From an uncultured bacterium (lineage in GTDB: Bacteria; Electryoneota; B3-LCP): DNA of 64,000 bases. A program made the translations under genes and the position numbers. This document shows positions 1-64,000 of the stretch, in pieces; positions within the stretch are counted from its first letter, which is position 1, and every line of letters begins with the position of its first letter. The notes under the pieces are model-generated. The model saw only the letters and a program-made list of their open reading frames with translations. It was not told where the DNA came from and searched no databases. The stretch lies in assembly GCA_964623265.1 (NCBI GenBank), contig CAZUTK010000005.1, positions 746-64,745 of the forward strand, given 5' to 3'.

Positions 1-32
1 GCTACGCTTTCGTCGGATCGGGAGACGGGAAG

Positions 33-2675
33 GTGATCTCCGTCCAGGCGATGAGTCCGCCGTCTTCTGAGCGGAGTAACACGGGGCTTATTCCCTCGTG
101 GAAAGTGATCGAGACTGACGCCTGGAAGAGGCTGATGGCGGCGGAAAATCGGTGTGCACCGATCCCTCCAACTTCGCCGCCGCCGACTCGCGCCGACCTC
201 TGGGCGGTGCTGATGAACGGCGGCTATGATTCCGGCAACAATCATGTGCGCTATTGGAACGATCTCTCCAATATATACATTACTTTGAATTACACGTATG
301 GCTACGCCGACGACCATATCATCGTGCTCTGTTCGGACGGAACCAATCCGGCGCCGGATCAATCCAACGGGCAGAATTCCAATCCCGACCTGGACAACGA
401 CGGCGATGCCGACATTATGTACTCCTGCATTTTGTCCAATGTGGATCTGGTGTTCGGCTGGCTGGCGACGCATCTGACCGCGGACGACAAATTGTTTATT
501 TTCACGACGGATCATGGCAGTTCGGCGGGCGGATGGAATACGGTGCAGAACCTTTGGAACCACGAGGAGCTGACGGACGCGCATTTTGCGGAACTGCTGG
601 CGGCGCTGCCGCAGTGCGAGATAATCTGCACGCTGGAACCCTGTTATTCCGGGGGATTTTTGGATAACATCGTGGTGCCGCCGGGACCGGTTGTGGCATC
701 ATCCGCTTGCCGTTATGATGAATCTTCCTGGGCGATGTCCAATCTCGAATACGACGAATACGTATTTCACTGGACGGCGGCGGTCAAGGGCAGCGATGCG
801 TACGGCGTGCCGGTGAACGCGGATTACAACCACGATGGCATTGTTTCGATGACGGAGGCGTTTCAATACGCATATGAGCACGATATGGCTTCGGAAGAGC
901 CGCAGTACGGGGATTATCCGCACGGCATCGGAGCAGGCATTTCGCTTTGGCCCACCGGACCCGGGCCGTTCCTGGTAGTGGCGGATCGGGTGCTGGATGA
1001 TATCGGCGGCAACAACAACGGTGCTCCCGACCCGGGCGAGACCGTCAGCATGCTGGTGACTTTAAGCAATGTCGGAAACGGATCGGCGACGAACATTCAG
1101 GGGATTTTATCCAGCACCGATCCGTATCTGACGATCACGCAGAACTTTGCCTCTTATCCGAATCTGGGGCATTTCGAACAGGGGCAGGGGACTCCGGCTT
1201 ACCAGATGGAGATCAGCGGTGCCTGTCCTCAGGGGATGACGGTGACGTGCAATCTGCATCTGGAAGCGGACAGCGCCTACACCAACGACGTCTTGATCGT
1301 CTTCGTGGTGGGGGATCCCATCTTCAACCCGACTGGACCTGACCAGCACGGATATCTAGCTTACGATCCCTTTGACATCCCGGAGCTTCCGCAGTACGAA
1401 TGGGTGGAGATCAGCGCGGATTCGGGCGGTCCGGGGACGATGGTGCCTTTCATCAGCGACGATCAGACGTTCAGTTACGCTCTGCCCTTTTCCTTCCGCT
1501 ATTACGGCGTAAATTTCGACTCGTTCACGGTGGCGACCAACGGCTGGATCGGGATGGGGGTGATTACGGCGGATGATTACTCCAATTCCGGTATTCCCAA
1601 CGCCGATGGACCGCCGAATATGATCGCGGGGTATTGGGAGGATCTATCGCCGCAGCGCGCCAATTCCGGGAAGGTCTGGCGCTGGTTCGACGCCGCCGGT
1701 CATCGCTTAATCGTGGAGTATAATCACGTGGAGCAGTATGCGCCCACGGGCAGTTTCGAAACCTTCCAGGTCATCCTCTTCGATCCGGTGTCTTATCCGA
1801 CCCCGACCGGGGATGGGCGGATCCTGTTCCAGTACAAACAGATGTCCGCCGCGGCGGCGGATGAAGGCACGATCGGCATCGAGAACGGCGCGGAAAACGA
1901 CGGCTTGCAGTATTTCTTCGACGGCGCTTACGATCCCTGCGCGCATGCGGTCACCGAGCGGTTCGCTCTGCTGTTCACCACGGCGGCGCTGGTGCCGACG
2001 GTCACGGTTTCTCTGACGCCTTATGGGACTCCCATCCAGATCCCCGCCGGCGGTGGAAGTTTCAACTTCAACATCGCGGTCGCCAATCAGGAATCTGCGC
2101 CGCAGTCGTTTCAGGGCTGGTGCGATGTGACGCTGCCGAACGGCTCCACGTACGGTCCGGTGCTGGGTCCCATATCGCTGACCCTACCGTCCGGCGCATC
2201 CATCAACCGCGACCGCACGCAGTCCGTGCCGGCTTCTGCGCCCGCAGGAGCTTATTCCTATAATGCTCATGTGGGGAATTATCCATCTACGATCTGGTCC
2301 AGCGACAGCTTCCCCTTCACCAAGCTGACCACGGGCGACGGCGTTCCGGTTTCCGGCTGGGAGAACACGGGGGAGAGCTTCGATCTTTCGCCGGTCGCGG
2401 TGAGTGCGCCGTCGGAGTTCGCTCTGCGCGGGGCATACCCTAACCCGTTCAACCCTGCGACGCGGATTCGGTATGATCTGCCGGAGGCGGTCCGGGTCAG
2501 CTTGAAGGTGTACGACATCCAAGGGCGGCACGTCGCGGATCTGGCGAACGGTTGGCGTGAGGCGGGGGCTCACGAGGTGAGCTTCGATGCGTCGCAGCTG
2601 CCGTCGGGCGTCTATGTGGTGCGCTTGGAAGCGGGAGATTTCAGCGCCGCATCAAAGATTGTGCTGATGAAGTGA
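33..2675 (+). CDS. Secreted gingipain-like (C25 / clan CD) cysteine peptidase with T9SS C-terminal sorting domain. Probably 5'-partial: the frame is open to the window edge and there is no signal peptide.
   Basis: His-Gly/Cys dyad context 'TTDHGSS' ... 'EPCYSGGF', compare 'ITCNTGGF' in the 44015 protein. A C-terminal ~80 aa 'YPNPFNPATRIRYDL...VYVVRLEAGDFSAASKIVLMK' is typical of a Por/T9SS CTD. An internal ~200 aa region is paralogous to 44015..48172 ('LPFSFRYYG...TPTGDGxILFQY'). The frame is open from nt 3. Confidence 0.6.
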   Translation: MISVQAMSPPSSERSNTGLIPSWKVIETDAWKRLMAAENRCAPIPPTSPPPTRADLWAVLMNGGYDSGNNHVRYWNDLSNIYITLNYTYGYADDHIIVLCSDGTNPAPDQSNGQNSNPDLDNDGDADIMYSCILSNVDLVFGWLATHLTADDKLFIFTTDHGSSAGGWNTVQNLWNHEELTDAHFAELLAALPQCEIICTLEPCYSGGFLDNIVVPPGPVVASSACRYDESSWAMSNLEYDEYVFHWTAAVKGSDAYGVPVNADYNHDGIVSMTEAFQYAYEHDMASEEPQYGDYPHGIGAGISLWPTGPGPFLVVADRVLDDIGGNNNGAPDPGETVSMLVTLSNVGNGSATNIQGILSSTDPYLTITQNFASYPNLGHFEQGQGTPAYQMEISGACPQGMTVTCNLHLEADSAYTNDVLIVFVVGDPIFNPTGPDQHGYLAYDPFDIPELPQYEWVEISADSGGPGTMVPFISDDQTFSYALPFSFRYYGVNFDSFTVATNGWIGMGVITADDYSNSGIPNADGPPNMIAGYWEDLSPQRANSGKVWRWFDAAGHRLIVEYNHVEQYAPTGSFETFQVILFDPVSYPTPTGDGRILFQYKQMSAAAADEGTIGIENGAENDGLQYFFDGAYDPCAHAVTERFALLFTTAALVPTVTVSLTPYGTPIQIPAGGGSFNFNIAVANQESAPQSFQGWCDVTLPNGSTYGPVLGPISLTLPSGASINRDRTQSVPASAPAGAYSYNAHVGNYPSTIWSSDSFPFTKLTTGDGVPVSGWENTGESFDLSPVAVSAPSEFALRGAYPNPFNPATRIRYDLPEAVRVSLKVYDIQGRHVADLANGWREAGAHEVSFDASQLPSGVYVVRLEAGDFSAASKIVLMK

Positions 2676-2698
2676 ACAAGACAGGCGGAAATCTACGA

Positions 2699-2732
2699 CA
2701 GGGGACGCGGGTGCGCGTTCCCTGTTTTTTTG
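2699..2732 (+). terminator. Rho-independent terminator after the first protease gene.
   Basis: An 11-bp GC-rich stem 'caggggacgcg/cgcgttccctg' (one G-U wobble), loop 'ggtg', followed by T8. Confidence 0.6.
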
Positions 2733-2911
2733 TTGCACTGCAACAAATTCTATAGAAAAAATGTAGTAACGGAAGTGTCAGATTAAAAGACTTCAAGCGA
2801 TAAAATTCACATTGTGAAATTTTTCAATTTAGTGCTTGATTTCCCGCGCGTCTTTTATTACCTTGTTGCCGACGGAAGAAATACGACAATTATGTTGCAA
2901 ATATGTTGCAA
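2730..2911. promoter_or_regulatory. Candidate operator/promoter region of the hdr/frd-like operon with repeated TGTTGCAA elements.
   Basis: A perfect 8-bp inverted repeat TTGTTGCA-c-TGCAACAA lies at 2730-2746. A direct repeat 'ATGTTGCAA at ATGTTGCAA' lies at 2892-2911, and TTGTTGC at 2863-2869. All are within 300 bp upstream of the ATG at 3006. Confidence 0.35.
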
Positions 2912-3005
2912 CGGGAACATCGCGCGGGGAATGCCCTTCGATCCGACCTCCGAATGGGGGCACGTTGACATCCGGATCCCCCGAAGATAAACGACGAGAA
3001 CACCC

Positions 3006-3413
3006 ATGCCGATCCTCCTATCCGACGATACCGTTTCCCTCGAATTCATCCGCAAAGTGGAAGAGATCAGCGGCGAGAATTTCAGCCAATGCATGCAATG
3101 CGGCACCTGTTCTGGAATGTGCCCGATGATCGGGCAGATGAATCTGACGCCTCGCCGCCTGCTGTTGCTGACCCGGTTCGGACAGAAGGAGACGGTGCTG
3201 GGCGCCAACACCATCTGGCTGTGTGCCTCGTGCCACAGCTGTCTGGTGCGCTGTCCGCGCGGTTTGGATCTGCCCAAAATCATGGAGGCGGTGAGGCAGA
3301 TCGTCTTGCGCACCAATGAGAATTATCTCGAGCCTTTCGAGGTGCCGGACGAGATTTTGGAAGGTGTGCCTCCGATCGCACTGGTGAGCTGTTTCCGCAA
3401 ACACACGGCGTAA
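3006..3413 (+). CDS. hdrC: Heterodisulfide reductase subunit C-like protein with two [4Fe-4S] ferredoxin motifs.
   Basis: 'CMQCGTCSGMCP' and 'CASCHSCLVRCP' are two CxxCxxCxxxCP motifs. The size (135 aa) fits HdrC. Confidence 0.65.
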   Translation: MPILLSDDTVSLEFIRKVEEISGENFSQCMQCGTCSGMCPMIGQMNLTPRRLLLLTRFGQKETVLGANTIWLCASCHSCLVRCPRGLDLPKIMEAVRQIVLRTNENYLEPFEVPDEILEGVPPIALVSCFRKHTA

Positions 3414-3421
3414 GGTTGAAG

Positions 3422-4312
3422 ATGAAAATAGGCTACTACCCCGGTTGCACTCTGAAGTCGCACGCGAGAAATTTGGAACGATCGGCGCTGCATTCGCTGG
3501 CGGTTTTGGGCGTCGAAGTGGAAGAGCTGGAACGCTGGAACTGCTGCGGAGCCGTTTATTCGCTGGCGGACGATGATTTGATCCACATTTTGGCGCCGGT
3601 GCGGGATCTCATCCGCGCCAAAGATCAGGGTTTCGATACCGTGATGACGCTCTGTTCGATGTGCTACAACACGCTGGCTCGCGCCAATTTGTTGATGAAG
3701 CACGACGAAGTCAAGCGCAAGACCATCAACACTTTTATGGAAGAAGAGAGCGATTATTCGGGAGAAGTCGAAGTCGTTCACTTGTTGAATTATTTGCGCG
3801 ACCGCGTCGGGTGGGATAAGGTGCGAGCCGCGGTGCGCCAACCGCTGCATGGTCTGAGGCTGGCACCATACTACGGCTGCACATTGACCCGTCCCCGCGA
3901 GGTTTCCATAGATCCGGCGGTGGATCCGGTCGTGTTCAAGGATTTTGTGGAAGCGCTGGGGGCGGAATACGTGGATTTCAGCCGAGCCGCGGATTGCTGC
4001 AGCTCCTATCAGATGATTTCGAATCCGGAGGCGGCGCTGGAGACAGCCGCAGGAATCATCGCTTCCGCCGAAGAAAAGCAGGCGGAGGCTCTGGTGCTGA
4101 GCTGTCCGCTTTGCGAATATAATTTAGGACGCAGGCAGGGGGATATCATCCAGAAGCATCAGGAATTGAAGCCGCTGCCGGCCTATTATTTCACTCAGCT
4201 TCTGGCGGTCGCTCTGGGGCTGGATGCCGGGATCGCGCAATTCTCGACGCATGGAGCGAATGCTTCGGGACTGCTGGAAAAAAAGGGATTCATCAAAGCG
4301 ACTTGTCTCTGA
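3422..4312 (+). CDS. hdrB: Heterodisulfide reductase subunit B-like (CCG-domain) protein. It could equally be a type-E succinate dehydrogenase SdhE / methylmenaquinol:fumarate reductase MfrE-like subunit.
   Basis: Two Cys-rich CCG-type motifs ('WNCCGAV...CSMCYN', 'YYGCT...DCCSS...LSCPLCEYN'). Size ~297 aa. It is adjacent to the hdrC-like gene. Confidence 0.6.
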   Translation: MKIGYYPGCTLKSHARNLERSALHSLAVLGVEVEELERWNCCGAVYSLADDDLIHILAPVRDLIRAKDQGFDTVMTLCSMCYNTLARANLLMKHDEVKRKTINTFMEEESDYSGEVEVVHLLNYLRDRVGWDKVRAAVRQPLHGLRLAPYYGCTLTRPREVSIDPAVDPVVFKDFVEALGAEYVDFSRAADCCSSYQMISNPEAALETAAGIIASAEEKQAEALVLSCPLCEYNLGRRQGDIIQKHQELKPLPAYYFTQLLAVALGLDAGIAQFSTHGANASGLLEKKGFIKATCL

Positions 4313-4412
4313 GGATAGAACCACGCAGGTACGTGCTGCCTGAAATAAACTTACTTAAGGAAATTTCTATCACCGGGATGAAACCCGGATCTAAGGATCA
4401 ACGAGGCGTTCG

Positions 4413-5225
4413 ATGAGCGTGAAAGAAAAGGCCGTTCAGGAACCGGAAATGCCGGTGGTGCAAGAGAATTTGATCCCCATCTATATCATGGGGAAAAGAT
4501 ACGATGTGCCGGAATCCCTGACGATCATGAAGGCGATGGAGTATGCCGGATACAAGTTCATCCGCGGCGCGGGCTGCCGCGGCGGCGTCTGCGGCGCCTG
4601 CGGGACGGTGTACCGGCTGCCGGGCGACTATCACATCCGAGTCGGGCTGGCTTGCCAAACGGTGGTGATTCCCAATATGTATCTGACGCAGATTCCGTTT
4701 TATCCCGCCAACCGCGCGGTCTTCGACTGGAACAGCATCAAGGGAGAGGCGGAGGAGGTCTATAAAGCCTATCCTGAGCTGTTTCGCTGTCTGGCGTGCA
4801 ACGCCTGCTCGAAGGTTTGTCCGATGGATATCCCGGTCATGGATTACATCGCGGCGATCAAGCGCGGGGATCTGGATAAGGCGGCGGAGATTTCGTTTGA
4901 CTGCATTCAGTGCGGATTGTGCGCCACGCGCTGCATGGGGGAGATGGCGCAGTATCACATCGCGCAGATGGTGCGCCGTTTGCGGGGCCGTTTTATCTCC
5001 AAGCCCAGCGCGCATTGCGACCATCAGGTGGAAGCCATCCGGTCGGGATATTACGACGGCTACATCAACGAATTGAAGGCGTTGGGGGCAGTGGATCCCT
5101 TCGCGGCGAAAAAAGGGGATGCAAATATCGAGAAGCTGAAGAAGCTCTACAAGGAGCGGGAAGAGGAGCCGCACACCGCGGACGATCGTTGGAAACCGCA
5201 GAGCGATTACGCTCTGTTGAAATAG
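4413..5225 (+). CDS. Succinate dehydrogenase / fumarate reductase iron-sulfur subunit family protein (2Fe-2S plus two 4Fe-4S motifs).
   Basis: A 2Fe-2S motif 'GCRGGVCGACG...C'. Motifs 'CLACNACSKVCP' and 'CIQCGLCATRC'. It is followed by the flavoprotein gene. Confidence 0.6.
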   Translation: MSVKEKAVQEPEMPVVQENLIPIYIMGKRYDVPESLTIMKAMEYAGYKFIRGAGCRGGVCGACGTVYRLPGDYHIRVGLACQTVVIPNMYLTQIPFYPANRAVFDWNSIKGEAEEVYKAYPELFRCLACNACSKVCPMDIPVMDYIAAIKRGDLDKAAEISFDCIQCGLCATRCMGEMAQYHIAQMVRRLRGRFISKPSAHCDHQVEAIRSGYYDGYINELKALGAVDPFAAKKGDANIEKLKKLYKEREEEPHTADDRWKPQSDYALLK

Positions 5226-5314
5226 GAAGACGTTGGACCGGCGCAGACCGCGCCGCACCGGCTGAGCTGCGAAGGGAGAATCAAGCCGGCGAAATTGAGA
5301 GGAAACGAGGAGAA

Positions 5315-6988
5315 ATGGGCTATCCGGACGGATTAAAGCAGTTGATCAAGAGGGTGGAAGCGACCCGCCCCGAGCGGATCGCACGCAAGAAAGCCGGTCA
5401 GGAGTTTCCGGCGTTGAGCTTGGAAGATCGGCACAAGGTGTTGCACGCTTTTCACCCGGATGTCAAGGAAGAGGGGCGCCGGGAAATCACGGTGGGTCCG
5501 AATAAGGGGTACCGAATCTGCCATGAGATGGTGGATTTGCTGGAGGCGCGCAGCCGCGTCAATCCGGATAAGATTGACCTGACGCGTTGGGATTATGAAA
5601 CGGATGTTCTGGTGATCGGCGGCGGCGGCGCCGGCACGGCTGCAGCTCTGCTGGCTCAGGAACAAGGCGCCAAGGTGATCATCGCCACCAAGCTGCGCCA
5701 CGGCGACGCCAATACGATGATGGCGGAAGGCGGCATCCAAGCCGCCACGAAAGGGTGGAAGGATTCGCCTTACTATCACTACTTGGACGTGATGGGCGGG
5801 GGCCACTTCACCAATGTGCCGGAATTGGTGGAGAAGCTGGTCACGGAAGCGCCGGACGTCATCCGCTGGCTGCTGTCGCTGGGCTGCAACTTCAGCAAAT
5901 ATGAAGACGGCACTCTCCAGACGATGCACGGGGGCGGCACCTGCCGCAAACGGATGCATTTCGCGGCGGATATCACCGGCGCGGAAATGATGCGCACCAT
6001 CCGGGACGAAGCCCGCAACCGCGTGAAGGATATCACCGTGCTGGAATTTTCGCCCGCCGTGGAATTGATTCTGAACGATAAGGGTCGCTGCGCCGGCGCG
6101 GTGCTTTACAATATGGAAACCGCCGAATACATCATCGTAAAGGCGAAATCGGTGGTGATGGCGACCGGCGGTAGCGGCAGGCTGCACGTGCAGAATTTCA
6201 TGACCACCAACCACTATGGCGCCACCGCCGACGGGATTGTCCTGGGCTATCGAGCCGGCGTTCCGGTTTGCTTTCTGCACACCATCCAATACCATCCCAC
6301 AGGCGTCATTTATCCGGAACAGGCGGAAGGCATCCTAATAACGGAGAAGTTCCGCGGCGCCGGAGCCAATCTGGTCAACGTGGACGGCGAACAGTTCGTA
6401 TTCGAACGGGAGCCTCGGGACATTGAAGCCGCCTGCATCATCCGCGAATGCGTGGAGCGGGGCAAAGGCGTGCCCACTCCGACCGGCAAGTTCGGGGTCT
6501 GGCTGGACAGCCCCATGCTGGATTTGATGTTCGGTTCGGGATATGTGAAGAAGGAGTTCCCCGGCAAGCACATCTTGTACAGCCGGTTCGGCATTGACAT
6601 CGGCAAGGAACCGATGCTGATTTACCCCACGCTGCACTATCAGAACGGCGGACTGGAGTTCAAGGCGGACGGTTCGACCCGCATTCCAGGATTGTTTGTA
6701 GCCGGGGAAGTCGGCGGAGGCGTGCACGGGGAGAACCGGCTGATGGGCAATTCCCTGCTGGACATCATGGTCTTCGGGCGCATCGCGGGGACCAGCGCCG
6801 GAAAGTATGCGCTGAATGATTTTCAGGATGGAAAGCTCACGTTGGATCACGTCAGAAAATATCACCAGGAATTAGAAAAAGCGGGAGTCGGACAGGATCG
6901 CATCGCGCCGATGCTGCTGCCGGATTATACGCTGGAGCACGTCAAGGCGAAGCAGTTGACGGCGCATTACGAGGGCACGCTTCGCTAA
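5315..6988 (+). CDS. Fumarate reductase / succinate dehydrogenase flavoprotein-like subunit, non-covalent FAD type.
   Basis: 'DVLVIGGGGAGTAAA' dinucleotide fold. 'NTMMAEGG' has Asn where SdhA carries the covalent-FAD His ('SHTVAAQGG'). 'YHPTG' active-site motif. Start chosen at ATG 5315 with RBS 'gaggag', so the annotated 4910 start that overlaps the upstream gene is rejected. Confidence 0.65.
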   Translation: MGYPDGLKQLIKRVEATRPERIARKKAGQEFPALSLEDRHKVLHAFHPDVKEEGRREITVGPNKGYRICHEMVDLLEARSRVNPDKIDLTRWDYETDVLVIGGGGAGTAAALLAQEQGAKVIIATKLRHGDANTMMAEGGIQAATKGWKDSPYYHYLDVMGGGHFTNVPELVEKLVTEAPDVIRWLLSLGCNFSKYEDGTLQTMHGGGTCRKRMHFAADITGAEMMRTIRDEARNRVKDITVLEFSPAVELILNDKGRCAGAVLYNMETAEYIIVKAKSVVMATGGSGRLHVQNFMTTNHYGATADGIVLGYRAGVPVCFLHTIQYHPTGVIYPEQAEGILITEKFRGAGANLVNVDGEQFVFEREPRDIEAACIIRECVERGKGVPTPTGKFGVWLDSPMLDLMFGSGYVKKEFPGKHILYSRFGIDIGKEPMLIYPTLHYQNGGLEFKADGSTRIPGLFVAGEVGGGVHGENRLMGNSLLDIMVFGRIAGTSAGKYALNDFQDGKLTLDHVRKYHQELEKAGVGQDRIAPMLLPDYTLEHVKAKQLTAHYEGTLR

Positions 6989-7446
6989 ATGAATGCGAGT
7001 CGCGGGATGGTGCCGCGGCGTCGCAATAAAAACAATACAAATGATTTGTTTTTATTGTCAGGATAATTGTTATAATTATATCAATATATGAAGCTGCAGG
7101 AGAATTCATTCCGAGGCGAGGCGTGGAGAAGCTCAATCCCGAAGAACAGGACGGAACGATCGGGCGACGGCAGTGCGGCATTCCGGAGAAAGGGGTGCTC
7201 TTCCTCGTCTCTACGCCCCATCCAGCGGCTCTCTGCCTTCCCTTGCCTGCGAACTGCAGACGACTTCCGGATGAACTGCAACTTCTTTTGTGATACGAAG
7301 TCTGCAAGGACTTCAACGGACGTTGAAAAAACAGCATCTTCCTGTTGAAATTCACCCGGAAATTGCATATATTGCAGGGAGACAAATAAAAATATTCACA
7401 ATACTTGTTATGATGTTAACAAAGAAGATAAAAAGAAAGTGGCGAC

Positions 7447-8988
7447 ATGGCATCCCTGAATGAACAGACCACCGTTCAGACTGAAAGAGAAAAGCCACGC
7501 GACGCTGTGGAATCCTCTCGTTCGTTCAACTTGCAGGTCATCGCGAAGAAGTTGGATTGGAAGAGAGGGTTCTTCATTTTTTTGGGTCTGGCGCTTTTCT
7601 TGGCGGTTTATTGCGCGCCGCCTTTTGCGGATGCTGTAGATCCTCAGGGAAAGCATTTCGTCCTCTCTCAGGAAGGGAAAGCCGCATTGGGGCTCTTCCT
7701 GCTGGCTTCCACCTGGTGGATTTTCGAGGTGGTTCCGATCGGCGTGACGGGGATCCTCATCGGAGTTGTGCAGGCGCTGTTTCTCATCCGCAAAGCGGAC
7801 GTCGCGTTCAGCAATTTCTTCGATCCGTCGGTCTGGTTCATCTTCGCTTCGCTGGTCATCGGCAGGACCTTTACTAAAAGCGGGCTGACGCAGCGTATGG
7901 CGTATAATATGCTGGTGATGGTCGGCGAGAAGACCAGCATGATCTATCTGGGGTGTTTTGCGCTGATCGCGCTGCTCACGCTGCTGATGGCTCACACCGC
8001 CGTAGCCGCCACGGTCTATCCGCTTCTGGCGGCGATTTATTCCTTGTATCAGGAGGACAACCAGCCCACCCGTTTCGGCAAGGGGTTGTTCATCGGGATG
8101 GCGTTCGTGGCTGGGGCCGGCAGCATCGTGACGCTGTTGGGCGCCGCTCGCGGCGCCGTCGCCATCGGCTTCTTCAAGGATATGGCGGGACGGGAGATTT
8201 CGTTTGCGGAGTACACCTATTACCAGCTCCCCATCGGATGGATTATGGTTCTGCTGCTTTGGGCGTTTTTCATGATCTTCTTCAAGCCAGAGCGGAAGAC
8301 CATCCCGGGACTGCGCGAACGGGCGAGAGGGCTGGCGGCACGGCTGGGTCCGATGAAGAAGGTGGAATGGCAGACTCTGATCATCGTTCTGGCGGCGATT
8401 CTCATTCTCAGCCTGAGGTCTTTTATACCCGCCTTGATGCCGTTGGACAAGACGGGCATCATTCTGGTGACCACGCTGCTATTTTTCCTTCTGAAGATTC
8501 TGACGCTGCAGGATCTGGAGGAGATTCCTTGGAACATCATATTGCTTTTTGGCGGAGCGATGAGCATCGGCTTTTGCCTCTGGCAGACGGGGGCGGCAAG
8601 CTGGCTGGCTGTGCATTGGTTGACTTTGTTCCAACATGCGCACTGGTTTCTCTTCATCATGGGCATCGCCTTTTTCGTGTTGATCATGACCAATTTCATT
8701 ATGAATGTGGCGGCGATCGCCATTTCGATGCCGATCGCTCTGGTGATCGCTCCCTACCTTGGTGTAGCGCCGGAAATCGTGCTCTTCGCTTCCCTGGTGA
8801 CGGCGGGTATGCCCTTTATGTTGTTGATCGGGGCGGCGCCCAACGCCATAGCCTACGAGAGCAGACAATTCACATCTGCTGAATTTTTGCGCGCCGGGAT
8901 CGTCGCCAGCGTCTTGCTCCTGCTGGTGTTGGGAGTATTCATTCTGGTGATCTGGCCTCTGATGGGGATGCCGGTTCTGGCGAAGTGA
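7447..8988 (+). CDS. Anion permease of the ArsB/NhaD superfamily (DASS/SLC13-like); likely a di/tricarboxylate or other anion transporter.
   Basis: Multi-TM protein of 513 aa. The C-terminal hairpin motif 'GAAPNAIAY' is paralogous to the permease domain of the 11317 gene ('GTPNNAIAF'). It sits at the head of the signalling operon. Confidence 0.55.
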   Translation: MASLNEQTTVQTEREKPRDAVESSRSFNLQVIAKKLDWKRGFFIFLGLALFLAVYCAPPFADAVDPQGKHFVLSQEGKAALGLFLLASTWWIFEVVPIGVTGILIGVVQALFLIRKADVAFSNFFDPSVWFIFASLVIGRTFTKSGLTQRMAYNMLVMVGEKTSMIYLGCFALIALLTLLMAHTAVAATVYPLLAAIYSLYQEDNQPTRFGKGLFIGMAFVAGAGSIVTLLGAARGAVAIGFFKDMAGREISFAEYTYYQLPIGWIMVLLLWAFFMIFFKPERKTIPGLRERARGLAARLGPMKKVEWQTLIIVLAAILILSLRSFIPALMPLDKTGIILVTTLLFFLLKILTLQDLEEIPWNIILLFGGAMSIGFCLWQTGAASWLAVHWLTLFQHAHWFLFIMGIAFFVLIMTNFIMNVAAIAISMPIALVIAPYLGVAPEIVLFASLVTAGMPFMLLIGAAPNAIAYESRQFTSAEFLRAGIVASVLLLLVLGVFILVIWPLMGMPVLAK

Positions 8989-9024
8989 CAGTTCGCTTAC
9001 GGCGGGATAACTGCGCATATCGGG

Positions 9025-10707
9025 ATGGCGGAAGAATCGAAAAACACCGCGACGGCGGGCGGCAGGATCCTCCGGGATCGGTATTATCGGGAACTGCTGC
9101 GCAAGAATCTGTTGCGTCTGGCGTTCACCTATCTCGCCCCTCTCGTTCTCCTGACCATCTATTTTTACGCGCAATATGTGAATATATCCCGGGAGAGCCG
9201 GGCGCACCATCTGAAATCCGTGGCGGAGCATCAGGCGAATACTCTGGATCTGTTTTTGAATGAGCGCGTCGTCAATCTCGCCAATTTGATTGACGATCCC
9301 AAGTTGAAGATTCCGCCAACCGGCGGCGCGATGGAAGTGATGCTGCACCAGTTGAAGAAAAACAGCGATACATTCACGGATGTGGGTTTTTTCGATTCGA
9401 CCGGCGTGCAGCTCGCCTACGAAGGTCCCTTGCCTTTTTTGGAGAACCGAAATTATTCCACGGAACCGTGGTTCGTCCGCTTGCGGGGGAAGGACGATCA
9501 CTTCATCATTACGGATAACTATCTCGGATTCCGGCAAAAGCCGCATTTCACGATTGCGGTGAGCCGCGAAATTCAGAATCGCTACGTGGTATTGCGCGCG
9601 ACGTTGGATCCGCAGAAGTTTTATGAATACGTCATTGCGCAAGAAGGCTTGAGCGATGTGGATTTGTCGGTGGTCAACCGCGATGGGATCTATCAATTGG
9701 TGTCGCCGAAGATCGGGCTGCCGTTGGAGAGCTCATCGGTAGTGCCGCCGTTGTCGCCGCGCCTGGGCTGGTTGAATTCCCGCGGGGAAGCGAACTCGGG
9801 GGAATTCGCTTACGCCTGGCTGCGGAACGCGGATTGGGCGGTCATCGCCAGACCCTCTGGAGAGAGCGAAAAGATTCCTCTGTTCAGCAGCCGAATGGGG
9901 ATTCTAGTCTTTTCCGCCGTGATCATTTTCGGCGTGCTGTCCGTGATCGTCATCCGTTCGAAGAAGCTGGTGGAGCTGCAGATTGAGAAGGAGATTACCA
10001 AGGCGCAGTTCGAACATGCCGCCAAGCTGGCGTCCGTGGGGGAGTTGTCCGCCGGCATCGCGCACGAGATCAACAATCCGCTGGCGATCATCGCGGAAGA
10101 GGTCGGATTGATCAAAGACCTGATGAATCCGGAGTTCAAGACGGGCACCGCCTTCGAGGATTTAAAGCCTCACCTCGACAACATCCACGACGCGGTCTTC
10201 CGTTGTCGCGACATCACCCGCAAGCTGCTGAGTTTCGTGCGCAAGACGGACATCAAGCTGAAGCCGCACCACATCAATATGTTGATTGACGAAATCGTGG
10301 ATGCCTTCTGGATACGCGAGATGGAAGTATCCAACATCGTCATAGAGAAGAGATACGCCGCGGATCTGCCGGAGATCGTTACGGACGGGAATCAGCTCAA
10401 GCAGATCTTTTTGAACATTCTGAATAACGCCGCGGACGCAATCACTCCGCCCGGAAAGATTACGATATCCACCTCCTATGCGGATGACCACATCTCCGTC
10501 GCCATCTCGGATACAGGCAAGGGCATCACTCAGGAACAGATGGAGAAGATTTTTCTTCCGTTTTATACGACCAAGGAACCGGGGAAGGGCACCGGTTTAG
10601 GGCTGTCGGTGAGCTACGGGATCGTGAAGAGTCTGGGGGGGAAGATCCTGGTCGAAAGCATTCCGGGGAAGGGGAGCGTTTTCACGGTGGTGCTGCCGGT
10701 AAAATAG
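9025..10707 (+). CDS. Sensor histidine kinase with a periplasmic Cache-like domain between two TM helices.
   Basis: H-box 'AGIAHEINNPLAII', N/G-box region 'LNILNNAADA...DTGKGI...GTGLGLSV'. Two hydrophobic segments flank a ~250 aa extracytoplasmic domain. Paralog of the 15285 kinase. Confidence 0.8.
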   Translation: MAEESKNTATAGGRILRDRYYRELLRKNLLRLAFTYLAPLVLLTIYFYAQYVNISRESRAHHLKSVAEHQANTLDLFLNERVVNLANLIDDPKLKIPPTGGAMEVMLHQLKKNSDTFTDVGFFDSTGVQLAYEGPLPFLENRNYSTEPWFVRLRGKDDHFIITDNYLGFRQKPHFTIAVSREIQNRYVVLRATLDPQKFYEYVIAQEGLSDVDLSVVNRDGIYQLVSPKIGLPLESSSVVPPLSPRLGWLNSRGEANSGEFAYAWLRNADWAVIARPSGESEKIPLFSSRMGILVFSAVIIFGVLSVIVIRSKKLVELQIEKEITKAQFEHAAKLASVGELSAGIAHEINNPLAIIAEEVGLIKDLMNPEFKTGTAFEDLKPHLDNIHDAVFRCRDITRKLLSFVRKTDIKLKPHHINMLIDEIVDAFWIREMEVSNIVIEKRYAADLPEIVTDGNQLKQIFLNILNNAADAITPPGKITISTSYADDHISVAISDTGKGITQEQMEKIFLPFYTTKEPGKGTGLGLSVSYGIVKSLGGKILVESIPGKGSVFTVVLPVK

Positions 10708-10736
10708 AGAAGAAGAAATAAAGGGAGAGGCCGGTT

Positions 10737-11312
10737 ATGGCATTGGAGAGAGTGAAAGATATCATGTTGTCTCTGGACGACTACGCCGTCGTGGGGATGG
10801 AAGCCACGATGGTGGATGCGTTGTGCGCTCTGGAGGCGGCGCAGAAGAAACTTCCGCCGGATCGCCAGCCCCATCGCGCCGTTCTGGTGGTGGACGACAA
10901 GGGCAACATCGTCGGGAAGTTGGGGCATCTGGCATTCTTGAAGGGACTGGAGCCGAAATACGACAAGATCGGCGACATCAACGTGCTTTCCCGCGTCGGA
11001 CTCAGCCAGGAATTCATCAATTCCATGCTGGACAATCTGAGTCTCTGGAAGGAGAGCTTTGAGGATTACGTGCAGCGGGCTCGCAGGACGAAGGTGAAAG
11101 ATGTGATGCACTCGGTTGTAGAGAGCATCTCAGAAGACGCGCCGTTAAGCGAAGCGGTGCATAAACTGGTCATGTATCAGACCCTATCCCTGCTTGTCAC
11201 TCGGGGCGAAAAGGTCGTTGGGATATTGCGGCTGTCCGATCTCTTTTCCGTGATCGCGCATATCATTCGGAAGAAAGTTGGCTGCGGTGAAGAAACAAGC
11301 CAGGAGAAGTGA
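10737..11312 (+). CDS. CBS-pair domain protein (stand-alone).
   Basis: Two CBS-like repeats across ~190 aa. No other domain is evident. Confidence 0.5.
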   Translation: MALERVKDIMLSLDDYAVVGMEATMVDALCALEAAQKKLPPDRQPHRAVLVVDDKGNIVGKLGHLAFLKGLEPKYDKIGDINVLSRVGLSQEFINSMLDNLSLWKESFEDYVQRARRTKVKDVMHSVVESISEDAPLSEAVHKLVMYQTLSLLVTRGEKVVGILRLSDLFSVIAHIIRKKVGCGEETSQEK

Positions 11313-11316
11313 CCCT

Positions 11317-13389
11317 ATGCCGAAAGTGCTGCTAATTGATGATGAGGACAAGTTTCGGACGTCCCTTGCCGACCGCCTCAAACTGCGAGGATATGCGAAC
11401 ATCGCCTTGAACAGCGGTACGGACGTCGTCAAAATCATCCGCAAGGATCCTGAGATTGATGTTGTGGTGCTCGATCGTCAAATGCCGGGCATCAGCGGGG
11501 AGCAGGTATTGCGAGAGATCAAGCAATACCGTCCCGAGTTGCAGGTCATTATGCTGACGGGGTACGGCAGTGTGGCGTCGGCTATGGAAACCGGGCGTCT
11601 GGGCGCTTTCGCCTACCTCGAGAAGCCCTGCGATTTCGACCAGTTGATCGAAACGATCGAGCGGGCGCGCAAGGACAAGGCGCGTGTGCTGGAGAAATAC
11701 GAGATCGCTGAAATCCAGAAGGATTCCCTCCTGAAATGGTGCTGGGGCAGACACAATTACCGTCCGGGGATCATCCTGTTGGGCGTTCTGATTTTCGCCG
11801 CAACGATTCTGATGCCCACTCCGCGCAGGCTGATCGAGATTCTCTCCACTCCGAAGCGGGCTCAAGTTCTAAATCCCACGACGGGCAAGATGGTGGATGA
11901 TCCCAGCGATCCGATCACCGGCTATGCGAGTTTCCGGAAGATGAAGGCGGGGGAGTCCATCGCCGAGTACTACAGTCGTTCCAATAAGCTGGAGAAGACC
12001 GTCAGGGACGAATTCGGCAAGAAGGTGGAGGTGCGCACTCTGACCGCGCAGGAAGCCGCCGTGAAGGCGAAAGTGATGCTGGGGACGCTCTTCGTGGCGG
12101 CGCTTTTCTGGGCGACGGGCGCCATTCCCATCGGCATCACCGCGCTGGTGGTGGGCGTCTCGATGTACTTCATGGGCGTGATGCAGCCGGATGACATTGC
12201 ACAGGCGTACGCCAAGGATGCGGTGATCTTCATCTTCGGGGTGCTGGCGGTGGCGATCGCCATCAGCAAATCCGGTCTGGACAAACGCATCGGGCTATTG
12301 CTGCTGGGACCTTCTAAATCGCTGCCGCGATTGATGTTCTTGTTCCTGCCTATGATTGGGATCGCCTGTTCCTTCCTCTCGGAACACGCGCTGGTGGCGT
12401 TCATCATGCCGCTTTTTATGTTCGTCTACGCAGCTTCCGTGCGGGAGGCGGGGGTCGAGGAGGACGCGCCTCTTGCGGTGATGCTGGTGCTGTCGCTCTG
12501 TTTCGCCGCCAACTGCGGCGGGCCCGGCTCGCCGGCGGCCGGGGGGAGAAACGCCGTGATGGTGGCGATTCTAAGTGATTACGGGGTGGCGCCGTCTTTC
12601 GCGCAGTGGGTGAAATTGGGTCTGCCCTATGTGCCGGTGATGTCGCTGGTCATCGCCACATACTTTTTTCTCGTATTTCGGGGGAAAATCAAGGCGAAGA
12701 AGTTGAATGTCTCCTCGATGGTCAAGCAGGCGGCGGCGAAGATCGGGCCGATGAATCGAAATGAATACATCACCGCCGTGATTCTGATCTTGTTGATCAC
12801 CCTCTGGATCACCGCCAGCGATAAGCTGGGGATGGGCGGTCCAGTGATCCTGGCGCTGGTGCTCTTGAATATTTTCCGGATCGTCACTTGGGGGGACATC
12901 ACCAAGATCCACTGGGAAGTCGTGGCGCTGTACGCCAGCGCCAGCGCAATGGGTAAGGGGCTTGCCGTCACCGGTGCGGCTCTGTTCATGGCGGATGTGT
13001 TCGTCGGGTGGTTGCCGGAATTTCTGCGGACCGGTACAGGATTGGCAGTCGCCAGCAGCATCTTCACAGGGATCACCACTCAGTTTATGAGTGACGGGGC
13101 GACGGTATCCGCCATCGGGCCGGTGGTGGTGCCGATGGCGACGCTGACGGGCACGCACCCTTGGATGGTGGGCTTGGGGGCGGCGTTCGCTTCGTCTTTC
13201 GCGCATATGATGATCATCGGCACACCCAACAACGCCATCGCCTTCACGATGGCAAGAGACCCGGTCACCGGCAAGCAGTTGGTGACATTAGGGGATTTCT
13301 TCAAGCATGGCTTTGTCGTCCTGCTGCTATCCTGGGCGGTGCTCTGGATCTGGCTGTTCTACGGGTACTGGCGCTGGATCGGGTTTTAA
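11317..13389 (+). CDS. Fusion of an N-terminal response-regulator receiver domain to a C-terminal ArsB/NhaD-superfamily (DASS-like) anion permease.
   Basis: REC motifs 'KVLLIDDE', 'VVVLDRQMPGISG', 'IMLTGYGS', 'AYLEKP' in the first ~125 aa, then ~560 aa with 10+ hydrophobic segments ending in 'IIGTPNNAIAF'. The ATG at 11317 has RBS 'caggagaag' and lies directly after the upstream stop. Confidence 0.7.
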   Translation: MPKVLLIDDEDKFRTSLADRLKLRGYANIALNSGTDVVKIIRKDPEIDVVVLDRQMPGISGEQVLREIKQYRPELQVIMLTGYGSVASAMETGRLGAFAYLEKPCDFDQLIETIERARKDKARVLEKYEIAEIQKDSLLKWCWGRHNYRPGIILLGVLIFAATILMPTPRRLIEILSTPKRAQVLNPTTGKMVDDPSDPITGYASFRKMKAGESIAEYYSRSNKLEKTVRDEFGKKVEVRTLTAQEAAVKAKVMLGTLFVAALFWATGAIPIGITALVVGVSMYFMGVMQPDDIAQAYAKDAVIFIFGVLAVAIAISKSGLDKRIGLLLLGPSKSLPRLMFLFLPMIGIACSFLSEHALVAFIMPLFMFVYAASVREAGVEEDAPLAVMLVLSLCFAANCGGPGSPAAGGRNAVMVAILSDYGVAPSFAQWVKLGLPYVPVMSLVIATYFFLVFRGKIKAKKLNVSSMVKQAAAKIGPMNRNEYITAVILILLITLWITASDKLGMGGPVILALVLLNIFRIVTWGDITKIHWEVVALYASASAMGKGLAVTGAALFMADVFVGWLPEFLRTGTGLAVASSIFTGITTQFMSDGATVSAIGPVVVPMATLTGTHPWMVGLGAAFASSFAHMMIIGTPNNAIAFTMARDPVTGKQLVTLGDFFKHGFVVLLLSWAVLWIWLFYGYWRWIGF

Positions 13390-13406
13390 GAGAAAGTGAG
13401 AGAAAG

Positions 13407-13895
13407 ATGCCGGACAAAATCAAACTGCTCATCGTGGACGATGAGGTGAAATTTCTCGATTCCATCGCACAACGTTTGGAGATGCGCGGGCTGCATGTGA
13501 CCAAGGCGAGCAACGGGCAGGACGCCGTGCAATTCGCCCGCAATCAGAAGTTCGATCTGGCGCTGCTCGATCTGAAGATGCCCGGGATGGACGGCAAGCA
13601 GGTGCTGGAAATCCTGAAGAAGGAACACAAGCACATCGAGGTCATCATCTTGACGGGGCACGGATCGCTGGAATCCGCCGTGGAATGCACGAAGCTAGGC
13701 GCCTACGGATATCTTCCCAAACCCTATGAGCTCGACAGTCTGCTGGAGATTCTGAAAGAAGCCTATGAAGCCCGCCTGAAGAAGAAATTCGAGTTCGATC
13801 AGGAGAGGATGGAGAAGATTATGAAGCTGGCGACCGGCAGCAGCCCACTGGGTATCCTGCGATCTCTGCGGGAACTGGATGATGACGAAAAATAA
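13407..13895 (+). CDS. Stand-alone response regulator receiver (CheY-like) protein.
   Basis: 'KLLIVDDE', 'LALLDLKMPGMDG', 'IILTGHGS', 'YLPKP'. There is no output domain. Confidence 0.8.
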   Translation: MPDKIKLLIVDDEVKFLDSIAQRLEMRGLHVTKASNGQDAVQFARNQKFDLALLDLKMPGMDGKQVLEILKKEHKHIEVIILTGHGSLESAVECTKLGAYGYLPKPYELDSLLEILKEAYEARLKKKFEFDQERMEKIMKLATGSSPLGILRSLRELDDDEK

Positions 13896-14028
13896 GACAT
13901 GGGAGCGGCGTTTTTATCGGCAGATCGGAACCCTTCCGGGCTGATGCGAAGTTCACTTATTGAGTATGCGGGGCGAGTTCAGGCTCCGATTTCAACCGGC
14001 GACGATTTAAAAGACGGGGAGAGGACAG

Positions 14029-15288
14029 ATGGCGGTCATAGCTCTGTTCAGCGGATCCTACTGCCACGGCGAAGAGGCGGCGGAAGCCCTGGCGAAAAAA
14101 CTGGGATATCCGTGTATCGAAAAGCAGGTGCTCGCCGAGACGGCTAGCCGGTACTCTCTGTCAGCGGACAAGATTCAGAGGGCGATTCAAGGTCCTCCGC
14201 CGCTTTTCGCCTCCAAATATCATCGGGAAAGGACGGTGATACTGTCCCGTTTGAAAGCGGTGCTGGCGGAATTCATCCAGCCGGATCGGGTGATCTGCCA
14301 TGGGTGTCTGAGCCATCTGATTTCCCGGGACATCACTCATGTCCTGCGGGTGCTCCTCATCGCCAATCAGGATTACCGCGTGCAGACGGCGATGACCGCC
14401 GCGAAACTCTCCCGAAAAGAGGCGGTCAAGCAGATCAAGAAGGACGATGAGGCGAAGGCGCAGTGGACGCAGTTGTTGTTCGAAAAAGCGCCTTGGGATC
14501 CGAGCCTTTACGATATCGTGCTCCCCATGCATGAGACTTCGGTTGAGGAGGCGGTTCGGATTATCGCCGAAAACAGCGCTAAAGAGGCCGTAGCGACGAC
14601 TTCGCAATCTCGGCAAGCCGCCGCGGATTTTCTGCTTCAAGCCCGCGTTGAAACGGCGCTGGGCGAAAAAAGCGACGGGCTGGAAATCCGGTGCACGGAC
14701 GGGCAGGTTACACTTGTGATCAACAAGACCGTCCTGCGGCTGGATCCATTTCAGGAAGAAATCCGGCAGATCGCTGCTGCGGTTCCCGGAGTGAGAAAGG
14801 TGGAGACGAAAGTGGGTCCGAAGTTCAATCAGCCCAGCATCATCCGCGATGTGGATCTCGAGTTGCCGAAGAAGGTTCTTCTGGTGGACGACGAAGTCGA
14901 GTTCGTGCATACTCTTTCGGAGCGGTTGCAGACCCGCAATCTGGGATCGTCCGTCGTGTACGACGGGGAGCAGGCGCTGAATTTCGTCGCCACGGAGGAG
15001 CCCGAAGTGATGGTGCTGGATTTGAAGATGCCCGGGATTGACGGCATTGAAGTTCTGCGCCGGGTCAAGCACGACCATCCCAATGTGGAGGTGATTATCC
15101 TGACGGGACACGGATCGGAGCGGGAGGAGGCGTTGGCGAAGGAGCTGGGGGCTTTTGCTTATCTCCATAAGCCCGTCAACATTGACGTGCTGGCGAAGAC
15201 GATGAAGGAAGCCTATCGCAGGATCAGCGAGAAGAAGGCGTCCGCGGGCGGTGAATCCGGGAAGAGCTCCGCGAATTCGTCATCGTGA
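14029..15288 (+). CDS. Three-part fusion: cytidylate-kinase-like family N-terminal domain with a degenerate P-loop, a BON-like middle segment, and a C-terminal REC domain.
   Basis: N-terminal 'IALFSGSYCHGEEAAEALAKKLGYPCIEKQVL' resembles the Cytidylate_kin2 family but lacks the GxxGxGK/GSGG P-loop. C-terminal 'KVLLVDDE...VMVLDLKMPGIDG...IILTGHGS...YLHKP' is a REC domain. Confidence 0.55.
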   Translation: MAVIALFSGSYCHGEEAAEALAKKLGYPCIEKQVLAETASRYSLSADKIQRAIQGPPPLFASKYHRERTVILSRLKAVLAEFIQPDRVICHGCLSHLISRDITHVLRVLLIANQDYRVQTAMTAAKLSRKEAVKQIKKDDEAKAQWTQLLFEKAPWDPSLYDIVLPMHETSVEEAVRIIAENSAKEAVATTSQSRQAAADFLLQARVETALGEKSDGLEIRCTDGQVTLVINKTVLRLDPFQEEIRQIAAAVPGVRKVETKVGPKFNQPSIIRDVDLELPKKVLLVDDEVEFVHTLSERLQTRNLGSSVVYDGEQALNFVATEEPEVMVLDLKMPGIDGIEVLRRVKHDHPNVEVIILTGHGSEREEALAKELGAFAYLHKPVNIDVLAKTMKEAYRRISEKKASAGGESGKSSANSSS

Positions 15289-16997
15289 GTCAACCTATGC
15301 CTTTCGCATCCGCGCAAAGAGACGATTCCGCCGCCGAGAAATCGGTGCACGGCGAACAGACGCGCTACCGTCGGCTGTGGTGGTATTCCGTGATCCTGAT
15401 GGCGCTGGTTTCGCTGACGCCGCTGGTCATCCTGACCTTCGTCAACATCCACCAGGCGCAGAAAGCCATCCGCGAGGAGATGCGTTTCCCCATCGCGCGG
15501 CTGTTGTCCAATACCAAGAAGGCGCTGGAGTTCGTGATTGCGGAGCGGAAATCCGCTCTGCGGCTGGTCATCAGCGAAAAAGCATATGAGGAGCTGGCGA
15601 GCGATGAGGGGCTGGCGCAGGCTTTCAATAACCTGAAGGAATCGTTCGGCGGGTTCGTGGATCTCGGGCTGGTGGATGCAGATGGCAATCAGAATTTCTA
15701 CGTTGGACCCTATGACCTGAAAGGCAAGAACTACCGGGACCAAGCCTGGCTGCACGAAGTGCGACTGCGCGACGTGTACGTCAGCGACGTCTTTATGGGC
15801 TTCCGGAATTTTCCTCACTTCATCATCGCCGTCAAGCAGAACTCCGCGCGTGGCGGATCTTACGTCCTGCGCGCGACGATTGATATGCACCTTCTCAACC
15901 AGCAGATCACCGCTCTGGATCTGGGACCTTCCAGCGACGTTTTCATCGTCAACGCCGACGGTATCCTGCAGACCAATTCCCGCTTCCACGGCAAGATTCT
16001 CGAACCCTGCACGATCCCGCTTCCCAAGTATTCCGACACCGAAATGATCCAGGAGTTTACCGAGAAGGGTCAATCTTTTCTTCTGGGCTACGCGTTCATC
16101 GAAAAATCGCCGTTCATTCTGATGATCATCCAGAATCAGAAGGATTTGATGCCGAACTGGCTCGCCCGCCGGCAGGATCCCTTCTGGTTTCTGGCGGGCA
16201 GCAGCGTTCTGATTTTGCTGGTTGTACTGGGGGTTTCCACCTATACGGTGCATCGGATCCGCAGCGCCGACATCCGCCGGGCGAAGGCGTTTCACAATCT
16301 GGAATATACGAACAAGATGGCGTCCATCGGGAGACTCGCCGCCAGCGTGGCGCATGAGATCAACAACCCCATCGCCATCATCAATGAGAAAGCCGGATTG
16401 CTGAAGGATATGGCGACCCTGACGCCTGATTTCACGCAACGCGAGAAGGTGCTGAAATTGTTGGATTCCATCCACAATTCGGTGGAACGTGTCAGCACCA
16501 TCACGCATCGTCTGCTGGGATTTTCCCGGCGGATGAACGCGCACATGGAGCTGATTGACCTGCCGTCTTTGCTGAAGGAAGTCCTGAGTTTTCTGGGCAA
16601 GGAGCTGAGCCATCGCAACGTTTCCGTCACCTTCGAGGTTCCGGATAATTTTCCGGCGGTGGAAAGCGACCGCGGGCAACTGCAGCAAGTGTTCCTGAAT
16701 ATCATCAACAATGCGATCGCCGCGATCAAGGAAGGCGGCTGGATCCGATTCACTCTGCTGGAGGTGGAGGCGGGCGGGGTGGCGGTGAAAATCTGCGACA
16801 ACGGCACAGGGATTTCCCCGGAGGATCTGAAACACATCTTCGAGCCTTTCTTCTCCACCAAGGGGGAATTCGGCACAGGACTGGGTCTTTCCATCACCTA
16901 TGACATCATCAAGAAGCTGGGGGGGGAAATTCAGGTGGAGAGTCAGCTGGGGAAGGGAACCTGTTTCACAATCTTATTGCCGCGTCAGAAGGCTTAA
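15285..16997 (+). CDS. Sensor histidine kinase with a Cache-like periplasmic domain; paralog of the 9025 kinase.
   Basis: 'ASVAHEINNPIAII' H-box, 'LNIINNAIAA...DNGTGI...GTGLGLSI' ATPase motifs, TM helices 'LWWYSVILMALVSLTPLVIL' and 'FWFLAGSSVLILLVVLGV'. GTG start overlaps the upstream stop. Confidence 0.8.
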   Translation: MSQPMPFASAQRDDSAAEKSVHGEQTRYRRLWWYSVILMALVSLTPLVILTFVNIHQAQKAIREEMRFPIARLLSNTKKALEFVIAERKSALRLVISEKAYEELASDEGLAQAFNNLKESFGGFVDLGLVDADGNQNFYVGPYDLKGKNYRDQAWLHEVRLRDVYVSDVFMGFRNFPHFIIAVKQNSARGGSYVLRATIDMHLLNQQITALDLGPSSDVFIVNADGILQTNSRFHGKILEPCTIPLPKYSDTEMIQEFTEKGQSFLLGYAFIEKSPFILMIIQNQKDLMPNWLARRQDPFWFLAGSSVLILLVVLGVSTYTVHRIRSADIRRAKAFHNLEYTNKMASIGRLAASVAHEINNPIAIINEKAGLLKDMATLTPDFTQREKVLKLLDSIHNSVERVSTITHRLLGFSRRMNAHMELIDLPSLLKEVLSFLGKELSHRNVSVTFEVPDNFPAVESDRGQLQQVFLNIINNAIAAIKEGGWIRFTLLEVEAGGVAVKICDNGTGISPEDLKHIFEPFFSTKGEFGTGLGLSITYDIIKKLGGEIQVESQLGKGTCFTILLPRQKA

Positions 16998-17010
16998 GCG
17001 GGAGAGCACG

Positions 17011-17382
17011 ATGCAGAAAATCCGCGTCCTGTTGATTGACGATGAAGAGGAATTGGTTTCCACGCTGGTGGAACGTCTGGATATCCGCGGCGTGCAGGCG
17101 GAGTGCGTCACCAACGGGACGGAGGCGTTCGCACGATTGCGGGAGTCGTCTTTCGATGCAGCGGTTATTGATTTGAAGTTGCCGGGGATGAGCGGCATTG
17201 ATGTGATGAAGAGGATCAAATCGGAGCACCCTGAAATGGTCATCCTGTTGACCACCGGTCACGGATCCGTCAGCGAAGAGCACGAGGGAATTCCGCCGGA
17301 AGCCGCAGATGTTCTTTACAAGCCGATTGACATCGAAGTCCTCGTATCTAAATTGAAAAGCTCTCTGCGGGAGGGGAAGTGA
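17011..17382 (+). CDS. Stand-alone response regulator receiver protein.
   Basis: 'RVLLIDDE', 'AAVIDLKLPGMSG', 'ILLTTGHGS', 'LYKP'. 123 aa. Confidence 0.75.
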   Translation: MQKIRVLLIDDEEELVSTLVERLDIRGVQAECVTNGTEAFARLRESSFDAAVIDLKLPGMSGIDVMKRIKSEHPEMVILLTTGHGSVSEEHEGIPPEAADVLYKPIDIEVLVSKLKSSLREGK

Positions 17383-18071
17383 CGGAATCGAAGGCGAGAG
17401 AATGGCTTAACGAGCGCGGACTGGCGTTTTTCGGGAAGATCACCGCCAGCGTCACTCATGAGTTGAACAACGTGATGTCCATCATCGAGCAGGTTTCCGG
17501 GTTGCTGGACGACCTCTGCGCGGGTGCCGAGAGCGGCAGGCCGCTGGAGCCCGAGAAAATCCGGGGGATTTCCGAGCGGATCGGCAAACAAGTGGAACGC
17601 GGGGTGAGTATCATTCAGAGGATGAACAAGTTCGCTCACAGTGTGGACGAACCGGTCAAGAACTTCGACCTCGTTGAGCTGACGGAGAATCTCGTGGAGT
17701 TGTCGCGGCGATTCGCGGGATTGCGCAAGCTGAAGATCGAGTGGCGCCCCCCCGATGCTCGCGTGATGCTTGTAAGCAAGCCCTTCCTGCTGGAGCAGGT
17801 TATTTTCATGGGGATAGATGCGGCGATGCAGAGGTCCCGCCGGGAGGGTGTGATCCGGATCGAGGTCCAGCCGGATGCTGCGGGGGCGCGCGTCGGGATC
17901 TCGACGGAGGCGGAAGCCGACGCGGAGACCGGGATTCCGGATGCGACGGATTCCGATTTTGCGGCGTTACTCTGCGCCGAACTGGCGGCGGATCTGAAAG
18001 CCGGCGCGGCGAACGGGAAATGGAACTGGGAACTTCTGCTTCCTAATTTCAGCGCGGAGGTATCGAAATGA
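17379..18071 (+). CDS. Histidine-kinase-like protein with an intact H-box but a degenerate or absent ATP-binding catalytic domain. Candidate phosphotransfer or phosphatase module.
   Basis: 'ITASVTHELNNVMSII' DHp H-box. The downstream region lacks N, G1 (DxGxG) and G2 (GxGLGL) motifs. There is no TM segment. It overlaps the flanking genes by 4 nt on each side. Confidence 0.5.
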   Translation: MTESKAREWLNERGLAFFGKITASVTHELNNVMSIIEQVSGLLDDLCAGAESGRPLEPEKIRGISERIGKQVERGVSIIQRMNKFAHSVDEPVKNFDLVELTENLVELSRRFAGLRKLKIEWRPPDARVMLVSKPFLLEQVIFMGIDAAMQRSRREGVIRIEVQPDAAGARVGISTEAEADAETGIPDATDSDFAALLCAELAADLKAGAANGKWNWELLLPNFSAEVSK

Positions 18072-18499
18072 GCGATGGAAAAGTGCTGCTGGTGGATGAC
18101 GAGATCGAGTTCACGCAGGCTCTGGCGGAAAGGCTGGAGACGCGGGGGCTGAAGGTGGATGCCGTCAGCAGCGGAAAGGATGCTCTGCAGAAAGCGAAGG
18201 GGGGATCCTACGACGCGGTTTTTCTGGATTTGGCGATGCCGGAAATGGACGGCATCGAAACGCTGAAGAGACTTCTGGCGGAGAATCCCGATCTGCAAGT
18301 GGTGTTGTTGACCGGCCATGCGACGGTGCAGTCGGGGATTCAGGCGGTCAAGCAGGGAGCGATGGATTTTCTGGAGAAGCCCGCCAAGCTGGATGTCATC
18401 CTGGAGAAGATCAAGCAGGCGAAGACCAACCGGATTCTCCTGATCGAGAAGCAGAGCGAAGAGAAGATCAAAAAGATCATGGGGAAGATGGGCTGGTGA
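18068..18499 (+). CDS. Stand-alone response regulator receiver protein.
   Basis: 'KVLLVDDE', 'AVFLDLAMPEMDG', 'VLLTGHAT', 'FLEKP'. Confidence 0.8.
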   Translation: MSDGKVLLVDDEIEFTQALAERLETRGLKVDAVSSGKDALQKAKGGSYDAVFLDLAMPEMDGIETLKRLLAENPDLQVVLLTGHATVQSGIQAVKQGAMDFLEKPAKLDVILEKIKQAKTNRILLIEKQSEEKIKKIMGKMGW

Positions 18500-18509
18500 A
18501 AAACGGACG

Positions 18510-19154
18510 TCAGAACAGCCTGTACCCCATCGTGAACATCGGTTCCACCCAGAGGGTGGAATTGTCACCATCGTAAAAGAGGTTCATTCTCACCGTGACA
18601 TCCACGGAAACGCGGGGATGAAACAGGAAGAAGAGCCCCGGCGAGAGATGCGCGCCGATGGCATCGGAAGGGTCGCGTTCTTCGCGGATGGTGCCTTTCA
18701 ACGGTTCAGTCGTGCTGTAGATTTCATAATTGCCTTCCACCATGCCGAAGTGGACGTAGTCCATTCCGACGCCGAGATAGAGGAAATTGCTTCGATCGGT
18801 GGGGAAAAGCCGTCGAATTTCCAGGGAAGCCGCGTAAAAATCCGCTTTCACGTCCCAGACGTCCGGGGAAAGCGCCGCCAGCGTATCCGTCATCCAGTAA
18901 TAACGTTCCGTGTTGAGTTTGGAATACCCGCCCGTCAGCATCACCTGCGCATTCCAGTCGAACCAGTAGAGCAGTGATACGCCTCCGCCTAGACTGGCGA
19001 GGAAGCGGTCGCGATCCACACCGCCGGGCGACCAGACGTTGCCGGAGGCGGTGAGGAACAACCGGGGTTTCCATTTGGGCGTTTCGCGCGCTTCGGTTGT
19101 TAAGGCGAAGAGCAGCAGGCTGATGATCCAGATCAAAACCGCGAGTTTGCGCAT
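18510..19154 (-). CDS. Putative outer-membrane beta-barrel protein.
   Basis: Signal peptide 'MRKLAVLIWIISLLLFALTTEA'. Alternating amphipathic strands rich in aromatic residues. C-terminal '...MGYRLF' ending in Phe. Confidence 0.4.
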   Translation of the reverse strand: MRKLAVLIWIISLLLFALTTEARETPKWKPRLFLTASGNVWSPGGVDRDRFLASLGGGVSLLYWFDWNAQVMLTGGYSKLNTERYYWMTDTLAALSPDVWDVKADFYAASLEIRRLFPTDRSNFLYLGVGMDYVHFGMVEGNYEIYSTTEPLKGTIREERDPSDAIGAHLSPGLFFLFHPRVSVDVTVRMNLFYDGDNSTLWVEPMFTMGYRLF

Positions 19155-19201
19155 CGTGAATTCCGTAGCTATTATCAAAGTGGCGTTTGAAGCGGATGTT
19201 G

Positions 19202-20143
19202 TTATCTTCTCGGATCGTCGGTGCGCGGGGTCGGTTTGCGGGCGGAATCCCGGCTGAGCGACGCCAGCAGACGATCCAGGTCCTCGGCTTCATGGATTTC
19301 GGCTGCACCTTCGCGCCGCAGCAATTCATTTCCCATAAATCGCTGCGACAGGGTGGCGAAAGCCTGGATGAAGAGGGGGCGTTTCAGGCTTTGCGCTCGC
19401 GCCGCCGTATCCATCGTGCTCGAATTCAGCCGGGCTTCGATGACGATCACGGCGGAAGCCTGAGCGGCGACCAGCCGGTTGCGCCCCAGAGATGCTTTTC
19501 CCGACCAATCCGCGTCGGGCGGCTGTTCGCTGATCCAGACTCCTCTTTTCGCCAGGTCGGCGAAGGATTGGATGCCGGTTTCGGCGAGCGGGGAGAAATC
19601 GAAGCGTTCGGCGCCGCAGCCCGGGATGATGATCGTGCGCCCGCCGGCGCGCAAGGCGCCCAAATGCGCGTTCAGATCAATGCCGGCGGCGTAGCCGGAG
19701 ACGATGCTCCAGCCGCGCGAAGCCAGATACTCTGCGTAGTCCCGGGCGCGTTTCGCGGAGATCAAAGTGCAATCGCGGCTGCCGATGATGGCGACGGCGC
19801 GGTCGTCCTCGGGCAGCGGTTCGCCGGCGATATAGAGCACCGGCGGGGGATTGTACGCCTGACGCAGCTTGGGCGGATAATGGGAATCCAGTTTGGTGAC
19901 GACGCGCACCCCGAGCTTCGCCAGCGCGGCGATTTTCGCTGCGGTGGTTTTCAGAGTCTGAGATGCGCGGCAGATCGCTTCCGCCGTGCGGCCGTCCATA
20001 GAGGGGATTTCCCGAACCTCGTCAACCGGCGCTTCCAGAGCGCGCTTGACGCTGCCGAAGCGCTTCAGCAATTCGTCGAAAATCGCGTCGCCCATGCCTT
20101 CGATCGCGGCGACATGAGCCCAGTAGATGGTTTCATCCGTCAT
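19202..20143 (-). CDS. dprA: DNA-processing protein DprA (Smf).
   Basis: Rossmann-like core 'VAIIGSRDCT...IVSGYAAGIDLNAHLGAL...TIIIPGCG' characteristic of DprA. Confidence 0.75.
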   Translation of the reverse strand: MTDETIYWAHVAAIEGMGDAIFDELLKRFGSVKRALEAPVDEVREIPSMDGRTAEAICRASQTLKTTAAKIAALAKLGVRVVTKLDSHYPPKLRQAYNPPPVLYIAGEPLPEDDRAVAIIGSRDCTLISAKRARDYAEYLASRGWSIVSGYAAGIDLNAHLGALRAGGRTIIIPGCGAERFDFSPLAETGIQSFADLAKRGVWISEQPPDADWSGKASLGRNRLVAAQASAVIVIEARLNSSTMDTAARAQSLKRPLFIQAFATLSQRFMGNELLRREGAAEIHEAEDLDRLLASLSRDSARKPTPRTDDPRR

Positions 20144-20915
20144 ATATCTTTGCCTCGCTGCCCCAATATACTTTCGGGAGGAGTTTCCAGCTTTCGAACT
20201 TCTTCAAACCGGGCATATGAAATTGAAAGAAACGGAAGAACAGCGCTTCGATTCCCATACCGATCGCCGGCGTCACCGTCATCCGCGGGGCGGCGGGGGG
20301 GGGACAGCGATCCAGAAAGCGAAGCGCACCCCACATTTCCGCTTCGGCTTTCATGCTGTGCGGTCTTTTCCCGCTGCAATTGCGGCAGAGAAAGCCGCCT
20401 CCGGGCAGATCGAACGCAATGATCTCGCTGACCGCACCGCATTCCACGCAGCGGCTCAGATCCAGACTGAATCCTAAATGGCGGGCGATGTGCAGCAGAG
20501 CGCGCCAGCGGAGCGTCCAGGGGTTGCTTTCTATACTGTCCAGAGCGGCGAAGGTTTCCGTCAAGTCCTCCAGGAGATTCGGATTCTCGTCTTCGGGCAT
20601 CGTAACGCGCAGGATCGTTTCCGCCAGCGACAGCGCCGTGTACGTGCGGCTCAGATCCGCGCGCAGGTTTTGAAAACCCTGGATCAAATCCGACGACTTG
20701 AAATTGTGCAGGTCTCTGCCGGGGCGGTGATAGAATTGCAGTTCGATCCAGTTGAGGGTTTCCAGACCTCCCGGAAACTTCTTCGCGCCCTTTCTGCCTC
20801 CCTTCACCAGAACCGATACCCTGCCTTTCGCCCGGGTGAACAGGATGATGATTTTGGAAGATTCGCTGAATTTGCGGCTGTGCAGAACCACTGCATCGGT
20901 CTTCAGCAGCGCCAT
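20133..20915 (-). CDS. recO: DNA repair protein RecO.
   Basis: N-terminal OB-fold pattern 'LKTDAVVLHSRKFSESSKII...'. C-terminal Zn motif 'CVECG...CRNC'. Confidence 0.7.
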   Translation of the reverse strand: MALLKTDAVVLHSRKFSESSKIIILFTRAKGRVSVLVKGGRKGAKKFPGGLETLNWIELQFYHRPGRDLHNFKSSDLIQGFQNLRADLSRTYTALSLAETILRVTMPEDENPNLLEDLTETFAALDSIESNPWTLRWRALLHIARHLGFSLDLSRCVECGAVSEIIAFDLPGGGFLCRNCSGKRPHSMKAEAEMWGALRFLDRCPPPAAPRMTVTPAIGMGIEALFFRFFQFHMPGLKKFESWKLLPKVYWGSEAKIYDG

Positions 20916-20940
20916 GATTTCGTTTTCCCCGGGATCCCGC

Positions 20941-22299
20941 TCATTTCTCGATGAGAAAGAGCGCCGTGAGGCTGAGGTAGATCAGCAGCCCGATGATGTC
21001 GTTGGCGGTCGTGACGAAGGGACCCATCGAGAGCGCCGGATCCACGCCGATTCGCTTCAGCAAGATAGGCACCGTGGCGCCCAGCAGCGACGCGATGATG
21101 ATGTTCAGCAGCAGGATGTTGCCGATGAGCAAGCCGAGCCGCGGCTCGTGCAGCCAGACCGCTACGATGCTCCCGAGTACGGCGCCCAGCACGATGCCGT
21201 TCAACAGCGCCACCCGCAGTTCCTTCCAGAGGCGGGGTAGAAGATCCCGCAAGGTGATTTCGCCGGTTGCCAAGCCGCGCACGACGATGGAAGAGGATTG
21301 GATGCCGGTGTTGCCGCCCATAGCGGTGATCACCGGAACGAAGAATGCCAAGGCGATCATTTGCAGCAGACTCGCCTGAAAGTAATGCAGGACGGAAGCG
21401 GAGACCAAGCCGCCGAAGAGACCGGTCAGCAGCCAGGGGAGACGCTCGCGGGTGGTGCGCAAGGCGGAGCGGTCGCCCGGTTCTTCATCGCCTGTGCCGG
21501 CGATGATCGAGAGGTCTTCCTCCGCTTCTTCGGCGATGACGTCCATGATGTCGTCCACGGTGATTCTGCCCATCAGCCGGTGCGATGAATCCACCACGGG
21601 TACGGAAACCAGGTCGTATTTGCGCACGAGCGCCGCCACTTCCTCTTGATCCGTATCCGTATCCACCGAAATGATGTCGGTCTCCATGATGTCGGCGATG
21701 GGGGTTTGGGGTCTGGCGAGGATCAGCTCGCGGAGGCTGACCGCGCCCTTCAGGACGCCGTCTTGGGAGGTGACGTAAACCGTGTAGATGTCTTCGATCC
21801 CCTCGCTTTCATGCAGGTCGCGGATTTTTTGGATTGCCTGATCCACCGTATCCGTTTCCAGCACGGCGGCGACTTCCAGCGCCATAATGCCGCCGGCGGT
21901 ATCCTCTTCATACGCCAGCAGGCGGCGCATCTCGCGGCGGGACTCGAGATCCAGCGTGCTCAGGACCTTCTGCGCTTTTTCGTCGTCCAGCGCGCCGACG
22001 ACGTCCGCCGCGTCGTCTGATTCCAGTTCATCCAGCAGCCTGCCGATCTCTCCTTCGGGCAGTTTTTTCAGCAGCTTTTCCTGGATGTGCGCATCCAGTT
22101 CGACCAGCACTTCCGGCGAGAGTTGTTCCGGCAGCAGATCCCAGACGAAATTCTGTTCCAAACGCCCCAGTCGGGGGAAGATATCGGCGATATCTGAAGG
22201 ATGCAAAGAGCCCAAGAGCTTCTGCAATTCTTCCACTTCGCCCGCTTCCACCAGATCTTCGATCTGTTTGATGTATCCGATTATCCGTTCTTCCGACAC
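20941..22299 (-). CDS. mgtE: Magnesium transporter MgtE.
   Basis: N-terminal MgtE_N, a CBS pair and five C-terminal TM helices; 452 aa. Confidence 0.8.
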   Translation of the reverse strand: MSEERIIGYIKQIEDLVEAGEVEELQKLLGSLHPSDIADIFPRLGRLEQNFVWDLLPEQLSPEVLVELDAHIQEKLLKKLPEGEIGRLLDELESDDAADVVGALDDEKAQKVLSTLDLESRREMRRLLAYEEDTAGGIMALEVAAVLETDTVDQAIQKIRDLHESEGIEDIYTVYVTSQDGVLKGAVSLRELILARPQTPIADIMETDIISVDTDTDQEEVAALVRKYDLVSVPVVDSSHRLMGRITVDDIMDVIAEEAEEDLSIIAGTGDEEPGDRSALRTTRERLPWLLTGLFGGLVSASVLHYFQASLLQMIALAFFVPVITAMGGNTGIQSSSIVVRGLATGEITLRDLLPRLWKELRVALLNGIVLGAVLGSIVAVWLHEPRLGLLIGNILLLNIIIASLLGATVPILLKRIGVDPALSMGPFVTTANDIIGLLIYLSLTALFLIEK

Positions 22300-22309
22300 G
22301 ACAGGATTC

Positions 22310-23155
22310 CTAAGCTTGGCGATTCGGGTAGATCTGGTCGAATAGTTGGATCCATTGATTTACGTTCAGCTCCTCGGGGCGGCGCGTTAGATCGAGATTC
22401 AGTTCCCGCCAGCGGGGCGGGAGTCCATTTAGAGAACTCAGAGTATTTTTGATCATCTTACGCTTCTGCGCGAAGAGGTGATGGACGAAGTCGCGGAAAA
22501 GCCCGGCGTCGGATAAACGATATTTCGGCTGGGGGAAAAAGTTCAGGCGGACGACGGACGACACCACCGCGGGCGGCGGGAGGAAGGCGTCGGGGGGGAC
22601 GTCGAAGAGCAGTTCGGCGTCCGCGACCAGAGCTCGGAAGACCGTCATCGCACCGTAGGAGCGGCTGCTCGGTTCGGCGCAGATGCGCCGGGCGACTTCT
22701 TTCTGCAGCATCAACACCGCGCACTTCAAGGGCGCTTCTCCCCGATCGAACAGCCCGTCTGCCGTCTCAAAGAGCCGAAACAAGATGGGACTGGATAGGG
22801 AATAGGGGATATTGCCGACCAAACGCACCGGCGTCGCTTCGCGCAGCAGATAGCCTTCGAGGTCGAAGCGCATAAAATCCGCGAAGATCAGCTCCAAGCC
22901 CGGGTGTCCGCCGAATCGGGTCTGGAGGGTCTTCTTCAGCCTCGAATCGAGTTCGATCGCGGTGACGCTTCGGCAGACTTTCAAGAGAAAGCGCAGCAGG
23001 ACTCCTCGACCCGGGCCGATTTCCAGAGCCCGGTCTTCCCAGTGCAGATTCAAAGATCGAACGATTCTCTCGGCGATTTCCTCGTCCAGCAGGAAATGTT
23101 GTCCGAGTTCTTTTTTGGGCCGGGGACCGTAGATCCGCCGCTGTCTTTCAGGCAC
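22310..23155 (-). CDS. rsmA: 16S rRNA (adenine1518/1519-N6)-dimethyltransferase RsmA/KsgA.
   Basis: 'KKELGQHFLLDEEIAERIV' and 'EIGPGRGVLL' SAM motif I. 281 aa. Confidence 0.8.
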   Translation of the reverse strand: MPERQRRIYGPRPKKELGQHFLLDEEIAERIVRSLNLHWEDRALEIGPGRGVLLRFLLKVCRSVTAIELDSRLKKTLQTRFGGHPGLELIFADFMRFDLEGYLLREATPVRLVGNIPYSLSSPILFRLFETADGLFDRGEAPLKCAVLMLQKEVARRICAEPSSRSYGAMTVFRALVADAELLFDVPPDAFLPPPAVVSSVVRLNFFPQPKYRLSDAGLFRDFVHHLFAQKRKMIKNTLSSLNGLPPRWRELNLDLTRRPEELNVNQWIQLFDQIYPNRQA

Positions 23156-23714
23156 GTCGAACCTCGCAGGGTTTCCCGTCCGCTCGCCGGATGAAATGAA
23201 TCACGGTGTCCCCGAATTTTCTCAGGTCTGCTTCCTCCAATGCGGGTGGAAGCACCAGCGGATGGAGGCGGCTGGATTCGAGGATCAGGAGGGAAGTTTG
23301 GTTCATTGCCGAGGAGTCAACGAAGTGCGCTAACAGCGCCGGATAATTCACTTTATCGTAGGGCGGATCGCAGAATATCCACTGAAATGGAGGAGAAGGA
23401 CTGCGCAGAAATTTCAAGGCGTCGCGCCGGATCAAGCGGAAATTCCGGATGTCCTTCCCTGCCAGATTGGCTTGGATGCAGTTCAAGGATGCCCGGGAGA
23501 TGTCCACGAAGACGGCGCTTCGCGCCCCTCGCGACAGGGCTTCGATCCCCAGCGCGCCCGATCCGGCGTAGAGGTCGAGCACATCCAAGTTTTCGGCGTC
23601 GCCCAGGATCGCGAAGATCGCCTCTTTGACGCGATCCGTCGTGGGGCGTATGCCGGACGGTGCCTTCAGATTCTGTCCGCGCCATTTTCCCGAGATGATG
23701 CGCATTCGAGACAC
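23148..23714 (-). CDS. rsmD: 16S rRNA (guanine966-N2)-methyltransferase RsmD.
   Basis: 'VLDLYAGSGALGIEALSRGA' SAM-binding motif and the 'DPPY' motif. Confidence 0.75.
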   Translation of the reverse strand: MSRMRIISGKWRGQNLKAPSGIRPTTDRVKEAIFAILGDAENLDVLDLYAGSGALGIEALSRGARSAVFVDISRASLNCIQANLAGKDIRNFRLIRRDALKFLRSPSPPFQWIFCDPPYDKVNYPALLAHFVDSSAMNQTSLLILESSRLHPLVLPPALEEADLRKFGDTVIHFIRRADGKPCEVRRA

Positions 23715-23797
23715 CCTCTTAAAGCTGGGAATGCGCAGGATCCGCTTCGACGGAAGGTTGGTTCCTTTACAGCGGAATGCGATCGAAATCCGCGCCG

Positions 23798-25093
23798 CTA
23801 CGGTTCAAAGACGATGCGATATTGTTGATCCTTCCAAGGGATCAGAATCATGCGATAGACGGCGAAATCCAGCGCAGCGCAATCGGCGGCGAATTGGACG
23901 ATCGGCTCGTACGCGCCGGAGAAAATCATTCCTTTCCGCACAATGTTGTGCCTCTCGGCTAATTCGTAGATCTGCTCGGAGTTCGGCGGGCTTTGCGATT
24001 GCGGCGCGGATTCCGATTCGATCTTTCCGCAAATCGTGCCGATTCTGCCGCCGCGGAGACGCGCGGCGCTCTGCTTTGAGCCGACGGTGATTCCGGGCAA
24101 CTGCTCGACTTTCCTGAATATGCTCTCCATTTCAGCGGAATCCGGCGCAGAGATCTCGAGCAGGAAATAGCCGGCGGTGAAGGAGAGGAGATCAAATGTT
24201 CGGCGGTCAACGGCTTTGCCCAGAATTTCCTGCAACAGAGCCATTCTTCCGCTCATTCCGGTCCAGGTCTGCGCGGAGGAAGGTTGAGTCGGCGGCACGG
24301 GAGTTTCCGCAGGCGGGGAAGCCGGCTCTTCTACGGGTGCAGGTTCGGGACTTTCTGGCTGCCGCTGTTGCGGGAGAGTTGCTTCTTCCTGCGGCGGGTG
24401 AAGGGGCGCAGACGGCTTTTCTCGGGTGGAACGCCACCAGAAGAAGCCGATCAGCACGACGACGGCGGCGACGAGCAGCGCGGGCAGGAACCAGGCAGGC
24501 TGATCCGCGCTGCGGGGGCGCCGCGGCTTCCGTTCTTCGATCGGCTCGGTTTCCACCATAGGTTTGCGGCGCGGTGCCGTCGGTGGAACGGGCGTTCGCG
24601 TCAAGTTGATGGCGGTGTAAGGGGCTTCCTGGAAAAAGACGCCGCGCAGGGTAAACCCGGATTCATGCACCGTCTGGCGGATGGCGTCGAGCAGGCGTTT
24701 GCGAATGACGGCGACGTGTATGTCGCCATCTTCTTCGATGCGGTAATTATACTGGTATTGTCCGATGTTTTCGAGGAGGTTCTTCGACAGCTCCCAGAGG
24801 AGATGTTCCTCTAATTCCGCATCCTGCAGGAAGGGATCCTGCAATTTAAGCGTGTGCCCCCACGCCGCAGGAATCAGGACATCCACTTCATTTTGTTCCG
24901 CGACTCCGCGAGCCTGCAGATTCGCCAGAATGGAGCTGAATCGCCTGCGGTGCTCATCCGAAGTCAACGCCAGGGGGGTGAGCTTAAAATCGAGCTTTTC
25001 TTCTGCTAATACGCGCTCTTCCGCTGTTTCGCCGCCTTCTGATTTCAGGAGAAGAGCGACTTCCCCCGTCTGCCATCTCAGTTGAAGTGGCAT
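23798..25093 (-). CDS. Hypothetical bitopic membrane protein with a proline-rich periplasmic linker.
   Basis: A single TM 'WFLPALLVAAVVVLIGFFWW' followed by Pro/Glu-rich low complexity. Start chosen at ATG (MPLQLRW) with RBS 'gggag'. No recognisable catalytic motif. Confidence 0.4.
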   Translation of the reverse strand: MPLQLRWQTGEVALLLKSEGGETAEERVLAEEKLDFKLTPLALTSDEHRRRFSSILANLQARGVAEQNEVDVLIPAAWGHTLKLQDPFLQDAELEEHLLWELSKNLLENIGQYQYNYRIEEDGDIHVAVIRKRLLDAIRQTVHESGFTLRGVFFQEAPYTAINLTRTPVPPTAPRRKPMVETEPIEERKPRRPRSADQPAWFLPALLVAAVVVLIGFFWWRSTREKPSAPLHPPQEEATLPQQRQPESPEPAPVEEPASPPAETPVPPTQPSSAQTWTGMSGRMALLQEILGKAVDRRTFDLLSFTAGYFLLEISAPDSAEMESIFRKVEQLPGITVGSKQSAARLRGGRIGTICGKIESESAPQSQSPPNSEQIYELAERHNIVRKGMIFSGAYEPIVQFAADCAALDFAVYRMILIPWKDQQYRIVFEP

Positions 25094-25136
25094 AATCGGC
25101 TCCCGTGACAGGTAACGCCTTCCTGCAGAGTCGGAA

Positions 25137-26372
25137 CTATCTCTTTTCGCTCCAAGACAGATCCCCGTTTTCAATCAGGCCGTGATTGGGGGGTGTGCCG
25201 ACACCGAAGATTTTATCAATGATGGATCTCTTTGCCGGGCGATACAGGGAATCGAGAGGACAGTGAATCGTCACTCCGATGGTATCCACTTTGGCGATGC
25301 GATAGGTTTCGGTGTAGCCGATGCGGGGAGCCAGCGCCAGGAATGCCTCGTTGTTCTTCAATGTGCGGCTCAAGGAATCCACGTGCGCCACGAAAACCGA
25401 GTTGCGGATGCGCAGGGGGTTATCCCAGTTACTTATGGAATCCGCAGGCATCGTGCTGGTGTAATCGCCATTCACGTCGTAGGTCTGTTTCGTCTTGACG
25501 CCGGCGACCGCCTTCAGGAACCGTGCGACCAGGACGGAGTCCTTCATAGCGAGCAGCGCTGAATCTTCCTTGACGGCGATCATAACCTCGCCCAGGGCTT
25601 CGGTCTTCAGGCGGTGATTGAACAAGTCCAGGATGAGGGAATCCTGGGTGATGTTGGGTGAAACGGGCAGATCAAAGACGGTGAAGTTCACGGTTCCTTC
25701 GAACAGCGCCCGGATGTTGATGTGGATCTTGTAGGGTTTTTCGGCGACCGGGCATTCCCGCAGGTCATTGACGGGCAATGAAAGGAGCGCTTCGGTTGCT
25801 TTCAACTGGACGGGATCGGGATACGACCATTGGTATTCGATCCGACTGTCGGAGTAAATCAAGACGGCGTGATCCTGCACATTCTTCCTGCGTTCTTCGA
25901 CTTGGATCGGTGAAGCGGATCGGGCGGCGAAGAGGGTCACGGGGATATTGCTGAATTCAGGATGGGGCACTGCGCGGATGAGGACGGAGTCGGGGGGGAT
26001 GAAATCCCAGCGGAAGCGCGCCAGGTGAAATTCGTCCGTGAAGTCCAAGAGAAGGGAATCCTTGCCGCTTTCCGTGTCGCGCACGAGGCTTTCGATTTCA
26101 TAACGCGCGGCTTCGAACAGGACGGAATCATCGCGGATGAATTCGAGATAGTCGTCGAGATTTTCGGAATAGCGCGCATTTTTAGCGGCGAATTCGCGGG
26201 TTGCATACAGGAGGTTTTCCATGCGCAGACGACAGACGTTCTGCTCCTCTGCTTGTCTTTTCCATTGGGAACTCGGGTATAAGATGCTGAACAACAGCAG
26301 ACCGAGGAGCAGGAGGATGATCAGTTTCAGGATCAGGGAACCCTTGGGTTGAGCGGATTTATCCAGTGACAT
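25137..26372 (-). CDS. Hypothetical N-terminally anchored exported protein.
   Basis: N-terminal hydrophobic segment 'LILKLIILLLLGLLLFSILY'. 411 aa, no recognised motif. Confidence 0.4.
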   Translation of the reverse strand: MSLDKSAQPKGSLILKLIILLLLGLLLFSILYPSSQWKRQAEEQNVCRLRMENLLYATREFAAKNARYSENLDDYLEFIRDDSVLFEAARYEIESLVRDTESGKDSLLLDFTDEFHLARFRWDFIPPDSVLIRAVPHPEFSNIPVTLFAARSASPIQVEERRKNVQDHAVLIYSDSRIEYQWSYPDPVQLKATEALLSLPVNDLRECPVAEKPYKIHINIRALFEGTVNFTVFDLPVSPNITQDSLILDLFNHRLKTEALGEVMIAVKEDSALLAMKDSVLVARFLKAVAGVKTKQTYDVNGDYTSTMPADSISNWDNPLRIRNSVFVAHVDSLSRTLKNNEAFLALAPRIGYTETYRIAKVDTIGVTIHCPLDSLYRPAKRSIIDKIFGVGTPPNHGLIENGDLSWSEKR

Positions 26373-26455
26373 TTCACCTCCGGGATTTCAACCTCCTCCA
26401 CGCGGGGGCGAGGTCGGGAAATTGGTGGTTGTATATAAAACGGGGCGCTGATTTT

Positions 26456-26896
26456 TCAGGGTGAACAGACGACCAGCGGCCGAATCTTCTCCAGACGTTG
26501 AGACCCGATACCGTCCACAGCGAGCAGGTCTTCCAGCGAGCGGAAACCGCCGCGGCGATCGCGGGCTTCGATGATGCGCCGCGCCAGCACGGGACCGATG
26601 CCGGGGAGCCGGGTCAACTGTTCCGGGCTCGCGGAGTTGAGGTCCAGCGGCGCCGTATTGATGTGGGACGCCTCGCTCTCGGACGCTGGCATCTGCGGCG
26701 CGGTCGTTCCGACCGAAACCGCGGATAAAACGGCGGCGACGGCTGCGGAATCTTGCGACGTCAGCGGCGCGGATTCAGGCAATACCGCGCGCTGGCAGAT
26801 GCGATAGGCGGTTCCGATGAGCAGCGCCGCGCAGATGACGATCAGGGAGCGCCTTTCCCCCGGTGTGAAGCCCCAGTTTGAGGCGGGTTTCTTCAT
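26456..26896 (-). CDS. comEA: Competence protein ComEA (helix-hairpin-helix DNA-binding).
   Basis: '[27 protein letters not shown]...[18 protein letters not shown]' tandem HhH motifs. N-terminal membrane anchor. Confidence 0.75.
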
Positions 26897-28032
26897 GAAC
26901 GAAAGGCGTTTTTCACCTTGCTGAAAAAGGAGCCGTCTTCCGGTCGGGGTTTGATGGAATCCGATTTGTTCAATTCTTCCAGAAGCTCCCGATCGCGCGG
27001 ACTCAATTTCGTCGGCGTATAAATGTTGATCATAATGAGCTGGTCGCCGCTCCCCGCTTGGTTCAAGTGTTTGATGCCTTTGCCCTTCAATCGCAGGACT
27101 TTGCCGTTCTGGATACCTGCGGGGATGGTCACCTTCACTCGGCCGTTCAAAGTCGGGATCTCGACTTCATCCCCCAGCGCCGCCTGCGGAAAGGAGATGA
27201 GCAGGCGATAGAGAATGTCGTCTCCGTGTCTTTCGAAATGCGGATGCGGCTTTTCTTCTATTACGAGATAGACATCTCCGGGCGGTCCGCCGCGCAGACC
27301 GGCGTTGCCCTGTCCGCGCAGGGTCAGATAGTTGCCGGTGGTGATGCCGGCGGGGAGGTTGACGGAGAGCGTCACGTCGCCTTTGTAGCGCCCTTCTCCA
27401 TTGCATTTCGGGCAGCGGTCCTGAATGATTTCCCCTTGCCCCTGGCAGGCGGGGCAGGTGGAAGTCTGCACGAACTGGCCCAGAAAAGATCGTGACACAT
27501 GCCGGACTTCTCCGCGCCCCTGACAGGTGGGGCAGACGGAAGCCCGCGATCCCCTGCGGGCGCCGGTTCCCCCACATTCTTCGCAGGTCTTCAGGCGCTG
27601 GATCTTCACCTTTTTCGTCCCGCCGGCGGCGACGTCTTCGAGGCTCAGCTTCAAGGGGATCTGCAGGTCGCTGCCTCGCCGCAAGCGGTCTTTCTGGGCG
27701 GCGCGCCCCCCGCCGAAGATGTCGGCGAAACCGCCGAAGCCCCCCTCCATAAAGATGCGCAGGGCATCCGAAAGATCAAAATCGAATCCGCCGCCGAAAC
27801 CGCTCATGCCGGGCTGGGCTGTTCCGAAGCGGTCGTAGTTGGCGCGTTTCTCAGGGTCGGAGAGCACGGCATAGGCTTCCCCGACTTCCTTGAATTTTTC
27901 TTCCGCCTGCCGGTCTCCCTGATTCTTATCGGGATGATAACGGATGGCGAGCCTGCGGTAGGCTTTTTTAATCTCCTCCGCGCTCGCCTGCCGATCCACC
28001 CCGAGGATTTCGTAGTAATCTTTCTTAGGCAT
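26893..28032 (-). CDS. dnaJ: Chaperone DnaJ.
   Basis: J-domain 'DYYEILGV...YHPDKN'. Gly/Phe-rich linker. Four CxxCxGxG repeats ([32 protein letters not shown]). Confidence 0.9.
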
Positions 28033-28041
28033 GCTGGCAAA

Positions 28042-28671
28042 TTAACCGGAGACCACCACTTTCGCGTGGCGGATCACTTTATCGCCCAGCCGGTAACCGC
28101 GCTGGAATTCCTGCAGGACGATGCCGGCTTCCGCTCCGCTGTCCTGCTGCTGCAGCATCGCTTCGTGCAGCGCCGGGTCGAAAGGCAACCCAACGGATTC
28201 GATCGGTTTCAACCCGCGCGCGGTGAGGACTTCCAGCAGTTTATCGCGGATCAATTCCGCGCCGCGGAGTTCCTGTTTGATGGTTTCCGCGTCGTCGTTG
28301 TCTTTCCTGACGTTTTCGATCAAGCGGTCGAAGTCGTCCAGGATGGGGAGCAGCGCGGTGATCAGCGCTTCGGAAGCGCTGTTGAGCAGGGAGGTGAATT
28401 CCAGCTGTTTGCGGCGTTTGAAATTCTCGAATTCCGCCGCCTTGCGCAGGTAGAGATCTTTATATTCGTCTAATTCGAGTTTCAGCTGCGCGATTTGTTC
28501 TTCCGGATCCAACGGAGGTGATTCCTGAACAGCGGCATCTGCGGAAGGGATCTCCGGCTGTTCGGCGCCTTCCGCATCCGGGCTGATTTCCTCCGCTCGA
28601 TTTGCTTCCAATTCGATTGGATCCTTTTTATCTTCCTGATTCATAGCAGTGTTTGCGTCTTTATTCCGCAT
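28042..28671 (-). CDS. grpE: Nucleotide exchange factor GrpE.
   Basis: Coiled-coil N-terminus and GrpE C-terminal motifs 'LRKAAEFENFKRR', 'GYRLGDKVIRHAKVVV'. Confidence 0.85.
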   Translation of the reverse strand: MRNKDANTAMNQEDKKDPIELEANRAEEISPDAEGAEQPEIPSADAAVQESPPLDPEEQIAQLKLELDEYKDLYLRKAAEFENFKRRKQLEFTSLLNSASEALITALLPILDDFDRLIENVRKDNDDAETIKQELRGAELIRDKLLEVLTARGLKPIESVGLPFDPALHEAMLQQQDSGAEAGIVLQEFQRGYRLGDKVIRHAKVVVSG

Positions 28672-28676
28672 CGCGG

Positions 28677-29705
28677 CTATTCGCCGGCGATGGAGTCAAT
28701 CTTCTGGGACGTATATTCGATGATGGAGACGGCTTTGGGATAATTCATGCGCGTGGGTCCGATCAAGCCGATGGCGCCGCTCAGACTGCCGTAGCGGTAC
28801 GGCGCGGAGACGATCGAGAGCGAAGAGAGAGGCGAGAGCTGATTCTCTTTGCCGATGCGCACTTCGACGCCGCCTTCCCGCCTGGCGAACAGATGCACGA
28901 AGAGTTTCTTGTCTTCCAGAAGAGTCAGCACCTTGCGCAGTTCCTCCACGTTGTAAAATTCCGGCTGCGACGCCAAGCCTCGCATCCCATTGACGAGATA
29001 ATCGTCCCTTTCGCTGAAGCTGAAGACTTCGTCGGCGCGGTCCACGACTTTGCGGATGACAGCGGTTTTTTCCGATGCGACGCCGTGAAGTCTCTGCTGG
29101 ATGGAGTTACGGATCTCCGCCAGGGTTAATCCGGCCAGCCGCTGATTCAGAAACGCCGTCACCCATTCGATCTCCTCGCGGGTGATGGCGGCTTCCAATT
29201 CGAGCAGCAGGGAACGCACCAAGCCGGTCTGGATGGTGATGACGACCAGGATTTTTTCCCCGCCGACGCCGATCAGGTCAATGCGATGCAGGATGGCTTC
29301 TTCAAACCGCGGGGAGATCACCACGCAGAGCAGTCTGGAGATGTCCGCGAGCAGATGCGCCGTCTGTTCCAGCACGTTGACGATATCTGTGGAGCCGAGG
29401 CGGCTGATTTCCCGATCCAGCAGCTCTTTTTCCCGCGGAGTCAGGCGCGAGTGATCCATCAGGTCATCCACGAAGATTCGATACCCGAGTTCGGTGGGGA
29501 CGCGGCCTGCAGACGTGTGCGGCTGGTCGAGGAGCCCCAACTCCTCGAGGTCCGCCATGACATTGCGGATGGTGGCAGGCGAGAAGCGCCCCTTCAGCCT
29601 CCGGGAGAGTGTTCTCGATCCGATGGGATGCGCCGTCAGGATGAACTGCGCGATGACTTCCCGCAGGATCAACTTCTCGCGATCGCTTAGCACCCGTTTG
29701 TTCAT
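28677..29705 (-). CDS. hrcA: Heat-inducible transcription repressor HrcA.
   Basis: N-terminal winged helix 'LSDREKLILREVIAQFILTAHPIGSRTL'. 342 aa. It is directly upstream of grpE-dnaJ. Confidence 0.85.
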   Translation of the reverse strand: MNKRVLSDREKLILREVIAQFILTAHPIGSRTLSRRLKGRFSPATIRNVMADLEELGLLDQPHTSAGRVPTELGYRIFVDDLMDHSRLTPREKELLDREISRLGSTDIVNVLEQTAHLLADISRLLCVVISPRFEEAILHRIDLIGVGGEKILVVITIQTGLVRSLLLELEAAITREEIEWVTAFLNQRLAGLTLAEIRNSIQQRLHGVASEKTAVIRKVVDRADEVFSFSERDDYLVNGMRGLASQPEFYNVEELRKVLTLLEDKKLFVHLFARREGGVEVRIGKENQLSPLSSLSIVSAPYRYGSLSGAIGLIGPTRMNYPKAVSIIEYTSQKIDSIAGE

Positions 29706-29827
29706 ACCGAGAACGCCTCTGAATTGACGTTACGATTCTTGATCCGCTCACAACCGACACGTTTGCGCGGCGTGAAATCCGCGTTTCGATTGCATTCTAT
29801 AAAAGGTAATAAATCAATATAAAAATG

Positions 29828-30808
29828 TCAAGGGAATTTCTTTTCTTTGCCGGACTCGGAAGCCCCAAATTTCTGCAGCAGCAAACCGTACCTCAAGCCT
29901 CGTTCGGAAGTTATATATTCTTCCCGCCCCAGTTTTACAAGAAGGGTATGCACGATCATCATGCCCGGGAGAATGATTTCCGCGCGCCTTTTACCGATGC
30001 CCGGCAGTGCGCGGCGTTGTTCCAGGTTCATACGCGAGAAAGTTGCGATGAAGCGTCGCAGGCGATCCAGGGTGATGCGGTGCCCAGCGATTTTTTCCGG
30101 TTGATAGGCGGTCAGGTTGAGGTCGGCGGCGGCTAAAGCCGAGGCGGTGCCGCCGCAGACAAGCAGTTTCCTGACTGAATTCAGCCGGAAAGCGGACAGG
30201 TCGCCGATCTGATCTTCCAGATAACCTTGAAGCGCCTGCAGTGAGTTTTCAGGAGGCGGATCGCGACGGATGAATCGCTGCTGCAACGTGACGGCTCCCA
30301 CCGGCAGGGATACGGAGGCTTTTACTTCGCCTGCTGCACCCAGGATGACTTCTGTGGAGCCGCCCCCCACATCCGCCAAGAGGATTTCCTCGCGGGGGTC
30401 TTCCAAGCCGGAGACAACGCCGAGGTAAGTCAGCCGGGCTTCCTCCTCGCCGCTCAGGATGCGGATATCGAGGTCGAGTTCCCGTTTCGCCCGCCGGATC
30501 AAGACGTCGGCGTTCTTCGCGACGCGCAGCGCCTGCGTCGCCGCGATGCGGATTTCTCCGGCTCCGTAGGTTTCGGCTTCCCGTCGGAACTCCGCCAGCT
30601 GATTCAGGTTTAGGTCTATCGCCGCCGGCGAAAGAAAGCCTGCATCATTCAAGCCGCGCCCCAGGTCATTGGTGCGCACATCATGCTTCAAGGGGCGGAG
30701 TCCGCCGTTTTGCGAGACTTCCGCCAGCAGAAACAAGGTCGAATTGGTGCCGAGATCCAGACCGGCTAAGATTCTTGCGTTGCACGGCTGTGCAGAATCG
30801 CTTCGCAT
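29828..30808 (-). CDS. Ppx/GppA family exopolyphosphatase / guanosine pentaphosphate phosphohydrolase.
   Basis: Actin-like ATPase motifs 'ILAGLDLGTNSTLFLLAEV', 'IRIAATQALRVAKN', 'LLADVGGGSTEV'. Confidence 0.75.
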   Translation of the reverse strand: MRSDSAQPCNARILAGLDLGTNSTLFLLAEVSQNGGLRPLKHDVRTNDLGRGLNDAGFLSPAAIDLNLNQLAEFRREAETYGAGEIRIAATQALRVAKNADVLIRRAKRELDLDIRILSGEEEARLTYLGVVSGLEDPREEILLADVGGGSTEVILGAAGEVKASVSLPVGAVTLQQRFIRRDPPPENSLQALQGYLEDQIGDLSAFRLNSVRKLLVCGGTASALAAADLNLTAYQPEKIAGHRITLDRLRRFIATFSRMNLEQRRALPGIGKRRAEIILPGMMIVHTLLVKLGREEYITSERGLRYGLLLQKFGASESGKEKKFP

Positions 30809-30814
30809 AGGGAA

Positions 30815-31708
30815 TCATCGTGTTGCGCGTTGATAGATCCAGGTAAGGACGACGTCGCCGACCGCCTTCAGAGAAGCGGCGGAGCAGTTTTGCGCGACGT
30901 CTTCCATCGTATGCCAAAATTTGTATTCAAAATCCACCAGATTCACCACGGGGATCCCCGCTTGCATCAGGGGAATGTGGTCGTCATACACCGCCGTGCC
31001 GGGGCGGGGGTCGAATTCCTTTTTGCCGAATGCGGCGGCGATGGCGAATATCTCCCGAACCAGAGTCGGCGAACTCTGCAGCGAATACAGCTCCTGGGGG
31101 ATGCGCAGGTCCCGATCCCCCACCAGATCCAGAAGCAGAGCGGCTTCCGGAAGCGGCAACTGCAGTCGGGAGGCATATTCCCGGGAACCGAGCAGATATT
31201 CATTCAGATGTCCTTCCCTCCCCATATCTTCCCCGTCGAAGAGAGCGATTTCCACGGCGATACCCGGATCCCTCGCCGCCAGACAACGTGCGATCTCCAG
31301 GAGCACGGCGACGCCCGAGGCGCCATCGTTGGCGCCCGGGACGGGCTTTTTCCGATTTTGCGGATCGGGATCCTGATCCGCCCAGGGGCGGGTGTCCCAG
31401 TGCGCGCAGAGCAGGATTTTTCGGGGATGTTCCGGATAGAATCCCGCGATTACATTGGACAACGAAACCGTTTGCGAGGTTCCTGGGATGACGGCCGAGA
31501 AGGGCTGCAGGTCCAGCGTGCGAGCGTATTTTTTCAACTCGGCTTCCAGATACCGGAGGCAGAGGCGGTGCCCTTCACTGCCTGGGTTGCGTGGACCGAA
31601 AGCCAGTTGCGCCTGCAGGTGCTCCCAGGCTTTGTCGGCGTCGAAGTCCGCGCCGTATCCGAATGAAATTACGAAAAAAGGGAGGAAAATCATAGCGTAT
31701 CGCCGCAT
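30815..31708 (-). CDS. M28-family secreted aminopeptidase / glutaminyl-cyclase-like protein.
   Basis: Signal peptide. 'ILLCAHWDTRP', 'GANDGASGVAVLLEIAR', 'ALFDGEDMG' metal-ligand motifs of the M28 fold. Confidence 0.65.
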   Translation of the reverse strand: MRRYAMIFLPFFVISFGYGADFDADKAWEHLQAQLAFGPRNPGSEGHRLCLRYLEAELKKYARTLDLQPFSAVIPGTSQTVSLSNVIAGFYPEHPRKILLCAHWDTRPWADQDPDPQNRKKPVPGANDGASGVAVLLEIARCLAARDPGIAVEIALFDGEDMGREGHLNEYLLGSREYASRLQLPLPEAALLLDLVGDRDLRIPQELYSLQSSPTLVREIFAIAAAFGKKEFDPRPGTAVYDDHIPLMQAGIPVVNLVDFEYKFWHTMEDVAQNCSAASLKAVGDVVLTWIYQRATR

Positions 31709-31739
31709 CGCTCGCCTCGCTGGAAAATTCTAAACTCGA

Positions 31740-34700
31740 TCAACCGCGGATGGTGATGTTGACTCGGATGCCGAACTCTTGGAAGTTGGAATCGCCGGTT
31801 TTGCTCTTATTCGAACCATATTCGAAGTGCATTCCTCCGGTGACGGTGTTGGAAAAAGTATAGTCCAGACTGGGTTTGACCGACCAGGTTTTGTTGAAGT
31901 TGGTTTCGGTGAATTTGCCCGCCGCCTCGTTTTCCGTTCGGCTGTTGGACATATTGAACGCCAGAGCGAAGGTCGTGTTGTTCTTGAAGCGTTTGTTCTT
32001 GAAGGGCCAGACCGGAATAGGGATTTGAAACCCTGTCTTCATAGAATAACTGGCGCTTAACTGCAGATTCGATTGTTTGGTTCGCGATTTGGATGAAGTC
32101 GGGATCTTCGCCACCGATCCGGTTTCGGTCAAGTTGTATCTTAAATTGGCGGTGATGCCGCGCTTGAAGGTCATATTGATGCCCAGAAGCGGGCTGAAGT
32201 TGCGCGAATAGTCGTATTTGTTGACGTTTTCCTTCCGTTCCGTCCAGGTGGTGGTGCGCGATCCGCTGAAGGTGTTCTCGAGCGTCACGGTCTCGGCGAT
32301 TTTCTGGAATGCCGGGAACTTTTCCCAGCCGGACCAGGAGATAGACCACTCCGGGATGGGGATCTCGAAGACGTCAATGGAGTCGCCGCCGGTCTTAAAG
32401 AAATAGAGCTGGGATTCCGCGAAGGTGCCGTTGGTGCTGTTGGATTCGTTGCGGCTCCAGCGGTAGTTGTAATTCAACGAGATCTTGAAGTTTCGGGTGA
32501 AATCCAAACCCGATTTGAATTTATAATCGTCGCTGCGGGAGCGGGTGGAGTAGCCGGTGTAGAATTGGGCGGAATCAATCTTCGAATAGTCCCGCGAGTT
32601 CAACCCCAACTGATACCCCAGTCCGGCTTGGCCGTCCACCAGAGGATCAGACCAGTTGTTCTGCTGGGTGTAGTCCACGCGGATATCCCGCAGCCGCGTG
32701 ACCGTGTAACGCAGGGCGTACCAGAGGTCCTGTAGGGCGCTTTTTTCCTTCGGTTTGGCGATTTCGAGGAATTCCCGCGTCGTGGTGTCGGGTTCGGTTC
32801 CCCGCATGCTGGTGGTATCCACACGGGTGGAATCGTGTCCGGTGGTGTCGCCTGGGAGGGGCTGGAACTCGGGTGTCGGCGGGGGCTGGACCGAGGGTTC
32901 CATTCCCTTATCCGGCCGGCCGGGTTCGCGCTGATCCGGAGCACCCCGGGCGCCTGCCGCCGGTTCGGACGTGGGTTTTTTAAGGATCTGCGTCAGCTTC
33001 AGGGTGGCGGAAGCCGACAGCGAGGTGTTGTTCGAGATGGACTGTCCGCTGGAGGCGTAGGGCTGCTGCCAAGCCCAATGATAGCCGGAGCTGTAGCGTC
33101 CGTCCGTATCCAGCCAGGAGAAGAAGCGGGGTGTGTAGGATCCAGTCACCGTCTGATTGATGTCAATGTCCCGTTCCCAAGCCAGATCGCCGCGCAGGAT
33201 GTCGTCTAAGTCTTTTGGGTTGTCGGGATCCTTCAACAAATCCGCTTTGTGCGTGCGGTTGAAATCGAAGGTGAGGTTTTCGAAGGGGCGCCAGCCGCTG
33301 ACTAGACCCTTGTTGAGATAGAATGTATGGCTGTATTGCAATGTCCCGGCGCGCAGACGCCCCTGGCTGACCATTTCCGTGCCGGCGAGCGACAGGTTCA
33401 GCTTCGTGATCAGCCAGTAGAGCTTGGCATTGCTGTATTTGCGCAGCAGCGGCACGCTTCGCAGCCAGGTCAGGAAGGAGAGACTCGGGCGTCCGAAGGT
33501 GAGGTTATAGCCCAGGTCGGCGCTGTTGGTGGTCGAATGCTGATAAAGGGTGGTGGGGTTTGTGGATTCCTGTCGGGCGAAATCGTAGCCGGCGGAGAGC
33601 CGGTCCACGGTATATTTCAGGACCGGGTTCGCCGAGGGCATATTCTTGGAGATGTCCACTCCGGCGCCGAAATTGCGATTGAAGCTCTTGACCGTATCCA
33701 TCTGCGCCGCGTCGTTTTGATCAATCAGGATGTCGCTGTTGGGGAAGTAATAGGGGACGGTTTCCGATTGGGAGAAGTTGCCTGAGACGGGAATGGATAA
33801 TCCCCATTTGGGGTCGAAGACCTTCTGCAATTGCAGGGTTCCGGTGGCACTTCCGGAGAGCGAGTTCGCGCGGGTGCCCACGCGGGTGTTGACGTTGTGA
33901 AAATCGCCGTCTTTGATGTCCAGATTGCCGTGCAGCGTCAGCAGATCCGCCATAGTCAAGTCGGCGGAGGCGCGCGCAGCCCGCCCGATGTCCTTCTTGA
34001 CTTCGCTCACGCGCAGTTCGTCCAGCCAGATCTGCAAACCGTCCGTCGCCAGCACATCGCCGTCGCGCGGGATGATCCCCACCGTGAATTGGCGCACCTG
34101 GGAAATGGAGGGATTGCCCATCACCGCCAGAGAATCCGAACCGTTGATCAACACGGCGTAGCGCTGGTTAGGGTTGGTCCTCTCCAGCTTGATTTTCGTG
34201 AGTTCTTCGAGATCAATCTCGATGTTATTCCTGACATCCCAGCCTGGGTAGACGCGTTGGCGGTATTCGTAGTAGTTCCTTGTGGTGTCGGCTCCGAAGC
34301 GGAAGAACATCCAGATTTCCCGCTGGTCAAAGACCTCTTCGTTGAGGATGCCGCCGCCGTGCACGAACATCTTGAGCTTGCGGTATTCGAGCAGGTCGAA
34401 GGTGTCGTAGAGGCGGCGCACTACGACGCCGGCGCTGTCGCGGGGCAGATCGTTGATGCGCAATTGCAGCGATTGTTCCTGGCTGACGATGTCGGTGACC
34501 GGATCGCGGTAGCCGGCGACGCCGGGCGGGGCGATGTAGTAGGGGTTGTCGTAGGTGTTGATGACTTCCACCGAGACGCGCTCGTAGGCGCTGTCCGCGG
34601 GAGTGGTGACGGGGACGGCTTCCCATTCGTTTCCGACGATTTCGAGCGTGGCGATGGAGATTTCGTAGAGCGTGGAATCTTCGAAGCCATCCACCCAGAC

Positions 34701-37700
34701 GCGGGCGAATTCGATCTGAGTCAGACTGGGGCTGCCGATGGGCACGCCGGCTTCGATGGGGATGCGGTAGAGTTTCCAGTGTTTGGCGTTGGGCGGCGAG
34801 ACGAGATAGGAATCGAGTTGCCAGGAGCCGCCGGGCCGAAATCCTTCCCGCTGGGGATCCACCGTCGTTTCGGAGAGGTCTATCGTGTAGCGGAAGAAGT
34901 TGTTTTCCAGATCGAGGCTGTTGTTGCGGTTGATGTCTTCGGTATCCGGATAGCGCCCGCCTTCGTCGTTCTTGTTGTTTTCCGTGCCGTTGATCTGCCA
35001 GACGTTGTAGGGATCTTGGGGGGAGTACGCCCAGTCGTCGTTGGAGACGGGGTTGCCGGGCGAGTTCCAGCGGTCATTGGGATCGGTGCCAGCGACGCCG
35101 TCCAGACCGGTGTCTTCTCCGTCGTCGAGGAAGCCGTTGCCCCAGAGGAGCCCTTCCAAGGGCTTGTCTTCCGTGTCCAGCACATTATTGGGGATGACGT
35201 CTTCGCTGATCTTGCCCAGATCAATGTGCAGCTTGCCTTTCACATCGTACTTATTCCCCTGATTGACTTTCAGCATCACCTCGATGTATTTGGCGCGCTG
35301 TTGATCCGCGTAACCCGCGGAGAGCGCTTTCATCACGCCGTTCCAGGACTGCGCGTACAACGGCTGCTTATTGTAGAAATAATTGCTGTCCGGCGAAGTC
35401 GGGATGAAGTAGAAAGAGAGCACGTGGGTTCTCTGGGCGACGTTGGCGTTGGTGGGGCGGTTGGGCCAGATGTCTTCGATGGCGACCTGGTCGAAAGGAT
35501 TGAACCAGGCGAACTTGCCGAGCCGCTTTCCGGCGATTTCTCCCGCGGGGTAGGATGCCTGCGTCCACTGCCGGCGCATAATGCCCAGCGGCGTCGTCTT
35601 CTTGATGGATTCGAAGTCATCTACGTACGCCACGCCGTCCGGGTCTCCGGTCGCCTTATTGTCCAGGGAATTGGGGTTGGGATGCACCTGCGCGTATTCC
35701 ACTTCGACCGTGAAGCGCGAAGGGGCTTCGGTTTCGATCAGGGGGAGGCGGTCCACGGCGGAAGTCAGGAATTTCGGCTGGAAGACCAGGCGGGTGTTGA
35801 CGTCCCAGAGGAAATTGCGCAGCGGTTCGTTGCCGACTTTGACCCGATCCTGCAGCGGGCGTTCGTTCAGGTAGAGCGCCGTGGCTCCGATGAAGGATTG
35901 ATCCCAGAGCGCGTATTCTCCTCGCACGCCTAGGAGGGTCTTCTTGTCCAGTTGGAACAGTTCGCCGGATTCGTACAGGATTTCCAGATTGGCGGAAGGC
36001 GAGAGCGCCGCTTCGTTCAGGATCGTCAGGGTGCCGGAGTAATAATCAATGACGTAATCCGTGCCTTTCTGCAGCTTGCGCCCGCCCAGAGAGACTTCTT
36101 CGGACCCTTCCAGGACATTGAATCCGAGCTGGTAAATCGCCTGGACGCTCTTGTAGTCCACCTTGATCTTGAAATTCGAAGGATAAACCACGGTCGAGTT
36201 GTAGATCGCAGGGATCTTCAGACTGTCCGGCAGAGACTGTGAATAAGGCGCCGGCGACGGAGTGCCGCCGCCCAGTGGAACGAGATAGTAGCCTTCCGGA
36301 TCGAAGGGCTGCAGGTCGGGGAAGATCAGTTCGCCGTACCCGTAGCGAATCAGATTGGGATTGTCGTCAATTTTGCCGTCCGGTTGGAGTTGGCCGGTCT
36401 CGTTGCGCGTATCCAAGCCGAAGAGTGTGAGCAAAGTGGTGGGTTCTCCCTGGTAGGGGAGCGTCTCGATTTCGGAGACGCCGGACGGCTGATAGACGAT
36501 CTTCAGATTGAAGCCGTCCTTTTCGATGTTCACCCCGCCCAGGCTGTACACGTGCCGCCAGGCTAATTTATAGGTGTCGTCCGTGGGCAGAGGATTTGGT
36601 GGGCGCAGGAGTTTCAGGATCGCCGTGGAATCCATCGAGGTGGAGGGATTCAGCGTCCCAAAGGTTTCGCCGCTCTGAGTCTTATAGGCGATCGCCAACA
36701 CGTCGCTGGGCGTCAGCGGCGAATTCAACCGCAGGTAGCCCAGTTCCGTGTCGAGGTAGTACTGGGATCGGTCCAGCGGGACGAAGTTGCCGGGCTGGAA
36801 ATTGCGGTCGTTGAGCAGACTGTCGGCGAGCAGGCTTTCGATGTTGGATTTCGTGTAGAAGCTGGAGTTGACGAGGGCGGAGGTGTCGTTGACCGCCCAG
36901 GCGTAGATCAGATCGGGCGGGAGCGTGCCGGATCCGAGGGTGAATTTTTTATAGACGTAAAACTGGGTGGGATCCACTTTCCAATTCGGGTCGGCGACGT
37001 GCTCCATATTGGTGTTGAAGTACTTGTACTGCTCGCGGAAGCGTTTGTCCAGAAAGTAGTAGCGCCCCACGGATGGCTGGGTCACGTCGAAGGACTGGCT
37101 GGACTGCTGGGCGCCGCCGGTGATGGTCAGCTTGTTCTTCTGCCCCTTTTCGAGACTGGCGATGGTGGTCAGCTTCAAGGCTCCGACCTTGATGTCGGAT
37201 TTCAATCCAAAGAGCCCCTTGTTCTGGCCGGAAAAAGTCGCCAGCTGGGTGCCGGCGAGCTGCATGCTGATGTTGCCGGCTTCGATCTTCTGGATGATTT
37301 CGTCTTCGTAGCCGGTGTAGGTCAGGCGGATGGAGTTTTCGAATTCGAACATCCGTTCGGAATCCTGATCCACTTCGACCGAAACTTTATCGCCCACCTC
37401 CCCCGTGATTTTGAACCGCTGGGTCTGATCGATGTGGAAGCTGTAGTCCGTGCTCTGACCCGTCACCGTCGCCACCTGGGATCTGCCTTCCCGGCGGAAT
37501 CCGCCCTGAATGTTGATGTTGCCGGAAATCCGCAGTCGCACCCGGTCGCCGCCGAAAATCTTGTTGAAGGTCTTCGATTTGATCTTGAAGGGGATCTCGA
37601 TGGTCAGCGCTTCCTTGCCGGCGCCGGCCGCCGCTTTCTGAAGTTCCCGCAAGGCGGATTCGCGGAAGGCTTTGATGAAATCCTGGCGGAGCCGGAAGGC

Positions 37701-38090
37701 GATATATTCATCCATCGTGAAGACGACCGGCTGGAGCCAGTCGTGATCCAGCAGGGTGCGCCGGATCTTGACCGTCTGATAGGTGGAATCTATCTCCGTG
37801 AAGGTCTTGAATTGAGGCGCGTCGGTCTTCAGGATCGCCGCGGTGGTGTCCGACAGGAGGGCGATCGAGAAGGAGAAGGGGCGGTTCCAGTTTCTCAGAT
37901 CTATTGCTCCGCTGGTTTTCAGATCGAGGCGCAGGGAGAAGGAGGGTGCGGAAGTCGAATCCTGAGCGGCGGCGCCGCGGATGGTGAGAAGCAGACAAAG
38001 CGTGAGCAGGGGCGCGAGCGGAACGATCCACAGAGGATGTGGGACGGGGTGCTTTTGACGGTTGCTGGCGACGATTGCTTCGGGAATCAC
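31740..38090 (-). CDS. sprA: SprA (Sov)-like giant outer-membrane T9SS translocon / gliding-associated cell-surface protein.
   Basis: 2116 aa with N-terminal signal peptide. Uniformly beta-rich, aromatic/Asn/Thr/Gly-rich composition throughout. The size class and sequence character are those of the SprA family. Several T9SS cargo genes occur in the same window. Confidence 0.55.
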   Translation of the reverse strand: MIPEAIVASNRQKHPVPHPLWIVPLAPLLTLCLLLTIRGAAAQDSTSAPSFSLRLDLKTSGAIDLRNWNRPFSFSIALLSDTTAAILKTDAPQFKTFTEIDSTYQTVKIRRTLLDHDWLQPVVFTMDEYIAFRLRQDFIKAFRESALRELQKAAAGAGKEALTIEIPFKIKSKTFNKIFGGDRVRLRISGNINIQGGFRREGRSQVATVTGQSTDYSFHIDQTQRFKITGEVGDKVSVEVDQDSERMFEFENSIRLTYTGYEDEIIQKIEAGNISMQLAGTQLATFSGQNKGLFGLKSDIKVGALKLTTIASLEKGQKNKLTITGGAQQSSQSFDVTQPSVGRYYFLDKRFREQYKYFNTNMEHVADPNWKVDPTQFYVYKKFTLGSGTLPPDLIYAWAVNDTSALVNSSFYTKSNIESLLADSLLNDRNFQPGNFVPLDRSQYYLDTELGYLRLNSPLTPSDVLAIAYKTQSGETFGTLNPSTSMDSTAILKLLRPPNPLPTDDTYKLAWRHVYSLGGVNIEKDGFNLKIVYQPSGVSEIETLPYQGEPTTLLTLFGLDTRNETGQLQPDGKIDDNPNLIRYGYGELIFPDLQPFDPEGYYLVPLGGGTPSPAPYSQSLPDSLKIPAIYNSTVVYPSNFKIKVDYKSVQAIYQLGFNVLEGSEEVSLGGRKLQKGTDYVIDYYSGTLTILNEAALSPSANLEILYESGELFQLDKKTLLGVRGEYALWDQSFIGATALYLNERPLQDRVKVGNEPLRNFLWDVNTRLVFQPKFLTSAVDRLPLIETEAPSRFTVEVEYAQVHPNPNSLDNKATGDPDGVAYVDDFESIKKTTPLGIMRRQWTQASYPAGEIAGKRLGKFAWFNPFDQVAIEDIWPNRPTNANVAQRTHVLSFYFIPTSPDSNYFYNKQPLYAQSWNGVMKALSAGYADQQRAKYIEVMLKVNQGNKYDVKGKLHIDLGKISEDVIPNNVLDTEDKPLEGLLWGNGFLDDGEDTGLDGVAGTDPNDRWNSPGNPVSNDDWAYSPQDPYNVWQINGTENNKNDEGGRYPDTEDINRNNSLDLENNFFRYTIDLSETTVDPQREGFRPGGSWQLDSYLVSPPNAKHWKLYRIPIEAGVPIGSPSLTQIEFARVWVDGFEDSTLYEISIATLEIVGNEWEAVPVTTPADSAYERVSVEVINTYDNPYYIAPPGVAGYRDPVTDIVSQEQSLQLRINDLPRDSAGVVVRRLYDTFDLLEYRKLKMFVHGGGILNEEVFDQREIWMFFRFGADTTRNYYEYRQRVYPGWDVRNNIEIDLEELTKIKLERTNPNQRYAVLINGSDSLAVMGNPSISQVRQFTVGIIPRDGDVLATDGLQIWLDELRVSEVKKDIGRAARASADLTMADLLTLHGNLDIKDGDFHNVNTRVGTRANSLSGSATGTLQLQKVFDPKWGLSIPVSGNFSQSETVPYYFPNSDILIDQNDAAQMDTVKSFNRNFGAGVDISKNMPSANPVLKYTVDRLSAGYDFARQESTNPTTLYQHSTTNSADLGYNLTFGRPSLSFLTWLRSVPLLRKYSNAKLYWLITKLNLSLAGTEMVSQGRLRAGTLQYSHTFYLNKGLVSGWRPFENLTFDFNRTHKADLLKDPDNPKDLDDILRGDLAWERDIDINQTVTGSYTPRFFSWLDTDGRYSSGYHWAWQQPYASSGQSISNNTSLSASATLKLTQILKKPTSEPAAGARGAPDQREPGRPDKGMEPSVQPPPTPEFQPLPGDTTGHDSTRVDTTSMRGTEPDTTTREFLEIAKPKEKSALQDLWYALRYTVTRLRDIRVDYTQQNNWSDPLVDGQAGLGYQLGLNSRDYSKIDSAQFYTGYSTRSRSDDYKFKSGLDFTRNFKISLNYNYRWSRNESNSTNGTFAESQLYFFKTGGDSIDVFEIPIPEWSISWSGWEKFPAFQKIAETVTLENTFSGSRTTTWTERKENVNKYDYSRNFSPLLGINMTFKRGITANLRYNLTETGSVAKIPTSSKSRTKQSNLQLSASYSMKTGFQIPIPVWPFKNKRFKNNTTFALAFNMSNSRTENEAAGKFTETNFNKTWSVKPSLDYTFSNTVTGGMHFEYGSNKSKTGDSNFQEFGIRVNITIRG

Positions 38091-38281
38091 GAGAGCAGAG
38101 CCCTTCCTTTAGGGCAGTATGAAACGCGAACTTTCCCTTTGAATTTCGGGCGGTTTGATTTATATTTGGGAACAAAGCACTCGCAACGAGAGTCGAACCC
38201 TCGGAAGTTTGAACTATGGCATGGCGGTTTTTGATCCGAAGAAACTGGATCTTTCGCTAACCGGATCTGGTGGAGAAGCCG

Positions 38282-48258: not shown

Positions 48259-48700
48259 TGTGAATTGCGTCGAGAAATGGGATATAATCTCTTGCATCTT
48301 CGAAACGCACTGAAGGGGGAAAAAACGGCGGATCTTCACGGAAAAGCCCTAAAGGATTGATAAAATTCAACTACACCTTGCTTCAAGGATGATTTGCAAT
48401 TAAAAACGATTCTGATGGTATTCCGGTTGATGATTCTGAAAAGCTGGATGGACGGATTCTCCACTAGTCGGTCTGATCTCGCCGAATAGGCAGCCGGCTC
48501 CGATGCCTCGATGGAAAAAATCAACGGTAAGCCGCAACGATTCTGCAAAAAAGGCGTATTTTTATCGAAACCGGATGATGCCGGCGTTTGGCAGTGCGGA
48601 CACCCGGCTAAGCGAATATGAAATATTGGGATTTGATGAGCCTGTTCACACTCAAACGAGTCACGTCGCGTATTTCAAACGCTTTAGAAACGGAGAAAGA

Positions 48701-50491
48701 ATGCCAGGTCTGTTGGGATTGAAGAGCCTGGATGGGCGACCGGCGGAGCCGGAGGTATTTGAGGCGGTTGTTCAGGAGGTTTTATCTCGAGGACCGTTCC
48801 GGCTCGATTCCTTCGCGGCTTCGGAGGGCACCTTCAGAGCGGCTCGGGCGCATCAGGGGATATTCAATCCTGCGCCTCAGCCGATCTTTTCTGAAGACCG
48901 GGATATTGCGTTGTTCTTGAGCGGTGAGGTGTACAATGAGGATTTCGATGCGAACGATCAGCCCCGCTCGGTCCTGCGAGCCTATCAGCGGGAAGGCGCC
49001 GGACTCTTTTCGAGGATCAACGGTTCTTTCGCTCTGGCGATCTGGGAAGCGAAGAAGCAGCGCCTGACGCTGGTGGCGGATCGCGTGGCGTCGGTTCCCG
49101 TCTATTACACCATTCATCGGAATCTATTCGCATTTTTTCCGAATTTGAAGCCGTTTCTGACGTTGCCCGGCTTTCAGCCGAAAGTGGATCCGCTGGGGGT
49201 GGAGAACTTCCTTTCCAGCGGCTTCATGATCAACGGGACGACGCTGTTAAGCGGGATCCGCAGCCTGCGCCCGGGCGAAATGCTGGTGGTGGAAGGAAAT
49301 CGGATCCGAATCGAGCGTTACTGGCATTTTTCGTTTCCGGCGCAGCGCGATCTGCGCGATCCGCGGGAAATCGAACCGGAATTCTCCCAGGTGCTGCGCA
49401 GCGCAGTCCGAAGGCAATCGCGCCATCTGGATTCGTACGCGGTAACGCTCAGCGGAGGGTACGATTCGCGCTCCATCCTGTTCTATATGAATATGGAAAA
49501 CGGCGCAAGACCGCTGCGCACCGTCACCTGGGGCGTAGATGAACGGGTTCCGGACAGCGACGCCTGGATCGGGCGGCGGCTGGCGGAACATTTAGGGACG
49601 AATCACACCTTTCTGACTTTGCGGGGGGAGATGCTTCCGGATTTTCTGGAAGAGTTTGTGCGCTACGATGAGGGGCGCACGGATGCTGTGGGGAATTATC
49701 CGGAAGGATTGCGCATTTTCTGGCAATTGCGCCACGATTTGGGGATCCGAGTGCTGATCCGGGGGAATGAGATTTTCGGCGCTCGCGGCAAGGTGTATCG
49801 GGAGAAGGACACCATGCACACCGCCTTTATGGACGTCTTGAGCTGTTATCCGAAGAGCTTCCGATACCTGAAGCCTTCGGTTTATCGAATGCTGGAAGAG
49901 ATCGGGCAGCAGCAGATGAGAGCGTTGCACGATGCGTGTCCGTATGCGGATCCCACAGATCGAAAGGATTATTTCTTTATGACGCTGCGCTGTTCCGGGT
50001 ATCAGAGCCCGTTGACGCAGCTGAAACGACAGGTCATCGAAGAGCGCAATCCCTATCTGGATAATGAGGTGGTTGACTATGTGACGCGCATTCCGGCGCC
50101 GCTGAAAATCTGGAAGAACTTTTTTATGCAAACGGTGCGGAATCAAATTCCCGGCTTTACGGATGTGGGATTCTCCAAGGTTGTAAGCTTGGTGGACTGG
50201 GACGCACGTTTTCGCAGCGACCGTCGTTTGCAGGATATGACTCGGCGCATTCTAATTGAAAAGCATAACGGATTCGATGAAATCATAGATTCAGTGAAGC
50301 TGCGCGATTTTGTCGAACGCTCTTTTCGGCCGGTGAAAATCAACCGCAAATCCCTGGGGCGCAGGATCATTAGGAAAGTGCGGCAGCGGTTCGACCGCTA
50401 TGATTTGGAATTCAGCCTGGAGCTCTTCCGGCTGATGATCCTGAAGATCTGGGCGGATCAGTTTTTACGGGGCGATTTCAAGATTGATTGA
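48701..50491 (+). CDS. Asparagine synthetase B-like ATP-pyrophosphatase that lacks the glutaminase nucleophile Cys (lasso-cyclase / beta-lactam-synthetase-like).
   Basis: Starts 'MPGLLGL' where class-II amidotransferases have 'MCG'. PP-loop 'LSGGYDSRSI'. Paralog of 50665..52491. Start chosen at ATG 48701 with RBS 'ggagaaag'. Confidence 0.6.
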   Translation: MPGLLGLKSLDGRPAEPEVFEAVVQEVLSRGPFRLDSFAASEGTFRAARAHQGIFNPAPQPIFSEDRDIALFLSGEVYNEDFDANDQPRSVLRAYQREGAGLFSRINGSFALAIWEAKKQRLTLVADRVASVPVYYTIHRNLFAFFPNLKPFLTLPGFQPKVDPLGVENFLSSGFMINGTTLLSGIRSLRPGEMLVVEGNRIRIERYWHFSFPAQRDLRDPREIEPEFSQVLRSAVRRQSRHLDSYAVTLSGGYDSRSILFYMNMENGARPLRTVTWGVDERVPDSDAWIGRRLAEHLGTNHTFLTLRGEMLPDFLEEFVRYDEGRTDAVGNYPEGLRIFWQLRHDLGIRVLIRGNEIFGARGKVYREKDTMHTAFMDVLSCYPKSFRYLKPSVYRMLEEIGQQQMRALHDACPYADPTDRKDYFFMTLRCSGYQSPLTQLKRQVIEERNPYLDNEVVDYVTRIPAPLKIWKNFFMQTVRNQIPGFTDVGFSKVVSLVDWDARFRSDRRLQDMTRRILIEKHNGFDEIIDSVKLRDFVERSFRPVKINRKSLGRRIIRKVRQRFDRYDLEFSLELFRLMILKIWADQFLRGDFKID

Positions 50492-50664
50492 CGGAGATTT
50501 TGAATTAAAGAAATGATAGATAAGGGGCTGGAGAAGTACCGGTTACTGTTGCGGGCGTTGAATTGTTGAACAGGCTCGCCGCGATGAGAATGTATTGATT
50601 TATGTATTGTGAAGTTAGTGCGGCGAGTAGAGGTAAGTGAATCCTTTAGGAGGGTGAGGAGTAG

Positions 50665-52491
50665 ATGCCCGGACTTCTAGGGCTCCTGCAGTTTGGGGGA
50701 AAATCAGCGGAAGATGTTGGATTTCAGGATTGGCTTCGTGATTTCACCGGCAAATACGGCGGAGCAGTGGATCAGTTGTCCTCACGGGACGGCACTTTCA
50801 CGGCGGCGCACATCCGCAGGATCGGATTCAGCGCGCCGACGCATACCGCCGTTTCCGAGGATGGACGAACTCTTCTGATCTGGGATGGGGAAGTCTACAA
50901 CGAGGAGTTCCGATCGCCGGATTCGACCCGGACACTCCTCGATGCCTTCGCCTGCGAGGGTGCGGGGCTGTTCGCGCGCTTGAACGGCAGCTTTGCGATG
51001 GCGTTCTGGGAGGAAGAGCCGCGACGACTCACCTTGGCAGCAGACCGCGCCGCATCCCTGCCGATCTATTACGCGAAAGACCGCGATCAATTCACCTTTT
51101 CCGGACGTCTCAAGCCGTTTCTCCGCCTGAACCACGGCCGATCCGGCATCGAGCTCGGCGCTCTGGCGGATCTCCTCACCAACGGCTATCTATTGCAGGG
51201 GAGGCTCTTATTGGCAGGGGTGCGGGTGCTGGGCCCGGGGCAGGTGCTGCGCGTCCAAGATCAACAGGTTGAGGTGACGAACTACTGGCGATATGAGTTT
51301 GAACCACAACCGGAATCCGCGGACGAGCGACGCTTCGCGGAGGAACTGGCGCGGCTGATTCGGGAGGCGATTGAGCGCAGGCTATGCGGCGAGGGCGACT
51401 TCGGCGTGCTGCTAAGCGGCGGGTACGATTCGCGCGTCATCGCCGGATTTTTGCACCAAATGCGGCGCAACGGATCTATTCGCACCATCACCTGGGGGGA
51501 AGATGAGAGCACACCGGAAACGGACGCCTTCATTTCGCGAAGAATCGCCGAGCATCTGCGGGCGAAGCATACCTTCTTTCGGTTGAACGCGTCCGCTCTG
51601 CCGCATCATTTCCGCGATTTTGTCATCCTGGATGAAGGGCGCACCGACGCCGTGGGCAATTATCCGGAATCCCTGCATATCTTTGAACGGATTCGCAACG
51701 AACTGCGCCTTAACGTTCTGTTTCGCGGAGATGAGTGCTTCGGCTGGCGGGAGGATGTCTCCAGCGAATTAGAAGCCCTGCACTCGCTCAATATCCACGA
51801 TCTGCAGCACCTGCCGGATGCTTACCTCTTTTTGACACCGGTCTTCCGCAAAAGATTGGTGGAAATCAGCCGCGCGCAGCTGCAGAACCTGTGTGCGGAA
51901 TGTCCCTACGACCATCTGCACGACCGCAAGGATTATTTCTATTTCACTCAGCGGCTCTTCGGCTATCTGAATCCGCTCTCGCAGCTGAAACAGCAGGTGA
52001 TTGATCTTCGCAACCCCTATCTGGATAACGACTTGCTCGATTTTATTCGGCGGATGCCGCGGCAGATGCGGCTGGGCAAGAAGTTGTTCAAAGCCGCGGT
52101 GCGGGCGATGTTTCCTGAATTCGAACCCTTCGGCATTGCCAAGAATTCAAATTTGATTGACTGGCATGATCGTTTGGGGGTGGATCCCGCGTTGCAGGAG
52201 TATGTGCGGCAGGTATTGCTGGGCCGAGAGAACGGCTTGGATGAGGTGTTGGACCGCGGCAAGCTGGAGCGTTTCATCGCGGACAGTTTTTCCGAAGCAG
52301 CGAGAACCGCGGGAAATCAGCCGGCGGGCCGAGTTCCCATTGTCGCCCGCGTGCGCCGCAAAGTCCGGCGCCAGTTCGGTTACTTCGAGCTGCGCCTGGA
52401 GATTCAGCTGTTCCGCCTGATGTTATTGAAGCTCTGGGTGGATGAATTCTTGAACGGGGAATTTCGTTGGAATGAATCCGAAATCGGATGA
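50665..52491 (+). CDS. Second asparagine synthetase B-like paralog, also without the N-terminal Cys.
   Basis: Starts 'MPGLLGLLQFGG'. PP-loop 'LSGGYDSRVIAGFL'. Collinear with the upstream paralog along its full length. RBS 'ggaggg'. Confidence 0.6.
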   Translation: MPGLLGLLQFGGKSAEDVGFQDWLRDFTGKYGGAVDQLSSRDGTFTAAHIRRIGFSAPTHTAVSEDGRTLLIWDGEVYNEEFRSPDSTRTLLDAFACEGAGLFARLNGSFAMAFWEEEPRRLTLAADRAASLPIYYAKDRDQFTFSGRLKPFLRLNHGRSGIELGALADLLTNGYLLQGRLLLAGVRVLGPGQVLRVQDQQVEVTNYWRYEFEPQPESADERRFAEELARLIREAIERRLCGEGDFGVLLSGGYDSRVIAGFLHQMRRNGSIRTITWGEDESTPETDAFISRRIAEHLRAKHTFFRLNASALPHHFRDFVILDEGRTDAVGNYPESLHIFERIRNELRLNVLFRGDECFGWREDVSSELEALHSLNIHDLQHLPDAYLFLTPVFRKRLVEISRAQLQNLCAECPYDHLHDRKDYFYFTQRLFGYLNPLSQLKQQVIDLRNPYLDNDLLDFIRRMPRQMRLGKKLFKAAVRAMFPEFEPFGIAKNSNLIDWHDRLGVDPALQEYVRQVLLGRENGLDEVLDRGKLERFIADSFSEAARTAGNQPAGRVPIVARVRRKVRRQFGYFELRLEIQLFRLMLLKLWVDEFLNGEFRWNESEIG

Positions 52492-52556
52492 GAAACGAAT
52501 CCGGCGGGCGCATCGCCCGCCGGTTTTTTCTCGGGGTCACCGCAAATTGAACGGCA

Positions 52557-53486
52557 TCATTCTGGTTTTCCGTGTTCGAATCTGTAATTAACGCCCAGAG
52601 CGAGCGTCTGGCGGAATCGCCCGCCTGAAGCGATCTGTTTGTCGTACAGCAATTGCCAGGCGAGGCTGACCTGCACGATTTTCGACACCTGGGCGGAAAG
52701 GATGTTGTCCCAGTTGGCGTCCACCTGCTTCCAGTAATCCTCGTAGGGCGTCCCTTCGAGCGTATCCGCTTCGGAATAGAAGAGAGCCTGGAAGATCGTC
52801 AGCTTGGTGGTGTACGTCAGGGTGTTGCTGAGCTTCGCCATCCAGTCCGTCACCCATTCGATGCCGCCGTCGTTGGTGGTGGTGATTTCGGTTTCTTCTG
52901 GGGTGATGCTCAAGACGTCCTTGTTGATCCGCTGACGCAGACCGAACCCGAGGCGGGTCGCGGCTTTGCCAGAAGCGTTCTCGTACAGCGTGCGGGCGAT
53001 GCCGGCGCTTTCCGTCAGATCAATCGGGTTGAGGTAGCGCTTCACTTGCGGGATAGAGGCATCCAGAAACTGCGACTCGAAGGTGCCCGCGGCGTAGGGG
53101 TCCACCCAGGCGCCCAGCGTCAGTTTCCAGACGGTGTCGAAGCGGATTCGATCCGTGGACTTGATCGGAGACGCCCACAATTTGGTCTCCTGGGATTGAC
53201 TGTGGGTCTGTCCGAAGGCGAGTTTGAGTTCGTTTTCCACCCGGATTTTCGGATGGATCTGCTTATTGGCGACGCCGTGGATGTTCGCCGCCCAGGTCAG
53301 CGAACCGACATCGCCGCCCGCCCAGTTGTCGGAGTAGGCGGATTGCGCCAGCGAAAAGTTCGCTTCCAGGAGCGTGTGCCAGAGGCTGGCGTCGGCGGCG
53401 CGAGCTGCGGTGAGTGAACCACAAGCAAAGACGATCATCCAGGCGACGATGTATTGCCAAGCGATGGGGTGTGTCTTGATCTTCAT
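52557..53486 (-). CDS. Putative outer-membrane beta-barrel protein (DUF3078-like).
   Basis: Signal peptide 'MKIKTHPIAWQYIVAWMIVFACGSLTAARA'. Trp/Tyr-rich alternating strands. Confidence 0.35.
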   Translation of the reverse strand: MKIKTHPIAWQYIVAWMIVFACGSLTAARAADASLWHTLLEANFSLAQSAYSDNWAGGDVGSLTWAANIHGVANKQIHPKIRVENELKLAFGQTHSQSQETKLWASPIKSTDRIRFDTVWKLTLGAWVDPYAAGTFESQFLDASIPQVKRYLNPIDLTESAGIARTLYENASGKAATRLGFGLRQRINKDVLSITPEETEITTTNDGGIEWVTDWMAKLSNTLTYTTKLTIFQALFYSEADTLEGTPYEDYWKQVDANWDNILSAQVSKIVQVSLAWQLLYDKQIASGGRFRQTLALGVNYRFEHGKPE

Positions 53487-53535
53487 TTTAATCCTCTCCG
53501 GAAAAATCATCGGTGATTGCGGGCGGTGCTCAAAC

Positions 53536-53991
53536 CTATGCGGCTTTTAGATCTGAGGTGCAGTGGGGGCAGCGCACGGCTTGAACGGCGATTTTCGAGA
53601 AACAGAAGGGGCAGTCTTTGGTGTTGGGCGCCGCCGGGGCGGCTTCCTTGCGCTTCAGTTGATTGAGTGCGCGGATCAACAGGAACACGGCGAACGCGAC
53701 GATCAGGAAGCTGATGACGGTGTTGACGAAGGCGCCGAAATTCAGCGTCACGGCTCCGGCGGCTTTGGCGTCCGCCAGAGAGATGTAAGGACCGGCGGAA
53801 GCGGTGCCGCGCTTGAGGACGATGAACAGGTCGCTGAAGTCCACGTTGCCCAGCAGCAACCCGATGGGAGGCATAATGACGTCGTCCACCAGGGATTTGA
53901 CGATGGTGCTAAAGGAGGCGCCGATGATGATGCCGACCGCCATATCCACGACGTTGCCGCGCATGGCGAATTCTTTGAATTCTTTCAACAT
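53536..53991 (-). CDS. mscL: Large-conductance mechanosensitive channel MscL with a C-terminal Cys4 zinc-ribbon-like extension.
   Basis: '[24 protein letters not shown]...[11 protein letters not shown]' is near-identical in pattern to the E. coli MscL N-terminus. The extra C-terminus is '[18 protein letters not shown]'. Confidence 0.85.
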
Positions 53992-54106
53992 CTCACACCT
54001 CGGGGAATGGATGGGATTCCGTTACCGGTCGTTGAGACGAGAGCAATTTCCGAATGAACGAAGCGAGTGTGCTCTCGCGCGGGACGGGAGCACACTCTTT
54101 CAGGAT

Positions 54107-55501
54107 TTATTTTAAGCGGACGAATTCGATGCGGCGGTTCTTGGCGCGTCCTTCCGGAGTCGCGTTGTCGGCGACTGGATCATCGGGACCGAATCCTTTT
54201 GTCGTCATGCGGCGAGCTTCGATGCCCTTGTCCACCAGCCATTGTTTGACGGCGTCCGCCCGCGCCTGCGAGAGCTTCATATTTGAGGCACGGCTTCCGG
54301 TATTATCGGTGTAGCCGTTGATTTCCACTTCGATCTCGGGATAGGCGGCAAGCGTCTTGTAAACCTGCTGCAGCGTGGGTTCGGATTCCGGCAGGATCTG
54401 CGAGCTTCCCGACTTGAAGAAGATCCCTTCGAGGACGATCTTCACGCCCTTCTCCATCTTGGGTTCTTCTTTTTTCGGTTCGGGCGGAATGTCGTCCTTC
54501 GCGTTCAAAGGATCGGTGCCGCGATCGATCTCGACCTTATCCGCGATTGTCCCGCCGTCGGTATCGGCTTTCAGCGGGTGGGTCTTGTATTGATGCACTT
54601 CGCTGCCGTCGGTCAAACCGTCGCCGTCCGAATCGGGATTCAGCGGGTTGGTCTGGTGCGTCATCCCTTCCGAGTAGTCGTTCAAGCCGTCTTCATCCGT
54701 GTCCGTCTTCAAAGGATTCGTCTTGTATTTCAGGACTTCGTCGCCGTCGGTCAAACCATCGCCGTCGGTATCGGCTTTCAGCGGATCGGTGCGGTGTTGA
54801 TAGTGTTCTTCGCCGTCTTTCAAGCCGTCCCCGTCGGTATCGGGGTTGCGGGGGTTGATGCCCAACTGTTTCTCTTCTTTATCGGTCAAGCCGTCGCCGT
54901 CCCTGTCTCCTTTTCCACCAGACAAGGCGAAGCGCATATTCAGCATGGCGCCTAGATAGCTGTCGTCGTTCTCTTCGTCGCCTTCGATGATCGGATTCAG
55001 GTAATCATTGAAGGTGAAGTGATCCCCCACGCTGAGATCGAAGGCGAGGACGTCATCCGGGCGGTATTCCAAGCCGGCGCCGAAGGGGATGAAAGGCGTC
55101 CAACCGGTCAATTCCGCACCTTCCAGGAGCACTTTCGGCTCTTGACCTACGTCGTAGTAGAGGATCCCTCCGCCTGCGTAGATGAAGGGATACCATTTCC
55201 CCTGCGTCACGGGGCAGAGGCGAAAACGGAAGTCGATCGGGATCATATCCGTGCTGAAGGCGGTCCCGCTGATCCGCGCCAAACCCGCGCCGAAGTCACC
55301 CTGCAGAGAATTCAGTAGGGGGAAGGCGACGAAGGCGCGCATTTGGGGTTCGATGGGATAGGTGTCGGATTCGTTCAATCCGATCGTGCCGCCGCCACCG
55401 ATGCCGATTTCCACGCCGCGCTCGCGATACTGCGCGTCCGCGTTCGACAGGATCAAGATCGGCAGAAGGCATAACAGCAGAGCGAAGGCTACCACTTTCA
55501 T
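54107..55501 (-). CDS. OmpA-family outer-membrane protein with thrombospondin type-3 Ca-binding repeats.
   Basis: Signal peptide and N-terminal barrel. Repeated 'DTDGDGLxDGxE' motifs. C-terminal OmpA domain 'NTGSRASNMKLSQARADAVKQWL...RRIEF'. Confidence 0.8.
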   Translation of the reverse strand: MKVVAFALLLCLLPILILSNADAQYRERGVEIGIGGGGTIGLNESDTYPIEPQMRAFVAFPLLNSLQGDFGAGLARISGTAFSTDMIPIDFRFRLCPVTQGKWYPFIYAGGGILYYDVGQEPKVLLEGAELTGWTPFIPFGAGLEYRPDDVLAFDLSVGDHFTFNDYLNPIIEGDEENDDSYLGAMLNMRFALSGGKGDRDGDGLTDKEEKQLGINPRNPDTDGDGLKDGEEHYQHRTDPLKADTDGDGLTDGDEVLKYKTNPLKTDTDEDGLNDYSEGMTHQTNPLNPDSDGDGLTDGSEVHQYKTHPLKADTDGGTIADKVEIDRGTDPLNAKDDIPPEPKKEEPKMEKGVKIVLEGIFFKSGSSQILPESEPTLQQVYKTLAAYPEIEVEINGYTDNTGSRASNMKLSQARADAVKQWLVDKGIEARRMTTKGFGPDDPVADNATPEGRAKNRRIEFVRLK

Positions 55502-56111
55502 CTTAAGATTTCCTCCCCTATAGACTATTTTTAAAACGAAATCGCGATGGGTGCGATTTTGTTAATTGTTTCACAATTTTTTTCAGAATTCAGAATGTAA
55601 TGGTGTTCTTTCGCTTTTATGACGCGAGATCCTGCATCCGCAAAGAAGCAGACAGCCGGTCAGGAACGAAATTCGGATGCAAGTGGGAAAGCAGCGCGAG
55701 GTGCGGAAAAATCCGAAGTCAGAAGCTCACGGAAGGATTTTGATGTAATATACATACGCTTCAGGAATAAGTAAAGAGAAATCTTGAAAATAATTTTTTT
55801 GAAAAGAGGCTCCCCAAAAAACGAATCCTCGTTTTCCGGCTGGGCGTCAGCCGGAACTGAAGCCGGTGCGCCGTGTTGTTTCAGCCCACGCTTTCGCCGG
55901 TGCACGAAGGGATTTGCTTCTGACTTTTTGAGCAGCCTCCTTATCCGGTCTGTTTCTCGCTGTCCAAATGACGAAGTGATAGGCTGCGGTACGAGATGCT
56001 GGATTGGGGGAAGCTCGCAACGCGCATCGTGCAATGCGGACTTGACTTTTCGGGGAATCGAGCCTATATTCTACCCATATTTGAGAAATCGTCCATAACG
56101 TCGGAATTCTT

Positions 56112-57752
56112 ATGGATCGCGACTTATCATCCGTGCAGGAAGTGCGGGACTTGCTGGTCCGCGCCGAGGCGACGCTGCCCGCCTTGAAGGAACTCAGTCA
56201 GAAAGACGTCAACCGCATCACCGAAGCGATGGCGGACGCCGGCTATCAGGCGGCGGAGCGACTGGCGAAGATGGCGGTGGAAGAGACTGGTTTCGGCCGG
56301 TACGAAGACAAGGTCGTCAAGAACCGCTTCGCCACCCGCAATTTACTGCAGTATATCGCCTGCTTGAAGACGGTGGGATTTTTGGATGAGGAGAGCCGCG
56401 ACGGCGTTTATCGCATCGCGGAACCGATGGGGGTGGTGGCGGCAATCATTCCGTCCACCAATCCCACTTCGACGGCGCTCTATAAGGGGATCATCGCGTT
56501 GAAGGCGCGCAACGCCATCGTGATGTCACCGCATCCGGCGGCGGTGCGCTGCAGCATCGAAGCCTGCAACGTCCTGTCGGTGGCTGCGGAGCGCGCCGGC
56601 GCTCCGAAGGGGTGCATCCAGTGCATGTCCATTCCGGAATTATCGGGCACTCAGGAGCTGATGCGGCACCCCATCACCAAGGTGATTCTGGCGACGGGCG
56701 GTACGGCACTGGTGCGAGCCGCCTATTCGGCGGGGAAGCCGGCTTACGGCGTGGGACCGGGCAATGTCCCCGCCTTCATCGAACGAACGGCGGATGTGCG
56801 CAAGGCGGTTCAGGACGTCATCGCGTCGAAAACCTTCGATTACGGCACGGTCTGCGCATCGGAACAGTCCCTGATCGCCGACCGGCCGGTGCGGGATGAA
56901 GTAATGGCGGAACTGAAGCGCCTTCACGCGTATTTCTGCAATGAAGCGGAGACGGCGGCTCTGGAGAAGCTGATGATCACTCCCCAAGGAGGCATCAACT
57001 CCGCCGTAGTGGGGCAGCCCGCGGCGCGGATCGCTCAGATGGCGGGATTTCAGGTGGCGCCGCAAACCAGCGTGCTGATCGTCCCTCTTGAAGGGGTAGG
57101 GAAGAAATATCCGCTTTCAATGGAGAAGCTGTCGCCGGTGCTCGCTTTTTACGAGGCGGACGGATGGGAGAAGGGCTGCGAACGCGCCATCGAGGTTTTG
57201 AAGTTCGGCGGTCTGGGGCATACGCTGGTCATCCACAGCCGGGATGAAGCCGTCATCCGCGAATTTGCTTTGAAGAAGCCGGTCTTCCGCATACTGGTCA
57301 ACACCGGAGGGACGCAGGGCGCCATCGGATTGACGACGGGTCTGGAACCCGCTCTGACCCTAGGCTGCGGCACCTGGGGCGGATCCATCACCGCGGACAA
57401 CGTGACGCCGCTGCATTTGATCAACATCAAGCGGCTGGCGTATGAAATCCGCCCCATTCAGGCGCAGGCGGATGCCGGGGATGCGTCGCGAGCGGCGGCG
57501 CAGCGATCCAGGTCATCCGCTGTACCGCAACCCGCCAAACCCGTCCGCTGGCGCTACGACGAGAAGTACCGCTACCGCCCCGCCGCCGAAAAACCTCTTG
57601 CGCCGGAAGTCCGCGCCGATGCTCCCGCTACGTCCGCTCCGCTGCCCGGCGTCGAGGTTCGATACGGATCCACGGGGGTCACGGAGGAGCAGATCGAAGC
57701 ATTGATCCGGGAATTCGTGCGCGGGGGGGGCGAGGAGGGGAAGAAGAGGTAG
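56112..57752 (+). CDS. CoA-acylating aldehyde dehydrogenase (EutE/PduP-like) with a ~100 aa low-complexity C-terminal extension.
   Basis: 'IIPSTNPTST', catalytic 'GTVCASEQS', 'ATGGTALVRAAYSAGKPAYGVGPGN'. The Ala/Pro/Arg-rich tail after residue ~440 is not part of the ALDH fold. Confidence 0.65.
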   Translation: MDRDLSSVQEVRDLLVRAEATLPALKELSQKDVNRITEAMADAGYQAAERLAKMAVEETGFGRYEDKVVKNRFATRNLLQYIACLKTVGFLDEESRDGVYRIAEPMGVVAAIIPSTNPTSTALYKGIIALKARNAIVMSPHPAAVRCSIEACNVLSVAAERAGAPKGCIQCMSIPELSGTQELMRHPITKVILATGGTALVRAAYSAGKPAYGVGPGNVPAFIERTADVRKAVQDVIASKTFDYGTVCASEQSLIADRPVRDEVMAELKRLHAYFCNEAETAALEKLMITPQGGINSAVVGQPAARIAQMAGFQVAPQTSVLIVPLEGVGKKYPLSMEKLSPVLAFYEADGWEKGCERAIEVLKFGGLGHTLVIHSRDEAVIREFALKKPVFRILVNTGGTQGAIGLTTGLEPALTLGCGTWGGSITADNVTPLHLINIKRLAYEIRPIQAQADAGDASRAAAQRSRSSAVPQPAKPVRWRYDEKYRYRPAAEKPLAPEVRADAPATSAPLPGVEVRYGSTGVTEEQIEALIREFVRGGGEEGKKR

Positions 57753-57860
57753 GGAGGTCCCAACGCAGAAGCGTTGGGCTATTATCCGGCGTCCTTGCGG
57801 ACGCTTCTTGACCTCGTTGGGGGTTGATGAGACAACAGCCCAGCCTTTCAAGGCTGGGTT

Positions 57861-60512
57861 TTATTTCATCAGCACCATTTTCCTCACCGCTTTATACTCC
57901 CCCGCCGCCAGCCGCGCAAAATAGACGCCCGAAGGCAGACCGGATCCGTCGAAGGTGACTTCGTGCGTTCCCGCCGTCCGCAGACCCTTCACCAGCGTCG
58001 CCACAGTTCTGCCGCCGACGTCGAAGATTTCGAGGTTCGTTCGCGCCGGGCTGGGTAGGGTGAAAGAGAAGCGAGTGCCGGGATTGAAAGGATTCGGGAA
58101 ATTCTGACTCATAAAGAAGCGCGCGGGAAGATTTTGTCCGCCGGGTGATTCGATGCCGTAGAGTTCCAGCCAGTTCAGGATGGCGGAAAGGAAGTCGGTT
58201 CGCGAGTTGAATCCGGCGGCGGAGTCGTTGATGGCTTCGAAGCCGAAGGAGAGGAAGACGACTGCTCCATGAGCGTCGCAGTGCACGCCCGCCAGCCGGT
58301 CCGGCTGCGACGCATCGTACACCAGCATGGCTGCGCCTTCGCCGGCGGCGGCGACGACGTCCTGCGAGGTCTGGTTGGCGGCGCCGCCCGATCCCAGAAT
58401 GATGAAGTTCATTCCGGCGGAGATGGGGTCGCCCTCGATCCCCTGCACGCTGAAGTCGCCGGCGTTGTCCTCTACGAACGCGACGCCCAGATAGTTGTCC
58501 AGGAAGGGGTCGCTGCGTTCGTGCATTTCCCGCGCGATGTTTTGACCGGATAGAATCAGACGCCCGCCGCCGTCCAGAAATTGCGTCAACGCCGCCGAAG
58601 CTTCCGGCGGGAAGACGTTTTGCTGAGCGGTACCTGTGTACCAGAGGACGAGGGGATAATGGGACAAAATCTCGGCATCCGGCACTCCACTGCGCGCCGC
58701 ATTCCAGACTTCCCAAGTGCGCCCCAGCGCATCCAGCGGGACGGTGTAGTAATAATAGACTTCTTCATCCTGCCCCTGGTCGGCGTTGACGATCAGGATC
58801 TCGCCTCGTCCGAGCTGGATTTCCAATTTCTGCAGATAATCGTAGCCGGTGTTATCCGTGAAATGCAGATCCAGTTCCGCGCGGCGATATCCGCTGAAGC
58901 CGGCAGAGAGCGCAAGCGAGAAGGGCGATGCGGCGTTGTTCGCGGTTTGTTGGAGGGCAAGATCGCCGAAGTCCGCGGAGGAATGAAGGATCATCACGTC
59001 GGGATCCGAGCAGGTAAGTTCGGCGTGGAGGGCGCTGAGATTCTGCGGAGAGCGATTCTGTAGATAGACGATCAGATCGGCGGATTCGCCGGCGGAGAGT
59101 CTTCCGCTGGAATCCGCGTCCAACAGATCGAAGGATTGAACGCCGCAGGTCCAGTCGCAGGCTGCGCCGACGTTCAGACGCAGCGCTTGAGGCCAGTAGG
59201 GGTTGCCCGTCAGGATGGTATCGCACGTCGCCGTCAGGCGCGCGCCGACTTCATCTCCAGTCAGCAGCGGGTAGAGGCTCTTCAGCAGTCCGGCGGTGCC
59301 CGCCGCCACCGGGCACGCCATCGAAGTGCCGCTCATATTGCCGTAGCCGCCGTTGTTGGTGGTGGAGAAGATCCCTTCACCCGGCGCGAAGAGGTCCACC
59401 CAGGCGCCGTAGTTGGAGAAATCCGCCATATGATCCTGCGCGTTGGTGGCGCCGACGGCGATGACGTGTTGATAGCCGGCGGGGTATTGGATCTGCGAGG
59501 TGGATTCGTTGCCCGCCGCCGCCACCGAGACGACGCCGCGGTTGAAGGCGAAGTTGAGCACCTGCTGAGTGTAAGCGGAAAAACCGGATCCCCCGAAGCT
59601 CATCGAGATCACATCGGCACCGTTTTCCGCGGCGTACACGGTGGCTTCGTTGTAGTAGGCGATCAACCCCTGGCCGCTGACGGAAAGATATCCCGCCCGC
59701 AGCGCCATGATCTTCACCCCCCAGCCCACACCGGCGCCGCCCAGGGCGTTGTTGGATCGCTGAGAAGCATCGCCCGCGCAATGAGTGCCGTGGCCGTCGA
59801 AATCGGAGGGATCGTTGTCCGGGGTTTCTCCGTCTTCGCCGGGCCAAACCGCCGCCTGCCCCACGTTCACCCAGTCCCATCCCCAGAAGTCGTCAATATA
59901 ACCGTTGGCATCGTCGTCCAGCCCGTTCCAGTCCGAAGGATCCACGACGCCGTTGCCGTTCAGATCTTCGCCGGGATTGACCCAGATGTTGGGGGCGAGG
60001 TCGGGATGATCGTACATCACGCCGGTGTCTATGATGCCCACGACCGCGAAGGGCGCCGATCCGGAAGCCCACCACCAAGCGGTTTCGCAATCGGTGATGG
60101 TCAAGTGATATTGGGAGGGGCGGTATGGATCGTCCGCTGAACGGGAGGCGAAGACCGGCAGCGCCCAGCGCGGTTCCGCCCAGAGGATGCCAGGGATGCT
60201 TTGCAGCGACCGGCAGAGTCCTGGTATGTCGGCGTCCGGAGGCAGGAAGGCTTCCCAGATGCGCGCGAGGTCGCGCTCGAACCCGTCTTCAGATCGGGCG
60301 AACTGCGGGTAAATCCGCCGCAGATTTTCCGGTCCGACGGAAAGAGGCGCAGCCGCCCATTCGACCAGGTGGGAGGGATCGGCGAGGTCTTCCGCACAGG
60401 CGAAGATGATTCTTCCGGGGAGGTAGGATTGTCCATTCGAAGTGGGGAGATTCGCGCAGAATGCGGGCAGCGAGCAGAGAAGGATGGAAATGGCGAAAGC
60501 AATCGTTTTCAT
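57861..60512 (-). CDS. Secreted subtilisin-like S8 serine peptidase with T9SS C-terminal domain.
   Basis: Signal peptide. Asp 'GIIDTGV', His 'HGTHCAG', Ser 'GTSMACP'. CTD 'FPNPFNPGTRFSFTL...GVYFARLAAGEYKAVRKMVLMK'. Confidence 0.8.
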   Translation of the reverse strand: MKTIAFAISILLCSLPAFCANLPTSNGQSYLPGRIIFACAEDLADPSHLVEWAAAPLSVGPENLRRIYPQFARSEDGFERDLARIWEAFLPPDADIPGLCRSLQSIPGILWAEPRWALPVFASRSADDPYRPSQYHLTITDCETAWWWASGSAPFAVVGIIDTGVMYDHPDLAPNIWVNPGEDLNGNGVVDPSDWNGLDDDANGYIDDFWGWDWVNVGQAAVWPGEDGETPDNDPSDFDGHGTHCAGDASQRSNNALGGAGVGWGVKIMALRAGYLSVSGQGLIAYYNEATVYAAENGADVISMSFGGSGFSAYTQQVLNFAFNRGVVSVAAAGNESTSQIQYPAGYQHVIAVGATNAQDHMADFSNYGAWVDLFAPGEGIFSTTNNGGYGNMSGTSMACPVAAGTAGLLKSLYPLLTGDEVGARLTATCDTILTGNPYWPQALRLNVGAACDWTCGVQSFDLLDADSSGRLSAGESADLIVYLQNRSPQNLSALHAELTCSDPDVMILHSSADFGDLALQQTANNAASPFSLALSAGFSGYRRAELDLHFTDNTGYDYLQKLEIQLGRGEILIVNADQGQDEEVYYYYTVPLDALGRTWEVWNAARSGVPDAEILSHYPLVLWYTGTAQQNVFPPEASAALTQFLDGGGRLILSGQNIAREMHERSDPFLDNYLGVAFVEDNAGDFSVQGIEGDPISAGMNFIILGSGGAANQTSQDVVAAAGEGAAMLVYDASQPDRLAGVHCDAHGAVVFLSFGFEAINDSAAGFNSRTDFLSAILNWLELYGIESPGGQNLPARFFMSQNFPNPFNPGTRFSFTLPSPARTNLEIFDVGGRTVATLVKGLRTAGTHEVTFDGSGLPSGVYFARLAAGEYKAVRKMVLMK

Positions 60513-60728
60513 CTTCGGCTCAGATTGGATGGAGATTTTGTTTGAACATTATACGGAATTTACCCCCGTTAAATAAATAAAAAAAATATGGACAATGACC
60601 TTTTTTATTTCGTATATTATCTATATCAGTGAAGTCATCGGTTGTTGTTCATCGCTGCATCTTCGGATCTGCCAATGACGCCTTGACGTCCTGGTGAAAG
60701 AAACGTCCAATTAAAGAGGTAAAGAGTA

Positions 60729-60938
60729 ATGTCACAAGGTACCGTGAAATGGTTCAACCCGCGCAAAGGGTACGGGTTCATCAAAGTAGACGACAGTTCG
60801 GAGGACGTGTTCGTCCACGCCAACGAAGTCGTCGGAGGCGGTTTCCGCAAGGAGCTTTACGAGAACCAACGCGTCGAATTTGAGATCGCGAACGGTCAAA
60901 AAGGTCCCTTAGCAAAGAGCGTTCGCGTGATTGAATAA
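60729..60938 (+). CDS. cspA: Cold-shock protein (CspA family).
   Basis: RNP1 'KGYGFI' and RNP2 'VFVHA'. 69 aa. Confidence 0.9.
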
Positions 60939-60953
60939 TACCGCGAATACTAT

Positions 60954-60987
60954 GCAGCCCGGCTCGCAGGAGCCGGGTTTTTTTTGC
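60954..60987 (+). terminator. Rho-independent terminator after csp.
   Basis: Stem 'cccggctcgcaggagccggg' followed by T9. Confidence 0.7.
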
Positions 60988-61029
60988 GCATCGCCGCCGT
61001 TTTCTCTTGGAGATGAAAGCCGGCGCGGT

Positions 61030-63729
61030 TCATCGCCGGCGGTGACGGGGCGGTTTCGTCGCGTGCAAGCTATGCTTAATTCGATCTTCCGTGATCGGCA
61101 GATCCGTGAATTCCACGCCCAGCGCGTCGCAGACGGCGTTGGCGACGGCGGGGGCCGTCCCCACCAGAGCCGGTTCGCCGATGCCGCGCGCGCCGAAGGG
61201 ACCCAGTGTGTCGGGGGATTCGAGGAATTCGATCGAAATTTGCGGAATATCCGACGCCCGCGGGGTGCGGTATCGGTCGAAATTCAGCGTTGTAGGATAA
61301 CCGTTTTCCACCCGATATTCCTCGAACAATGCCATGCCGATTCCCTGCGCGACCGCTCCGATGACCTGCCCCCTCAGCGCCTGCCGGTGGATGACTCTGC
61401 CCACATCGTGGCACGCCGCCAGCCGCAGAACCTTGACTCTGCCGGTCTTCAGGTTGACTTCCACTTCCGCCGCTTGAGCGCCCCAGGCGTAGGTGGCGTA
61501 GGCGACGCCCTGACCGGTCTCGTCGTCCAGCTTCGTCGTGGGGACGGAGAAACGGGTGAAGGCGTCGGTCGGCTGCCCCAGTTCCGTCAGGCGGTGATGG
61601 ATTTTTCGCAGTGCGTCTTCATCCGTTGACAGAAAACGGAGATTCTGTTCGAAGCAGAATTGATCCAGCCTCTGCCGCAGTTTTTCGCAGACGTTCTGCA
61701 CGGCTCTGCCCGTGATGGTCGTCTGACGCGAGGCGACGGTGGAACCGGAATCCGGAGTCAGCTCGCTGTCGGCGGCCAGTAGATCCACGCGGTCGAAATC
61801 CGTTTCGAGAGCTTCTGCGGCGATCTGGCGGAAGATGGTCGAGGAGCCCTGACCGTAGTCCACCGTGCCGACCCGCAGGATGAAGCGCCCTTGCGCCGTC
61901 AGTTCGACACGGGCGCCGGAGATATCGGGGATGCCTCCTCCGTAGCCGATGCCGTAGAAGAGGGCGGCGACGCCGACGCCTCTTTTAACGGTTGTGGATT
62001 TGTTCTTGGATTTTGCGGCGGGGCGGATCGCCGCGGTGACGGAGTTGAGGCAGCGATCCAAGGTTACTTTTAAGGAAGGAGGTAATTCCTGCGTCGCCGT
62101 CCGGCCGCCGTCGCGCAGGAGATTGCGGCGGCGCAGTTCCACCGGATCGAATCCCCAAGCTTTCGCCGCCATATCGAGGTGTCGTTCCGCGGCGTAGAGC
62201 ACCTGTGTCGCTCCGAAGCCGCGGAATGCGCCGGAGTAAGCGTTGTTGGTGTAAACGGATCTGCCCAGGATGCGGATGTTGGGAATCTCGTAGGGACCCG
62301 AAGCGTGCACGCAGGCTTTGCGCAGGATGTTCGGCGCCCAGGAGGTATAGGCGCCGGTGTCGGCGATCAATTCGAGATCCAGAGCGGTCAACCTGCCGTC
62401 GGCGTCCGCCGCCAGACGGCGGCGGATGATCATAGGGTGGCGTTTGGTGGTGGATCGAAAGGATTCCTCGCGGGTCAGCACGATGCGCACTGGACGCTTC
62501 AGTTTGTAAGCCGCCAGCGCCGCCAGGGGCTGCACCACCATATCTTCCCGCTTGCCGAAGGCGCCGCCGGTGGGGGATTGAATCACCCGCAGTTCGTGTC
62601 TGCCGAGGTTCAGGATGCGGCAGAGTTCCGCGCGGTCGAAGAAGACGTTTTGAGTCGGGGCGATGACGGTGAGCCTGCCGGCGTCGTCGAACGTCGCCAG
62701 GACTGCTTCGTTTTCCATCGGGGCGTGTTCCACCAGCGGGGTGCGGAAGACGGCTTCGTGGCGCAGCGCCGCCTCGCGGAATGCTCGTTCCACGTCCCCT
62801 CGCCGGATCTTGCGTTCCGCCGCCAGATTGCCCTTTTCGAAGAGTTTGACCGCATCCTCTTTCAGCGCCGCTTCTGGATCTGTGACCGCGGGGAGCGGCT
62901 CATATTCGACTTCGATTTGCGAGACGGCTCGCCGGGCGTCGGATTCGCTTTGCGCCACCACCAGCGCGACCTTGTCACCGACGAAACGCACGCGGTCTCC
63001 GCACAGAACCGGCTGATCCTTCGCGGCTTTCCCGTAATGATTGTCGCCGGGGACGTCCGCGGCGGTGAAGACGGCGACGACGCCGGGCATCGAAGCGGCT
63101 TTCGCCGCATCTATCCGGCGTATGAGGGCGTGCGGATATTGCGCCCAGAGGACGGCTCCGTGCAGCATCCCCGGCGCGGCGAGATCCGCGGCGTAGCGGA
63201 TACCGCCTGATACCAACGCTTCCGCGCCGGTGCGCAGAGGCGAAGATCCGAGCGTTCCCGGAAGATCCCCACCGCTGACCTCCCCCGCCAGCACCCGTTC
63301 GACTGCTTCGATCATCTGGAGATAGCCCGTGCAGCGGCAGAGATGCGGTGCCAGAGCGGCGACGACATCTTCCGCATCCGGATGCGGGTTTCTCTCCAGC
63401 AGAGCCGTGAGGGACATCACGATGCCGGAAGTGCAATACCCGCACTGCACGGCTCCGGCTTCGAGCAGCGCCTGCTGAACAGCGGTTAAGCCATCCGAAC
63501 TCAGCCCTTCCACCGTCAGCACGTGTTTGCCTTCCACGGCTTTTGCCTTCGTGCGGCAGGAGAGAGTGGGGCGGCCGTTGACCAGCACCATGCAGGCGCC
63601 GCACTTGCCGATCCCGCAGCTCTGTTTGGCGCCGGTCAAGCCGAAGTCTTCCCGCAAGACGCGGATGAGCGGTCGGTCGGCGGCGCCGCGATAGGTGACG
63701 GTGCGGTCGTTGAGGTGGAAGGTGATCAT
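61030..63729 (-). CDS. Molybdopterin-dependent aldehyde oxidoreductase of the xanthine-oxidase family, with the 2Fe-2S and MoCo domains fused and no FAD domain (Mop-like).
   Basis: N-terminal 'CGIGKCGACMV' plant-type plus 'CGYCTSG...CRCTGY' second 2Fe-2S motif. A ~750 aa Ald_Xan_dh large-subunit-like region follows. 899 aa, comparable to D. gigas Mop (907 aa). Confidence 0.7.
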   Translation of the reverse strand: MITFHLNDRTVTYRGAADRPLIRVLREDFGLTGAKQSCGIGKCGACMVLVNGRPTLSCRTKAKAVEGKHVLTVEGLSSDGLTAVQQALLEAGAVQCGYCTSGIVMSLTALLERNPHPDAEDVVAALAPHLCRCTGYLQMIEAVERVLAGEVSGGDLPGTLGSSPLRTGAEALVSGGIRYAADLAAPGMLHGAVLWAQYPHALIRRIDAAKAASMPGVVAVFTAADVPGDNHYGKAAKDQPVLCGDRVRFVGDKVALVVAQSESDARRAVSQIEVEYEPLPAVTDPEAALKEDAVKLFEKGNLAAERKIRRGDVERAFREAALRHEAVFRTPLVEHAPMENEAVLATFDDAGRLTVIAPTQNVFFDRAELCRILNLGRHELRVIQSPTGGAFGKREDMVVQPLAALAAYKLKRPVRIVLTREESFRSTTKRHPMIIRRRLAADADGRLTALDLELIADTGAYTSWAPNILRKACVHASGPYEIPNIRILGRSVYTNNAYSGAFRGFGATQVLYAAERHLDMAAKAWGFDPVELRRRNLLRDGGRTATQELPPSLKVTLDRCLNSVTAAIRPAAKSKNKSTTVKRGVGVAALFYGIGYGGGIPDISGARVELTAQGRFILRVGTVDYGQGSSTIFRQIAAEALETDFDRVDLLAADSELTPDSGSTVASRQTTITGRAVQNVCEKLRQRLDQFCFEQNLRFLSTDEDALRKIHHRLTELGQPTDAFTRFSVPTTKLDDETGQGVAYATYAWGAQAAEVEVNLKTGRVKVLRLAACHDVGRVIHRQALRGQVIGAVAQGIGMALFEEYRVENGYPTTLNFDRYRTPRASDIPQISIEFLESPDTLGPFGARGIGEPALVGTAPAVANAVCDALGVEFTDLPITEDRIKHSLHATKPPRHRRR

Positions 63730-63780
63730 AAGGCGGTTTGCGAGGTAGTCGGCGCCGATGCGCTCATCGAACGGCGGGAC

Positions 63781-64000
63781 TCAGCTTTTTCTTTTTTTCG
63801 GCTTCTTTTCTTCGAAATTCGCACGGACGGACTCCGAAAGACCGGCTAACAGTTGCAGGGCTTCTTCCGCCTGAGCGAACTTCAGGGCTCCCAGCCCGCA
63901 GGCCGGTGTCAGCAGGGACTGCCGCAGCAGGAGATTTTTCGCAATCCCCTGCCGCGTCAATTCGGCGGCTTTTTCGAGGAAATCCGTTTGCAACTGCGAG
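63781..64000 (-). CDS. 3' end of an unidentified gene that continues beyond the window edge.
   Basis: The frame is open to nt 64000. C-terminus '...FEEKKPKKRKS'. No motif recognised. Confidence 0.25.
   Translation of the reverse strand, partial: SQLQTDFLEKAAELTRQGIAKNLLLRQSLLTPACGLGALKFAQAEEALQLLAGLSESVRANFEEKKPKKRKS

Follow-up and report, generated by a model that had tools for sequence, protein, structure and literature searches.

The gene at 17379–18071 on the forward strand of the analysed window, a stretch of DNA of 64,000 nucleotides, encodes a soluble histidine-kinase-like protein of 230 amino acids, here called the target. The target most likely moves phosphate between the receivers encoded next to it, because it keeps a phosphorylatable histidine and has lost its ATP site. 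On balance, and with modest confidence, we take it for a kinase-derived histidine phosphotransfer protein that is unable to phosphorylate itself and works through His27 in the relay HK2-RECup-His27-RECdn/CK2-REC, possibly also as a phosphatase. The genes of the cassette are as follows.

14029–15288, forward strand: Cytidylate_kin2-REC protein (CK2-REC), cassette gene 1, from Pfam and the gene tables of related loci
15285–16997, forward strand: HK2, a dCache-HisKA-HATPase_c sensor kinase (Pfam), with N, G1 and G2 boxes intact by alignment
17011–17382, forward strand: RECup, a stand-alone receiver of 123 aa (Pfam Response_reg, 2e-22; translation)
17379–18071, forward strand: the target, a DHp domain followed by a lid-less CA-like domain (ORF and translation)
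18068–18499, forward strand: RECdn, a stand-alone receiver of 143 aa (Pfam Response_reg, 1e-29)

The same operon begins with an upstream module of five genes, identified with Pfam.

7447–13895, forward strand: the upstream module as a whole
7447–8988, forward strand: DASS transporter
9025–10707, forward strand: HK1, a dCache kinase
10737–11312, forward strand: CBS protein
11317–13389, forward strand: REC-DASS fusion
13407–13895, forward strand: stand-alone REC of the upstream module

The target starts with GTG. Its start shares GTGA (17379–17382) with the stop of RECup and its stop shares ATGA (18068–18071) with the start of RECdn, so the position between two stand-alone REC genes with 4-nt overlaps on both sides, which an earlier sequence-only reading had described, is confirmed. 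The target and RECdn starts are each preceded by a GGAGG-like Shine-Dalgarno sequence. Three ORFs antisense to or overlapping the target (17636–18571 and 17316–17639 on the reverse strand, 17741–18046 on the forward strand) have no Pfam matches and were set aside as shadow ORFs. Promoter and terminator counts in 13800–18800 were no higher than the shuffled expectation, and a TTGACA-16-TAAATT site at 17327–17354 was given no weight. A search of the whole window for tRNAs and Rfam families found none.

The N-terminal part of the target is a DHp domain.

17385–17642, forward strand: DHp helical hairpin, residues 3–88, with helices at residues 3–51 and 58–88 (DSSP on the AlphaFold model)
17448–17492, forward strand: H-box SVTHELNNVMSIIEQ, containing His27, Glu28 and Asn31 (H+4), from translation

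Translation thus placed the canonical DHp H-box that had been noticed in the sequence alone; its core SVTHELNNV covers residues 24–32, with His27 encoded at 17457–17459 and Asn31 at 17469–17471. The sole Pfam match of the target is a sub-threshold one to HisKA (16 bits, E 0.012, below the gathering score), and the protein scores below the curated cut-off of every Pfam and NCBIfam model, although HisKA is matched by 33 of the 35 family members that were scanned with profiles. A PDB profile search matched the target to the DHp-CA structure of ZraS (E 2e-11), and BLASTP aligned its residues 8–186 with residues 340–510 of HK2 (E 7e-12), whose DHp alpha1 docking surface is similar to that of the target.

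Conservation was measured in an alignment of 241 family members. His27, Asn31, Gly41, Asp45 and His87 are kept in all 241 and Glu28 in 231, and 18 of the 19 columns conserved at 90% or more fall in the DHp domain (residues 17–90); selection, as read from this alignment, is acting on the DHp domain. The roles of the H-box motif have been worked out in HisKA kinases (PMC3510030), where the Asn at H+4 is needed specifically for phosphatase activity, and in CrdS and HK853 the kinase activity depends on the Glu after the His whereas the phosphatase activity does not. The His and the H+4 Asn together are uninformative on transfer versus phosphatase activity, since bifunctional kinases conserve both too. 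The invariant Asn31 agrees with a reading that we consider unlikely, in which the target would be a dedicated receiver phosphatase of the Red type, its E/DxxN motif dephosphorylating one receiver (e.g. RECdn~P or CK2-REC~P) with no onward relay, and RECup regulating or loading it. However, a pure phosphatase should tolerate losing both His27 and Glu28, and these are kept in 241 and 231 of the 241 members. The phosphatase and phosphotransferase roles are not mutually exclusive.

The C-terminal half is a CA-like domain of the following composition.

17658–18044, forward strand: CA-like alpha/beta domain, residues 94–222, Bergerat-type fold kept, sequence poorly conserved
17787–17831, forward strand: N-box helix remnant LLEQVIFMGIDAAMQ, residues 137–151, with M144 and A148 for asparagines, from alignment with HK1 and HK2
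17892–17942, forward strand: G1 strand remnant VGISTEA, residues 172–178, and the loop EADAETGIPD, residues 179–188, from alignment, the AlphaFold model and BLAST

In MAFFT alignment with HK1 and HK2, M144 and A148 stand where the N-box asparagines would be, T176 takes the place of the G1 aspartate, and a deletion of about 17 residues has removed the F and G2 boxes. The HK2 BLASTP match ends at the G1 box, and the 10-residue loop at 179–188 occupies the place of the F/G2 ATP lid. The AlphaFold model has a pLDDT of 90.6, with low confidence in the lid-position loop (pLDDT about 57; mean for residues 181–190, 57), and the C-terminal half is predicted, with high confidence, to retain the alpha/beta fold of a CA domain (Bergerat-type) but no lid. 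The same N-box, G1 and lid losses recur across the 241 members, in which the former N-box Asn columns are mostly Leu or other hydrophobics, and a DxGxG pattern occurs in four members, the chance level of the regular expression. A Pfam scan at E ≤ 1 matched neither HATPase_c nor any other GHKL model to the target, and HATPase_c was matched by 0 of the 35 scanned members; the two operon kinases, in contrast, score 92–93 bits with HATPase_c. Judged from these alignments and profiles, neither the ATP lid nor any of the residues that bind nucleotide and Mg survive, in the target or elsewhere in the family.

The sequence-only reading had reported no N, G1 or G2 signatures in the C-terminal ~130 aa, which the MAFFT comparison with the operon kinases and the Pfam scan bear out, and the HATPase_c profile scan of the target and the 35 members agrees on the degeneration. 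A divergent but intact ATP lid, which it had named as counter-evidence, was sought in the profiles and the model and is absent, the loop at 179–188 with pLDDT of about 57 standing in its place; on the Bergerat fold, which it had left to structure prediction, the model retains the fold and lacks the lid. Its description of a HisKA-only module needs amendment: the HisKA DHp part stands, the "only" does not, since a lid-less CA-like domain remains rather than unrelated sequence.

It is extremely improbable that the target is a true autokinase whose ATP site has diverged beyond recognition, or else a decaying, non-functional paralog. The overall CA fold is retained and public annotations of members read "sensor histidine kinase", which would suit an autokinase, but the whole family is without the lid, the N-box Asn and the G1 Asp, and the GHKL profiles gave no match. 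Decay is ruled out by how large the family is, by DHp residues that never vary and by the preserved gene order. At 50% identity (E ≤ 1e-30) the family resolves into no fewer than 1,214 clusters, and the best 150 members are all 210–243 aa long, bar one fusion. Its cultured carriers include Desulfobotulus alkaliphilus, Desulfamplus magnetovallimortis and Desulfosarcina variabilis. By these sequence comparisons, the target is a representative of a large, unnamed family and not a one-off case of decay. Database labels for members are "sensor histidine kinase", "HAMP domain-containing histidine kinase" and "hypothetical protein"; if the at least 1,200 clusters were recognised as non-kinase phosphotransfer proteins, the kinase labels would be corrected.

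The order cytidylate-kinase-like-REC, dCache kinase, REC, target, REC is a conserved five-gene cassette. One related locus (L004) shows the identical ten-gene order, with a target ortholog 81% identical. An HK2 ortholog lies upstream of the target in 69/73 loci, CK2-REC is present in 53/67, and a REC gene lies upstream of the target in 77/85, with a stop/start overlap in 59 of these 77. Downstream, a REC gene follows in 58/72 loci and is absent in about 19% of the evaluable ones. The cassette adjoins SulP or DASS transporter genes in 38 of 44 well-covered loci. The target-RECdn pair survives where the cassette is split (L006, L008), a point in favour of the dedicated phosphatase. The synteny is not universal: in L064 and L067 the upstream REC is missing and the target comes immediately after the kinase, and L006 and L049 show DASS and the target only, save that L006 also has RECdn and that L049 ends within the target gene. 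These loci, and the ~19% without the downstream REC, count against the relay model. One natural REC-target fusion (P0200 in locus L088) is a singleton on a 3.7-kb contig; it could be an assembly frameshift and gets little weight in favour of the relay.

The gene order also bears on two further readings. A split kinase, in which HK2 or another kinase would use its CA domain to phosphorylate His27 in trans and the target would be a second DHp substrate feeding a different receiver, would suit L064 and L067, where no REC lies between kinase and target, as well as the homology of the target DHp to that of HK2 and the retention of Glu28, the autophosphorylation-assisting residue. We rate it as very improbable, for a receiver gene separates kinase and target in 77/85 loci, usually overlapping the target start, and we know of no precedent for a separate HisKA dimer trans-phosphorylated by another kinase's CA domain. 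Quite improbable is a non-catalytic pseudokinase regulator like DivL or RetS, which would carry no phosphate and act allosterically by binding a phosphorylated receiver or by heterodimerising with HK2 through the DHp. DivL and RetS rank among the best structural matches to the target model, the DHp alpha1 helix is closely like that of HK2, and the gene lies near HK2. DivL has Tyr in place of the His. On the other side, His27 and Asn31 are absolute in 241 divergent members, which would be unexpected were phosphoryl chemistry dispensable, and the tight translational coupling joins the target to the receiver gene, not to the kinase gene.

The phosphorelay reading assigns different positions to the flanking receivers. 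The residues D10/D11/D54/T82/K104 of RECup are intact in 72–74 of 74 orthologs, and the active-site residues of RECdn are kept in 58–59 of 59. In RECup, helix alpha1 is conserved (0.77) and alpha4 is variable (0.39); in RECdn the conservation of alpha4 is 0.74, the Phe switch is found in 55/59 orthologs, and the C-terminal tail ends G-W, the terminal Trp being kept in 52/59. By criteria for intermediate and terminal receivers that were drawn from alphaproteobacterial examples (PMC9981736), RECup looks like an intermediate receiver from its variable alpha4 and aromatic switch, and RECdn looks like a terminal receiver from its conserved alpha4, Phe switch and tail. RECup is a candidate phosphodonor or intermediate receiver, and RECdn may be the final acceptor or a sink for phosphate. 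Loss of the aromatic switch was rejected as a criterion for RECup: the window's RECup has Val at K-3, but 58/74 orthologs have Tyr or Phe. Because this loss is not conserved, the contrast between the two receivers rests on alpha4 and tail conservation.

We infer a phosphoryl flow in the order HK2, RECup, target, RECdn/CK2-REC. HK2, the dCache kinase, would autophosphorylate as the likely phosphoryl source and phosphorylate the single-domain receiver RECup; His27 of the target, which should be dimeric judging from homologous proteins, would accept the phosphoryl group from RECup~P, and RECdn and/or CK2-REC would receive it from His27~P. The CA-like domain would survive solely as a structural alpha/beta domain. 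The target may also dephosphorylate one of RECup, RECdn and CK2-REC, since the HisKA phosphatase residue, the Asn at H+4, is invariant. It would serve as a relay or phosphate sink, like LovK/LovR, PhyT and RedE. A phosphotransferase or phosphatase working between the REC proteins, as the sequence-only reading had proposed, would fit the DHp-centred conservation, the intact REC sites and the REC/target/REC order.

Several known systems resemble this arrangement. In ChpT the Bergerat-like domain lacks the lid, autophosphorylation is absent, and the protein carries phosphate from one receiver domain to another (PMC3433190). Like ChpT of the Caulobacter crescentus CckA-ChpT-CtrA/CpdR pathway, the target has a DHp hairpin, the His near the N-terminus and a C-terminal Bergerat-like domain without a functional lid, and the two are of similar size (about 205–230 aa). 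However, the ChpT family (Pfam HPTransfase) gave no match in the Pfam scan at E ≤ 1, and its structures 4fpp and 4qpj were not retrieved by the PDB profile search. Spo0B of Bacillus subtilis is likewise a dimeric, kinase-derived helical-hairpin phosphotransferase, which connects a single-domain receiver with a further receiver, and the genes kinase, REC, target and REC are arranged here in the same succession as the steps of the Spo0F-Spo0B-Spo0A relay; by the profiles Pfam SPOB_a / SPOB_ab the target is not a sequence member of the Spo0B family. Pfam Hpt does not match the target either, whose model is a two-helix DHp hairpin with an alpha/beta domain and not a four-helix-bundle HPt.

PhyT/PhyP of Sphingomonas melonis and PhyK/LovK of Caulobacter (PhyK and LovK, PMC5964349) are also kinase-like proteins that transfer phosphate between a single-domain receiver, SdrG or MrrA, and another receiver. 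The ATPase domain of PhyT is degenerate, like that of the target. An initial description of PhyT as a phosphatase gave way to the demonstration that it is the phosphotransferase of a kinase/single-domain receiver/PhyT/PhyR relay (PMC5898713), a precedent that speaks against the dedicated phosphatase. Unlike the target, PhyT/PhyP, PhyK and LovK are membrane-anchored or sensor-containing, with an HRxxN-type DHp, and PhyK and LovK keep conserved CA domains; these proteins belong to Alphaproteobacteria and are tied to the general stress response.

The precedent in favour of the phosphatase is RedE of the Myxococcus xanthus RedCDEF "four-component" system, which cannot autophosphorylate, takes phosphate from RedD and dephosphorylates RedF~P, with an ADP-dependent phosphatase activity (PMC2755868). 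RedE is by description short, soluble, sensor-less and kinase-like, with His24 near the N-terminus where the target has His27, and its gene, flanked by receiver genes, follows that of a real kinase, as in the HK2/REC/target/REC operon. The two differ in that RedE is drawn with a recognisable HATPase_c and the target family is without a nucleotide site. The target is analogous to ChpT, Spo0B, PhyT and RedE, yet outside the ChpT and Spo0B Pfam families, and as a phosphotransferase it would add an independently evolved case to the short list of kinase-derived phosphotransferases that they form.

The output of the cassette is probably the control of anion uptake, because the cassette has no DNA-binding regulator and SulP/DASS (sulfate) genes adjoin it. 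No DNA-binding domain was found on the receivers of the window's operon or on the receiver types typed in related cassettes; CK2-REC is the only cassette receiver with an additional domain, and a literature search on cytidylate-kinase-like proteins in connection with response regulators and histidine kinases gave no result. The receivers without DNA-binding domains, the fusion of one window receiver to a transporter and the adjoining SulP/DASS genes together point to a multi-step and probably post-translational control of uptake. As a tentative extension, which we think somewhat unlikely, the target would form the centre of a so far unrecognised phosphorelay with five components and no transcription factor (dCache kinase, intermediate receiver, target, tailed terminal receiver and cytidylate-kinase-like receiver), which would control SulP/DASS sulfate/anion transporters post-translationally, in some genomes via a transporter-fused receiver, and whose conservation spans Desulfobacterota, Zixibacteria, Ignavibacteriales and Calditrichota.

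Regulatory clusters of DASS/SulP sulfate transporters have been described in Desulfobacteraceae, marine sulfate reducers (Sci Adv 2025, PMC11887813). As presented there in the main text, they share with the window a neighbourhood of DASS/SulP genes, cache-domain kinases, response regulators and CBS proteins, and the components are treated as ordinary kinase/regulator pairs acting on promoters; a term search of that main text found no mention of phosphotransfer, receiver-only or cytidylate-kinase-like proteins. The multi-step, probably post-translational control of sulfate/anion uptake indicated here departs from this transcriptional model, which is the one currently proposed. Members of the target family occur in the DASS/SulP clusters of Desulfobacula, Desulfobotulus and Desulfobacteraceae MAGs.

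The target, a 230-aa histidine-kinase-like protein, is encoded by an ORF with a GTG start at 17379-18071 (+), and its translation places the canonical H-box SVTHELNNVMSIIEQ at 17448-17492. The 4-nt overlaps with stand-alone receiver (REC) genes on both sides, described together with the H-box in the sequence-only reading, are also real: the stop of the upstream receiver RECup (17011-17382) and the target start share GTGA, and the target stop and the ATG of the downstream receiver RECdn (18068-18499) share ATGA. GGAGG-like ribosome-binding sites precede both the target and RECdn starts. Rival ORFs overlapping the target region on both strands gave no family matches, and promoter-like and terminator-like sites around it occur at chance-level counts. 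One promoter-like sequence, TTGACA-16-TAAATT at 17327-17354 (+) with 10/12 matches, lies in the RECup 3' end, 25 nt upstream of where the target starts; in this region such sites do not exceed chance. In a related locus, L008, the target and downstream REC genes form their own transcription unit. No tRNA or Rfam-detectable RNA was found in the whole window.

Genes of the operon, assigned with Pfam except for the target
7447-8988, +, DASS transporter
9025-10707, +, dCache kinase HK1
10737-11312, +, CBS protein
11317-13389, +, REC-DASS fusion
13407-13895, +, stand-alone REC
14029-15288, +, Cytidylate_kin2-REC
15285-16997, +, dCache kinase HK2
17011-17382, +, RECup
17379-18071, +, target (ORF; HisKA sub-threshold)
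18068-18499, +, RECdn

The target has lost its ATP site. HisKA was its sole Pfam match and was sub-threshold (16 bits, E 0.012). Neither HATPase_c nor any other GHKL Pfam model matched even at E<=1, whereas the genuine sensor kinases HK1 and HK2 reached 92-93 bits on HATPase_c, which confirms the suspected degeneration. Full-length NCBIfam kinase models matched weakly (at most 27 bits versus cut-offs of 300-750) and spanned at most residues ~5-188; no Pfam or NCBIfam model reached its curated cut-off. BLASTP aligned target residues 8-186 with HK2 340-510 (27% identity, E 7e-12), and the alignment stops at the G1 box. Consistently, MAFFT alignment with both kinases places M144 and A148 at their N-box asparagines and T176 at the G1 Asp, and the F-box/G2-box segment (…IFEPFFSTKGEFGTGLGLS…) is missing through a ~17-residue deletion. 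The N, G1 and G2 signatures are thus absent, as had been proposed, and judged by its sequence the target lacks the ATP-binding feature that defines a histidine kinase.

In the AlphaFold2 model of the target, built on an alignment of 35 sequences (mean pLDDT 90.6, pTM 0.84), helices 3-51 and 58-88 form a long hairpin, and an alpha/beta domain comes next, at residues 94-222. The sole weak stretch, residues 179-188, is exactly at the expected lid position, and the model contains no intact but divergent ATP lid. The earlier label of a HisKA-only module does not hold: the predicted architecture is a DHp domain, the hairpin with the phospho-accepting His, plus a catalytic (CA)-fold domain without lid.

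A word-indexed search returned 138 relatives, nearly all of 217-242 aa and most without Pfam domains, which are named 'signal transduction histidine kinase', 'HAMP domain-containing histidine kinase' or 'hypothetical protein' in their sources. In a full HMMER scan, 1,214 clusters (50% identity) matched the family profile at E<=1e-30, and the best 150 of them were 210-243 aa long with one exception. This is a large family and not a local decay. Throughout 241 aligned members the N-box and G1 positions are occupied by hydrophobic residues or Gly or are gapped, and the DxGxG pattern occurs in only four; among 35 scanned members HisKA was matched by 33 and HATPase_c by none. Motif loss combined with family conservation argues against an active kinase as well as a decaying gene, and even taken together these two are highly improbable. 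The nearest solved structures by profile are real HisKA kinases, namely ZraS (E 2e-11), ThkA, FixL chimeras and KinB, and profile matches to isolated CA domains end at position ~180-190. Because the motif loss is family-wide and the profile matches are to real HisKA kinases, the family descends from an NtrB/ZraS-like transmitter, and its loss of ATP binding was an early event. Large and misannotated, it is a new family within a kind of protein already known: kinase-derived and lid-less, with a probable role in phosphotransfer or as a phosphatase.

His27, Asn31, Gly41, Asp45 and His87 are invariant in the 241 members; Arg74, Asp90 and Arg111 are kept in 240, and Glu28 in 231, with Asp in 8. Excluding the initiator Met, 19 columns are at least 90% conserved, of which 18 are in the DHp (residues 17-90) and only Arg111 is inside the CA-like domain. 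The family-specific invariants N83, H87, D90 and R111 (window 17625-17711) sit at the DHp/CA-like junction, where HK1 and HK2 differ, with L, R, N/D and other residues; they may lock the two domains rigidly together or make up a second functional site.

The neighbourhood of the target is conserved as well. The window operon gene order recurs in L004, where the target ortholog is 81% identical; the convergent housekeeping genes after the operon (18510-22299, -), encoding an outer-membrane beta-barrel protein, dprA, recO and mgtE, keep their order there too. A scan of species-representative genomes found 79 loci with the family, including Zixibacteria, Ignavibacteriales, Calditrichota, LCP-89, Gemmatimonadota and Desulfobacterota MAGs; among the cultured carriers are Desulfamplus magnetovallimortis and Desulfobotulus alkaliphilus. 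According to the gene tables, divergent members share a core of Cytidylate_kin2-REC, dCache kinase, REC (~122 aa), target and REC (~143 aa). With ORFs typed using window proteins as queries and only evaluable loci counted, a receiver gene lies immediately upstream of the target in 77/85 loci (its stop overlapping the target start in 59 of the 77) and downstream in 58/72; an HK2-type kinase is upstream in 69/73, and Cytidylate_kin2-REC is present in 53/67. Some loci lack one or other flanking receiver, and L064 and L067 have none between kinase and target, as would suit a 'split kinase' substrate phosphorylated in trans; in most loci a receiver separates the two genes, however, which argues against this very unlikely explanation.

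Both flanking receivers keep the acidic pair, Asp54 as phospho-acceptor, Thr82 and Lys104 (72-74 of 74 RECup and 58-59 of 59 RECdn orthologs), and they differ in other features.

Features of the flanking receivers (RECup; RECdn)
alpha1 mean top-residue frequency: 0.77; 0.62
alpha4 mean top-residue frequency: 0.39; 0.74
Aromatic switch position: Y 46, F 12, V 8, L 5; F 55/59
C-terminal tail: none; conserved, ending G-W (W 52/59)

By the criteria of Bruderlin et al. (PMC9981736), we infer that RECup is an intermediate and RECdn a terminal receiver. The RECdn tail has ~27 helical residues (~117-143) with a Gly-Trp end and may serve as a peptide that binds a partner. Below His27, DHp alpha1 of the target is similar to its counterpart in HK2 orthologs (shared II, GLL and D), which is compatible with the target and HK2 docking the same or paralogous receivers. 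In P0200 (L088 1923-2972, 349 aa), a RECup-like receiver is fused to the family domain between a kinase and a REC; this fusion was seen once, on a 3.7-kb contig, and may result from an assembly frameshift.

In HisKA kinases, the acidic residue beside the His is needed for kinase but not phosphatase activity, and Thr/Asn at H+4 for phosphatase but not kinase activity (PMC3510030). Since His27 and Asn31 are invariant, Glu28 is nearly so and the ATP site is absent, the simplest reading is that His27 would accept and donate phosphoryl groups with receivers, and not ATP, as its partners, and that phosphatase capacity would be kept alongside. Conservation of both His27 and Glu28 argues against a pure phosphatase, which is unlikely, and also against a DivL/RetS-like regulator without catalytic function or a heterodimer partner of HK2, which is more unlikely still. 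In the proposed phosphotransfer, HK2 would phosphorylate RECup, RECup~P would hand the phosphoryl group to His27 of a presumably dimeric target, and His27~P would pass it to RECdn and/or Cytidylate_kin2-REC; the target could also act as a sink or phosphatase. The donor, acceptor, flow direction and physiological output of this relay are putative. Cytidylate_kin2-REC may be the output, because no other receiver of the cassette carries an additional domain. This first gene of the five-gene cassette (14029-15288) codes for a cytidylate-kinase-like domain and a receiver domain and also matches BON faintly; by eye, the N-terminal P-loop region (SGSYCHGEE) looks atypical.

The phosphotransferase/phosphatase interpretation of the sequence-only reading is supported, and the target may work like ChpT, Spo0B, PhyT and RedE. 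ChpT, a precedent, has a lid-less Bergerat-like domain and shows neither autophosphorylation nor bound nucleotide (PMC3433190). PhyT has a degenerate ATPase domain and was assumed to be a phosphatase before it was shown to pass phosphate from SdrG, a single-domain receiver, on to PhyR (PMC5898713). PhyK and LovK act as phosphotransferases, and LovK with LovR forms a phosphate sink (PMC5964349). RedE does not autophosphorylate; its His24 receives phosphate from RedD, and it dephosphorylates RedF (PMC2755868). The likeness of PhyT and RedE to the target lies in their described features. The target matched neither the ChpT nor the Spo0B Pfam family, and the PDB profile search returned real kinases only.

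The most interesting aspect of the family is the link of its conserved multi-receiver cassette to sulfate/anion transporters. Of 44 distinct loci that are at least 11 kb long, 38 carry a SulP and/or DASS gene no more than 6 kb from the family gene (SulP 30, DASS 12). These loci match the Desulfobacteraceae sulfate-uptake clusters of a 2025 study (PMC11887813), where DASS and SulP sulfate transporters are clustered with cache kinases, regulators and CBS proteins; there the kinases are proposed to sense sulfate, and the signalling parts are taken as ordinary two-component pairs. Desulfobacterota family members keep the hallmarks GxITASVTHE…N…LNxFAH and lack the lid. Sulfite-reductase-like genes occur in L001, and DsrC is near the family gene in L007. 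In the REC-DASS fusion (11317-13389, +), a receiver domain is N-terminal to a DASS (Na_sulph_symp/CitMHS) transporter. Its phospho-site residues (DD, D, T and K) look intact, and the fusion recurs at 690 aa in L004 and at 677 aa in L012, which suggests an anion transporter under direct phosphorylation control.

Follow-up and report, generated by a model that had tools for sequence, protein, structure and literature searches.

What do two adjacent asparagine synthetase B (AsnB)-like proteins make, when both lack the glutaminase cysteine? The window, a stretch of 64,000 nucleotides (64 kb) from an uncultured bacterium, encodes such a pair, hereafter called A and B. AsnB-fold enzymes without this cysteine are known for the synthesis of beta-lactams, lasso peptides and C-terminal nitriles. 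We propose, with a probability of about 45%, that A and B are a glutamine-independent, ATP-dependent pair that forms an amide on an envelope glycoconjugate. The features of the locus are as follows.

44,015–48,172, forward strand: peptidase C25 with a type IX secretion system (T9SS) C-terminal sorting domain, 1385 aa, directly upstream of A
48,229–48,253, forward strand: intrinsic-terminator hairpin of the upstream C25/T9SS cargo gene, left boundary of the A–B unit
48,388–48,459, forward strand: remains of a third, decayed AsnB-like copy, encoding DDLQLKTILMVFRLMILKSWMDGF
48,503–48,700, forward strand: open stretch 5′ of A and in frame with it, without coding constraint, probably untranslated
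48,701–50,491, forward strand: gene A, 596 aa, Cys-less AsnB-like, MPGLLGL start, the “Asn-type” paralog (PP-loop SGGYDSR at 49,451–49,471; RGNEIFG at 49,760–49,780)
50,665–52,491, forward strand: gene B, 608 aa, Cys-less AsnB-like, MPGLLGL start, the “Asp-type” paralog and presumed catalytic subunit (PP-loop SGGYDSR at 51,415–51,435; RGDECFG at 51,724–51,744)
52,501–52,523, no strand assigned: GC-rich terminator hairpin, bidirectional, separating B from the DUF3078 gene, with 10 G-C pairs and T-runs on both strands
52,557–53,510, reverse strand: DUF3078 gene (Pfam), signal peptide and 12-stranded outer-membrane beta-barrel, convergent with B
53,536–53,991, reverse strand: MscL, in the same direction as DUF3078

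The A–B unit and its boundaries

The tandem paralogs, their coordinates, the MPGLLGL starts and the SGGYDSR motifs, as first read from the sequence alone, were borne out by the open reading frames, by Pfam matches of both proteins to GATase_7/GATase_6 and Asn_synthase, and by the 40% identity of A and B over their full length (E 9e-153). Could the true starts lie further upstream and include a cysteine? Gene B has an in-frame TAG just 5′ of its start (50,662–50,664) and a strong AGGAGG ribosome-binding site. Gene A has GGAG at 48,692–48,695 ahead of its MPG, and could be extended in frame by 66 codons, from the ATG at 48,503. This extension is only 29% identical to that of the nearest relative (locus L007) and has a dN/dS of 0.77, as compared to 0.09 for the core of A, so the MPG start is the real start of A. 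A start-site or sequencing artefact hiding a cysteine is thus rejected by the TAG before B, the neutral extension of A and the family-wide Pro-2. The dN/dS of B is 0.14 and, judged from such constraint, A and B are real genes under strong purifying selection.

No terminator was seen between A and B, while terminators lie on both sides of the pair. The left hairpin is also kept in the related loci L007 and L009. The order of A followed by B is kept in six lineages, with overlaps or short gaps elsewhere, such as a 4-nt overlap in locus L001. A two-gene operon is the best explanation. The 530-bp region 5′ of A had been described as a leader, but it has no Rfam match and consists of the terminator and AsnB-like pseudogene debris, to which its small open reading frames also belong. 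A regulatory leader or riboswitch is therefore dismissed, and neither the region analysis nor inspection by eye revealed a convincing sigma-54 or sigma-70 promoter 5′ of A. The remnant DDLQLKTILMVFRLMILKSWMDGF is similar to the helix at the C-terminal end of A and B (tblastn in a small database, E 4e-4, with 24 aa aligned at 54% identity). Locus L001 has an AsnB-like remnant of 38 aa (E 1e-11), and locus L013 carries three AsnB-like copies, all intact.

Catalytic residues of the two domains

Proline occupies position 2 in 81 of the 113 full-length cluster representatives of distant relatives (~70%), and cysteine in none of them. The earlier claim that proline replaces Cys2, so that the Cys-1 glutaminase mechanism is lost, therefore holds, and on the family alignment the missing cysteine is a genuine family trait. 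The rest of the glutamine site is lost as well. The column of Asn-74, which forms the oxyanion hole, holds Ser in A, Asp in B and His, Tyr or Asp in relatives, with Asn only in a few B copies, and the family alignment has no conserved equivalent of Asp-98. The N-terminal Ntn-type domain thus keeps its fold and has lost its catalytic residues (the equivalents of Cys-1, now Pro, Asn-74 and Asp-98).

Is the C-terminal synthetase site intact? The C-terminal domain has kept its PP-loop ATP-pyrophosphatase core intact. The AsnB motif SGGxDS is present as SGGYDSR in both proteins and is invariant in the family. Its PP-loop residues S251, G252, G253 and D255 do not vary among 49 diverse members, and about 18 further positions are invariant across phyla. 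In contrast, the equivalent of Glu-348 (human Glu-364) has been removed throughout the family by a 3-residue deletion, so neither protein has the catalytic Glu-348 and Lys-449 pair. The Lys-449 (human Lys-466) column holds lysine in A and B and is not conserved family-wide. In human asparagine synthetase (ASNS), Glu-364 is required for activity (PMC6748925). The loss of Glu-348, together with the variable Lys-449, means that the chemistry may be non-canonical or absent.

The two paralogs differ at position 356, which corresponds to Asp-367 of human ASNS. This position is Asn in 12/12 A-type copies, as compared to Asp in 12/12 B-type, 9/9 other close, 51/51 distant and 4/4 canonical sequences. 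We had considered Asp-356 as a Mg ligand, and dropped this assignment since Asp-367 of human ASNS binds the substrate amino group; there, D367A abolishes the activity, while D367N lowers it and impairs the enzyme only in part (PMC6748925). The B-type copies keep Asp-356 and have a basic residue at position 493. We take B as the probable catalytic subunit because its RG-DE motif contains the Asp and its Lys-449 position is occupied by a basic residue, and A as the specialised partner because its fixed Asn is the natural equivalent of human D367N.

Alternatively, A and B could bind ATP as pseudoenzymes and serve a structural or regulatory function. The missing Glu-348 equivalent, the unconserved Lys-449 column, the dead glutaminase site and the Asp-to-Asn change in A are consistent with such a pair. 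However, the invariance of the PP-loop and the ~18 other positions across phyla, a dN/dS of ~0.1, the Asp-356 and basic residue 493 of the B-type copies, and the place of the relatives in biosynthetic polysaccharide loci, which is typical of enzymes, argue against it, and we regard a non-catalytic pair as improbable.

Known AsnB-fold enzymes and the Cys-less branch

How do A and B relate to the known AsnB-fold enzymes? All of the curated family models that we scored with the two proteins lie far below their cut-offs: TIGR01536 gave 117.2 and 124.1 bits (cut-off 267.1), TIGR03104 100–106 bits (570), the exosortase/EPS model TIGR03108 109.7 and 105 bits (816.9), the lasso-peptide cyclase model NF033535 92.6 and 72.4 bits (525), and the macrolactam cyclase model NF033561 43.6 and 63.8 bits (300). 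The last two models, 5- to 7-fold under their cut-offs, give partial matches that cover only residues ~90–315. The AF2 model (pLDDT 91.6) matches, in order, TsnB9 (7ylz), E. coli AsnB and human ASNS (1ct9, 6gq3), beta-lactam synthetase (beta-LS) and CarA in the PDB. Together with Pfam, these matches uphold the AsnB scaffold with its PP-loop. Among the enzymes that had been suggested for comparison, AsnB is nearer in fold than beta-LS and CarA, and so is TsnB9.

The hydroxyamidotransferase TsnB9 is the best match in both sequence and fold (profile E 5e-40, TM 0.75–0.79), and shares the two-domain architecture and the PP-loop. Unlike A and B, with their Pro-2 and the 3-residue deletion that removes the Glu, it has an MCG start and an SGEaaDE motif; the identity is only 19%, and a trichostatin-type context is absent here. 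AsnB and human ASNS share with A and B the fold, SGGxDS, the adenine-binding region, DExFG and the K472 column, which we take to be the equivalent of AsnB Lys-429 from a motif comparison rather than an alignment to 1ct9. They differ in Cys-1, Asn-74, Asp-98 and Glu-348, all missing in A and B, in Lys-449, and in the Asp-binding residues of AsnB, which A and B lack. The sub-threshold TIGR01536 scores and the losses of the glutaminase residues and Glu-348 agree with the view that A and B are not asparagine synthetases. Beta-LS, carbapenam synthetase and the lasso cyclases have likewise lost the glutaminase cysteine on an AsnB fold and form amide bonds via acyl-adenylation; beta-LS and CarA are weaker structural matches than AsnB and TsnB9, and their pathway context is absent here. 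Of the Tyr-348/Glu-382 dyad and Lys-443 of beta-LS, Tyr-348 corresponds to a position inside the segment that A and B have lost. Finally, the AsnB-type enzymes WbpS and WbqG (TIGR03108) amidate uronic acids in the O-antigen and in the anchor sugar of the T9SS (PMC7468200). They resemble the relatives of A and B in their AsnB fold and their place in surface-glycan pathways. In contrast, the WbpS-type enzymes are glutamine-dependent Cys-1 proteins, whereas A and B are Cys-less, have no O-antigen or EPS locus in the window and score only 105–110 bits against 816.9 with TIGR03108; they are not mis-started members of that family.

By their shared motifs, A and B belong to an unnamed Cys-less AsnB branch, which we define here by an M-P-G-[LI]-x-G start, LNGSF, SGG[Y/x]DSR, TxxWG, RG-DExFG with the 3-residue deletion, RKD and RNPxLD. 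Both proteins carry the full set, with RGNE as the one exception in A. Clustered at 50% identity, the branch falls into 150 or more groups with E<1e-97, and is rare and patchy in its distribution over hundreds of genomes of many phyla. It has a remodelled synthetase site, and neither a curated family model nor a characterised member.

Where do the relatives occur? Around the distant MPG members, the neighbours include genes for GT4, GT2, Wzy_C, Wzx, PMT_2, a sulfatase and a deacetylase, and in the sister group, 21 of the 77 neighbour genes in 10 loci are GT1/GT4 glycosyltransferases, accompanied by sugar-nucleotide enzymes. The literature yielded nothing specific on a Cys-less AsnB family in glycan loci. 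Glycosyltransferase and sugar-nucleotide genes are absent from the 64-kb window and from the surroundings of the close-clade homologues. The statement that exopolysaccharide genes are lacking is therefore correct for the window, and fails for the wider family and the sister group. UDP-sugar dehydrogenases are not among the top neighbour families of the distant-member and sister-group loci, so a uronic-acid substrate is not specifically supported. Since the wider family resides in polysaccharide loci, an envelope-glycan role is more likely than one in secondary metabolism. The clade of A and B differs from these relatives by L326→R and by GN331–332, which suggests that its substrate may differ from theirs.

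A natural-product role, as a lasso cyclase, a peptide C-terminal amidase or nitrile synthetase, or a beta-lactam/carbapenam-type cyclase, with a peptide or small-molecule substrate, would fit the Cys-less AsnB scaffold typical of such enzymes and the weak partial NF033535 and NF033561 matches. Asparagine synthetase-like enzymes are also known to amidate peptide C-termini (PMC13060819). Against this role stand the model scores and the fold, the pseudogene origin of the small upstream open reading frames, and the location of the distant members in polysaccharide loci, not in biosynthetic gene clusters. Moreover, the search for RiPP partners found nothing: a transglutaminase-like B protease, PqqD/RRE (RiPP recognition element), a short precursor, an ABC exporter and tailoring genes are absent from the window and eight related loci, and no conserved short open reading frame was seen to travel with the pair. 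We give the natural-product role very little credence, and advise against listing the window among RiPP or antibiotic gene clusters.

Genomic neighbourhood and proposed function

In the close clade, one or more T9SS cargo genes are followed by A, B, a DUF3078 outer-membrane barrel gene in convergent orientation, and MscL. An HMM search places DUF3078 directly downstream of the pair in 8/8 lineages of the close clade and at no distant locus. Model and fold searches with DUF3078 gave generic 12-strand barrel matches only. The orthologues with the highest similarity (56–86% identity) are those that adjoin AsnB-like genes, so inherited synteny is possible. DUF3078 was set aside as a functional partner because the DUF3078–MscL/MscS pair also exists without AsnB-like genes. 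The same observation weighs against an ammonia-dependent asparagine synthetase, or an amidating step for an NAGGN-like osmolyte, beside the mechanosensitive channels. Most loci do have MscL or MscS as a neighbour, and the TIGR01536 and TIGR03104 models do match generically; however, the scores (117–124 against 267, and 100–106 against 570), the unconserved Asp-binding region of AsnB, the absence of an ngg-type partner and the rarity and patchiness of a family ill-suited to housekeeping make this reading very unlikely. PADLOC gave no match for anti-phage defence.

The gene directly upstream of A on the same strand encodes T9SS cargo in 8/8 lineages (C25 here, FG-GAP or other proteins elsewhere), with a common C-terminal module of ~220 aa, and SprA/Sov lies 10 kb from the pair. 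The C25 protease is not PorU, as it reaches only 61 bits with NF033707, where the cut-off is 420. These neighbours raise the question of whether A and B build an amide-containing cargo linker or anchor, analogous to WbpS/VimA in Porphyromonas, or modify the cargo precursors encoded upstream; in P. gingivalis, an AsnB-type amidotransferase is required for the anchor sugar of the T9SS (PMC7468200). However, cargo genes make up ~10% of the window (4 of ~42), so the adjacency is weak evidence. In addition, the block may be mere inherited synteny, terminators separate A–B from the cargo gene, wbp and vim genes are absent nearby, and neither A nor B belongs to TIGR03108. We consider a T9SS-linked role unlikely.

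An envelope glycoconjugate is the likeliest substrate because the family and its sister group reside in Wzx/Wzy-type loci and the clade of A and B among envelope genes. The amide-forming pair may act as follows.

Activation: The C-terminal PP-loop ATP-pyrophosphatase core would use ATP to adenylate a carboxylate, most likely that of a cell-envelope glycoconjugate.

Amide formation: The acyl-AMP would be captured by free ammonia or another non-glutamine amine, yielding the amide.

Division of labour: B would be the catalytic subunit, and A either the other subunit of a heterodimer or a second-step enzyme with a different substrate.

A bolder version, which we hold to be doubtful, would make the MPG/SGGxDSR branch a new class of AsnB-fold ligases that use neither glutamine nor the canonical Glu. 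Here, the conserved N-terminal Pro-1 or a partner protein would deliver another nitrogen nucleophile (an amino acid or amine), and an A/B heteromer, with A as the fixed Asp-to-Asn variant, would furnish an envelope glycoconjugate of T9SS-bearing bacteria with a decoration or anchor linked by an amide.

The branch adds to the Cys-less AsnB-fold enzymes one that is clearly associated with surface-polysaccharide loci. If the product is a glycan amide, formed from ammonia, an amine or an amino acid, then the pair would supply an enzyme for a class of modifications with poorly known genetics. The fixed Asp-to-Asn paralog A also offers a concrete case for subunit specialisation.

A feature restricted to related loci is the presence of selD, tRNA-Sec and TGA-containing FG-GAP/T9SS genes immediately upstream, and A and B might possibly be linked in function to the secreted selenoproteins that are encoded there.

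Tandem AsnB-fold genes without the glutaminase cysteine

The two adjacent AsnB-like genes, hereafter A and B, lie as follows.

48701-50491, +, gene A, 596 aa, begins MPGLLGL
50665-52491, +, gene B, 608 aa, begins MPGLLGL

Both ORFs, which the sequence-only reading had placed here, were confirmed in the sequence, as was the SGGYDSR PP-loop that it had ascribed to each (A, 49451-49471; B, 51415-51435). Over their full length the proteins share 40% identity (E 9e-153), and alike match the GATase_7/GATase_6 and Asn_synthase families of Pfam. Terminators at 48229-48253 and 52501-52523 enclose the two genes as one unit. The leader upstream of A matches no Rfam family, and at 48388-48459 the decayed C-terminal end of a lost third AsnB-like copy remains; a longer remnant is present in the related locus L001 (7971-8117).

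The same reading had claimed that the N-terminal cysteine nucleophile is missing. This absence is real and no artefact, as the start sites, the dN/dS values and the frequent Pro-2 of the relatives agree. The start of B is preceded by an in-frame TAG and an AGGAGG ribosome-binding site. An alternative start of A is possible in principle at ATG 48503, but the 66 codons thereby added are only 29% identical to those of the nearest relative, locus L007 (proteins 81-87% identical), with a dN/dS of 0.77, as compared to 0.09 for the A core, 0.14 for B and 0.15 for the adjoining DUF3078 gene. The MPG[LI]xG start is common to relatives from many phyla, which we call the MPG family: Pro-2 is present in 81 of 113 full-length proteins, each representing a cluster at 50% identity, and Cys in none of them. 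Two further glutaminase residues, the oxyanion residue Asn-74 and the counterpart of Asp-98, are likewise lost. A and B form a Cys-less, PP-loop-bearing AsnB-fold operon under purifying selection.

The AlphaFold2 model of B (pLDDT 91.6, pTM 0.92) shows the complete two-domain AsnB fold. Its best PDB match is TsnB9 (7ylz; TM 0.75-0.79); next come E. coli AsnB and human ASNS, after them beta-lactam synthetase, and finally carbapenam synthetase. The family sequence profile ranks the known structures in the identical order. No curated family model claims A or B, all scores being below cut-off.

Scores of A and B against curated family models
TIGR01536: 117-124 bits, cut-off 267
TIGR03108: 105-110 bits, cut-off 817
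TIGR03104: 100-106 bits, cut-off 570
NF033535 (lasso cyclase): 72-93 bits, cut-off 525

The lasso-cyclase or beta-lactam-synthetase-like identity proposed from the sequence alone is not supported, as no defining feature was found. A and B are an uncharacterised new variant among the AsnB-fold amide-bond enzymes lacking a glutaminase.

The synthetase site and the asymmetry of the two copies

The PP-loop residues S251, G252, G253 and D255 are invariant family-wide, and the further invariant residues include W277, D287, H302, R354, G355, K442, P451, D454 and K472. In the HMMER alignment, R354-G355-D356-E357 maps onto S346-G347-(E348-G349-S350)-D351-E352 of E. coli AsnB with a three-residue gap, and therefore Glu-348 is deleted in the family. 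In human ASNS, the E364A and E364Q mutants of the equivalent residue are inactive, D367A is inactive while D367N keeps partial activity, and Lys-466 (AsnB Lys-449) is essential (PMC6748925). The Lys-449 column is lysine in both A and B, and variable over the family; the aspartate-binding residues of AsnB are not conserved. Thus, with an invariant PP-loop core, a lost Glu-348 and a variable Lys-449, the ATP core is kept and the acyl-adenylate site is remodelled. Candidates for residues that would stand in for Glu-348 and Lys-449 are the invariant R354, K442 and K472. A pseudoenzyme role for A and B is a minor alternative.

Position 356 is Asn in all 12 A-type proteins, and Asp in the B-type proteins (12/12), the other close relatives (9/9), the distant relatives (51/51) and canonical AsnB (4/4). 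At every tandem locus compared (the window, L001, L007, L010, L011, L013, L015 and L016, of which the last two are separate contigs from a single MAG), the RGNE copy lies ahead of the RGDE copy. L013 has three intact AsnB-like copies, and LCP-89 (L003) a single one. A is under tighter constraint (dN/dS 0.09) than B; it is a specialised variant and not a decaying copy.

Polysaccharide loci of the relatives and the proposed function

The remaining members of the unnamed branch that includes A and B are genes of polysaccharide loci. The distant MPG family members (28-36% identity) are located in such loci: an Anaerolineae locus carries GT2, several GT4, Wzy_C, PMT_2, heparinase and sulfatase genes, a gammaproteobacterial one GT4 with a formyltransferase/deacetylase, and a further one GT4, methyltransferases and two extra AsnB homologues. 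Among 76 neighbours at ten further MPG loci, the top families are GT1/GT4, Wzx-type flippases and Wzy_C, together with extra Asn_synthase, methyltransferases, sulfatase and polysaccharide deacetylase. The much larger sister group, which starts MSKIIYxC, has cultured carriers in the Bacteroidota, Geothrix, Chromohalobacter and elsewhere. Its genes in Chromohalobacter, Geothrix and Maribacter lie in polysaccharide loci, and the MPG family has a cultured carrier in Haliangium. In the sister group, SGGYDSR is found in 20 of the 20 loci listed, the motif having been required by the scan pattern. GT1/GT4 glycosyltransferases make up 21 of the 77 neighbour genes scanned at ten of its loci, where sugar-nucleotide enzymes also occur.

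Glycan amidotransferases of the AsnB type are established: the uronamides of O-antigen and of the T9SS anchor sugar are products of WbpS/WbqG (PMC7468200). We propose that the A/B pair would catalyse ATP-dependent amide formation on a carboxylate, taking nitrogen from ammonia or an amine, with glutamine excluded. B would be the catalytic subunit, and A a partner whose contact with the substrate is altered; an envelope glycoconjugate is the probable substrate. Two features specific to the clade, Arg in place of Leu-326 and GN331-332, suggest that this substrate differs from that of the polysaccharide-locus relatives. Such a pair is of moderate interest for enzymology and glycobiology.

The Cys-less genes in polysaccharide loci, of both the MPG and MSK types, often share their locus with another paralog of the Asn_synthase family (for example, locus L012, 1-1730 and 11842-13797), and the sister-group companions also match GATase_6/7 glutaminase domains. 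There are hints of a paired use of one glutamine-dependent and one glutamine-independent enzyme.

T9SS cargo and gene neighbourhood

The window is ordinary chromosome, with HrcA, DnaJ, KsgA, MgtE, two-component systems, an aldehyde dehydrogenase, a Mo-hydroxylase and several T9SS-tailed proteases. Glycosyltransferase, RiPP, NRPS/PKS and ABC-exporter genes were not found across its 64 kb, and the A/B locus is not a natural-product cluster. The T9SS and DUF3078 features are as follows.

33-2675, T9SS-tailed C13 peptidase
31740-38090, -, SprA/Sov T9SS outer-membrane translocon, 2116 aa (TIGR04189, 886 bits)
38270-39265, T9SS-tailed 331-aa protein
44015-48172, T9SS-tailed C25 peptidase
52557-53991, -, DUF3078 and MscL, co-directional
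57861-60512, T9SS-tailed S8 subtilase

The presence of SprA/Sov therefore marks the organism as T9SS-bearing and FCB-type. The close relatives (AsnB-like proteins 37-81% identical to A/B), from MAGs labelled LCP-89, Zixibacteria, Calditrichaeota or "bacterium", carry T9SS cargo genes upstream of the AsnB-like genes on the same strand. A T9SS-anchor role for A and B is a minor alternative.

In five related loci outside the window, the genes directly upstream of the AsnB-like genes encode FG-GAP proteins with a T9SS tail.

L001: selD 4215-5204; tRNA-Sec 5218-5310; FG-GAP 5853-7832
L003: selD 2429-3418; FG-GAP 3882-5504
L011: tRNA-Sec 2977-3069; FG-GAP 3143-8070
L013: tRNA-Sec 674-766; FG-GAP 1062-6097
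L015: FG-GAP 3021-6556

Each locus has one to three tandem FG-GAP/VCBS copies of ~530 aa with the sorting tail, preceded by selD (TIGR00476, 356 bits) and tRNA-Sec (Rfam RF01852, 65-67 bits) where listed. In all ten copies a single in-frame TGA stands before a Cys codon (SYG-U-C-IGATPRIVDW), and gene callers annotate each as two ORFs. A hairpin with two compensatory pairs begins 10 nt downstream of the TGA. From these sequence features, the genes appear to encode selenoproteins that are secreted by the T9SS, share a U-C motif and form one family, for which we found no describing literature; neither a TGA-containing FG-GAP copy nor tRNA-Sec was found in the window. The C13 and C25 proteins of the window have a C-terminal module of ~220-250 aa in common with this FG-GAP cargo, longer than the ~75-aa sorting domain.

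A convergent DUF3078 gene directly follows the AsnB-like gene(s) in eight of eight close lineages and at no distant locus, usually with MscL or MscS next. As evidence of function the link is weak, because DUF3078-MscL/MscS also occurs without AsnB-like genes, the DUF3078 copies beside AsnB-like genes are the most closely related ones, and the model of DUF3078, an outer-membrane barrel, shows a generic fold of 12 strands. For A and B, a role connected with an osmolyte or with Asn is likewise a minor alternative. The DUF3078-MscL pair is conserved in Zixibacteria-like MAGs, with or without AsnB-like genes.

Elsewhere in the window, two unusual fusions are each adjoined by a dCache histidine kinase (9025-10707 and 15285-16997, respectively): a response-regulator receiver domain with a Na+/sulfate (DASS) symporter (11278-13389, +), and a cytidylate-kinase-like domain with a receiver domain (14029-15288, +).
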